Source: the human T2T-CHM13v2.0 reference genome, Homo sapiens. Taken from it: 64,000 nt of DNA. Location of the stretch: NCBI RefSeq assembly GCF_009914755.1, contig NC_060947.1; one strand, written 5' to 3'. Made by a program: the position numbers and the translations under genes. The notes under the pieces were generated by a model. That model was not told where the DNA came from. It did no database searches and saw nothing but the letters and a program-made list of their open reading frames with translations. How positions within the stretch are numbered: position 1 is the first letter of the stretch; every line of letters begins with the position of its first letter. Of the stretch, positions 1 to 64,000 are shown piece after piece.

Positions 1-740
1 AATGGCAATAACTAGTCATTTTACCTAAAGTTGTTAGCCCTGGGATTGTTACCATGATTGTGTGTACACAGGCTGAGCCCAGGTACCTACCATGCAAAGT
101 TTAAGGGGGTGTTCATTCTCAGGTGCCGACTCCATACTTGCATGACTCTGAGAGCAAATATTTCCTTAAATTTTGTTCCCAACCACCTCTCTTGGCTCTT
201 CTCAGTCCCAGACCTGTTGCCAGGTTCCCCTTATTCAGCTGAGAAATTCCTCCTCTCCTCTCAGGTGCCTGGTGCCTCTCTGCAACCTGAAAACCATCTC
301 TTGGATGACCCTTTAATAACTACGGGATAAATGACTCATAGCACTACACCCTCCCAAAGATGCTTGCTTTAAAAGAGGATTAAAATCTTAATTAAAAAAG
401 CACCAAAGCAGGATTTCAGGCATGACTTAGTAGAACAGAATATCGTGGGGGCCAGCAACCTCTGGGGATTCTGAAATCTGTATCAGTTGGCAGGCAATGT
501 CTCATGTCACTCTGCATGTCTAAGCACAGAAACGTGGAGCCACAGGGAAACTGATGCACTGGGGACTTGAATTGAATTTTGAAGAATGGCTAAGTAGTCA
601 GATGAGAAGGGAAGACATGTTAGCATGATTGAAAGCACATCCCAAAGGATTTTTTCCTCACCGTTTCCTTTTTTTCTTTCTTTTCCAAAAATGACTTGAT
701 ATAACTGACTCATGTGGTAGCCAGCCTCCAAGATTGCCCC

Positions 741-1434
741 CGTGATGGTTAATATTAGGTGTCAACTGGACTGGATTGAGGGATACCTAAATGGCTGGTG
801 AAGCATTGTTCCTGAGTATGTTTGTGAAGGTGTTTCCAGAAGAGATAGATGCATGAGTCAGTAGGCTGAGAGGAAGATCCACCTTCAATGCAGGGTGGGG
901 GGCCGGGCTAGGACAAAGCAGGTGGAAGAAGGGGGATACTCGACTGGCTCTTGCTCCCTCGCTCTCATTTCTGGAGCAGGATGCCATTTTTTTCTTCTTG
1001 CCCTTGGACATCAGACTCCAGGTTCTTTGCCTTTTGGACTCTGGGACTTGCCCCAGGAGCCTCCTGGGCCTCTCTGACCTTCAGCCTCAGAGTGGGGGTT
1101 ACACTGTTGGCTTCCCTGGCTCTGAGGCTTTCAGACTTGGACTGAGCCACACTACTAGGCTTCTCTCGTTCTCTAGCTTGCAGACGCTCTATGGTGGAAC
1201 TTCACCTTTGTGATCGTATGAACGAATTCCCCCAATCAACCCCTTTATATATACATATACATATATATATATGTGTATATATATATACATATATATATGT
1301 ATATATATATACATATATATGTATATATATATACATATATATGTATATATATATACATATATATGTATATATATATACATATACACATATATATGAATAT
1401 ATATGTATATATAAATATATATACATATATATAC

Positions 1435-1516
<82 letters not shown>

Positions 1517-1551
1517 CTTGTTCTGTCCCCTGGAGAACCATGACTAATATG
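741..1551 (+). mobile_element. MLT2 (ERVL) solo LTR, MLT2A/B-like
   Basis: Start GTGATGGTTAATATTAGGTGTCAACT; end TTCTGTCCCCTGGAGAACCATGACTAATA; degenerate 5-bp TSD GCCCC/GCTTC. Confidence 0.85.
1246..1510. repeat. Compound microsatellite: interrupted (TA)n with CA/TG, then (GT)13 and (AT)22
   Basis: Read directly; lies in the TA-rich 3' part of the MLT2 LTR. Confidence 0.98.
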
Positions 1552-2084
1552 GCTTCCAAGGGTTCTCCCCTCATGGTATTTGTGCTCATGTGTAGTGCCA
1601 CATTGAATCAGGGCTGGTCTGTGTGACCAGTGGAATATGGCGGAGATGAGGGTATATGACTTCGTAGTCTAACACACAAAGGGTATTGTGCCTACTGCCT
1701 TGCTCTCTTAGATTTCTTACTCTTAGGGAAGCCAACCACTATGTCATGAGGACACTTAAGCAGCCCTGTGAAGAGAATCACATAGGAAAGGAATTGAGGC
1801 CTCCTACCAGCCAGCACCAACTTATAAGCCATGTGAGTGCATTATCTTGAAAGTAGATCCACCAGCCCCAGTCAAGTCTTTAGATGACTATAGGCCCCGC
1901 TGACATCTGACAATCTCTGACATCTGGCTTGAGATCACAAGCCAGAACCAGCCCAATCAAACTGTTCCCCAATTCCTGACCTACAGAAAATGTGAGAGAG
2001 AATATATGTTTATTGTTACACTATTGTTTTAAGCAACCTGTTACACAGCAATACAACTAGAATTCGGAAAAAGAAATCTTAAAA

Positions 2085-3095
2085 TCAGCAAGAAAAAGAC
2101 AAACAACACAATAGGGAAATAGGCAAAAGACCTGAAGAGACACTTTACAGAATAATAATAATAACCAAATGGCCAATAATCTCAATGAAAGTTGCTCAAC
2201 TTCATTAGCTATCAGGGAAATGAATAAAAACATCAATGAGATGCCACCGCACACCCACCTGAATGTCTGTAATGAGAAAGATGAAAAATACTGCTTAGAA
2301 AAGATGTGGAGAAAATGGAACTCTCACATACCACAGTGGGGTATATACCACTTGAGCAAACTACTTTTGAAAACAGTGTGTAGAAAACAGTCTACTAAAC
2401 CTGCCCCAGCAGTGCCACTCCACTCTTAGATATGGACCTAACAATATTTGTACATATAGCCATGCACTGCATTATGATGTTTTGGTCAGTGACAGGCCAC
2501 ATATACAACTGTGGTCTCATAAGATTATGATACCATATTTTTACTGTACATTTTCTATCTTTAAATATGTTTAGATACATAAGTACTTACGATTGTGTTA
2601 CAATTGCCCACAGTGTTCAGTACAGGAACATGCTGTACGGGTTTGTAGCCTAGGAGCAACAGGTTCTAGCATATGGTCTAGGTGTATAGTAGGGTGTACC
2701 ATCTAGGTTTGTGTTAGTCTGCTTTGTGTTGTTCTCACAACGATGAAATTGCCTAACAATGCATTTCTCAGAACATATCCCTATCATTAAGTGACATATG
2801 ACTGCATATTTTCTGAAAGACATGGATTAGACTTTTTATAGCAGAACTATTCATAATAGCAAAATAACTGGAAACTATCTAATGTCCATTGCAATAGAAT
2901 GAATAAATAGAATATTTACACAGTGGAGCACTATACAGAAATAGCATTGAATGAGTTCCAACTACACACAGCAACAGGGATGAGTCTCACAGACATAATG
3001 TTGGACTTCTGAGGGGCTGGTATTGCTCTTTCTGTATTTTGAAATCTGGCTGCTTGTTACATGGATGTGTTCAGTTTGTGTAAATCTACTTACAT
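2085..3095 (+). mobile_element. Old L1M (ORF2 end/3' UTR) fragment, split by Tigger3a
   Basis: L1-like motifs GGCAAAAGACCTGAAGAGACACTTTACAG, TGCTCAACTTCATTAGCTATCAGGGAAATG and TTTATAGCAGAACTATTCATAATAGC. Confidence 0.75.
2457..2804 (+). mobile_element. Tigger3a (MER7A) TcMar-Tigger MITE
   Basis: About 348 bp matching recalled consensus (CATAAGATTAT...TTTGTAGCCTAGGAGCAA...GCATTTCTCAGAACATATCCC...ATGACTG). Confidence 0.9.
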
Positions 3096-3236
3096 GTGAA
3101 AAAAAAGATTTTGAAAACACCTACTTTCTGTGATGTGTTGAGAGGGCAAAAAAAATCCCAGGTCAGATCATGACATCTGCAGTTTTAATGTTCAAGCTCA
3201 AGGTGAAGCTATGTTTGGACGTCTATTCCTCTAACT

Positions 3237-3411
3237 CAGTGGTAGCCAAATTATAGTCTGCAGGCAAAATTTAGCCAGCCATCTCTTCTTGTAAATAAAG
3301 TTTTATTAGGGCACAGCCACACCCATTTGTTTATGCGTTATCTATGATTGCTTTCTCCTGACACCAGCAGAGTTGAATAGTTGTGAAATAGTTTGCGTGG
3401 CCCCCAAAACC
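3237..3411 (+). mobile_element. MER58A hAT-Charlie MITE (partial)
   Basis: TTGTAAATAAAGTTTTATTAGGGCACAGCCACACCCATTTGTTTA...GCAGAGTTGAATAGTTG. Confidence 0.85.
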
Positions 3412-4769
3412 ATCTGCTCTGATTGATTGAGAAGCTTCTGATGTTGTTGCATTACTTCTTTGTCCTCTTCACTCCTTGTCCCCTCTTGCCCTAGCTCAGG
3501 CCTGTATATCAAGGCCTTTTCCAAATACAGACAAGCTCTGTAATTTTCTGAAGAAAGGACAAATTGGGCCAGTGCCATGCTCGCCATTGCCCTGCCTTTG
3601 TCATATGTCTGTTTATTGGGACACAACCCAGGTGTTCCCATGATGTGCACCATGAAATGGAATGATCAGATTGTTCATTTGGCTCATTACTAAGCTGCTT
3701 CTGAAGATAAGATTGAATTTGACAACAATGGCAACACAAGTCTTGCAGAACACCTGCACACACTCAAGCTATTTAAGTGGAAAGAGATCTGTAAGTGTAA
3801 GTGCATAGTTTTTGGAAAAGAACATCTAGACAGACTCGTTTTGATTATTAACTTCAGTCCTTCTCCAGTACATGATCACAGATGGGCTCTTGATTCCCAT
3901 GGCTCTGTTTTTAGCTAAGAGTATGTGACACATGCCAGGTGTTTGGCAATTACATCTTGTTGAACGTGGTCACTCATGTGGAAATACAAATATCACTCAC
4001 TGTTTGAATCAAGAAAATTGTCACTGCCAAACATGTTTCAGATATTCTTTTTTCTGAAGTGTTTTCTCACTGCCCATTTATAACCAGCTGTCTTTAAGTC
4101 ATTATTTTTCCTTAAGAAAGGACTTATTAAAACGGAAGAAAACAACTTTGGCAGGGATTGTTCAATAGTTAAACTCTAAGTTTCAAGTAAAAACTTTGGC
4201 TTTCTTTTCTGCATTCTTTCAAGTCCTTGCTCTGTGACCCTGGGCTTGTTTAGCTTATCTGGGTCTGCCATCTGTAAAAAAAAAAAAAATTTAAGTTTAT
4301 ATTCACTCACTTCCTCAAGTGATCTAGTGAATGATTGTTGTCCATGAAGTACTTTTAGACACCTTGCTGAAAGAGATGATGGAATTTCAAAATTAACCCC
4401 CGTGACAAGAAGAGCCAGTACATTTCCACTGCCAGCACTTTGTGATAAAGAGTGATTTATGTCCATACATGCTCCCAACTTGCAGAGTATTTTGGAGTGA
4501 TACAATCATTGTATAATTTTATGCATCTTTACCTAAAGGGAATGAGAAGGAATCTGGCTAAAGAGAAGAATTTTCTATGGGGAAGGAGAAATTGTACAGA
4601 AATTCAAAAGGGAAGACTTTAAAAAATTATTTGTTAATTTTTTTTTTGGCTTGTATTGGTTGAAATTTCAATTAAGTCACCAGAAACACATATTGAATAC
4701 ATGTTACATTCAAGGCACTATTGTGGATGCAAAGACATTTTAGAAAATCTCTTTTTGAAATACAAAAAG

Positions 4770-5005
4770 GTTTTTGGAGTAAGAAACCACAAGTTCAAAT
4801 CCTGGCTACACCTTTTACTGGATGTGTTACCTTGGGGAGCTTACTTAATTTACCTGAGCCTTAATTTTCTCATCCAAAATTGGAGGGAATCATTATACAC
4901 CCATCCCTTACTGTTCGAGTGAGGAGAAGGAAATGAAGTAAAGTATGTAAAGTGCTCAATAGAGTGCCTGGAAAGGAGCCAGTAGTAAATACTAGCCATG
5001 CGATT
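4770..5005 (+). mobile_element. MIR SINE
   Basis: MIR core: GTTCAAATCCTGGCT...TGTGTTACCTTGGG...TTACTTAA...CTGAGCCTTAATTTTCTCATC...TATGTAAAGTGCT. Confidence 0.8.
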
Positions 5006-5807
5006 GTTGTTGTCGTATTAAAAAGTATTTCACAATTGAATCTGCTTTTAAGAAAAACTTTCCAAAACTTAGATCATAGAAAGATTATAGTGTGCCCTTT
5101 CCATGTCATACTAGAACATTATCTTCATGCCCACCTAAGGTACAGTTAATGTAGGCAAACTTGATTTCTTATTTACTTGGTTAGACCCAAGACTTTATAA
5201 AATTAGATGACAACTTGTAAAAAATTGATAAACTGAAAGAGATGGGAAGGAGATTTTGTCAGATAGAGATGTAGATGATTTCTTTCCATTAGAAAAGTAT
5301 TATGGGTTTTCTGCCCCATCTGATATTAAGCATTTTTGTCTCTAGCTTGGAGATCTTGTTTCAGCATTCTTTCTTTCAGAGACTATAAATGCTTAAGGAT
5401 TAAGCATTCTCCTTTGGACCAGCTATACCATCCTACTGGCTCCTTCATTTGTGAGTTAAATAAATCTTCAAAACATGTTCATTTATTGTAGGTATAACTA
5501 TGTTTTTAACTTCTTGAAAATTATAATTTGATAGTTTCTAGCCTCATCTTTTCATCTTGTCCTTCTCCTCTTTGAACTTATTAGGAGAGAATAATATTTG
5601 AATGTTCCAGGATGCTCACTGAAAGAGCTGAAATTGTCTTGGTATTAGAGGGTTAGGATCTTTCATACAAAAGAGCTATAGTTAAGACAAAAAAAAAAAT
5701 CATTGTACCTCAGTGCCCAACACACAGTAGATCAAATGTACTCATCCACACGCAGCATAGACTCCAATCCTTAGACATGAACATGCCCTTACAATTTTGA
5801 ATCCTAA

Positions 5808-6440
5808 GTGTGTCTACTGTGGACAGCATATAGTTAGATCTTGTTTTCTTTATCCAATCTGATAATCACTGCCTTTTGATTGGATTGTCTAATCTATTTA
5901 CATTTACAGTTATTATTGAAACAGTTGGATTTATGTCTGCCATTTTGTTTTGTTTGCTTTCTACATGTCTCAGGTATTTTTTGTTCCTGTCTTCCTTCTT
6001 TACTATTCTCTTTTGTAGTAAGTTGATATTTTCTAGTGTATCCTTTTAATTCCTTTAATTACATTTTAACTTTTTTAATTTTTTTTTTTAGTGGTTGCTC
6101 TGCAGCTTACAATATACATCTTAATTTATTATAATTCACTCCTAATATTCTAACCTAATTCCAGTAAGATATTAAAACTTTATTCCTATATAGCTCCATT
6201 CCCTTCCCCTATTTTGTGCTATTGCTACTATATATACCATGTCTGTATATGTTAGAAACCTAAAAATACATTGTTATAATTATTGCTTTACATAATCTTA
6301 TGTCTTTTAAAGCGGCTGAGAGAAGAAAGGACAGCAAGTATATATTTACAGAGTTTGTTATATATTAACCTTCATATTTATTACTTCTGGTTATCGTCAC
6401 TTCTTGTGGATTGGAGTTAGCATCTGGTGTCATTTCCTTA
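5808..6440 (-). mobile_element. Old L1M internal fragment
   Basis: GACAGCATATAGTTAGATCTTGTTTTCTTTATCCAATCTGATAATC...TATTTACATTTA is typical of antisense L1M near the ORF1/ORF2 junction. Confidence 0.75.
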
Positions 6441-6856
6441 CACCATATCCTCACAATTTAACTTCTTCATTAGAAGTAGACTTCACAATTTTTATGAGAT
6501 GTGATAAGAAGTCTTAGACTGTTTCTTGTGTGTGGGGGTGGGGTTCTAGAGAAATATCCATGCCTTACCTAATTCAGTTTAAGACCCTTGTCAATAAGTT
6601 TTAAGATATTCTTAAGAATATCTTGTTCTTGGATGTGAGCTCTTCCACATACAGAAGGACAAATACAAATATTTCATTATTACTTATTCCCACCCTGAAT
6701 CTTTTCTTCCTTAGAAATGCTTTTAAAACATGAAATAATCAGAGGTTTTTTTTATTGACACTAATTTATTTAACAAACTTCAAGGGTTTTGGTAATCTAA
6801 TGGAATAGCCTTTGACTCTTTGACCTAAAATGTTTTCCTGGGAAGAGACAACTTTG

Positions 6857-7339
<483 letters not shown>

Positions 7340-7472
7340 TCACCTCTAGCAATGTTTACAGTCAGTTGATGAGATGAAGGCAGGGAGAAGAGATCTCTTC
7401 TTTGGGTGGCAAAATGGGAAATAATACTAGTGTTTCTCCTCTTCACAAAGAGACCACACTGAACCAATTGTT

Positions 7473-7795
7473 CAGTAGTGCTTCCCAAACTTCAAGGCGC
7501 ATACTAATTACCTGGAGCTTAGTTGAAATGCAGATTCTGATTCCAAAGGTGGAGGGTGCAGCCCAGTGTTCTGAAATTTTAACAAGCTCCTGTGTGCTGC
7601 AGATGTTGCCAGTGACTGGGGAACCAGACTTTAAGTAGCAAGGGTTAGAGCGCTCATTCTCAAACTTCCTGTACATTACAATCGCCTGGGGGATTTCTAA
7701 AAATTACTGATTCCTGGGGCCCATGCCCAGAGATTCTGATTTAATAGATTGTGGTTGTCATAGTAATGTGCAGGCAGGCTGCAGAGTTACTGAGA
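7473..7795. mobile_element. Two adjacent MER5-family hAT MITEs
   Basis: AAATGCAGATTCTGATTC...TTTTAACAAGCTCC and CCCAGAGATTCTGATTTAAT motifs. Confidence 0.7.
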
Positions 7796-7954
7796 ATTAC
7801 AAGTTAAAAGTGCAGGAGACTGATCAAGCCAGGAATATCATAGCTCAGTCTATGCATCACCAGAACCCAGGTTTTGTGTCAGAGTTTGAGTGTCTTCATG
7901 GCCAGGATGTCCTGAATATGGCTACCAGATAAATCAGATTTCTCTTTTTTACAT

Positions 7955-8859
7955 TGTAAACCAAAAGTAAAATTCTAAGCCTCCAACCAACTGAATGGAC
8001 CTCCCTTTCGGCCAAGGGAATTCCAAAGTAAACCTGAAAAACTAGTTCAGGCCATGATGGGAAGTGGGAGGGTCAGATGGGCCTCATGATACCCTCCTCC
8101 CTTTGGAGTTCAGGCACAACTGACCAGCATTAACATTAAAATGGAGCTCTTAAGACTGACAAAGCAGACTCTTTGTAGCAAATAAGAAACTAAATTCCAA
8201 CCTGACTCTAGTATAGCATCACATTGACAAATAGCAGGCCCTGAAAGAAATCAAAGTATTTTACGCCAAAATATATTTCTTTGACATATTTTGAAATGGC
8301 CCTAAAAAGCTGTCTCTTGTGGGGAAAATTTACGTTCTGCAGAGAATGCCCTTCTCTTCCCAGGTCTTTTCCTGATCCAGGAAAGATTAACTAAGATTAT
8401 AGCACTTTTTTAGGTTTGGTAAGAGACATTTACCATCGAATCTGTCTGAAGCCTGCTACCTGGAGGCTTCATCTGCATAATAAGAACCTTGGTCTCCACA
8501 GCCCTTTACTTTAACCCAGATGCTCCTTTCTACTGATACTAGGTCTTTAGATAACAACTTAACTCTTTCAACCAATTTGCAATCAGAAAACCTATGAATC
8601 CACCTATGACCTGGAAGCCCCCAGCTTCCAATTGTCCCGCCTTTCTAGACTGAACTAATGTACACCTTACATATATCAATTGATGTCTTTCTGTAACTTC
8701 TGTCCCCCTAAAATGTATAAAATCAAGCTGTAACCCAACTACCTTGGGCACATGTTCTCAGGACTGCTTGAGACTGTGCCTTGGGCCTTGGTCACTCATA
8801 TTTGGCTCAGAATAAATCTCTTCAAATATTTTACAGAGTTTGATTCTTTTTTGTCAACA
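7955..8859 (+). mobile_element. MER4D-type ERV1 solo LTR
   Basis: TG...CA termini (TGTAAACCAAAAGTAAAATTCTAAGC ... AATAAATCTCTTCAAATATTTTACAGAGTTTG...TCAACA); 4-bp TSD ACAT/ACGT. Confidence 0.9.
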
Positions 8860-8989
8860 ACGTTGATCCATATTCAGTACAACTTTAATACAACTACAGT
8901 CAGATCTCTATATAGTTGCAGCATACCAAGAGAGCCATCTGCTAAGGTGCAGGCAATAAAGGAATGCAAGTAGAATATTTAGAAACAAT

Positions 8990-9404
8990 TGAGAGACTGA
9001 CAGACAATGGCTATCTCATATACAAATGGACAATGGTCAGATCATATATGACAACAGAATCCTAACCAACAATCTCTGCCAAGAATGGTCAGGACTTGGT
9101 CAATGACTGCCAGCCTCCCTAGTTTTTACCTCCACTTTCAACTCAGGACCAACCAGAGAAAGGCAAATATGCTCCCCAAATCAATCCCGTAAGATGCCCC
9201 ATTTCTAATTACCTCACCTCCAGCTTCCCCATGCCAGCAATCTCTAATCAGAGCACACTCGGAGCCTTTTTTTTCCTACCATAAATCTTTCCTACTCCTC
9301 TGCCCACCTTGGAGTCTCTGCAAGTGATGATGGCTGACTCCCTTGCTCTGAATAAAGAGACTCTGTTTGTTTTCTTTTGGGTGGTCTTTGTTAATTTCCA
9401 CACA
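8990..9404 (+). mobile_element. ERV1 solo LTR (MER31/MER67-like)
   Basis: CAGGACTTGGTCAATGACTGCCAGC...CAGGACCAACCAGAGAAAG...CTCTGAATAAA; subfamily uncertain. Confidence 0.7.
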
Positions 9405-11104
9405 ACAATGAAACTAAGAGTCAGTTTGCTTTTCATTATCACCATCCACCAGAATTTCTGAAAAATTACAGAGATACAATACGCTGCCTAGGTGAGGGTG
9501 GACTGCTCCCATCACCTTGGCCCCCTTGGTAATGTCACCGCTTTGTAACACTTTTTCAGCTAACTCTTACAACACAGCTTGATATCCAGGCTGCCCTGGA
9601 ACTCCACACAGCTTTTCTCTTTCTGAATCTGCTGCTCTTTGTGACCCCTATCTCCATACCCAGGGGCTTTCCTCCACTTCCAGAGACCTTCATTCAGCTT
9701 CCGTTCTAACTGTTCAATGTCATGTTGCTTCTAGGAGGTCACAACCTCTAACTCCTCTTCTTTCCTTTTCCCAGCACTTTCCCCCACCCTGAGCTTGGCT
9801 CCAAACCTCAGTTTTTCACTTTGCTTTCTATTGTTCTGTTTTCTGCAAATTGGTCCCTAGCCCGTTACCAATTAACATTTATAGAATTGCATAATTAACA
9901 TGAGATAAATCAAGAGGCTCTTATCTATGAAAAAATGAGCATGTGCATTCTCCATGTGTTATTCAAAGTCAAAATGCAGTTGATGAACTGCTTCCCAAAG
10001 TAGTTTATCAGATTATGACAAAGCACTTTAAACCTAGAGGTATAGTCAGTTTAAAAAGAAAAAAAACCCACTTATATTTGTTGTTTAGTTTTGCCTCAGT
10101 CCCCCTCCCCTATTCCGTCTACCCCAACTCCAAAATGCATCTCAATTCTCTGAATTTCTGGTGTGTGTTGAAAACTTTCACATTGTGAAATCTACTTGCC
10201 AGCACATTCTTCTGACCATCTTCATAATGGATGGAAATAGAGCAGGGAAGGATTAATAACAAAAGTGCTAAGAAAAATTATCCAGAACTTGGAAATAAGG
10301 CCAGGAGAGTTCAGGATATCCTTTCAATGTCATAATAGTGTGTTGGTTTATAAGCCCACCCCAGGGCCTTCCATAGGAAGATACCTTTGTATAACTTGCT
10401 ATATACCATTTGCTAAAGATCCCAGACTTTGTGAAGTTACTTGTTAACTTGTATAATGTCTAGTAGAGATGCAAATCATTTTCCCAAAGATTATAGTTTT
10501 ATTGCCTTGTAGGACAGTGAGCAGTTTTGTATCCAACCTAGCAATCTCATTCAAACACTCTTCTTTTTTAATGCCTATACATTTCCAATGCTCTTTGAAA
10601 CACTTTATTGTCTCATTGGTTCCATCATTAATGAATTGAATTAAACCTTTGACCTGAGCCATGATTTTAACTTTTTGAAAATGATACTTTGAAAAGAGTC
10701 ATGAACAGTTGACATGGGAGCCAGTCATGGCAGATGTGATGAATGAAAAAGAGAAGCCAGATTTATCAATGTAGCTATTCTAATCCTTTCACAGATTCCT
10801 GCTTCTAGAGTTATTTTTTTGTAACACATACTATTAACTTCCCTTCAGGAATTATAGCCTCAGAAAAACTTTTCCACAACATTAATTACAAGAGGAATCT
10901 GGAAAGGTACGTAACATCTGTGGCCTCTAACCTGTGTGGTAATGGGCTGGTGGGAGTCTTGGGGATTACAAGAGTAACTGGCACACAATGGAAGCACCCC
11001 TCCCATCCTCACTCCACGGGGAACCCACGGGACAGAGGACTGAACCGGCCCACCATTTCCCAGAGCCAAAATAGGAAAGAAAACTGGCTTTTCCAAAATG
11101 ATAA

Positions 11105-11774
11105 TGAAGTAGCATTGTTGTGTGGGGTAAATACCCGAGATTCATTGTCTCACCGTCACAGAAAACTAGAACGTGGATACACAATGAGTGAGCTTTAGAG
11201 CAGAAGTTTAACAGGTGAAAGAAATAGAAGAGCTCTCTCCTGCAGGGAAAGGGGTCCTGAATGGGTTTCTGCTTCTGAGGTGAAATGCAGTGTGTTTTAT
11301 AGATGAGCTTGAAGAGGCGGTGTCTGATTTACATAGGGGACGAAAGATTGGTCGGACCAGGTGTTCCATTTGCATAAGGCACGACAAACTGGTTAGGACT
11401 AGGTGTGCCATTTGCATAGGGCGCGAAAAGCTGGCCACCCGCATCCTGATCTTTTATTATGCAGATGGGTCATCTACCCGGCTGGCGCCATGTTGCCTGT
11501 TCCTTTACTCTACACATGGTGACAAAGAAAGGGGAAGATGGGCCTCCACGTTGAACATACCTGGCCCCCAGGTAGCCCTTTTCTTTTGGCACAACTGCTG
11601 GCATTCACCTGGGCAAGCTTCCACCTTGCTTATCTATGTCTGCAGCTCGATTTTTCAGGCTGCTCTTTGTTCGAAGAGAATAATTTCTCGGGCTGATTTT
11701 TGTTAGAAGGAAAGCCTTGCCGAGGACTCTTTTACCCTATCTGCCTAAATACTTTCTTTCTACCTCCCATATCA
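11105..11774 (-). mobile_element. LTR9-family (HUERS-P3) ERV1 solo LTR
   Basis: Minus strand starts TGATATGGGAGGTAGAAAGAAAGTATTTAGGCAGATAGGGTAAAAGAGTCCTCGGCAAGG; TG...CA termini; 670 bp. Confidence 0.8.
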
Positions 11775-13944
11775 AAAAGGCAGCTTAACTTGTGCCTGAA
11801 AGTCAATCACGAAGACCCATGCTGGAGCAGTAGCTATTTCATAACAACCTGGAAAAGCCCAAACACCCAGCAAGTTCTAATATCAAACCCAGGAGAAACC
11901 TTAGCCTCCATGAGGGAGAGAAGTACTTGTCTGTGAAATTTGTTGGCAATAAAATATTTAAACAGCTAGGTCCCTTGATATAGTTCTGACATTGGCGTGT
12001 GTGTGTGTTTACAAAGGGATCTTTTTGTTTTTCCTACTCAAAAAAGGAAGAAAGATCTTTTCATGTTTTTATTTTAAAAGAAGCCATTAAGTCCTACTAG
12101 GTCAGCCGGCGTGCTTGTTTTCTGGTTTCTTATCTCACGAAATTCCTTGTCATTAACTATGTGTTTTCGATCACCTAGTGTGTATTTAAGTGGCTTTTTC
12201 TGATTTAAAAGATATTTCATTTTTTGAAATATTATAAGGCATGTTCATCTCTTTATTGCAGTACGGGCATTCAGGCTACTGTTTGCACTGTGGTCTGCTA
12301 TTTATGTGCTATTTTGTATTTATCTGGCTCTGAAGTGTGGAGTCTATCAACAAAATAGGTACTGGGTAGGTATAGTCTGAAATGTTGATCTAAAACATTC
12401 AGATCTCAAATCTTATGGAGGTTTATTTAGGTAGGCATGGTTTGAAATACTAAGGTGAATGAGTGAGAAGATAAATGAAAATCTTATTTTTAAAAAGTCT
12501 CCTTAACTAAAAATACCCAGAGTCGTTCCATATTTTGACAACGCTTTAACAAAGCTGTTTGGCAGTTATTAGCCAGAAATGCAAAGGGGTGAGCCAGTTG
12601 CCTAGAATGACGCCCTTTTAATTATTGGATGAACTTTCTTAAATACTGAAAACAACCTAAGTTTGTGTACATTTTGTTTTGCTTCAGTCTAATAATTTAT
12701 CTATCCCTGAATAATCTAGAAAGCAGATCTGAGGGATCGAGCAGGTGGAGGGTTTTGCTATTACAGTTCTGCAAGACCAAGCAATACTTCCTTCTATGCT
12801 TTTACCCTGAAAAAGATATCCTGAACAGGAGTCTCCCAGTGCTTGAGGTCAGTCTCCAGATCAGAGCTGTGTTCTCCGGACACTCACTGTTTTCTGAACC
12901 AGTGAGAGGTGAACAGTCTCTGTTGTCCCCTTGCTTTTCCTGGCTCCCCCTCCTCCCACGTACCTTTGCTATTTGTCCGGAAACACAGGCAGGAATATAA
13001 AGAACTTAAATATACAGTGTTTTCCTTAAGTGGCTGGTTATTTTGCAATATATTGTTCGAGAAAATCTCCCTGAAAAATTGCTGCTTCCTTTTGGGGGTG
13101 TTAGCTCAGGCTTTCCCCTTGTGTTTTCCAAAAAATTCCATGTTCAAGAAGCTGAACTTTCTTGCTCCACATAAAAGCTTCGGGATATGCTTAACCTCCT
13201 CCATCTTCTGAACTGCGTCTGACATTCAAATATTCCCTGTCCTACTACAGGAAGATCTTCACTTACTGCTTCTAATTGGATTTGTAAGGATGAACTTGTC
13301 TATTTTCCCCTTTAGTCCAGCCATGAGGCTAAGATGAATGGCCCCTCATAAATTGCTGGTCTGGTCATTTATCTGCAACACGTGCGAGTTATTATCCCAT
13401 AATAACACAGATAATGAAACTGAGTGGTATAAAACCAGCATCGAGTGGGGAGGCTCATTAAAAGAATGACTTTGTTACATGTGTCTTGAACCTGTGGAAT
13501 TTCTGCTCGGCCCCTTCAGTTCTGAGGCACCCCTGCCCAGGCTCGCACCTGGCCCCTAGTGCATGCTACTCTGCCCCTCTGGGGGACCACAAGCTCCCTG
13601 TTAGTGGTAGTCTTTTATTCTGGCATGGCCCTCCTTTTTCATAAACCTGGGGCCTTTTAGGCGGGACCTGGCTTTTTTTTTTTTTCCCTGCCCCAAGGTA
13701 TAGAAGGAAGAGTTGGCCTTCTTCCAGTCTACTCAGCCTCTAGACTGTGCTGTCCAATATGGTGGACATGAACTGCATGTGGCTTTGAAATACTTTTGAA
13801 ATGTGGCTAGTCCAAATGGAGATGAGCAGTAAGTGTAAAATTCATACCAAATTCCAAAGACTTCATAGAAAAAGGTAAAAGAATATCAAATACCTTGATA
13901 TTTTTCATATTGATTATATTGAAATGATAATATTTTACATATTA

Positions 13945-14657
<713 letters not shown>

Positions 14658-16199
14658 ATTAGGTTAAATAAAATACATTATTAAAATTAATTCCATCAAT
14701 TTATTTTGCTATTTTTTTTTTAAATATGGTCACTAGAAATTTAAAATTCCATTTGGCTTGTATTTGTGGCTCACATTCTGTTGCCATTGGGTATTGCCAT
14801 GCTGGACAATCGTCCACCATCTTCACCCAACAGCTGTCTACCTTTGCAGACCACATCATTCCGTTGTGGTGGCCTCTTTCCACCTACATGGCTCCCCAGA
14901 AACTCCTTAGTCGTCCTCAAAGTTGGGCTTACCGTTTTCCTCCACCCAACTCCAAACTATCAACCAACATAACTTTAACATGTACTGATATCAAACCAAT
15001 AAGCATTCATGAGTTGCTTACTGGCTCTGGATTTATATTTTTAATGAGTAAAAACCAGATTGCAAAGAACATATAGTTTATTAAGGGAGAAAGGACTACA
15101 AGCAAACAATTATAATAAAGTGGGAAAAGTTCTAAAGTACACAGTATGTATAAAGTACTACTATTGGAACCAAGAAAAGCAAGATTAATTCTGTCTCTGA
15201 TTATCAGAGGAAGGAGTTCATAGAGGTGGAGGTGGAAAGTGCCCGTTAGATGACAGAGCTGCAGGAGGCCATAGGAGGCAAGGCTGCAGAGGTGTGGTGG
15301 GACCATATGATGGCTCTGGTGGGCGCCCAGGGGGTCAGGCTGCATAGGACCAGATGATGATGCTATGTAGATAAGGATGCACAGATGATGGAGCTGCATG
15401 GAGCTGTGGGAGATAAGGTTGCTGTCCTGCCAACTTCAGAAGCATAAGAGGAGAGTTTTGGTGGTGAAGCTGGAGCAGAGTAGGGCACAGAAGTTGTTAC
15501 GGAAGGAGGGTACGGTGCTTAGTGGTCTCAGCTGTCAAGCTGTATTGGTCCCCACCCTGTGCACACACTTCTTTTCGTGCATACCTGCTAGACACTATCA
15601 GAAGGAAGAAGCTGGAGAATGTGCTAATGTGTCACTCAGCTTCTGCAAAGATGTGCAGATCTGCTCTCTAACAGGAGAGCTGCTTTTGCACTGAAAAGTT
15701 TAGCAGAAACAATGACCTAGTTCACCTGCCTCAAAGCTGGCTGGCTTGCCCAGGCAATAGGCTGGATGTTTATTAAAAGTGAAAACTCATTCTCCGGTAA
15801 ATGTCTTACTTGTCAGAACCTTTCCTCTACCTCTCCATGACACAGAATCCAGGGTAATGAGCAGTTACAGAATGCATGCACTTTCTTTGCTCTTGAAACC
15901 CAAAGACAGAACGTAGGAGGACCCTCTCCACCTTAGTGTGTTACAGATCATTTTCTGGTGCACCCAGGATGGGATATTAGAGAGCAGTCAGTCAGCTCCA
16001 TAGCTGTGTGCCCAGAACTGACACACACCCTCATCTCTGCCTTCGTGATCACACATGGAGAGGGCACACATGATGTGGGGTGGAGGGTGCTGGGAGAGAG
16101 AAATGCCTTACTCCAAAAAAAGCCAATGTTGAGGTTAGGTTTATTTTATTAAAAAAAAAAAAAATTGAGGGCAGAGTCTCCCTACCAAGCCAGAACCAG

Positions 16200-16412
16200 A
16201 GTGTTGATTCTCTAGAAGATTGTTGGCTCATGGGATTACCTGCGGAACTAAAAAACAAACAAGCAAAAAGCCACATCCCCAGAGATTATAATTTAATTGG
16301 TGTGAAGTTTTTTTTGTTTTGTTTTGTTTTGTTTTGTTTTGTTTTGTTTTGTTTTGTTTTTGAGAGCTCACTAGGTGCTTCCAATATGCGGCCAAGGTTG
16401 AAAAACCACTGG
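16200..16412. mobile_element. MER5-family MITE containing a (TTTTG)n tract at 16307-16360
   Basis: CCCCAGAGATTATAATTTAATTGG...GCCAAGGTTGAAAAACCACTG. Confidence 0.65.
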
Positions 16413-16416
16413 CTAG

Positions 16417-16727
<311 letters not shown>

Positions 16728-16989
16728 GGTTTGTTTTTTTTTTTGTTTGTTTGTTTTTTGTTTTTTGTTTTTTTTTTAGCTTACTGATTGCCACTGACTT
16801 TCACTTAAAGTGGGAGGAGGTAAAATTGAGGTCATTGATTCAGGGTTTGGGAAACTGCATGGGCAAGTACAAAGTAGCTGAGAGAGTCTAGGCTGTGTCC
16901 AGGGGTGAGAAATCAGGGCTACAGCCTGAAACCTCACAGCATTAGCCCTAAAAGGGCAAGAAGAAGCAATTGCAGATCTTATCTTTCTC

Positions 16990-17155
16990 TAAGGCCTGTG
17001 ATTCTCAAATAGAATCACCTGGAGGGCTTGTTAAGCCACAGACTGTGGGATCCCATCCACCCCCCCACTTTCCAGATTCAGTGATGGGGTGCAGCCAGAA
17101 AATGTGCGTTTCTAACATGCTCCCAGGTGATGCCAATGTTGCTAGCCCCAGCAAT
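16990..17155. mobile_element. MER5A
   Basis: AGAATCACCTGGAGGGCTTGTTAA...TTTCTAACATGCTCCCAGGTGATGC. Confidence 0.75.
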
Positions 17156-17359
17156 ACAGGGGAGAACAGGATCACTTAAAATGAAAATGCAGCAAAAAGC
17201 CCCAGGCATTTTTCCTGAGCACCTACTATGTACCTGGTACCATACCGTACCTGGGGATACAGAGGAGGAGCCACAGTTCTTGCTGTCCATAGCTTGGCAG
17301 TGTCTTGATCCAGAGACCCATAGACAAACATTTCCATTTTGTTAGGTTCTATGGAGGAG

Positions 17360-17990
17360 ACTTCCAGTTTCCTCTTGGAGATGTGGGAGTTAGAAATAGC
17401 GTGGCTCTAGGCCGGGGGCAGTGGCTCATGCCTGTAATCCCACCACTTTGGGAGGCCAAGGCAGATGGATCACTTGAGGTCAGGAGTTCGAGACCAGCTT
17501 TGCCAACATGGTGAAACTCTGTGTCTTCTAAAAATACAAAAATTAGCTGGGCATGGTGGTGCACACCTATAATCCCAGTTACTCAGGAGGCTGAGGCATG
17601 AGAATCGCTTGAACCTGGGAGGTGGAGGTTGCAGTGAGCCAAGATATCGCACCACTGCACTCCAGTCTGGGCAACAGAGCAAGACTTTGTCTCAAAAAAA
17701 AAAAAAAAAAAAAAAGGAATAGCATGGCTCCCACCCTTACAACATCAAAAAGCCGTCTGGGCTTAAAATTATTTTAAAAAGAAAAAAAAAAACAGACAAA
17801 CTGCAAGTTCAAACCTTTCTTGAATCCATCAGAAAGCTGAGGTCACAGGGCAAACAACTAATCCAACATCAAAGGACAGACAGACAGTGGCAGGGGCAGA
17901 TGAGACATGAGCCCTTGCTTACCTGAGTCAGATGCAGCTGGACATGAGTAAGAAGAATTCACTAGAATTTTTTTTAGCTTGTTTTAAAAA
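17360..17990 (+). mobile_element. Probable old L1M 5' UTR fragment, split by Alu
   Basis: GACTTCCAGTTTC start; TTTCTTGAATCCATCAGAAAGCTGAGGTCACAGGGCAA. Confidence 0.5.
17410..17715 (+). mobile_element. Alu (AluS)
   Basis: Full dimer, poly(A) tail, TSD AATAGC(G/A)TGGCTC. Confidence 0.97.
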
Positions 17991-19329
17991 TTATTTTTTG
18001 AAGTCTCATGTGGGTTTTGAGCCACAGTTTGAAATTCATTTTGAAACAAGACCCCCAGCTGTGCCACTTCTAGCTTCCCCACAGTGAGAGCTGGGCCATA
18101 GCGGAGGAGTGAGGGGGGAATATGGAAAGAACCCAAAACTTCTATTCTATCAAGATCCTTCAAGCCAGGAATGAAAGTGGGTGAGTTTGTACTGTTGGGG
18201 AAAGCCCTGGGCAGCTCTGAGCCTTAGTGTTTTGGGTACCCAAAGGGCAGCAGGAGGAAACCCAGTCAAAAGCACCCACACTAACTGCCACAAATGGTAT
18301 TTCTTCCCACAAGACGTCTGAAGTCCAAGGATTGGGCCAACCACAAGGATCAATAAGGATTCGCTTTGCTAGCAATTTCTACCACTGATGGGCTTGTCCC
18401 TTTGCAGATCTGGAGACACCCCCAGAGCTCTTCTCTCTGACAGTGTTTCCATTCTAGGGTCATCCCAGGCACAGCCTCCCAATAAACTCACCCTAAGTTT
18501 CCTTGCAATAAAATAAGCCAAGTGAAGGCAGAATCTTTAATTGCCAATCGTTGGGCAACTCCTGTAAGCTTTTCTGCACATAAAAGTTTTAGCCCTGTAG
18601 ATTTGAGATAAAACTGGATTGTTATTGGAAGATCTGAGATCTGGAAATAGTTTTGCTGGACTTTCTGAAGTCTTTAATCCCACAAACGTATATCATTTTT
18701 CTTTTCTGTGGACTTTTAGATAACATAAAAGAATTTAATGGAAAAAATGTTCATTTTCCAGGAAAACACTAATAATTAAGATTTCCTTCTTAATGAGAGG
18801 CCAACAGGGGTCAGGCTAACTGGAGAGGAGAAAGATAATTCCTCATATATTTTATGTTCCTTATTCTTTGTACCTTATTTTTCATAGCTCTTATGATCCC
18901 TGAGCCTCTCTGTGAACCATACTGCCTGGGAAGATACTCAACTCGGTCCTTCCCCTCAGAATTGGTGTGGATTACTTTTACTTACTGTGAATCCTTTACT
19001 TCCAGACCACCCCTTCTTTACTGTTGCCCACAAACCAGAAACTCAAGGAGAGATGTAGCTGAATTAAGAAATGTTCTTTTAACTTAAACAATTTTACAAG
19101 AAAAAACCAAACAACCCCATCAAAAAGTGGGCAAAGGATATGAACACACACTTCTCAAAAGAAGACATTTATGCAGCCAACAGACGTATGAAAAAATGCT
19201 CATCAAATGGTCATCAGAGAAATGCAAATCCAAACCACAATGAGATACCATCTCATGCCAGTTAGAATGGCGATCATTAAAAAGTCAGGAAACAACACAT
19301 GCTGGAGAGGATGTGGAGAAATAGGAATG

Positions 19330-19416
19330 CAATGAATAAATGATACATATAAGTATTTATTAATGTAGTTAAGATCAGTTCACTTGGGTTTTCTGACTCA
19401 TTTTCAGTGGACCATA
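19330..19416 (-). repeat. Inverted copy of 36121-36207 (templated insert A)
   Basis: Manual reverse-complement alignment: 83/87 identical, no gaps, all four differences transitions. Confidence 0.97.
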
Positions 19417-19418
19417 TA

Positions 19419-19473
19419 TTAGTATTTCACCAGGATAATCCCTTTCCCATGCAGTGAAACTCTTCTGTGACCT
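19419..19473 (-). repeat. Inverted copy of 21596-21650 (templated insert B)
   Basis: Manual reverse-complement alignment: 55/55 identical. Confidence 0.97.
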
Positions 19474-20934
19474 GTGACTTCTGTGTTGGTGGGAGTGTAA
19501 ATAGTTCAACCATTGTGGAAGACAGTGTGGTGATTCCTCAAGGATCTAGAACTAGAAATACCATTTGACCCAGCAATCCCATTACTGGGTATATACCCAA
19601 AGGATTATAAATCATGCTACTATAAAGACATATGCATGTGTATGTTTATTGCAGCACTATTCACAATAGCAAAGACGTGGAACCAACCCAAATGTCCATC
19701 AATAATAGGCCAGATAAAGAAAATGTGGCACATATACACCATGGAATACTATGCAGCCATAAAAAAGGATGAACTCATATCCTTTGCAGGGACATGGATG
19801 AAGCTGGAAACCATCGTTCTCAGCAAATCACCACAAGGACAGAGAACCAAACACTGCATGTTCTCACTCATAAGTGGGAGTTGAACAATGAGAACACATG
19901 GACACAGGGAGGTGAACATCATACACCAGGGCCTGTTGGGGGGTGGTGGGCTGGGGGAGCGATAGCATTAGGAGAAATACCTAATGTAAATGAAGGGTTG
20001 ATGGGTGCAGCAAACCAACATGGCACATGTATACCTACGTAACAAACCTGCACATTGTGCACATGTACCCTAGAACTTAAAGTATAATAAAAAAAATTTA
20101 AAACCCACTAGCAAAAAAAAAATGTTCTTTTTTTGGTTATCAACATAAAATAAACTTTCTAGAATTTCCAAAAATTTAATCAGATATCTCAAATTTCCTG
20201 AAGTCCTGTTTGTTGGTGAATTCTTGGTATTTCTTTGAATCGTTCACTTTCAGTAATCATCCCCTCAAGCTAATTTTATCATTCAGAGAAGAATCAAATC
20301 TAGTTTCCAAATATCCAGAGTTGTGAGTCTAATTTTATCCCCAAACTGAAATATTAGCTAGTTGTCCCATAGATTGCCCCTGGTCTCACCAACCTTGTTT
20401 TGGATCTGCTGAGGAAGTCTCACATCTAGTATCTTTAAAATGAAGTTTTGATCCTGATTCCTAGTTCCATATTCTGGTCTCTATATAAATTTCCCACCAC
20501 ATTAATTGATAGTTAATTACAGGACTCTCTTGGAACTGGCCAACTTCTTCCCACCAGTAATTGACTCAGGCCCAAATTGGATGTCGTGAACTGGCACTGG
20601 ACTCAAGATGCCCCTTTGTGTCTACTCTCATTTGAACCCTAGAGCTGAAGCTTGAACATTCTGAATTGGTATGCAAGACTGGAGTCCACTGAAATAGGGC
20701 TGGGTGAGAGCACCTGGATTAAATTCCCCCCACATTTTTCCTGGCAGTTGTGTTACCATTTAGGTTGAAGGAGGCCATCTTTGTGAGTGGAAATCCTCCA
20801 ATACACTCATGACTTCACCAAAGACAAGTGTGACATATTCTTCCATTCACTTGAACATTCAAATGGATTTTCTAGAAATTTCTAAATACTACCAGAATTA
20901 AACACTTCATGTCCTAGGAGAATAAATACAAAAT

Positions 20935-21570
<636 letters not shown>

Positions 21571-21595
21571 TCTACAGACACACACTCACACAAAT

Positions 21596-21650
21596 AGGTC
21601 ACAGAAGAGTTTCACTGCATGGGAAAGGGATTATCCTGGTGAAATACTAA
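21596..21650 (+). other. Donor sequence for insert B in the L1PA
   Basis: AGGTCACAGAAGAG...GGTGAAATACTAA is the exact reverse complement of 19419-19473. Confidence 0.95.
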
Positions 21651-22509
21651 GCCAAGTATCGGTGTCCATTTGCTCATTCTCATTAGGATTAAACTGAAAG
21701 CTGTTTATCTGCTGCTAGTTGCACAGGGATATATCTTGGCTTTACTTTCCAAATGGATTCTTGGCACAGTTGCATTGTTAGGGATATGGGATCCAAGACA
21801 AAAAGAAAAAAAAAACCAACATTGTGCTTAAGGAGTATACAAGAATTATGATTCCTAGATCTTTATCTACCTTGATGTTTTGAAAACTTGCTTTAAGAGA
21901 AATAACATGGGCCTGGAGTAGAAGGACAGGAAGGAAGGGGAAGCTGAGAGAACAGCCAGGAAGCTGGGACTAACAGCTGTTCTATTTTTCTGAACAGGGG
22001 GAATAAAATTAGGCAAGAGTTACAAATGCATGAGTGTAAAATAACAGCATGTCCAAGCAGGGCAGGGGGGTGGTGAGTCCTTATTGCTTGTGGGTAAAGG
22101 ACAATTAAAATTAGTTTATGAAAAGTTCATAAAGATGAATAAAGTGAAAGTACTCAGCAAGGTATTCATCTCTCTCTAACACAGGCTTTTCCTGCTGTAG
22201 ATGCATGAAGGGCGTGCTGAGATTCAATTAGTTTACCACCTCAGTGGATTTCTGCTATACGTACAGATTAAATACCAATTTCTATTCATTTCTGCCTTTC
22301 AACATTAAACCAAGGTGTGCGTAATGACGACAACAGCTTTCAACCAAAGGCCACAAAGACAGCTTCACAGGACTGAGCGACGTATCCACCTGGATTTATC
22401 TTTATGCAAAAGTCTTCATTTATGGCTTCTTTCTTTGTTCTTTCTCCAAACCAACCACTGTAAACTACACAACATGGCTCTTTTGCTTATTCATTTTTAA
22501 AAAGTCTTG

Positions 22510-22641
22510 TTTATTTATTATATAGAGATGGGGGTCTCACTATGTTGCCCAGGCTGATCTCAAACTCCTGGCCTCAAGCAATCCTCCTGCCTCAGCCTCC
22601 CAAAGTGCTGGGATTACAGGCGTAAGCCACTATGCCCAGTC
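22510..22641 (-). mobile_element. FLAM/Alu left monomer
   Basis: Single antisense monomer GGTCTCACTATGTTGCCCAGGCTG...GAGCCAC-like. Confidence 0.9.
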
Positions 22642-22875
22642 CATGGCTCTCTGTTTATACCTCAGTTTTAAAAATCAGAGTAAACAGTCATTTTGGGCAT
22701 TTGTTTTTCTGATAAAAGCTTCATAAATGTGCACACTCTTTTGCGTCTGCCTGCTCTCCCCACAGGCCTGTTGCTGCCCAAATCAGTGTGAAGAGTATGC
22801 CTTAATGGAGAAAACTACTGCTAAAAAGAGTCCATTAGCCCAATGGATGAATTTCTTGGACTGCATTAAAATCAG

Positions 22876-23270
22876 TTCAATCATTTAACACAATTATTAA
22901 ATGCATAATATATAGCGGACCATTTTAGGCATGGAACACAGCACAGCAAATAAAACAGACACAAATCCCTGCCTTTATGGAATTTAGACCCTAGTGGTGA
23001 TATAGGAAAAAAAATGAATAAAGGGAAGAGGGTTGGGAATGCCCAGGGTGGCGGTGGTAGAGCAGCTTTATAGCAGTTGATCCAGGGACGTAATGTTTGT
23101 GGAGATGTTTGAGCAAAGAAGGAGAAGGGAGCCAAGCAGATGTTTGAGAGAGAACATTCCACAAAGGTGAAATAACAAATGTGAAGGCCATGGAGTGAGA
23201 CTGCCCTGCTGATGGCAAGGCTACACTGATGCCAGGTTGGCTACAGGGAGCAAGGGAGGAAGTGAAGCAT
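22876..23270 (-). mobile_element. L2 3' end
   Basis: TTCAATCATTTAACA...AATAAAACAGACACAAATCCCTGCCTTTATGGA. Confidence 0.75.
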
Positions 23271-23529
23271 AGTTTGGAATTATAATTAAAATTTCAAAAA
23301 AAGCGTTCTTTCTCAGCCTGATTCCTACTAGGATAATATTTCTGATTTTCCTTCTCCTTTTAGACAAGATAAATGATTTGAGGTGGGTTATTACTAGAAA
23401 TTATTAAAAATAATAATAAGGCCATGCTCTCTGATATAGTTTCAATTATTACATTATTATCATATATGAACATATTCAGACTAGAAAAAAGATTATCATA
23501 GTCATGATAGTCACCACTATGACCACTAA

Positions 23530-23710
23530 TGATACAGTTACATCACAGTTTACATCATCTCATTTGAGCTTGTGATAATGCCTGGGTAAGGGGTGCTCCC
23601 TTTCTGCAGATAAGGAAAATTTTCCAATGCATTATGTGACTTGTCCAAAATTGCTCAGCTAGTAAATGCTGGAGGAGGGGTATGGACTAGAATTCCAGTA
23701 TTATTTTTGC
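23530..23710 (-). mobile_element. MIR
   Basis: TTTCTGCAGATAAGGAAA...TGTGACTTGTCCAA...CAGCTAGTAAATG. Confidence 0.7.
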
Positions 23711-24123
23711 TAAATTACACGACTTTCAGTGCCAACATCTGCTCAGAACATCTCTTCTCTCTATAATTTCCCCCTTTAAGAGAGAAAAGACCTGTAGCTA
23801 AGAAAGATTGGTTTACCTAATAAGGAAAAAGTAAAATGAACAATGACATTTATTATAATATTGTATATCATACTAAAAATAAGATACCTAAAACTCAGTA
23901 ATAAGACAGCACAACCTAAAAGCTCAATAATAAGAGACACATAAGTGTGGAATACTTACAGATGTGTGGAACACTATTATTCTATAATAATAAAATAAGA
24001 GCCACCCAGAGATGTCTACAACCTAATTTCCAGATTCTGTGTATATGTTACTTGGCAGGGAAAAGGGGAAGTAAGGTTGCAGATGGAATTCGGTTGCTAA
24101 TCAGGGAGATTATTGAGTGGGCC

Positions 24124-24855
24124 TATATTAGACCATTCTTACTTTGCTATAAAGAAACACCCGAGACAAAGTCATTTATTTATTTATTTTTATTTTTATT
24201 ATTATTATTTTTTTTGAGATGGAGTCTCGCTTTGTCACCCAGGCTGGAGTGCAGTGATGCGATCTCAGCTCACGGCAACCTCCTCCTCCCAGGTTCAAGC
24301 GATTCTCCTGCCTCAGTCTCCTGAGTAGCTGGGACTACAGGAACATGCCACCACACCCAGCTAATTTTCGTATTTTTATTAGAGACGGGGTTTCACCATG
24401 TTGGCCAGGCTGGTCTCGAACTCTTAACCTAAAGTTATCAGCCCGCCTTGGCCTCCCAAAGTGCAGGGATTACAGGTGTGAGCCACCTCACCCGGCCAAG
24501 ACCAAGTCATTTGTAAGAAAAGAGATCTCGTTGGCTTATGGTTCTGCAGGCGCTACAGGAAGCCTGGAGGAGGAGGCCTCAGGAGGCTTTGACTGGTGGT
24601 GGAAGGCAAAGTGGGAGCAGACACCTCACATGGCAAGAGCAGGAGAGAAAGATGGGAGAGGTGCCACACACTTTTAAACAACCAGATCTCACGAGAACTC
24701 ACTAACGCAAGGAGAATACCAAGAGAGATGGTGCTAAACCATTCATGAGATATCCACCACCATGACCCAATCACCTCCCACTAGGCCCCACCTCTAACAC
24801 TGGGGATTACAATTCAATGTGACATTTGGGCGGGGACACACATCCAAACTATATA
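24124..24855 (-). mobile_element. MSTA-type MaLR LTR, split by Alu
   Basis: TTGCTATAAAGAAA...CACACTTTTAAACAACCAGATCTCACGAGAACTCAC...GGGGACACACATCCAAACTATAT. Confidence 0.9.
24178..24497 (-). mobile_element. Alu (AluS)
   Basis: Antisense dimer; TSD AGAC(A/C)AAGTCATTT. Confidence 0.95.
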
Positions 24856-26866
24856 TTTTAAGGCCCAGGAGTCCTTAAAAGTGAAAGAGGAAGATGTGAC
24901 TATGGGAGAAAGGCACAGAGAGATGCAATGTTATTGACTTCAAAGATATATGAAGGAGCCCCGAGTCAAGGAATGCAGGAGGCCTCTAGTAGCTGTAAAG
25001 GACAAAGGAATGATTCTCCTCTGGGCCTCCAGAAAGGAGTACAGCCCTGTTGACACCTTGATTTCAGCTCAGTGAGACCCATGCCGGAATGCTGACCTCT
25101 ATAATTGTCATATAATAAATCTGTGTTGTTTTTCAGCTGTTGTGTTTGTGGTAATTTGTTACAGCAGCAATAGGAAACTAATACAATAAGCCAAAATGGA
25201 CTATATACTTGAGGCTCGGTCATGTAAATATTTAAATGATACCTTGAGAGCTATGGAATAACATGGAAAATATTTAGGATCTATATTTAAAAAGCAATAT
25301 ACAGACATGTATACACAGTGCGGTTAGAACTAGGTTTGATAAACAAAGAAACAGAAATCTTAGCTGAGTGAATATAAAATCTGGGAGAAAAGCCAGAAAA
25401 ATGTGAACCGTGAGTAATGTGAGGGGTGGAATGATGCCGATTCATTTTTCTTTTCTTTCAACTTTTATGAATTTTTCAAATTTCCTTTAATGGGCCTGCA
25501 TGAAGAAAACACTAAAATTAAGTTTCAACTTGATCTGAGAAAGTAAAAATCCTATTTAGAGAGCTGCAGTGATATATGTTGCCAGAGAGGACACCATCAG
25601 TCATGACCTCTGTGGTAAAATAGCAGTATTCTTCCTCGTTTCATCTAGGTAGCCAGATGGAGAAACAGTTACCATTTTAGCAGCTGGTACTAAAATTCCT
25701 ATGTTGGGAGAGACCTATCTTAGTTGAAAAGCTGAAAAGGAGCTTTGTGAAGTTCACCAGCAGAAGGAAGTCCCCAGTGCTGAACCACTCCTCAGATTTC
25801 ACTTTAAGGAAGGGAGAAGGAGGAGCAATGGGGCTGAGGCTGCTTACGGCTGGAGTCAGGAGAGGGTAGAGAAGTGGCAGCTGAGGCTGGAAGAAAAGTT
25901 TCGAAGGAAAACACAAACCTATAGCATATTTTCAAAGGAATTCAGTGTGCGGTAGATGGGATGCCTCCCTGTTATTCCCGATCTTCACCCAAACAGTAAC
26001 TTGTCCATGTTTGATTTGATTTCACAGGGAAACTAAAAAGGGTGGTGAGATTTGCATCAAGGACAACCCGGTTGTAAACTGGGCTAGCTTGTGTGGATGC
26101 GGAGAGTGTGAGATCTAAAATCATGTCTCGTGGTGTGCCTACCATGTGTCTTCAACTTTGCTGGGTGTTCACTGCCTGTTCAACATCTCCCCTTCCTAGG
26201 GTACCTCCTAACCCACGTGTAATGTGTGGCCCATTGCAAATTAACAAGTGTTTGCAAAGCTATTTCACTACCTTGAGTTGCATTTCATGTACAAGAAGCC
26301 AGCCCTTGGATTCCCTGGGATTTGAGCCAGTTTGTTGCAAAGCAACCACTCAACTGCTGCTCCCCTGAGAACCCGCGGAGGCTCCTCACTGCCGATGTTC
26401 CCCAGGGACTGAGAAGCCACTCGCTCTTCAGTGTGAGATGGTTTTAGAGGTAGGGGTCTGCAGTTATTCAAAGGAGCCATAAGTGCTTGTGCTGCCCTCA
26501 AAAGCCCAGAAGATGCTGGGAAGTGGTGTTTGTTAGAGGACCCATTGGGGATTCTATATCCTTCATGGGGTCCTTGAGAGTCAAAGGAACTTCACTCCAC
26601 CAGACATCCCAGAAACAGAGCTCCTGAGGTGCCCATGATTGAAAACGAGGGCTCTTCCCTAGAGACCCTCTGGGCCAAATCCCGCCATTGCTCACAGCGT
26701 TCTCTCCACAGTGGCAATAGCCTCTTTGGTTTTCTCCAGTTCTGTCTTGAGGGCTCAATGACCCAGAGCTCCCTTGGAGTCAGGTGATATTCTAGAGGCC
26801 TAATGTCTGCCTCTGTGGGTGGCAACACTCACTACCAAAAACGTGGGGGAGTAGTAGTGGTGATAT

Positions 26867-26868
<2 letters not shown>

Positions 26869-26897
<29 letters not shown>

Positions 26898-26912
26898 CAC
26901 GCGCGCGCATGC
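26869..26912. repeat. (GT)n-(GC)n alternating purine-pyrimidine tract
   Basis: 44 bp of unbroken alternation, read directly. Confidence 0.95.
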
Positions 26913-26949
26913 CTGTGCCTACATCAAGGGGGAGAGGGAAGGAAGGAAA

Positions 26950-29081
<2,132 letters not shown>

Positions 29082-30439
29082 CAGAAACAACTATTTAGCA
29101 GAGTTCCCCCCGCCCCACCCAAATAAAGCAAGAGTTTTGCTTTTTGGGTTGACAAAGAACTTATTTGACTACTTCACTAAAGCAAATACTTTGCCAGGAA
29201 TATAGGAGAAGTTAAAGGGAATAGAATTATTTCTACACGATTACGATGATAAAAGTTTCAACTTACTATGAAAACAAGAGTTCAAATAAAGTATTTTTTA
29301 AAAAGCCACCAGAAGGTGGTTTAAAAAGGCTTTATTCTCTTGAATAACAATGCTTGCCAGTTTGAATAAGATTAGCTTTTCTTTTTAAATCTAATCTAGA
29401 AAGCTTTTATAATTGATTTATAAATCATTTTTATATCTTTCATCAGTGGTCTGAAAAATCTTAATAAAGACTCTGTTGACGTTAGTAGATCCATCTCAAG
29501 AACTGTAAAGACTCTTTGTGTAAATACACACTGGGAAAAAAAATCTGAGTCCTGGTTTTTGACCACTTGTTTCTGGTCTGTGTGTGTGTGTGTGCCTTTC
29601 TCTTACATACAACCCAACCAAACACTTTCTTTTCAAAATATTATGATCATCACTATGTCTGTTGCACCAGAGGAATTTTCAGTATTCTAAAAATAACTTC
29701 AATTCTATAGAGTCAGAGTGTTTTTAGTTACAGATGCCCAGACAGTAGGGCTTCACATCAGATCCATCTTAAAATACCTTAAAAGACATAGAGAATAATG
29801 GAAACATGGAAAATGATTTGGAAATTAGGATAACTAACTCTGATTAAAATTAACTTTTATAATGGCCAAAGGATAAAATACTGGTGTTAATGATTAATCT
29901 GAGAGGCTTGAGAGAAACCTGATTTTTTTTCTCTTTCTTGTCTTCTGTTTGCTTCCTGCTGCCTTTTTCTCTGTAATATTTTGGCATCAGCTAGAACTGG
30001 TTTGAGCCCCATGCTTCTACCAGCCTTCATGAAAAATCCTAAGCCCAGGAGTAGGAAGCTAGGTAGACTCTAGGCAAAAGGCATGACTAAAGCAAGTTTT
30101 TCCCTTCTTGTTTTCTTTCTGGGTCACCTGCTTTTGATTTAAAATTTTTGTATAACTGGATTAAAAATTTTCCTCTTTCTCGTACATATATTGTGATAGA
30201 TATAAGCAATTTGTTTTATTCCTATCTTCAACCACGGGAAATGAATTGTTTGAACCTGATTTATGTTGCTTATAAAAGGCACAATGAAGACTACTTACTG
30301 AATTCTAATAACTGCACAATCCTTACGAAAAGCTTGGTGGTAAGAATGAATATTCATGAGACCACCTAAGGAATGTAAAATCCATTGCTTACTACGGATA
30401 TTCAGGGACTCCAGGTTAGGGGTGCATTGAAACTGAAAG

Positions 30440-30855
30440 TGTTAATTAGTCATTGCTGTTTAACAAACGATCTCCAGTTCTCAGGAGCTTATAGTCATGT
30501 TTCCACGCACAGGTCTATGGGTCAGCTGTGGTTTGGCTGGAATCATCCAGGATTAGGAGAGCTTGCCTCCAGGCTGCACATTGGTTTTAGGCCTGCTTCA
30601 TGTGTTTCCTCACTCTCTCTGGACCAGCAGCTACTCAGGGTATATTCTCCTCACGGTGAATCACAGGAGCATAAGATGTCATGCCCAATCACACACCTGT
30701 GCCTCTTCAGCTTTAAAGTTCCAGTCAAGTTTGCAGAGTTTCCACTGGCTAAGCCCAAAGTCAAGGGGTGGGGACGCACTCTGTACTATTGCAATGCTAG
30801 GTCACACGGCAAAGGGAGGGAGAGAAGAATTAATAACAATAATCCATCTGCCACA
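30440..30855 (-). mobile_element. Old MLT1 (I/J/K-like) MaLR LTR
   Basis: TTGCTGTTTAACAAAC...TCTATGGGTCAGCTG...AAGCCCAAAGTCAAGGGGTGGG...TCTGCCACA. Confidence 0.7.
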
Positions 30856-30864
30856 CTGACCAAA

Positions 30865-31030
30865 TTTATCTGTGATTGATTTCCTCATTTGTAAAATGAA
30901 ACAAAACACACACACACACGAACAAAAAAACTCTATCTCCTGGAGTTGTAAGGGTTAAAGAACTTAGAACAGTGCTTGGCACGCATGAAAAGGTTAATAT
31001 GGTTACTACTATTGCTGTTGTTAACATTGT
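30865..31030 (+). mobile_element. MIR
   Basis: TTTCCTCATTTGTAAAATG...CTTAGAACAGTGCTTGGCAC. Confidence 0.7.
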
Positions 31031-31287
31031 TGTTGTTTTTATTGTTTTGCTTCTGTCTTTGCCACAGAAAAGCTTAGAGACAAACTTTCTGCCCTCTTCT
31101 AGCAAGCACGTAGGGAAATGGTTTGCACACCAAATTTACCCCTATGCTTTGTCTTACTTTTTAATGTTATTTTCCTTCTTTGATTCTTTCCTAAATTATT
31201 TTTTTCATCCTGTTAATTGAATACACTGATGTAAGCAGTCTGTAAATGTTTCCCTATATTGTTAGTTGTAGTATGATGAATAAATAA

Positions 31288-31620
<333 letters not shown>

Positions 31621-32299
31621 TCTTTTTTTCTCTAAACCTTGACTTCCCATGTGTTTGCCATCTCTGTCAATGCTGCAGTAGCCCTTCTTCCGTATTTACA
31701 CTAGGCAAAATCGACTTTGTTGCTCTTGCTATCACCAAACGTCAGGTTATAAGTTTCTTTGTTTATTGCCTACTCCCCTGCTCTCAACTATGATTTTTAC
31801 ATGTCTCTTTTGTCATTGGCAAGTACAAAATAGGCATGCCATAAATATTTGAATGAAGGAATAAATAAATAAATCAGTGTGTTTGTAATTACTTCTACAT
31901 GCATTCTAGCCTAGATTTTCTGTTGTGGTGTAGATATTAACAGCATGGATTGGCTGTAGGATCCCCCTTTCTTTCCACAACCTCTAGAGTCTAGTTCTGC
32001 CCCTTCCATTGCACTGAAACTGGGTTTGGTAAGGTCATTGAATACTGTCCTATTTGCAATCCAATGGTCTTTTCTCTGACATAACCACTTTGTAAGGTAT
32101 GCCAGGGTCAATCACTGTTTTCTTCTTAAAATCTTTACTTCTGTAGCTTTTGTGACTCCAGCTTGTCACCTCTCTGGGCAGTAGTCTTTTACCTGCAGGT
32201 TAATTCACATCAGGGACACAAGAAATCAGATTCTCCCTGGGATAGGGGCACATGTCCTCTGATGATTCCTAGGGGCACTGCAAGCCGAACTTATTAAAA

Positions 32300-33240
32300 A
32301 TTGAATTTACTTCTTCACCCTTTACCCCCAAACCGTCACTGGCTTCCTCATGCTGGTTAACTGCGTCAAAAGCCATCTCATTTTTAAGCTGTCCATCTTT
32401 TTATCATTCTTGATTCTTTATCCATGTCCCTCCCCACTCCTCTCTCAACTATAATCAGTCCCTAAAATATTGACTTTGTGTTTGTTTGTTTTCTCAAAGC
32501 ATCCTCTTTCCTTCTCTCATAAAGTTGTCTTGGTCCAGGACCTCCAGATTCTTGACTTTACTTCAAGAACTTTCTAAGGCATCTCTCAGCCTCCAGCCTC
32601 TTCCCACTTCCAACTTACTTTTCACCCTACTGCATGATAATTCTTCTAAAATGCAGATCGGTAGCTTTCCTTTGCCTTCAGTGTGAAGTCCAAACCTTTT
32701 GGCATGGCATGCAAAACACTGCCTTTCTCTCCTCTTCCATGACCTCCCAACCTCCACCATGCATACTTTGCTAAACTTGAGCTACTTAGTGTTTCTTGCA
32801 ATGGCCAGAGCATTCTCTTCTCTTCTCTCCTTTCTTCTCTCCTCTCCTTTCCTTCTCTTCTTCTCTTTCTCTCTCTCAACTTTTTATATCATAATCCTTA
32901 AGAATGCCCATTTCTCTTTCTTTGCCCTCTGGGATAATTTCTGCCCTTTCTCCAAGGCTCACTTCTAGAGTTCCCTCCACTGGGAAAGTCCTCTATCCTA
33001 CTGCCTCTACTTACTCCGTGCTATTGAGTGTTCTTCCTTGGTGTTTCTATCACACCTTATAAGTAACCTCAATAACAGTTCCTTTCAGGTTTAGTAATAA
33101 TTATTAATTTCTCCACTAGATTGTGAGATTCTTTAGAGTAGAAACTTTTTACATTATGTCTGCATTCATAGTAAATAAGTCTTAGCACATAGAAAACAGT
33201 AAAAATAAAAGTGTGGCATTGAGATAAATTGAATTGAGTT
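32300..33240 (+). mobile_element. Degraded L2 3' region
   Basis: GAAGTCCAAACCTTTTGGCATGGCATGCAA; CCACTAGATTGTGAG...CTTAGCACATAG. Confidence 0.6.
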
Positions 33241-33909
33241 AATTAAAAACAGTATTCCTTCCAGCTCTCAATTCTGGAGGGTTACGTCAGTTTTCAGTTC
33301 ATCAGAAATGGTCACTTCTTTGTTTAAATGGAAATTTAACAAAATAGTGTCTAGTTGATGTTGACCTGAATCAGAATATGAAAAGTGTTTTTTTTGTTTT
33401 TTGTTTTTTTTTTTTTTTACAGGTATTTTGGCTTGTGGTTGTAATTTGGCACCAAAATTGGTTTCAGTATGTTTAATGACATCCGAGTATGGAAACCACA
33501 CTGTCATCTGGCATGGGACAATTGGGGCTAAGGTAGAAGCAGTTATACAAATGAGACCCTGATTTGTTCTCTTCTTCTCTCATCTTTCTTACTTCCATTG
33601 TCATAGGAGTTCTTTGTTCCTACCAGATTGAAATAGGAATGCTACTTTTTTTTTTTTTTTTTTCAAGTGGATGGTGTTAATATAGCTCTGGGGAAAAAAC
33701 AGTGTCACAAAAAGCACTGGAAATGATCTCACCAACCAACCATCCATATGACCTGTATTCTGGGCTATGTTCCAGTAATGGAAATAAGTTTGCTTTGTTC
33801 CGGATGCATTTCCTCACCCAGGATCCTTTGTCAGCTCTCCTTCCCCATACATCCCACAGTGGTTATTACAGACTTATTGTTCTGGTGCTACTGCACCTCC
33901 AGAGTCACC

Positions 33910-34120
33910 CAGTGGCCAAGGGCACTGGCTTCAGGGGAAGTATAAACTCAGGTTTGCACCCAGTTGCTGCTCTACTCTCTAGTTGTTGATGAATGACTGA
34001 ACCTCGGTCGTCAGTTTTCTCATTTATGAGATGTGGATAATAACACCAACTCCATCGGGCTAGGTGAAGCCAATCCTATAAAGTTCTTCATCCAGCCAGT
34101 ACCCTGCACATAGTAATTCT
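33910..34120 (+). mobile_element. MIR
   Basis: TCAGTTTTCTCATTTATGAGATGTGGATAATAACACC. Confidence 0.6.
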
Positions 34121-34298
34121 GTACCATCCATTTCCATTTTATATATAAAAGTCATATAGTTTCAATCAGATCGTTAGCTCCCCAAATCCACTTACGAACT
34201 GTTACTTTCAGGAAGTTATTTCTACAGCTGAATATTTCATTTATAAACTGACTTCATCCTGAGGGATTATTCTTGTCATCTGCCACCTAGAACCCCCT

Positions 34299-34756
34299 TC
34301 TTAGTCTCCTAAGGCAGCTGTAACAAAGTACCACAGACTAGGTGGCTTAGGACAACACAAATTTATTCTCTCACAGTTCTCGAGGATAGACATCTGAAGT
34401 CAAGGTGTCCTCAGAGCCATGCTCCCTCTAATACTCTGGGTAGAATCCTTTTGTGCCTCTACATAGCGTCTAGTGGTGGCCATCAATTGTTGGCATTTAT
34501 TGGTTCACAGCCCTATCACTCCAGTCTCTACCTCTGCCTTCACATGACCACCTCCTCCCCATGTGTCCCTGTCTTCACATGGCATTTTCTTCTTTTTGTG
34601 GGGGACACCAGTCATATCAGGTTAGGGCTTACTCTAATGACTTCATCTTAACTCGATTACATCTATAGAGACACTATTTCCAAATAAAGTCGCATTCACA
34701 GGTTATAACTTCAGTGCTTTTAGATTATCTTTTTGAAGACACAATTCAACCCATAA
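34299..34756 (-). mobile_element. MLT1C-type MaLR LTR
   Basis: GCTGTAACAAAGTACCACAGACTAGGTGGCTTA...TATTTCCAAATAAAGTCGCATTC...GACACAATTCAACCCATAA. Confidence 0.9.
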
Positions 34757-34789
34757 AACCATTTAATGAAGAACTTGCTATCCCCAGCT

Positions 34790-35139
34790 ATAGGAAGGGG
34801 TAATGGGAGATGAGCTTCAGGGACTATTCATCTGTAGAGTCCAGCCCTCTCACCCAAGGTCAAGTTCCTTCTTGAGGTGACCCACATTCAATGACAGATT
34901 AATGCAGGGATATAGAGGCCTGGCCATCTCTCCAACCTAGCGTAACTTTGAAGGGCCCTTCCAACTCCAAAGCCCTGTGGTGTCAGTGGAGGCTATTATT
35001 GTGCTTGGGTTGCAGGTTGACTTCTCTCTCTGCCTAGTCCTGCTTCTGTCCCTAAACATTCACAGGTATTGATCCCAACAAATGCCCTTGTAATAATCTC
35101 TAGCTCAAAGTCTACTTCCTGGAGAGGCAACCTGTGACA
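34790..35139 (+). mobile_element. LTR16-family ERVL LTR
   Basis: CAACTCCAAAGCCC...CTCTGCCTAGTCCTGCTTC...CACAGGTATTGATCCC...AACCTGTGACA. Confidence 0.75.
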
Positions 35140-36120
35140 GTACTTGAAAGGAGAGAGTGCCTCCTGAAACATTTTATTCACCAGGGTTGCTACTTCCTGG
35201 GCACATAGTAAACAATCAATAAATCCTAACTGGACTTATTGGGTCACATTTCTCTGAGTAATTGGGCAGAATTGAGTACGGAATTTATTTGATAGTTGCC
35301 TGAGACATGAATGAATCCCCATGTAGATTGAATCCATGATGCATCACACATTCAAATGGACCACCCTTCATTTAGCCCAAGCTCCTTGTTGTCACAACCA
35401 CCAACAAGACATTCTCTGTAGTCTTATGTGGCATGACAGTCAGATGCTCTCCGTACCTGATAATAAGATAATCACTCAGCATGAATTCAATATAACTGAC
35501 CATAGAAATAACCAACCTAAAGCAATGGTTTGGAAATTGATGACTAAGAAGTTGAGAAACATACGTATTTCAATTCAGGGACCAGGTGCGGGGTCAGGAA
35601 AACATGGGGGCCCAAACACATTGAAAGTTACTTGCTCTGGGCAGGTATTTTTATAACAGAACTTAGCAAAAGGGAGCCTAAAGGGGGAGAAAGTCATTAT
35701 GTCTTTAACACTAACCAGTAGGGGCAGGTATCTTTGGGCCCTTGGCAAACTCATCCCTATAGAGAAAGTGGAAACATCAATGGCACTGGTTATTAGTTCC
35801 AGATGACTCTCCTTGCTTTTCCTTCTTGCACTTCCAGGGAGTACATTGTGGTAACAGCTGACATGAGGACTGTGATCTACTTGGCAGGAGTAGTTCTCAG
35901 TGTTAAATGAAAAAGTTGAGATTCTGCTGTATGAACCAGTCTACTGTATGTTTGGTTAGCTTGGATCATCCTGAGAAAGTACTCAATTATGGGTGCCCTA
36001 TCCTAGTTAGACAGTACTTTGGAACATGGCTAGGTATATATAATCACTTGATCTAGAAGCCAGCTTCTCTCTTCAGCTGACATCTCTGCCTCCTCACTTT
36101 CTGTAACTGTATTTTGTTTT

Positions 36121-36207
36121 TATGGTCTACTGAAAATGAGCCAGAAAACCCAGGTGAACTGATCTTAACTACATTAATAAATATTTATATGTATCATTTA
36201 TTCATTG
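36121..36207 (+). other. Donor sequence for insert A in the L1PA (overlaps the tip of an antisense L2 3' end at ~36195-36250)
   Basis: Reverse complement matches 19330-19416 at 83/87. Confidence 0.95.
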
Positions 36208-36263
36208 AACAAATATTTGTTGAGAGTCTACTATGTGCCAGGAATTGTCATGTCCAAGGGGGT

Positions 36264-36541
36264 TGATATGGGTTGAATTGTGTCACCCCAAAATTTGTAT
36301 ATTGAAGTCCTTACCCCCGCTACCTCAGAATGTGACCTTATTTGGAAACAGGGTCATTGCAGATATCATTTGTTAAGATGAGGTCCTACTGGAGTAGAGT
36401 GGGCCCCTCATCCAATATAACTGGTATCCTTTTAACTTGATCTCAGACTTCTGGCCTTCAGAACTGTGAGATAATAAATTTCTGTTGTTTAAGCCACCCA
36501 GATTGTGGTAACTTGTTATGTAGCCCTAGCAAACCAATACA
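36264..36541 (+). mobile_element. MLT1B-type MaLR LTR with internal deletion
   Basis: TATGGGTTGAATTGTGTC...GAATGTGACCTTATTTGGAAA...AGCCCTAGCAAACCAATACA; only ~280 bp long. Confidence 0.85.
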
Positions 36542-37525
36542 GGGATTCAATAGTGTTTACATTTGAAACCATTCCTGCCTTCATAAAGCTTACAGTCTTC
36601 GTATATGTATGTGTTTGTGTGAGTGTGCCCACATGTTCCAGCCAAGACCACCTGGAGACAGATGTGGTCAGTCAACCCATCTCCTATTCTATGTGAAACC
36701 CAGTATCCTTGTGGACATTTCTGCAAGTTCCTGGGAACTCGAGTGCTCCAGGCCACTTCTGGCCCTGCATTCTTGCTTCATCACAACTCCCGTCTCCCCA
36801 TCTATGGCTGATCTCTTATCTCTGCTTTTCTCATCCAACCCAGGCACTGTTTTTTTTTCCCCTCAAGGTCTTCTCACGCACGGCTATTGTGTATATAGAT
36901 GACTTCTCTGAAAGTTTGGAAAGATTAGAAAAAGGGATATTGTAATCACGTTAATTACTTAAAATTGAGGTAAAACATGCCATCTTCCTAAATATTTTAA
37001 GAGCTTCCCTGCACCGGGCAATTTCTCTTGGGGGAATGGTTTCCACAAGCCCGACTTGGCTGCCATTTTGACCTGGCATTTTCTCCCTCTTCACCTTCTG
37101 TTCTTTTCCAGCCCCAAATTTGCTGGTCAAGTTTTGTTATAAAATTTAGCTCTTTCTTTGTTTTTAAGTATTCTTATAGATAATGACTCATTTTTCAACC
37201 ATATGAAAACGCTGATATTTGATCATCTTTGACCTGCAAAAATAATAACTTCATTTTAATTAATCCAAGATTTTTCTTAACAATGACAGCTTTCTTTCTG
37301 AGTGACAGCTGCTAAAATAACAATATATCTGAAGATATATGTAGGAACATATATCTTATATCCATGCACATGCATAGAAAATATAGTAAAAAGAAAAAAA
37401 TGCAAGTAGCCCTAGAGGAATGGAAAAGGGTTTTCTTTCTTTTGCACGTTTCTTTATACTTTTCTATATTTTTCCACGTTCTACAATGAACATACACTGC
37501 TTTTTATTATCAGAAAAAGTGTTCC

Positions 37526-37888
<363 letters not shown>

Positions 37889-38869
37889 CTAAGATATTTG
37901 CAAGTTGAGCTCTTCCAGTAGACTTTCCACACTGTTTGATGGATGTAACAGAGCTAGAGAGAAGTCAGTGTGGCAGAAATTGTCATAGCAGTGGGAAATC
38001 ATCATATTTTTAAGAATGAACATTTATTAATATGGGCTTTGAATTTTGCTTTTAATGTTGTCTGATTAAAAATCTTAATTTTTTCTTGATTATAAGAGCC
38101 ATACATGTAGTTCTTAAGTTAGTTAAAACTGTACACATGTAAAAAGTCAAAATTGGATGTCCCTCCCCCAATAATTCCCACCCCCATAACTTAAGGTAAA
38201 GCCTTCCCCATAATATGAGTTGTGCAATGTATACTACTTTACAATCTGGTTTGTTCACTTAAAATATATACCTTGGGTATCTTTCTCTGAAAGTATTTAT
38301 AGATTTATAAACACATTTTATTTTTCCTTTGTGCCAGCTCTAAAGGAACGCAAAAATATGGTGGGATAAGAAAATGCATCACCAAATGGTCTTTCTCTCT
38401 CTCTCTCTTTCTCATCATATGATGTCATCAGCTGTATTGAACACAATTGAATTGGTGTTTTTTCTCAATCAGCCTACAAGGCCTCTGACCTGTCCCTAGA
38501 CACTTTGATGTGAATGTGAGTGGAAGAGGAGGATGAAATCTTGGGACATTGAACCCAGTTGCTTGTGTTTCTGACATTTGCATTTTGCCTCATAAACACC
38601 TTGTATCACATGAACATATAAAACTTGAATTTATGTCTATTTAAATGTGGATTCTGTTCAGAGATACAAAGATCTAAGTTTAAAAAGATCAAGCAGGTGA
38701 TTTCAAGCAAGTGCATTTTTATCTTGATGCACCAGATGACGATGGCATTCAAAAAATCTGTTTAGGTTTTAGTGAAAAGAGAGAGAAAGAAGATACAATT
38801 ATTTCAAGTTTAAGGTAATTTGACCTTATTGAAGACATGGATGGTTTGTGGCCTTATGTAAAAATAACT

Positions 38870-39335
38870 TAAAATTTCCCCTAACTTTTGAACCAGTAAT
38901 TCTACTGCATAGAAACTGGCCTAGGAAAATGCATTCAAGCTCATAACGAGCTTTGTACCCAAAGGCAAGCATTGCAGCACTATTAACGATAATAAATAAA
39001 AATAGAAATACCCCAATCATCTAATAAGAGAGAGGTGTTCAGTATCATGACAACCATACCTTAAACCATTACACAGACATTAAAAACAGCTATAAAGACC
39101 TGCAATAATTTGGGGAAATGTTTCTCCTTATTAGTAAGTGAGTGAAGCAGGATAAACGAGAATATGTGGACAGGGTGGTTCCAACAATGTAAAAAATATA
39201 TGTGAACCAGAGAGGTAAAGGAAATACACCAATCATTAAAGTGGCTGATTCTGAGTGGTGATTGTTTCCTTCTTTCTACTTTTCTATATGCTCAAACTTT
39301 CTGGTGAGCATGTATTTCTTTAATAACAATAAGTT
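38870..39335 (+). mobile_element. Old L1M (L1ME-like) 3' fragment
   Basis: TTTGAACCAGTAATTCTACT...CATTGCAGCACTATT...GGAAATACACCAA. Confidence 0.6.
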
Positions 39336-39357
39336 TTTTAAAAACATTGTTAAAAAC

Positions 39358-39660
<303 letters not shown>

Positions 39661-40384
39661 ACACCATTTTTAAAAACCAGAAGATATCCAGGCCTTGAGC
39701 ACAGAATCCAAGCATCTGATCCCGGCCATCAATTCTTTGTTTCGTGTTTGGGGGTACTTTTTTAACCTCTATGCTTGTTTTCTCATCTTCTTATTAGGGG
39801 ATGATAGAATCAGTTTGGCTGTTTGGTTTTTAAAATATCCAGGTTCTTTCCTCTTACGTCTGGCTTTGGATTATGTCAAAGGTGCTTTTCATGATTGGAA
39901 AAATACAAAACAGGGGTTAACGGTGCTGTAAGCTTAAGAATACAAAGAGGTGGCACCGTAGGCATCAACACAATCCATAAACCTGGTAAAGCAAACAAGA
40001 GAGATATCTACAGATATTAATAGATTATATTTACATTATTTTTCTATCTCAATAATTTGTCTTACCCTTGAGTCTTTTTGAATAGTGGTACAGACTATGA
40101 ACCAGACCTTTTAAGAAAAATGTTACAGTATGGTAATTATATGTTACAGACACAATATTATTTGAATAGGCATCTTATCTCAATATTATCCAGACATATA
40201 ATATTACCAGGACTCAAAGTATTTGAATGATGCAAATTTTCCTAACATTACTTATCACATTTAGTGTAGGCAAGTTGATTGTGGCCATGTTGTCAGCTCC
40301 TATAGGTAAGTCAAATTGGACTGTTTTTTTTATGTTCTTGGGCTTCTATGGCTATAGTATTTTCTGAACTCCAAAGTCTGCTCA

Positions 40385-40917
40385 TGTGATAGCTTGAAAC
40401 TGTGTTCACAGATTCTTTCATATTGCTTCCTTTAAAAGGTGGAGACTTATTCCTCTCCCATTGAGTGTGGGCTGTAGTTAGTGACTCGCTTCTAATAAAT
40501 ATAGCATGGCAGAAGCAACTGATGGTATGTGACTTCCTAAACTAGGACATAAAAGGCATCGTAGACTCCTCCTTGGTGTCTTTCTTAGATCATTCACTGT
40601 CAGAGAAGCCAGCTACCATATAGTGGGAACGGTTAAGCAGTTTCATGGAGAAGCCCCTATGGCAAGGAACAGAGGCCTCCTGCCACAACCACGTAAGGGA
40701 ACCATCTTGGAGGCAGATCCTCCAGCCTCAGTCAAAACTTCAGATGGCTGCAGTCCCACTGATGTCCTAACTACAACCTCATGAGAGACCCTGAGTCAGA
40801 ATTACAAAATTGCTCCCAAATTCCTAACCCACAGAAACTGTGAAATAGTAATGCTGATTGTCCTGAACCCACTAAGTTTTAGGGTAATTTGTTAGTCAGC
40901 AATAGATAGCTAATACA
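40385..40917 (+). mobile_element. MLT1F-family MaLR LTR
   Basis: TTGAGTGTGGGCTG...GATCCTCCAGCCTCAGTCAA...CAGCAATAGATAGCTAATACA. Confidence 0.85.
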
Positions 40918-41137
40918 GCTAGCACAGAACTTTATTGCTGGAAAACTGTATTGAAAGGTTTCATATTCTGATCTTGTACTATCAACCAGATGACAAGAGT
41001 CTGGACTATATGGTAGGCATACAATGGGGAGGAAAACAGACGCAGAATCTGCCTTCAGGTACTTTGCAATCAAATTCCACAAATGAATGAAAGGAGTGCT
41101 TGAAATTGAGGAAATTACTTAAGCTCACTCAGCTTTC

Positions 41138-41217
41138 ATTTTTGAAATGGAATAAACTTGGATTTTTGAAATGGAGAATAATAAACTTTGATTTTTGAAA
41201 TGGAGAGTAAATGGAGT
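41138..41217. repeat. Imperfect tandem repeat, ~3 copies of ATTTTTGAAATGGA(GA)ATAAACTT(T)G
   Basis: Read directly. Confidence 0.85.
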
Positions 41218-43347
41218 CTACTTTAAGAGTTGTTATGAGATTGTAAAATAATATTAAATAAAGTAGCTGGCACTGAGAGTTATTACCCCATAAACACTTG
41301 CTATTATCATTACAGAGATAGATTTTCACCATTGGATTTTTTTCTGACCTCAAGTCAGAAGCCCTGCCTAATGACAAAAATGTATAAGCATGGCGCTTGT
41401 GTGAAAGGTGACATTTTTCACTGATAGTTTTGAAAAATTAGACACTTTACTAGAAACAGCTCTCTATTGTTTTTCTCAAAACTATTGGTGTGAAAATCTT
41501 TTAGGGAAATTAAGGGGCCATGGTTTCCATTTGATTTGGTGCCTATCATAAGTTGCTTGTGAACATGTATTTTCATTACTAATCATTTAGAATAATAAAT
41601 AAGCTAAGTGCCCACACTGATGTGCCAACATACTAAATGCCATCAGCTGTTTTGTTGAAAGGTAGAGTCATATTTCTTATGCTGGATCATGCATGTAATA
41701 TTTTATTCCAAAGCAATCCTCAGAGCATTTAGATGAATAATTATCCATTATCACATCATTTAATTCAAAACTATGAGTTCCCCCTTTCCCTAATTGAAGC
41801 ATTTGCTTCAACTCCATCTTATCAGTTATGTTGAGTTCTTAAGTCATTGAGAAAAGGGGGCCTGACACACGTTTGCTGTGTTTATCTTCTTTTGCTCTAG
41901 TATTCCAGGATGATCAAGAGAAATGGCTCAGAATCTACAGTTTAGATAGATGATCAGCAATTTTCAGAGCCCAAATCTAGAAAATTGATGTAAAGGTGAA
42001 ATACTAGGTGACTATGAGAAAGACAGTTATTTCCAACCAGAGGCTGTTCTACTTCACTGACAGTTTTCTTATATGCATAATTGAGGCCCTGGATGACTGT
42101 GTTGTTATGGTAACCATCACTGTATATCACACTAAAATCTGGTGTTGAAATGTACTAGAAGCATGAAGCATACATTTTTCATATTTTTTCCAAGTTCATT
42201 TTTCATGATTTCATGTAGCAGTCCAACATGAAACATTTATTTGAGTTTTAAAAATCATAAGTATATATTCTCCCACTTTGAGATTTACTAGCTTCTGTGA
42301 CTGCAATAGCAATTCACCTTGAAATGGATTTAATACATTTCAAACAATTAGACTTTCTTTCAAAGAAAGAAGATGGAGAGGGATTGTACTTGGTGGTCTT
42401 CTATGGGGCTAATCTGCAACCCTCGCTCCCTGATATAATCAGAAGTAGCCTTCAGATTCCAAATTATGGTGAGACAATGTGCAGGGATTTCAAATGAGGT
42501 GTGATTTTTGCTTCGATAGGGATAGACAAATGTCAAAATTTGCATGCCACTCTGTTTAATTTATATGACAAAGTCAGGGGCTTCTTGACTTGGGGACTGT
42601 TTGCTCCTCCCTTCCTCTTTTTATAGCAGCTACTACCGGATGGGTTTGGCACACGGATGAGACACAGTGTTCTCATTATTGGAATTGCTGGGATTCAAAT
42701 AATGGGGAGAAAGCTGTAGATTATAATTAAATGTGGAACACTAATACTGATTTTTAAAAAAATCATTCAATAACCTAATTAGGCAACTACCAAGGATGTC
42801 CTGAAAATAATTTGTGTGAAGTGTTTATATCAAGAGAAAGATTCATAACCATTTATCTGACACATTTAATTCACATTATTCCTCTTTCTCTAGGAAAAGA
42901 TTATATAACTGGAAATATAACAAATGGAAATAGAACACAGAAAATCCTGATGTTGAATAAATTGCTGATCTAGTGTGAATTTTTGCAAACATTTCTTAGA
43001 TAAAACTTAGGTTTTTTAATATTAATATTACATACTCATTGCTGATACTAGGATATAATTTTAAGAATTTGTAAAGCTCAAAGATTTCGAGTTTTAAACC
43101 TGTTTTTTTTCAATATTGAAGATAACTCACTGATTACATCCTTTTCTTATTTTGATTTGTTAAATGAAAAGACTATTCCAATCAACTGGACAATCTTGTT
43201 AGAATATATCTTGAGAGAAAAAAAGATTTTCTTTTAATAACTGCAAAGTTCTAGGATTAAATTTATGACCTTTGGAAATGGAAACAAAAATAAAGATTAA
43301 ACGAATTAAAATGTCCTTGAGCCAGAAAGTAAGATAGGATGGACAGG

Positions 43348-43701
43348 TGTATCATTCTATTTTCATATTGCTATATACTACCCAAGACTGGGTAATATAA
43401 AGGAAAGAGGTTTAATTGACTCACAGTTTCACATGGCTGGGGAGGCCTTAGGAAACTCACAATCATGATGGAAGGCGAAGGGGAAGCAAGCAGCTTCTTC
43501 ACAAAGTGGCAGGAAGGAAAAGAGAGAGCGAAGGGGTAAGAACCCCTTATAAAACCATCAGATCTCCTGAGAACTCACTCACTATCACAAAAACAACATG
43601 AGGAAAACTGCCCCCATGATCCAATCACCTCCCTCCCTCGACATATGGGGATTACAATTCGAGATGAGATTTGGGTGGGGACACAGAGCCAAACCATATC
43701 A
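43348..43701 (-). mobile_element. THE1D-type MaLR solo LTR
   Basis: GAGGTTTAATTGACTCACAG...GATTTGGGTGGGGACACAGAGCCAAACCATATCA; 5-bp TSD ACAGG/ACGGG. Confidence 0.92.
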
Positions 43702-44469
43702 ACGGGTGAATGCCATCTAATTTATTTTGCTTCAACTCAAATACCAGAAGCAAACCCCAGTTATTCAGTGGTCTCATTAAATAAATATCCCACACTTGAG
43801 GCCATAGGGAACTGAACTAGGCCAAAGCAATTCCCAATCCATCTACTGTTGAGGAAACTGCTGACTTGCAGTGGATTTCTGGAATGGATGTGTAGTGTAG
43901 TCAGGGAAAATTGCCCTATGGCTAGAAAACTAGCATCTGACTTTCCTCACTAGGAGTCACATCCATCACAGCTCCTGATCAAACAGGTTCTGCATTCCTG
44001 CTCAGCCTACTAAACCAGGGACTACGTTCTTGGTATCAGAGCACCCAACCATGATGCCAAATTAGAGCAGATCAAGGTCCACACTAGACTGCGTATATTA
44101 GAACATTTTAATCATAGCCAAGAATTATATTGGACATCACTGTTTTAGATGTAAAACAAGTGATAAAAACTAATCAAGATTAAAGGTGTGGCTGTAGACA
44201 AATTTCCTGACATAACATACAAGCTGTGAGTGTTTCAAATTTTATGGCTTAGAAATGAAATATAAACATGTTTTGGTGACTAAGAGAAAGTAAATAAGGA
44301 AATAAAGCCTGCATCTAAAATAGTAAAAACATAAAATTTAACCGAACTTTAAAACTGTATTCAATAAAAATGTATAGCTCTTCCTCATACCAGATACTGT
44401 GCTAGGTATGGATTCAAAGATAAAGAGACATAGATCCTAGCCTTGTAGTGTATTCTAAAGTTCAAAGAA

Positions 44470-45200
<731 letters not shown>

Positions 45201-47522
45201 AGTGGTATTTACAACGTGAGGGAAATAAAAATGGTCCAAGGTCTAATCAAAAGTCACAGGATCAAAAGTCTGACATGGTCGGCACACTATGGGTGGGACT
45301 GTCTTTGAAAGGTGCATTGATATTGGCCAAAAATGATACTGATAGGTAAAATGAGGATGTCAGTGTGTTCATTAATAATGAGAAATGTGAGCATCACAAA
45401 GAGCAATATACTCTCCCTGTAGCCCACTATATGTAGAAAACCAAACTGTCATCACCAGCATGGAGTCAGAGTAAAGTTTCTCCCTAGATGACTTAAATGT
45501 GTGTTGGAAATAGGCCAAAACAGGAGAGGTCTTGATAGTGGCAGTGAAATGACTTTGAGGAGGAAGTGAGTAGGAATTACTGTAACAGCCCAGGCAGCAT
45601 ATGGTGAGGGGCTGATTAGGGAAGCGTCAGTGGAATGGGAAGGATGGAAACAGATATAAGACTCATCTAGGACTAATTGTGATAATGATATAGACAAAAC
45701 CTGCTATTCAGAAAACCTGAAAAACCAGTACTATTTTAAACTTCTCATTAAACAGTTCGAATGTATCAAAACTTAATAATTTTAAAAAATTATTACCATA
45801 TTCACTGTCACTGTCAAATGCTTTATCAGATTTGGGAGTTCCAAATTTTGAGTTCCTCATGAAATTAAAATTTAGACTTGCAACTTTATTTTATTTTCCC
45901 TTTATGAGAATTTGTCAGCAGGAATTGTGAAAAGTGATTATAATATTCCTTGTTGTAGGTGGAAAATGGAAAAGGAGTTGATCATTATAGATGCAAAGCA
46001 AAATTTGGAAAGCAAGAATTAGCAAATGCTTCAATTTATTTTATTTTTTACAGTTGTTTATGACGGCTTTATTCATAATTGCTGAAATTGGTAGCAATCA
46101 AGATGTCCTTCAGTGGGTGAATAGATAAATTGATACATCCAGGCAATGAAATATTATTTAGTGCTAGTGAATACCTCAATTCAAAGCATCATATAAATAT
46201 TAGTGTTAAATTGGGTAAGTAATAATTCAGATATAAAAATGTGATCTCTAAAAGCAAAAGTAGAAAAAAATAAAAATAAAACAGGAAAAAAATGTGATCT
46301 AGGGAAATTAGCTTATTAATAAACATTTATTAAGTGCCTACCAGGTATGTCTAAGGCACTGTACCAAGTCAAAAGAGAAAACAAAGGTTAATTACACCTG
46401 ATTCCCAACTGCCAGGCACCTAACACCCAGGAGTAATGAACTAGGAACCTCCCCTGAGATGGGCAACAAAATGTCCTATGAGTGGCTCGCCCCAAACTAC
46501 CTCTCTTATCCTCATCTTATGTTTTTGGGCCTCAGGATAGCATGCTGGATTAGCCATGTTTTCATACTGCAAATCTACCCAAATATAAAATGACGGCTTT
46601 CTCCTCTTCCCTTTGATCTCGCAGAATTACCAGTTGACACAGTACAGTGGGCAGCCATTTAAGCAAAGAGAAAATTCAAGGTAAATAGTGATTAATGTCC
46701 AAAAGAGGGAGGTCATAGTAAAATCAGGTTTGTGTTATTTACTATGCCTGATTTTGCAAAGTTTTGGGCTTGGGGTTGCAAAGTAAACAGGTTTTAGAAG
46801 TACAGCAAGTCCAGAGGGAAAATCCGGCATTGGCTGGAAAAATATCAACTGAAGTGCATAGGATAAGGCCCCCTTATCTCTGCAAGAGAGAAAGGGCTTT
46901 CTTGGGGTAAAGTATCTTATGGATTCTGGCTATGTTGGCTTCATGTGACAGTGAGGAGGACAAGCCAAACCAGGTCACACCAAGCCAAGCACATTTCTCA
47001 GCATACCTTGGAATCACACTGCAAGTGACATACTGCCAGTTTGACTGTTACTCCTCTGTACTGAAGTGAATAATAGACTTGAACTTGGAACTCCGTGGAG
47101 CTGCATGTTCTTTGGGGCCCAGGAATTATTTCATTACAGCAAACCAGCTGGTTGCATATACTATTTCAGAGAGAAGATGAACTGATAGGGTCACTCCCAG
47201 AGAAAAGATGGAGTGAGGCTGTGAATCCCAGAAAATGAGGTCTTTGCAGAAAAAATACCTCCACTTTCTGAGGGCAATGCTGACCTCAACAGAATTTTCT
47301 ATTTGAAGCAACTGCATATCTTGTCTTTTGGTGTTTTTTTAATTGTATTATTGCTTATCCCAGACCTTTTAGGTTGAATTTGAAGTTTTCTGGTTTCAGC
47401 TGGTTCTGCACTTAAATTTCGGAATATTCTCTGCTTCCTTCTCCCACCTCCATCTGCATGTGAAGAATAGTACCCACAGATAACCCAACAGTCATCCAAC
47501 TAGAGGGCAAGATCATCCAATT

Positions 47523-48270
47523 CCTTGCTACTCAAAGTGTGATCTTGGACCAGCGGTATCAGCATCATCTGGAAGTTCGTGGAAAATGCAGTTTCATGCC
47601 ATACCCCGTGCCTGCTGAATCAGAATCTGCATTTTAACAAGATCCCCAGGTGATTTATGTGCACGTGGAAGTCTGAAAGCAATGGTCTGACTCAGTGATT
47701 CTCACAGTTGAACATTCACCAGGATCACCTGAGGGGGTGACTTGTATACTCTATAGATTGGGGAGGGGGTGCCCCTCCGAAGTTTCTCACTGAATAGATC
47801 TGAGATGGGGCCCGAGAATTTGCAATTCCAACACGTTCTCAGGTGATGCTGATGCCACTGGACTGGGGATTCCATTCTGAGAGGCACTCATTTCATTCAT
47901 TCTACACTTGCTGAGGACCCAGATACTCCGGAGTTCAGATTCTAGCTGTGTGACATCGGGCACTCTCCTGACCTCTCTGAGTCCACATTTCTTTCTGTAT
48001 CACATACAGATAATACCAGCCTTGCTGGATTTTGTGAGAATTCCAGGAGATTTTGAAAAGCCAAGCACCTCACCCATGCCTGGCCACAGAATGTGCTCTT
48101 CAAAGCATGGGCCACAGACCAGCAGCATCAGCAGCATCAGCATCCTCTGGCAGCTGTGAGCAGCGTGTGAGAAATGCTGATTCTTGGGCCTCACCCAAGT
48201 CCTGTAGTATCAGAATCTGCGTTTTCACAAGACCCCTAGGTGAGAATGATATGCATTAAAGGCTGAGAAG
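47523..48270. mobile_element. Cluster of MER5 (47523-47685), MER5A in the opposite orientation (47693-47888), MIR (~47915-48085) and MER5 (~48090-48270)
   Basis: GAATCAGAATCTGCATTTTAACAAGATCCCCAGGTGAT; GGGCCCGAGAATTTGCA...CAGGTGATGCTGATGC; MIR core. Confidence 0.75.
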
Positions 48271-48303
48271 AGAAGATCTATAAACCCACGGTCCTCATTT
48301 CCC

Positions 48304-48449
48304 AGTTCCAGTTCAGGGTATTGACGCTTAGGAAATAGAGGTTTCTTACCCCAGAGTAGGAATTACAAGCTGGAGTTCCAGCTCAGGACATTGATGCTTA
48401 GGAAATGGAGGTTTCTTACCCCAGAAGAGGAATTACAATCTGGAGCTCC
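48304..48449. repeat. 70-bp direct tandem duplication
   Basis: AGTTCCAG(T/C)TCAGG..TTGA(C/T)GCTTAGGAAAT(A/G)GAGGTTTCTTACCCCAGA..AGGAATTACAA.CTGG starts at 48304 and again at 48374. Confidence 0.95.
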
Positions 48450-49944
48450 TAAATCCCTCCTCAGTCTGCCCACTTTCTCAAATTCCAGCCATGGAACGAG
48501 GACTGGAGCCCCCAGCTCAGACCTGGACACTCACCACGATCCACCCACAGGTTTGCAGAGTACAGCGAGGCAACAAAGGTATGAGACGTGCATTCAGATG
48601 AGCTTCCCTCCTATCCCAGAGTACGCTAAGATGCAAATTCAGCCAGAGAGGAGGGAAAGTATTTCTAGACCTTGGGGTTTGCTTATTTGACTTTCTGATC
48701 GCAGTTTTTTTTGGGGGGTTTTGATTTTTTTTTTTATTTATTTACAAGGAGGCTGTACTTGAATCCTTGTGGGCAGGAGAGAAGTGAGAAAGAGAAGGGA
48801 TAGAAGCAGAGGCCCCACAGGATCTCAAGATTCTAACATAGAAAGAACGGAGACGCTCTGGGCTGCCAAGGAGAATGACTTGCTCACAGGGAGAGCTGGT
48901 TTCTGTCAGAACAAATGGCGCGGCTGAGTTCCCACCACAGAAGTCAGCCCCCTCAATGTTCTGGTGTGTGATTCTTTGGGAACAAAGTACTGTTTGAGAG
49001 GCATTACCATTGGTAGCTATTTTATTGTACAGACCAAATAAAAATGAATCTGTCCTAAACAGTCTAATGAACAAAAATGACACAGAAGTGACTTCAGCAG
49101 GGGTGGGGAGGCAGCATTGCTTTTTGCATATTTATGAATAATGACAGCTGAAAAACAATCTGACAGGAAATAGAAATAACATGATTTATTTCATGAAGAA
49201 TAAAATTCTGGAACATTTTGGAGACTATCACCAGCTCCATCCCCCCACCCCCCGCCAATGAAGTGGCCCTTAACTTTCCAGTGAATTTTGTCATTGAACT
49301 TTCTCTTGGACACCTTTTGCACTGTGATAGAAGGAGTTTGCTCTCATTTTGTTAAACATCTTGGGCTAGGATCACTTTCTTTCCTTGAGGCTGAAGAAGC
49401 CTGAACAAACATAAACAAGCCATCACCCCAAATACCCTAGCTACCAGATTTACAGTGGAAATCAATACAGTGGTATTCACTTTTTAGCTGGAAGAAGTTC
49501 AGGGATGGGAAGTAATTTATCCAAGGTCACAGCCAGTCCAAGCTTGGGCTAGGTTTAAAATTTAGATCCCCTGTCTGCAGCCTCTTGATATATAAAACAT
49601 AAACATAAAAATGATGAGCTCCAAGCAAAAACTAGCTTTTAAACTTTTGAGTCTTGATGTTGACACTTAGCTATTTTTTTTCCTTCCCTATTCCTTAAGC
49701 ACTGACATCTCCTGAATATAGCACCAGGGTGATGTCCAGGAAACCAGAAGCAACTCTGGGGAAAACAGATTTCAGCTAGCCCTTAATCAAAAGCCCACTT
49801 CTGAAAATTTGGCCTCCATTTTGAGACTGAGCAGAGCCCCTTTGGATTAACCCACTGTTCAACTCATTTAATGAATAAGAACTCTGAGAAATTTGCCTCC
49901 TACCTGCCCAGTTCCCAGATACACTTCAAAATTCAAAAAGATGG

Positions 49945-50162
49945 AAAAATCAGACAGTGGTTGCCTCTAAAGGGGAGTGGGGCTGTGATTTTTTTGCTGG
50001 GAAGGAAGGGGAAAGAGGAAACTTTTTGGAGTGAAGGTAAAGGTTCATTTTCACAGAAGTCTGGGTTAGGTGGTGGGGTATGTATGCATTTGTCAAAACA
50101 CGTTGAATGATACGTTTAAGATTTGTGTCTTTCATTATATGTTAATTTTCCCTAAAATAAAA
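49945..50162 (+). mobile_element. Old L1M 3' end
   Basis: TCAGACAGTGGTTGCCTCT...CATTTGTCAAAAC...TTAAGATTTGTG. Confidence 0.75.
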
Positions 50163-50685
50163 TGCTGCATAATAAAACAAACACCCCAAGAAAATATTTG
50201 GGACAGTAATAAGGTTAATAGCTAAAAGTGCTAAAGTGGAATTTTTATCAGCTCCTGTCATTATCTTCACCAACCACAAAATATCAAAGTTCTTTGACCA
50301 TCTCTGTAGAGGGAAGTGGGTAGAAGTTCTCAAAGCCAAAACCTGTATCTAAAGTAGAGAGTGTGTGTTCTGGGGCCATTGTCTTTCCGCTGGCATTGCC
50401 AGGAAACCAGATCTTTGCCCCTGGAGGGAGCAGGCTTCCTTTACCAGTCGATTCTTAGGTAAAAATAGTTGCTGGGGTAGGGACACGTGTGGAGGGAGCA
50501 GGGCTGTAGGCTTGAAGGAACTGTGCAGTGAATTCCCTGGAAGGGCCCCACGCAGAGTGCTGGGAACTTGGCATCTAAGGTTCTCTGATGTCTTCCCCTG
50601 CTCAAGCATAAGATCAAGCAGGCCATTATGGTTTTGGAAAAAATTATAAAAGCATGTGGGTAAAGAAGAAATGTTATTACAATCA

Positions 50686-50995
<310 letters not shown>

Positions 50996-51185
50996 TTGAG
51001 AGTCTTCTTTACCTTTCTATTTCTACTTTGATGAGATCGGGCACATTCAGGGTGGTATGGCTATAGTCTGTTCCCACTTTGAATATCCTTCCGTTCCCCA
51101 ATTTACCAATGCCATTTGCTTCTTTTGTTATATTTTCATGAAATATTTCAAGGATAGAAAACACACAGAATAACATAACAAACAG

Positions 51186-51917
51186 TGAAACCACGTTTGC
51201 AAGAATTAAAACTGAGGAAATTATGACTGAGAAAGAGATCAGAACTAACCAACTCCATTTTGCTTCTAAACTTTAAGCTGTCCTTGTTCATTCCTGGGCA
51301 TAGGCTGAACTAACTTTGGGAAGGAATTCAGTTCATGGTTTGACTCTGGAACAGAACTGATAATAGCCCTTTCCCGAAAAGACCCCCTTCTTGCCTAGGG
51401 ACCAGTTTGCCTTTGCAGGACTAACAAATTAGCTGCAAGATTAGAAACTATAGTTTAAGGGTCATGCAGCCCCTGGCTCCAAGAGTCTGAACCTCCCCAA
51501 ATTGCTCCGAGGAATATCACTATTATAAAACCTAAGATCAGCGCTTGAGATATTTTGCAGACCCTGCACTCCATGGATCAGCTGACACCACCCAGACCCG
51601 TAATCTGGCTCAACCATTTCTGCCATCCCACCCAGGAACAGAAGACAGCAAGAAAACCTCACTTCGACCCCCTGTTATTCCATCTCTCACCCCACCAATC
51701 AGCACTCCCCACTTCCCAAGACCCTACCCGCCAAATATCTTTACAAACTCCGATCCTGGAATGCTCGGGGAGACTGATTTGAGTAATAATAAAACTCTGG
51801 TCTCCTGCACAGCCGGCTCTGTATGAATTACTCTTTCTCCATTGCAATTCCCCCATCTTGATAAATTGGCTCTGTCTAGGCAGTGGGCAAGGTGAAGGAA
51901 CCTGCTGGGCAGTTATA
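51186..51917 (+). mobile_element. LTR8A-like (HUERS-P1) ERV1 solo LTR
   Basis: TGAAACCACGTTTGCAAG...AAGCTGTCCTTGTTCATTCCTGGGCATAGGC...GGGCAGTTATA; 732 bp. Confidence 0.9.
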
Positions 51918-52213
51918 AGAGTAGCACATCCCTGATCCAGTCTTGTCAGATCACTTTTTTTCAAGAGTGAAAATGCGCTTGAACTAGTGATTAGTAATTA
52001 CAGACTAGTAATCAAACAGTTCAAATGAATCAGAGTTGTCTTTCTACTAACATTTATGCTTTTGACATTTTCCCCTCACCTATATGTTATGCATACTTGG
52101 AAACAGGCGTTTGGACATGGTAATTGGTCATTGGATACTACTCCTATGTTTGTAAACAGGTGCATATGAGTGACTCTGTTCTCAGCTCTTTTGCTTTAGA
52201 ATTTATACTGTCA

Positions 52214-52516
<303 letters not shown>

Positions 52517-52971
52517 TAAAATAAGTGAGGTATATCTGCTTTCCCACCTCTACAGACTCTACGGTTTGGTTACTTTATATTTGTATTCTTTCTAATACTA
52601 TCAGCAATTTCAAAAACGTTAAAATGGAAATCTTTATAATGAAAGTCAGCAATTCTCAAACATTTTGGCCTCAGGAATCATTTACAGTCTTAAGAATCAT
52701 GGAGGATGGCAAACAGTTTGTGTTTATGTGGATTATATCAATTGGTGCTCACTGTATTAGAAATTAAAACCAAGAAAAAATTTTTAAATATTTATTCTTT
52801 AAAAACCACAATAATTAACCTAATGTGTGTCAATATAAAAGTGTGTTTTATGAAAATAACTATTTTCTAGATTAAAAAATAAATTTATTGAGAAGAATGG
52901 CATTGTCTTACATTTTGCTATCTCTTCAGTGCCTGCCTAAATAGAAGCAGTTGGATTCTCATATTTGCTTC

Positions 52972-54423
<1,452 letters not shown>

Positions 54424-55109
54424 TTAATTGTCACTTGAAAACTCAAATTGTATTATTTGCACCAAATACTGTCAATCGTTTTCCTTAAAGTGACAGACTT
54501 GTATCATTCATTTTGAGAAAATGTCTGCCTAGCCTCCAAGTCTGAATAATCATTAGTTGTTAGTTGTCCTTTCAAGTTAAAATAGTGTTACATGAAAACA
54601 GCAGCTAGTTTAGTTGGCAACTCAAACAGTGGCACCTCACCTCAACCAGTCACTGAATGCTTGTCCTTGAGACAATATATGAAGTTTGGTATGCAGTTGA
54701 AATGATTCAGCTGTACTTCTTGTTCTGTCACACAGAATTTAAAAATGTGTGCTCCGAAATTTAGTAAGAGTAATAACTTTGGCATTTGTTTTGTCCTTCA
54801 AGTGTATAATGGTGAAGAACACCTTGGCCCATGCTTAGGTGCTAGCAGTTTTACTCCCCATTGCTTGGCAACATTAGTGCAAATATCAACCCAGTGAAAA
54901 AGACAAATATCATCTTCGAAATACTATGAGAATAGTTTCAACTTCATGAAACACCTAAAAAGTTCTCACAGACCACCAGGTGTCTGAGGACCACTCTTCG
55001 AGGTCTACTGATGCAAATCTCTCAACAAAAGTTTTTCTTCTTTAGGTAAGTTTAGTGTCATATTTTTACCATGTTTAGCATTATAGATGAATTTAGCATT
55101 CTTTCTTTC

Positions 55110-55960
55110 TGGAATTATACGCATGTATACACTGTAAGGCGCTGGCAATACAAAACAAAAAACAAAGCAAAAACAAAAAACAAAGCAAAAACAAAGCCCT
55201 TGCCCTCATGGAATTTCCACTCTACTGGGTGAGATCAACTATAATCCAGTAATCAGATAACTGCAAATGTATAATTGTGATAAGTGCTATGACTGTCTTG
55301 ACAGAAGCAATTAATCTGTGGGTAGGAGGTTAAGATACAATGCTTCTGAGGACACCACATTTGCCTTAAAACATCAAGGATTGTTGGGTGTTAGCAGGTG
55401 AAGGAGGTGGCGGTAGAGAGTCCTCCAAGTAGAGGGACCAGCCTGTACAAAGATCCTGAGGCCCGAGGGAGCTTGGCATGTTCAAGAATGGGAAACACCT
55501 CTGAAAGGGGGAGACGATGGTAGGCAATAATTCCAGAGTGGAAAGTATAGACCAGATTACACAGTTGTCTCTGCTGACATCGTAGCTTTTATGCAGAGGT
55601 GCCATCAAAGCATTTCTACAAGGGGTGGCTTAATCAGATTGGCAGTATGAAAGGATCACCTGGGCAGTAGTGTTGAGAATCAGTAAATGATGTTGTGGGG
55701 GGGCAGGTAGGCAGATGAATGCAGGGGACCACTTAGGAGGAGGCTGTGGTAGTAATTTAGAAGAGAGAGCAAAGACAGTGGAAGAATTGTGTTAGGGAGC
55801 TGCCATGGTCAGGAAGTGATACGGACTCAATGGAAGGGTGGGCATGGGTAGGAAAGAAAATGGTTTCGATGATACCGTGGTTCCTTGTTTGCCCAGTTGG
55901 ATAGGTAGTGGTGCGGGGTAGCCATTTCTCATTAAACTCAGACTATCTGGGAACAAGACT
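55110..55960 (-). mobile_element. L2 3' region
   Basis: AAGCCCTTGCCCTCATGGAATTT...AGAGGGACCAGCCTGTACAAAG...TGAAAGGATCACCTGG. Confidence 0.7.
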
Positions 55961-56110
55961 AAAAGGAAGAGAAAAGAAAGGAAAGGGAAGGGGAGAAGAG
56001 AAGAGAGGAGATGGAAGGGAAGGGGAGCAGAGGGGAAGGGAGAGAGGAGAGGAGAGGAGAGGAGAGGAGGCTAGGGGAGGGGAGGTTAAGGGAGGGGAAG
56101 GGAGAAAGAA
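55960..56110. repeat. GA-rich low-complexity (GGAGA/GGGAA)n tract
   Basis: Read directly. Confidence 0.9.
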
Positions 56111-56409
56111 AACACATTAACACCCAAAGCCAGGGATTGAGGATAGTATCAAATTATTAGGAGAGGAGTTTGAATTTATTAAATTAGTTTTATTAGTTGT
56201 AGCCTAAAAAGAAGTTTTTTTCAAGGAATTACTTAGACATTCTAAGAACATTAATTTCAGTTTGTGTTTTGTAAAACATATCTATTCTTAGCAGTGTAAG
56301 AGTCTGTTTTTGTGTTCGATCTCCCCTACAGAAGATGAGTTGTTCAGGACACATTCAATAAAGGACAAGACTTTCAAACATCCAAAAGATGAACTGATGC
56401 CCCCTCCCC

Positions 56410-56620
56410 AGGGCAGTCTGCACATCCTGAGCAGCCCCCTTGTGCCAGGCTCTCTTAGATGTATCCACAGGTATAATTACTGTGAAGGTTTATGATAGCA
56501 CAATGTGGTAGGTATTGTCATTGCTACCATTTTACAGATGAGGAGCTCAGAAATGTTGATGTTTGCTAGTGATCACACCACTCTCAAGCACCAACACCAG
56601 GATTGCAATCCTTTTCTTTC
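56410..56620 (-). mobile_element. MIR
   Basis: TGTGCCAGGC...CCATTTTACAGATGAGGA. Confidence 0.7.
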
Positions 56621-56965
56621 TTAAAGCAGCTGAATGATATTTCTAATGCAGAGGTCTTAGGTTCAGAGGGGCTCGTGGAACTCTTTGAGATCCTACTAAA
56701 AACAACGAACCTTCTCCTCAGTAACGTTCACATTTGCACACGCACAAAATTGACACCCAATTTCTAGAGGCTTTATGTTCTCTTGCAACTAATCCAGAGA
56801 TTTTCCAAGAGCATTTGAAATCCAAGGTTAAGGAAGGCCTATTCTAGGGCCTTTTAGAATCTATCACTGGCATTGTGTTCAAGTCTGGTCAATGAAAATT
56901 TTTAAATAATAGTAGAATAAAAGCTAACCACCTTAGATTTACAGATTACAAAGTTGGTTACTCTC

Positions 56966-57870
<905 letters not shown>

Positions 57871-58255
57871 AAGGTTACATGCAAGAAACAAATGCCTGCC
57901 TAGCAAGCCTTCTTTGTCCTTCATTCTTTCCTTTGCCTGGGCTATTTAGAGAAGCTTGTGTTTATTTACTCTGGCCCAGGCATGATTTCCCTGGTGGGCT
58001 GGTTTGCACCTATGGGGTGAATTCTGGCAGCCTTCTCCCGGGGTGCCCATTGCAACCTAGAGGCCTAGTAAAGTGCGTGGCCATCCCTATGCAAAAGCCA
58101 GATCCTATGTGCTTGCACGATTGCCCGCATTTGCAGCATCTTGCTTGCATTAAAAAGGCAGTAATATATGGGCTTTTAAAACCTTTCAACCTGAAGCATC
58201 ATTGGCCTCTTCCCTAGATGCTCTTGGTCAAAAATTTCTGCCCTGTTGAAGATAG

Positions 58256-59198
58256 CAGTGGTTCTCAAAGAGGTGTGGGTAACTGTGTGTGTGTGGGGGG
58301 GTGTTGTGCCCCCGAGGGGACATTCCACAAAATCTGAAGACAGTTTGGTTGTCATAACTTGGGATATACTACTGGTATCTAATGGGGAGAGGCCAGAGAC
58401 GCTGCTACACATCCTGCAATGCACAGTGAAACCACCTTTGCAAAAGCTATAACTGCGTGAACTGTAAGAGTGAAAGAGATCTGACCTAAGTGACTCCATC
58501 TTGCTTTTAACTTTCAAGCTGTTCTTGTTCATTCCTGAACATAGGCCAAACTGACTTTGGGAGGAACTTAGTTTATAGTTTAACTTTGAAACAAAGACGG
58601 TAACAGCCTTTTTCCAAAACAAACCTCCTTCCTGCCTGGGGACTAGACTGCCTTAGCAGGAGTAACAAATTAGCCACAGGATTAAAAATTATGGTTTTAA
58701 GAGTCGCTGTTGTAAAAGTTGAGATCGGTGCTTGAGATATTTTGCAGACGCTGCATTCCAATGCATCAGCTGACGCCACCCAGATTGATAAACTGTCTCA
58801 TCTGGCTTTGTGGCTGCCACTCAGGAACCGACTCAGCACCAAGAGGACAGCTTCCACTCCCTATGATTTCATCTCTGACCTGACCAATCAGCACTCCCCA
58901 CTTTCTGACCCCCTACCCACCAAATTATCCTTAAAAACCCCGATCCCTGAATTTTTGGAAGACTGATTTGACTAATAATAAAACTCCGGTCTCCCGTACC
59001 ACTCTGGTCTCCCATGCAGCCAACTCTGCGTGAATTAAACTCTTTGTCTATTACAATTTCCCTGTCTTGGTAACTTGGCTCTGTCTAGACAGTGGGCAAG
59101 GAGAACCCATTGGGCAGTTACAGCAGGACATACCCCCAGGCCCCCAACGAAGAATTATCTGTCCCCAAATGTCAATAGTGCCAAGGGTGAGAAACTCA
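58256..59198 (+). mobile_element. MER20 hAT MITE, split by LTR8
   Basis: CAGTGGTTCTCAA...TTTGGTTGTCATAACT...GAGGCCAGAGACGCTGCTA; resumes AAGAATTATCTG...CAAATGTCAATAGTGCCAAGG. Confidence 0.9.
58427..59122 (+). mobile_element. LTR8 (HUERS-P1) ERV1 solo LTR
   Basis: TGAAACCACCTTTGCAAAA...GGGCAGTTACA; 696 bp; TSD ACAG/GCAG. Confidence 0.92.
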
Positions 59199-59711
59199 GG
59201 ATTATAGTATCATTGATATCATATAATTGAAAATGTTAATTACTGTTTATTGTGGGCAATGTCATTGAGACAGGTCCCATTCTCCTGATCTCTGTGAAGT
59301 GTGATGCCACTGCCCTCTGAAACAGCCCTGAGGAGAAGGTTCCGGAACTCCATAGGGAAATCAAAGACTTCAGCCTTGTAACTTATTTATCCTACAAAGA
59401 TGATATCCCACGTGGCCCCAGGGTATATACACATCATGGAGCTATAAAATGAAAGTTAATTCCTCCCTGTCCAGCACTGTGGTATCCACAGGCTGGTCTG
59501 CATGGCAGACACAAGCAGGTAAGAAATTAGAACATTATTCACAACATAAGAAGAACATGATCTATACAGGAAAGAAAGAAAACACATTGTTCTTACAACT
59601 TTTCTCTGTAATAAAATACAGAAAAATAAACCAATAATTATTAATAATTTTATCATTAAGTTAATAATTTTATCATCAGTGCATCTCTTCATATTAAGGC
59701 TTATTTACTGA

Positions 59712-60098
<387 letters not shown>

Positions 60099-61104
60099 TA
60101 AATAATATTCTAATAGTGGTAAAACAACTACTTTTAAAACAGGCACCGTCTTGAGCAAAAATCAGATCCTCCATTTGAAAAGCCTTGTCACAGTCTTTCT
60201 TGAAGACAGCAAACACATAAATCAGCAACAGATTCTTACATATTATCCTTATTATCCTGCGGAGAGAATACATGTTCAAACAGCCTTAATTATACTTACA
60301 CATTGCCTTAGAAAATACTGTAGGGAAAACCTTGAGTAATTATCCAAGCGGTTTGCTGCTGGAAGTTTCACTCCTCAAAAAACTATGCTTGGCCTCTCCC
60401 TAGTTGCAGGAAAAAGCCACAATTAGGAGATGTCATGCTGAACACATTCTCTGACGATCTGGTGGTCACACTAGAAAGGGGTTCATTTTAGTTCCTCTGC
60501 AATATGCTTACCAGATTGATTTGGACCTACCCCTTCAGCAGGATACTTTTCAGCAGTGGCCATCCAAAATAAATGGAAAAACCATATTTGAGGTCAGGGA
60601 CACATGCTTACCTGGGTTCACTCACACTGAAAATGTCAGGAAGTGAAATTCACATCTTTCTTCATCTAGGGGACTGGCCAAGCTTTCCTGATAATAATAT
60701 GCACTTCTGGGAGGCCACTGAGGCCAGGACTTCATATGTTTGTGGTTGGAAAACTATTGCTACAATCGAAAGCTATGTGTTGGGAAGAAATTAACAAATA
60801 CACATGAGCGTGGGTGTGTTTCTCAGCAGGGAAACCGACTCTGTGCTGAAATTCTTGTGTGGAAACATCTGTTTCTAACCATTCTGAGATAGGAAGAATG
60901 TGGACACCGAGCATGTGGTTCCCTTGGAAAATGCTTGCCTCACAGTCTTGACCTAAGAGATGGCATCTGGACTGGGGAGGAAACAGAAGTGATCCTGGAA
61001 TCACATCCTCTTAAAAACAAAACAAAACAAAACCCACATCCTTATGCTTTTTTGAAGGGTTTCTTCACAACATAAAAATTATCCAAATTTCTCCTCAGTG
61101 TTTA

Positions 61105-61325
61105 TTTTTTTAACCCCTTACCCAATTTCCCCATGGTTAACATCTTACGTGACTTGAGTACCTTTGTCAAAATTAAGAAACTGTCATTGGTGCACTACAA
61201 TTAACTAAATCCCAGACTTTATTTGAATGTCACCAGTTTTTCCACTAATGTCATTTTTCTGTTCCAGGATCCCACCCAGGACACCACATTGCATTTAGTC
61301 GCCATTTTTCTTTGTCTCCTTCTTA
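61105..61325 (-). mobile_element. L1MC-type 3' UTR fragment
   Basis: CACCAGTTTTTCCACTAATGTCATTTTTCTGTTCCAGGATCC...CACCACATTGCATTTAG. Confidence 0.75.
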
Positions 61326-62183
61326 GCTTTTGATGACCCTCCTCTCTTCATTTTCACAGAGACAGTAGCTTCACAACAATTTCTTAAGCAGCTTCCCTAA
61401 ACATACAGGAGCCAACTTTTCAATTGTATCCATATCTAAAAAAAAAAAAAAAAAAAAACAAAAAAAAAAACCCTGCAGAAAAATTGGAAAATTCAGCCAA
61501 AAGGCTCTCCTGGCTGCCGTTTTTTATCTACATAAAACCAATCATAATCCATTTAACAAATTTATTTTCCATGATGTTATTGGCTATTCTCCGTAACTCA
61601 ACATACAGCTGGGTCCATTTCATGGGTCAGAACAAGAGGTTATCAGGTAATACGAAGGACCAGAGTAGGAGAAGCAAGTTCTTAGGAACTAGCCTTCCAG
61701 ACTGGGAAAGAACAGAAATTTTGACTAGATCAAGCTTAAGTGGATGAGGGGACATTCAGATAGCTGGATGACCATATCCAGAGAGTTGGGCTACTGACCA
61801 TTTGGGAGACCCCAGGCATGTGGCATCAGAAAGTGGAGCAGACACTAGGAGCAAGGGAGTGGGCTGGTAGTGGTAGGAAGGTAGATGGATGGGCAGGTGG
61901 GTGTCTGAAAGGGCTAGGAGAAATGCAAAAGCCAGCAGGTGATGATAGGGAGGTTGCTAGAAAGGGCAGGAAGGACATCAGCTTGGGCCCACACTGCGTA
62001 CAAATCAGAGCCAGGGTCCTGGTGGACTTGTTATCTCATACACACAGTTCTAGCCTAGATTTCTCATGTTCTGAGTGGATTTGATGTTTTGGAATAAACT
62101 GGCAAAGAGTAGTGATCTCTAAACACTTTGCTGCTTAAATCCATGTGAATTTAAAAATTTTATGCCACGTTGCACCATTACAC

Positions 62184-62781
62184 AGTGGTTGACACCTTCT
62201 AAAATGGCCCCCACGATTCCCCGCTCCCAGTGTTCATGCCCTTGTGTAGTCCCCACTTTGAGTGTGGGCTGGACCTAGTAACTTGACATTGGCAAACAGA
62301 ATGTGGCACAAGTCATGGGATATTACTTTCAAGATTAAGTTCTAAAGAATGTTATTTCAGCTGTGCTTTCTCTCTGACTCTTCTCATTTGTTCTCTCTGG
62401 TGAAGCAGGCCATCATATTGGGAACTGCTCTACAGAAAGGCTCATGCAGCAAGAAACAGAGGGTGTCTTCTGGCCAATAGCTAGCTAGGAATGGAGCCCT
62501 CAGTCCAACAGGCTTTGAGGAAGCGAATCCTGCCCACAACCACTTGCATGAACTTGGAAGTGTCTTCTCCCCCAGCTTAGCCTTGAGATGATTATAGCCC
62601 CTGCTCAACACCTTGATTCCAGCCTTGATTCCGTACAGACCTTAAGAGACCTGAGCCAGAGGACCCAGCTAAGCCACTCCCAGATTCCTGTCCCATAGAA
62701 ACTGTGAGGTAATAAATATTGTTGTTTGAAGTTGTTATATTTTAGGATTATTTGTTATGCAGCAATAGGTGACTGATATAC
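62184..62781 (+). mobile_element. MLT1E-family MaLR LTR
   Basis: AAAATGGCCCCCACGATTCC...GTGGGCTGGACCTAGTAACTTG...TTTGTTATGCAGCAATAGGTGACTGATA. Confidence 0.85.
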
Positions 62782-64000
62782 ACACTAAAGTCATTCCACT
62801 CTTAGGTCAGTGGTATAATATTATGTCATCGAGTGCAGCAAAACACAGCTGTGAGGGCAAAGTGTTAAACTTGAACTCTAGTCCCTAATGGGTAGAGAGG
62901 CACCCTGAGGTAGGGGGAAAGCAACCAACCATGACACACAGAAGTGAAGGCTACTGAGAAATGAAAGAGAATCAACCTGTAGCATGGAAATGGGAAGTTC
63001 ATTATTTCCAGCAAGAAAACAAAACGATGCAAACTGGGCACGATAGGGGTGGGCAGAAGTAAGCAGAAGAACAAAGAGTGGTGGTAAGAATATCAGGTGG
63101 AGTTTCCACTGCAGTAGGGAAGGGGCACTGGAAAGAAAAAGATCTAGTGTTCTAGGAGCACTGGGGATTCATGGAATAAAATGGTGATTGTGGTTTCAGA
63201 TTAAACCAAACCATTTCCTATACAGCAGAGAAAGACACTCTCCTGTCTTCACTCCCCACTCCACCTCCGCCAGTTTCCTTTCCCTAAAGTGAGATTTTAG
63301 AAATACATACTTACAGGCAGTAAAACCAGGGAATTTGTAAAACTTTTAAGCTTGATTGTAGTCTAGACATAATATGTGTTATGTTTTTTTAAAATCAGGC
63401 TTGTATTAGGGTCAAATGATATGTGTAGTCCATAGATTAGGTATTCAAGGATAATACAAATGAAATATTCTAGGCAGTCATTACACTCATTAGACACTTG
63501 CCACTCAAAGTGTGCTCCATAGCTTTCTTCCTTAAATCTACACTCAACATACTTCACCAGCCAGGCTAGAGGATGCAACTCTATGATTATTTTAAGTTTA
63601 CTTCATAATCTTGCGATTTCACCTGAAGCAAAGATACCAGCTTTTCTCTCAACAGCCAAATCTCCCACACTCTCATTTTCGATAGTCACAGCAGGAGTTT
63701 GAGTTTCTCTTTCTAGAAGGATCTCTGGCTGGGACTTGCTGTTCCTGTACAGCTTTTAGAACCTCATGCATGCACTTCTATTTAAAAGTTGTCTGTCTAC
63801 AAATGCTTAAGAGAGCAGACAATCTGGTTTATCCTTCCCTTTTAGGTAGTTTGTGCTGGAAAGAAATTTCTATGTTTTTGTGACAAGAGGAGACAAGACC
63901 CTACAAAAAGAAGGCATGATAGAAGATAGGTTGGGAACAAGGTCAGTATTCAGCTCGTAAGCACCAGCATGTCTGACTGGATGATAAAATATTGAAGTAC

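What the first reader, a model, noticed from the sequence alone, without database searches (positions are those of the whole stretch)
19330..19487. L1 carries a composite insertion copied, inverted, from two sites 2 kb and 17 kb downstream
Seen: the L1PA breaks after ...GAAATAGGAATGC and resumes at TGTTGGTGGGAGTGTAA. About 8 nt of the recalled consensus (TTTTACAC) are replaced by ~153 nt. 19330-19416 is the reverse complement of 36121-36207 (83/87, all transitions). After a 2-nt TA linker, 19419-19473 is the reverse complement of 21596-21650 (55/55). Both donors remain in place, so this was copying, not moving. Established: multi-segment templated insertions mark template-switching repair (MMBIR/FoSTeS, Pol theta end joining), and L1 reverse transcriptase can also switch templates. 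Inference: both pieces come from the minus strand and lie in the order a minus-strand transcript would read them (36 kb, then 21.6 kb). Either a broken end invaded two looped-in neighbouring sites, or a polymerase/RT hopped along a nascent antisense RNA. The event may record an ancient germline chromatin contact or RNA-templated repair.
Basis: partly seen in the sequence, partly recalled or inferred. Interest (0 to 1): 0.85.

Follow-up and report, generated by a model that had tools for sequence, protein, structure and literature searches.

The report
Old templated-repair scar inside an L1
A 1-kb L1 fragment on human chrX carries a 153-base patch stitched from inverted copies of two nearby unique sequences, the footprint of an old germline break or stalled fork repaired by a template-switching polymerase; it is a clean example of a known kind of mutation.

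Summary
19330-19416 is the reverse complement of 36207-36121 (83/87, four non-CpG transitions). TA follows. 19419-19473 is the reverse complement of 21650-21596 (55/55). Across the 3.1-Gb assembly the insert matches only itself and these two donors. In 99 of 100 listed L1 copies the same flanks lie 8 nt apart, so 8 nt were replaced by 153.

New here:
- The L1 right flank matches the donor-2 flank just outside the copy at 12/15, in exact register. Only 8 of 127,972 window positions score that high.
- The L1 left flank matches the donor-1 flank at 8/15. The inner junction has no homology.
- An old dispersed repeat runs across the donor-1 boundary, so the donor is the original.
- The insert-donor divergence (2.8%) is lower than expected if the patch were as old as the L1 (P 0.04 to 0.0005).

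Best reading: a post-integration germline break or stalled fork repaired by annealing-primed template switching (MMBIR/FoSTeS type, with Pol-theta-like stutter). RNA templating and capture at L1 integration are not excluded. This is a new member of a known kind, of modest interest.

The parts
19081..20119 (+). 5'-truncated L1PA-type element (ORF2 3' end, 3'UTR and A-tail) that hosts the insert
   Evidence: Sequence read. The closest paralogues are 91-93% identical over 592 nt. Its flanks around the insert are identical to those of 1013 other copies. The subfamily was not assigned because no repeat library is available.
19069..19080 (+). Left target-site duplication AAATGTTCTTTT of the L1
   Evidence: The same 12-mer recurs at 20120-20131, directly after the A-tail. 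This shows one ordinary L1 insertion spanning both halves.
20120..20131 (+). Right target-site duplication
   Evidence: compared.
19316..19330 (+). L1 left flank up to the break. C at 19330 is shared with donor 1 (1-nt microhomology).
   Evidence: alignment. It matches the donor-1 outer flank (rc 36207-36221) at 8/15 in register 0. 3315 of 127,972 window positions do as well.
19330..19416 (+). Piece 1: inverted copy of 36121-36207
   Evidence: 83/87, E 4e-36. The differences are at 19353, 19384, 19396 and 19409; all are transitions and none is in a CpG.
19417..19418 (+). TA filler at the inner junction
   Evidence: It is templated by neither donor's continuation. There is no flank homology at this junction: the best of 9 registers gives 5-6/15, and 20-37% of window positions reach that.
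19419..19473 (+). Piece 2: inverted copy of 21596-21650
   Evidence: 55/55, E 1e-26.
19472..19485 (+). Stutter. 19472-19478 CTGTGAC re-copies 19465-19471, and 19478-19485 CTTCTGTG re-copies 19462-19469. Together they explain the 10-nt filler 19474-19483. The overlaps are CT, C and TG.
   Evidence: Random 10-mers that can be tiled by <=2 substrings of the preceding 15 nt on the same strand: 89 of 200,000. Under a permissive definition (+-60 nt, both strands): 21,440 of 200,000.
19484..19498 (+). L1 right flank, homeologous to the donor-2 outer flank
   Evidence: 12/15 with rc 21596-21582 in exact register. Only 8 of 127,972 window positions reach 12/15, counting the flank itself and this site.
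21596..21650 (-). Donor 2 (template of piece 2), 2.1 kb downstream
   Evidence: It is the only other genomic match to piece 2.
21582..21596 (-). Donor-2 outer flank, part of a TG-rich tract, homeologous to the L1 right flank
36121..36207 (-). Donor 1 (template of piece 1), 16.6 kb downstream
   Evidence: Apart from the insert it is single-copy in the genome.
36190..36262 (-). Old dispersed repeat running across the donor-1 boundary, 10-17 nt into the copied segment. I recall it as the 3' end of a MIR; no repeat library was used.
   Evidence: All 39 non-self hits, on many chromosomes and 81-92% identical, start before and end after the boundary at 36207/36208. The donor locus is therefore the original context.

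Best explanation
After this L1 had integrated, its DNA was broken, or a replication fork stalled, in the germline within the 8 nt TTTTACAC. Repair did not simply rejoin the ends. The 3' ends were extended by a DNA polymerase on ectopic templates on the same chromosome. The first tract was 87 nt from 36.1-36.2 kb and the second 55 nt from 21.6 kb, each copied in inverted orientation. The donors were left intact. Choice of template was helped by imperfect base pairing between the L1 flanks and the sequence just outside each copied tract (microhomeology). A few abortive 5-6-nt re-copies (stutter) and a 2-nt filler completed the join. The event belongs to the MMBIR/FoSTeS type of templated insertion, with Pol-theta-like stutter at one junction.

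Shown: the copies, their uniqueness, the direction donor to insert, the stutter, and the flank homeology.

Inferred: the break or fork, which polymerase acted, the order of steps, and that the event occurred in the germline.

My preferred sub-model is that the two ends primed separately, the left end on donor 1 and the right end on donor 2, and that the two extended ends were then joined at the TA. A serial three-switch path by one end or one nascent strand fits about as well.
For: 1. Two highly significant inverted copies, and no other such pair in the window.
2. Genome-wide, the 158-nt query hits only itself and the two donors, so it is not a repeat family or a shared L1 variant.
3. The L1 is otherwise ordinary. 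It has a TSD around the whole element, and 99 of 100 listed paralogues have an 8-nt spacer where this copy has 153 nt.
4. The donor is the original: a dispersed repeat crosses the donor-1 boundary in 39 of 39 non-self hits.
5. The 10-nt filler is made of two overlapping re-copies of the adjacent 12 nt (89 of 200,000 random fillers under the strict definition). That is a polymerase signature, not a ligation signature.
6. There is flank homeology in exact register outside the copied tracts: 12/15 at the right junction (8 of 127,972 positions reach this; about 0.0025 after allowing 40 looks) and 8/15 at the left (p 0.026). The Fisher combined p is 2e-5. At 80% the right-hand match falls within the published definition of microhomeology (>=70% identity over >=5 bp; 7-14 bp at 70-90% observed; PMC6902434, passages read).
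7. Dating: 4/142 = 2.8% pairwise (95% CI 0.8-7.1%), against an expected 6.7-10.6% if the patch were as old as the L1. The L1's own non-CpG branch is 3.3-5.3%. P(<=4 differences) is 0.037 to 0.0005.
8. The class is documented in human germlines. [quoted passage not shown] Templated insertions of 7 bp to 13 kb occur at FoSTeS/MMBIR junctions (PMC5120786, passages). Small inverted duplications with 1-15 bp microhomology form a common polymorphic class (PMC12350158, passages).
Against: - No direct evidence of a break or of which polymerase acted.
- Exact microhomology is minimal: 1 nt, 0 nt plus filler, and 2 nt.
- The tracts (87 and 55 nt) and the distances (2.1 and 16.6 kb) are far beyond typical Pol-theta templated insertions, which are 3-30 bp from flanking DNA with tracts rarely over 10 bp (PMC7165422). 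They are also outside the 100-bp search space in which germline MMB-TIs were catalogued (PMC8421209).
- The 12/15 register predicts a clean junction. The stutter sits exactly there and is not simply explained by that register.
- The left-flank match (8/15, 53%) fails the 70% microhomeology criterion.
- The strict stutter statistic was defined after seeing the data. Under the permissive definition 11-15% of 10-mers pass.
- The dating rests on four substitutions, and the L1 branch length includes differences between source elements, so the p-values are soft.
- A DNA template cannot be told apart from an unspliced RNA template.
- No outgroup or population data were available.
Confidence: 0.7

Rival explanations
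1. RNA-templated repair. A nascent unspliced minus-strand transcript crossing 36 kb and 21.6 kb served as template for a reverse-transcribing polymerase (L1 ORF2p in trans, Pol theta or Pol eta) that patched the break, hopping 3' to 5' along the RNA.
For: Both pieces have minus-strand sense and lie in transcript order. The flank homeology requires only that the template extend beyond the copied tract, which an unspliced RNA would do. Class 2 templated sequence insertions are argued to derive from RNA (PMC5110952, first part of the text and passages). A 2025 paper reports transcript-templated DSB repair in human cells (PMC12065846, search listing and abstract start only).
Against: No gene is annotated in the window (hub note). 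There are no splice junctions or poly-A in the insert and no Rfam family at the donors. The same geometry arises from DNA templates. If the two ends primed separately, the left end would need a plus-strand template, which one minus-strand RNA cannot supply.
Confidence: 0.1
2. Capture at L1 integration. During target-primed reverse transcription the growing L1 cDNA left the L1 RNA at 19484, copied two nearby minus-strand templates, and returned to the L1 RNA 8 nt further on.
For: cDNA synthesis runs right to left here, the direction in which the 12/15 homeology would prime on donor 2. That L1 reverse transcriptase can switch templates is recalled, not checked here.
Against: The patch is less diverged from its donors than expected for the age of the L1 (P 0.037-0.0005). 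The model needs a return to the same RNA almost in register after two excursions. The insert has no hallmarks of L1-mediated capture (no poly-A, no TSD of its own). It also needs single-stranded minus-strand templates 2 and 17 kb from the nick.
Confidence: 0.08
3. End-joining capture of two free DNA fragments, for example released from nearby damage, ligated into a break by NHEJ.
For: Junction microhomology is 0-2 nt with a 2-nt filler, as in NHEJ. Fragment capture at breaks is described in PMC5110952.
Against: The donors are intact in place. The homeology lies in donor sequence outside the captured tracts, which a free fragment would not carry. The stutter re-copies imply synthesis. Both fragments come from within 17 kb on the same side and have the same orientation.
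Confidence: 0.07
4. Two independent events: piece 1 inserted first, and piece 2 plus the stutter inserted later at its edge.
For: All four substitutions are in piece 1 and none in piece 2.
Against: This split is expected by chance 14% of the time under a single age, and P(0 in 55 nt) is 0.075. The model would need two breaks at the same spot, both using inverted downstream donors.
Confidence: 0.04
5. Assembly artefact or chance similarity.
For: None found. Reads could not be inspected.
Against: E-values are 4e-36 and 1e-26. The four substitutions and the clean junctions are not what a collapsed or chimeric assembly gives. NCBI's repeat mask breaks at 19332/19481 (hub note).
Confidence: 0.01

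Closest known systems
MMBIR/FoSTeS templated insertions (germline MMB-TI; PMC8421209, PMC5120786, PMC6902434)
   Same: Inverted copies of nearby sequence. Several templates in one event. Return to the original locus with a small loss. Micro-homology or -homeology at switch points. Donors retained. Fixed or segregating in germlines without a larger rearrangement.
   Different: The templates lie 2.1 and 16.6 kb away, whereas the catalogued germline MMB-TIs were searched only within 100 bp. No accompanying copy-number change. Exact microhomology is only 0-2 nt.
Polymerase-theta end-joining templated insertions (TINS; PMC7165422)
   Same: Repeated abortive synthesis producing short re-copies of adjacent sequence with 1-2-nt overlaps (19472-19485). 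A small deletion at the break.
   Different: TINS are 3-30 bp and come from DNA flanking the break, with tracts rarely over 10 bp. The main tracts here are 87 and 55 nt from kilobases away.
Class 2 templated sequence insertion polymorphisms (PMC5110952)
   Same: A patch at a presumed break with microdeletion, microhomology and non-templated nucleotides. No TSD or poly-A of its own.
   Different: TSIPs are defined from distant, often other-chromosome and transcribed donors, and are polymorphic. Here there are two local donors, and polymorphism is unknown.
Short-range template switches in great-ape evolution (four-point model; PMC5453318)
   Same: A reverse-complement fragment replaces a few bases and creates an inverted repeat.
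   Different: That model assumes one switch-and-return within the same fork over tens of bases. Here there are two long-range donors plus stutter.
Small inverted duplications in long-read human SV catalogues (PMC12350158)
   Same: An insertion that is an inverted copy of nearby sequence, with microhomology-type junctions.
   Different: The median length there is 284 bp for a single segment. This one is a two-segment composite of 142 nt.

Membership tests
MMBIR/FoSTeS-type templated insertion | The inserted sequence is a copy of a template elsewhere on the chromosome, and the template is retained | tested here: met
   both donors are present, and these are the only genomic matches.
MMBIR/FoSTeS-type templated insertion | Iterative template switches (more than one template or re-copy in one junction) | tested here: met
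   Two donors plus two short re-copies.
MMBIR/FoSTeS-type templated insertion | Microhomology or microhomeology at the switch points | tested here: inconclusive
   Right outer junction: 12/15 (80%), only 8 of 127,972 positions match as well. Left outer junction: 1-nt microhomology and 8/15, below the 70% criterion. Inner junction: none, with a TA filler.
MMBIR/FoSTeS-type templated insertion | Template within 100 bp of the insertion (operational definition of MMBSearch) | tested here: not met
   The donors lie 2.1 kb and 16.6 kb away. This is a property of that search tool, not of the mechanism.
MMBIR/FoSTeS-type templated insertion | Arises from a collapsed fork or one-ended break and depends on BIR factors | not testable with these tools
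   Needs experiments or de novo events.
Pol-theta TMEJ templated insertion | Insert of 3-30 bp identical to DNA flanking the break, made in short tracts | tested here: not met
   The main tracts are 87 and 55 nt from kilobases away. Only the 10-nt stutter fits. Criteria.
Pol-theta TMEJ templated insertion | POLQ dependence | not testable with these tools
   An evolutionary scar.
Class 2 TSIP | No TSD, no poly-A and no cryptic poly-A signal at the insert; microdeletion, microhomology and non-templated bases at the junctions | tested here: met
   8 nt lost, a 1-nt overlap, a TA filler, no A-run and no duplication at the insert ends.
Class 2 TSIP | Donor in a distant genomic region; the insertion is polymorphic in humans | not tested
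   The donors are local. No population data were available.
L1-mediated capture (class 1 TSIP, transduction, chimeric retrocopy) | The insert is bounded by its own TSD and ends in poly-A at a TTTT/A site | tested here: not met
   No poly-A and no TSD at 19330/19484. The only TSD brackets the whole L1.
L1 twin priming | The 5' part of the L1 is inverted relative to the 3' part | tested here: not met
   Both L1 halves are on the + strand and collinear, 8 nt apart in the family.

The most novel reading that the evidence does not exclude
The scar records a germline break whose repair copied from a single-stranded minus-strand template reaching at least 16.6 kb from the break. That template was either a nascent antisense RNA, which would make this RNA-templated repair fixed in the human lineage, or a resected DNA tail folding back over 2 and 17 kb. 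Transposon copies, whose intact sequence is known from thousands of paralogues, could then serve genome-wide as built-in ancestral references for counting such long-range templated repairs, which current 100-bp-window tools miss.
Probability: 0.12. Interest if true: 0.6.

Novelty: new member of a known kind. Interest (0 to 1): 0.3.

Why it matters
As a single locus it matters little. It lies in a gene-free stretch and has no predicted function. Its value is as a very clean, fully resolved example showing three things. First, germline templated insertions can draw on donors 2 and 17 kb away, beyond the range scanned by published detectors. Second, imperfect flank pairing (12/15) can be seen at the template choice. 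Third, an interrupted transposon gives the pre-event sequence without an outgroup, which suggests a simple genome-wide screen for this class.

Tried and rejected
- Dispersed repeat, or a shared variant of L1 paralogues: rejected. The whole-assembly search gives only the insert itself and the two donors.
- Small RNA gene as donor (U6-type chimera): rejected. Rfam at E<=1 over 19000-37000 gives only Alu-derived sub-threshold hits, none at the insert or the donors.
- Spliced-transcript retrocopy: rejected. Donor 1 is followed by AAAACA, not GT, and the copy of donor 2 includes the TTAG that would be intronic.
- A third long donor for the remaining 10 nt: none exists. They are local re-copies.
- Homology at the inner junction: none.
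- Polymerase error as the source of the four substitutions: set aside as unlikely, from recalled error rates. Not tested.
- Primate orthologues, other human assemblies, reads, transcription data and contact data could not be reached with these tools.
- The L1 subfamily could not be assigned because no repeat library is available. Only pairwise distances were used.
- In one search, one of the 12 arbitrary loci (L015) was dropped because its match was short (368 nt).

Full report
**1. The observation**

I read the region and both proposed donors. I then searched 19300-19520 against the whole window with blastn-short.
- 19330-19416 equals the reverse complement of 36207-36121 at 83/87 (E 4e-36).
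- 19419-19473 equals the reverse complement of 21650-21596 at 55/55 (E 1e-26).
- All further hits are 11-16 nt with E >= 0.17.
- The four differences lie at 19353, 19384, 19396 and 19409. All are transitions and none is in a CpG.
- TA sits between the pieces at 19417-19418.

An all-against-all self BLAST gave 215 non-self HSPs, mostly Alu pairs at 68-90% identity. Three HSPs reach >=92% identity over >=40 nt. Two are the reported hits and the third is a palindromic simple repeat at 1466-1511 (Alu families).

**2. Host element and what was lost**

The host is one ordinary 5'-truncated L1 on the + strand, 19081-20119. It is bracketed by the target-site duplication AAATGTTCTTTT (19069-19080 and 20120-20131).

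I searched the assembly for the 16 nt left and the 18 nt right of the insert with a 0-30-nt gap. This gave 1013 matches, against 0 for the reversed control. Of the 100 rows listed, 99 have an 8-nt spacer and one has 7 nt. By my hand count 73 carry exactly TTTTACAC.

**3. Uniqueness and direction of copying**

The window's own assembly (3.1 Gb, 24 contigs) was searched with 19330-19487. It holds three matches: the insert itself, donor 1 (95%) and donor 2 (100%). The tool scores only the best candidates and skips very common words. All three candidates it found were scored.

This rules out a dispersed repeat family and a variant shared by paralogous L1s.

- The 87 nt of donor 1 have no other genomic match.
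- An old dispersed repeat runs across the donor-1 boundary. All 39 non-self hits to 36186-36262 begin before the boundary and end 8-18 nt past it, inside the copied segment. I recall this repeat as the 3' end of a MIR, but I had no repeat library to confirm the name.
- The 36-kb locus is therefore the original context and the L1 patch is the copy.
- Rfam finds nothing at the insert or the donors.

**4. The unexplained 10 nt**

87+2+55 is 144, not 153. The remaining GTGACTTCTG (19474-19483) is fully explained by two overlapping re-copies of the last 12 nt of piece 2.
- CTGTGAC (19472-19478) repeats 19465-19471.
- CTTCTGTG (19478-19485) repeats 19462-19469.
- The overlaps are CT, C and TG.

Random 10-mers can be tiled this way from the preceding 15 nt on the same strand in 89 of 200,000 trials. 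That definition was chosen after seeing the data. Under a permissive definition (any two substrings within +-60 nt, either strand), 21,440 of 200,000 random 10-mers pass, and 1382 of 9100 real window 10-mers pass.

Such stutter is what aborted rounds of polymerase synthesis leave (PMC7165422, passages read).

**5. Junction anatomy**

Exact microhomology is small: C at the left junction, none plus the TA filler in the middle, and TG at the right junction.

Imperfect homology is another matter.
- The L1 right flank TGTTGGTGGGAGTGT (19484-19498) matches the minus-strand continuation of donor 2 (21596 down to 21582) at 12/15. The match is in exact register, starting at the last copied base.
- Over both strands of the window, only 8 of 127,972 positions reach 12/15, counting the flank itself and this site. 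After allowing 40 looks this is about 0.0025.
- The L1 left flank matches the outer flank of donor 1 at 8/15, also at register 0 (3315 of 127,972 positions, p 0.026).
- The inner junction shows nothing: 5-6/15 at the best of nine registers.
- The Fisher combined p for the two outer junctions is 2e-5.

The 80% match fits the published definition of microhomeology, proposed as a signature of replicative template switching (PMC6902434, passages). The 53% match does not.

This homeology lies in donor sequence that was not copied. It therefore speaks for annealing-primed synthesis on an extended template and against ligation of free fragments.

**6. Age**

The copy and its donors differ at 4 of 142 sites, or 2.8% (95% CI 0.8-7.1%). 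I estimated the L1's own branch from pairwise distances without building any consensus.
- Against its 19 closest paralogues the branch is 3.3% at non-CpG columns. This estimate is biased low.
- Against 11 arbitrary copies it is 5.3%. This is biased high by subfamily differences. A twelfth copy was dropped for a short match.

If the patch were as old as the L1, 9.5-15 differences would be expected. P(<=4) is 0.037 to 0.0005. This favours an event well after integration, but it rests on four substitutions.

That all four fall in piece 1 is not significant (p 0.14; P of none in 55 nt is 0.075), so one event suffices. An absolute date would depend on recalled rates, so I give none. The divergence is of the order seen between great-ape lineages, so I expect the patch to be shared by several apes.

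**7. Mechanism**

The best-supported reading is a germline break or stalled fork inside the L1, repaired by template-switching DNA synthesis. This is the MMBIR/FoSTeS type, with Pol-theta-like stutter at the right junction.

Geometrically, both pieces are inverted and both donors lie downstream. Four routes give this geometry:
- (a) The right end's resected minus-strand tail folds back on itself.
- (b) The nascent leading strand of a leftward fork switches to the lagging-strand template behind it.
- (c) A minus-strand RNA serves as template.
- (d) Each end primes separately, the left end on the plus strand at 36.2 kb and the right end on the minus strand at 21.6 kb, and the two extended ends are joined at the TA.

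Route (d) best fits homeology at both outer junctions with none at the inner one. It then makes the 'transcript order' a coincidence. None of the four can be excluded from sequence alone.

One point remains unexplained. The 12/15 register predicts a clean junction, yet the stutter sits exactly there.

**8. Comparison with what is known**

- Templated insertions of 7 bp to 13 kb occur at FoSTeS/MMBIR junctions (PMC5120786, passages).
- Pol-theta insertions are 3-30 bp and local (PMC7165422).
- Class 2 templated sequence insertion polymorphisms share the junction features but come from distant donors, argued to be RNA-derived (PMC5110952, first part of the text and passages).
- Short-range switches in ape evolution (PMC5453318, passages) and small inverted duplications in 1,019 long-read genomes (PMC12350158, passages) are the population-scale counterparts.

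This locus is therefore a new member of a known kind. It is unusual only in the donor distances and in how completely it can be resolved. I did not search the literature for this specific locus. My four searches were for the class. Supplementary tables of these papers were not opened and may list comparable long-range events.

**9. Verdict**

Interest is modest.

Noticed in passing
window 20098-20119: Between the L1's first A-run and the target-site duplication lie 16 nt (TTTAAAACCCACTAGC) followed by a second A-run. This may be a very short 3' transduction or a patchy tail.
   Followed up: no
window 36208-36221: The 14 nt immediately outside the donor-1 boundary (AACAAATATTTGTT) form a perfect palindrome within an AT-rich stretch. 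Such DNA melts easily and might have favoured its use as a priming site.
   Followed up: no
window 21566-21595: Donor 2 abuts a TG-rich, microsatellite-like tract. Part of it forms the 12/15 homeology with the L1 flank. Its composition raises chance similarity, which is why an empirical window-wide null was used.
   Followed up: partly
window 16435-16705 / 17406-17645 and 21026-21332 / 24191-24497: Two inverted Alu pairs (84% and 80% complementary, 726 nt and 2.9 kb apart) flank the break and donor 2. Closely spaced inverted Alus are recalled to stall forks and break. Whether that is relevant here is speculative.
   Followed up: no
window 19331 (lost L1 spacer, known only from paralogues): The 8 nt lost from the L1 begin with TTTTA. 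I recall this as resembling the preferred L1 endonuclease nick site. An endonuclease-made break is conceivable but the motif is common.
   Followed up: no
window 51182-51896 and 58423-59105: Five collinear direct-repeat blocks 78-88% identical lie about 7.2 kb apart (D13, D14, D16, D18, D19). They look like two related old elements or the two ends of one.
   Followed up: no
window 48304-48443: A two-copy tandem duplication of a 70-nt unit, 89% identical (D15).
   Followed up: no
window 1202-1557: A low-complexity array with 8-14-nt periodicity that contains a 46-nt perfect palindrome at 1466-1511.
   Followed up: no
window 36256-36340: A second dispersed repeat lies just upstream (minus-strand reading) of the MIR-like element at donor 1. 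It has 82-89% matches on many chromosomes. The family was not named.
   Followed up: no
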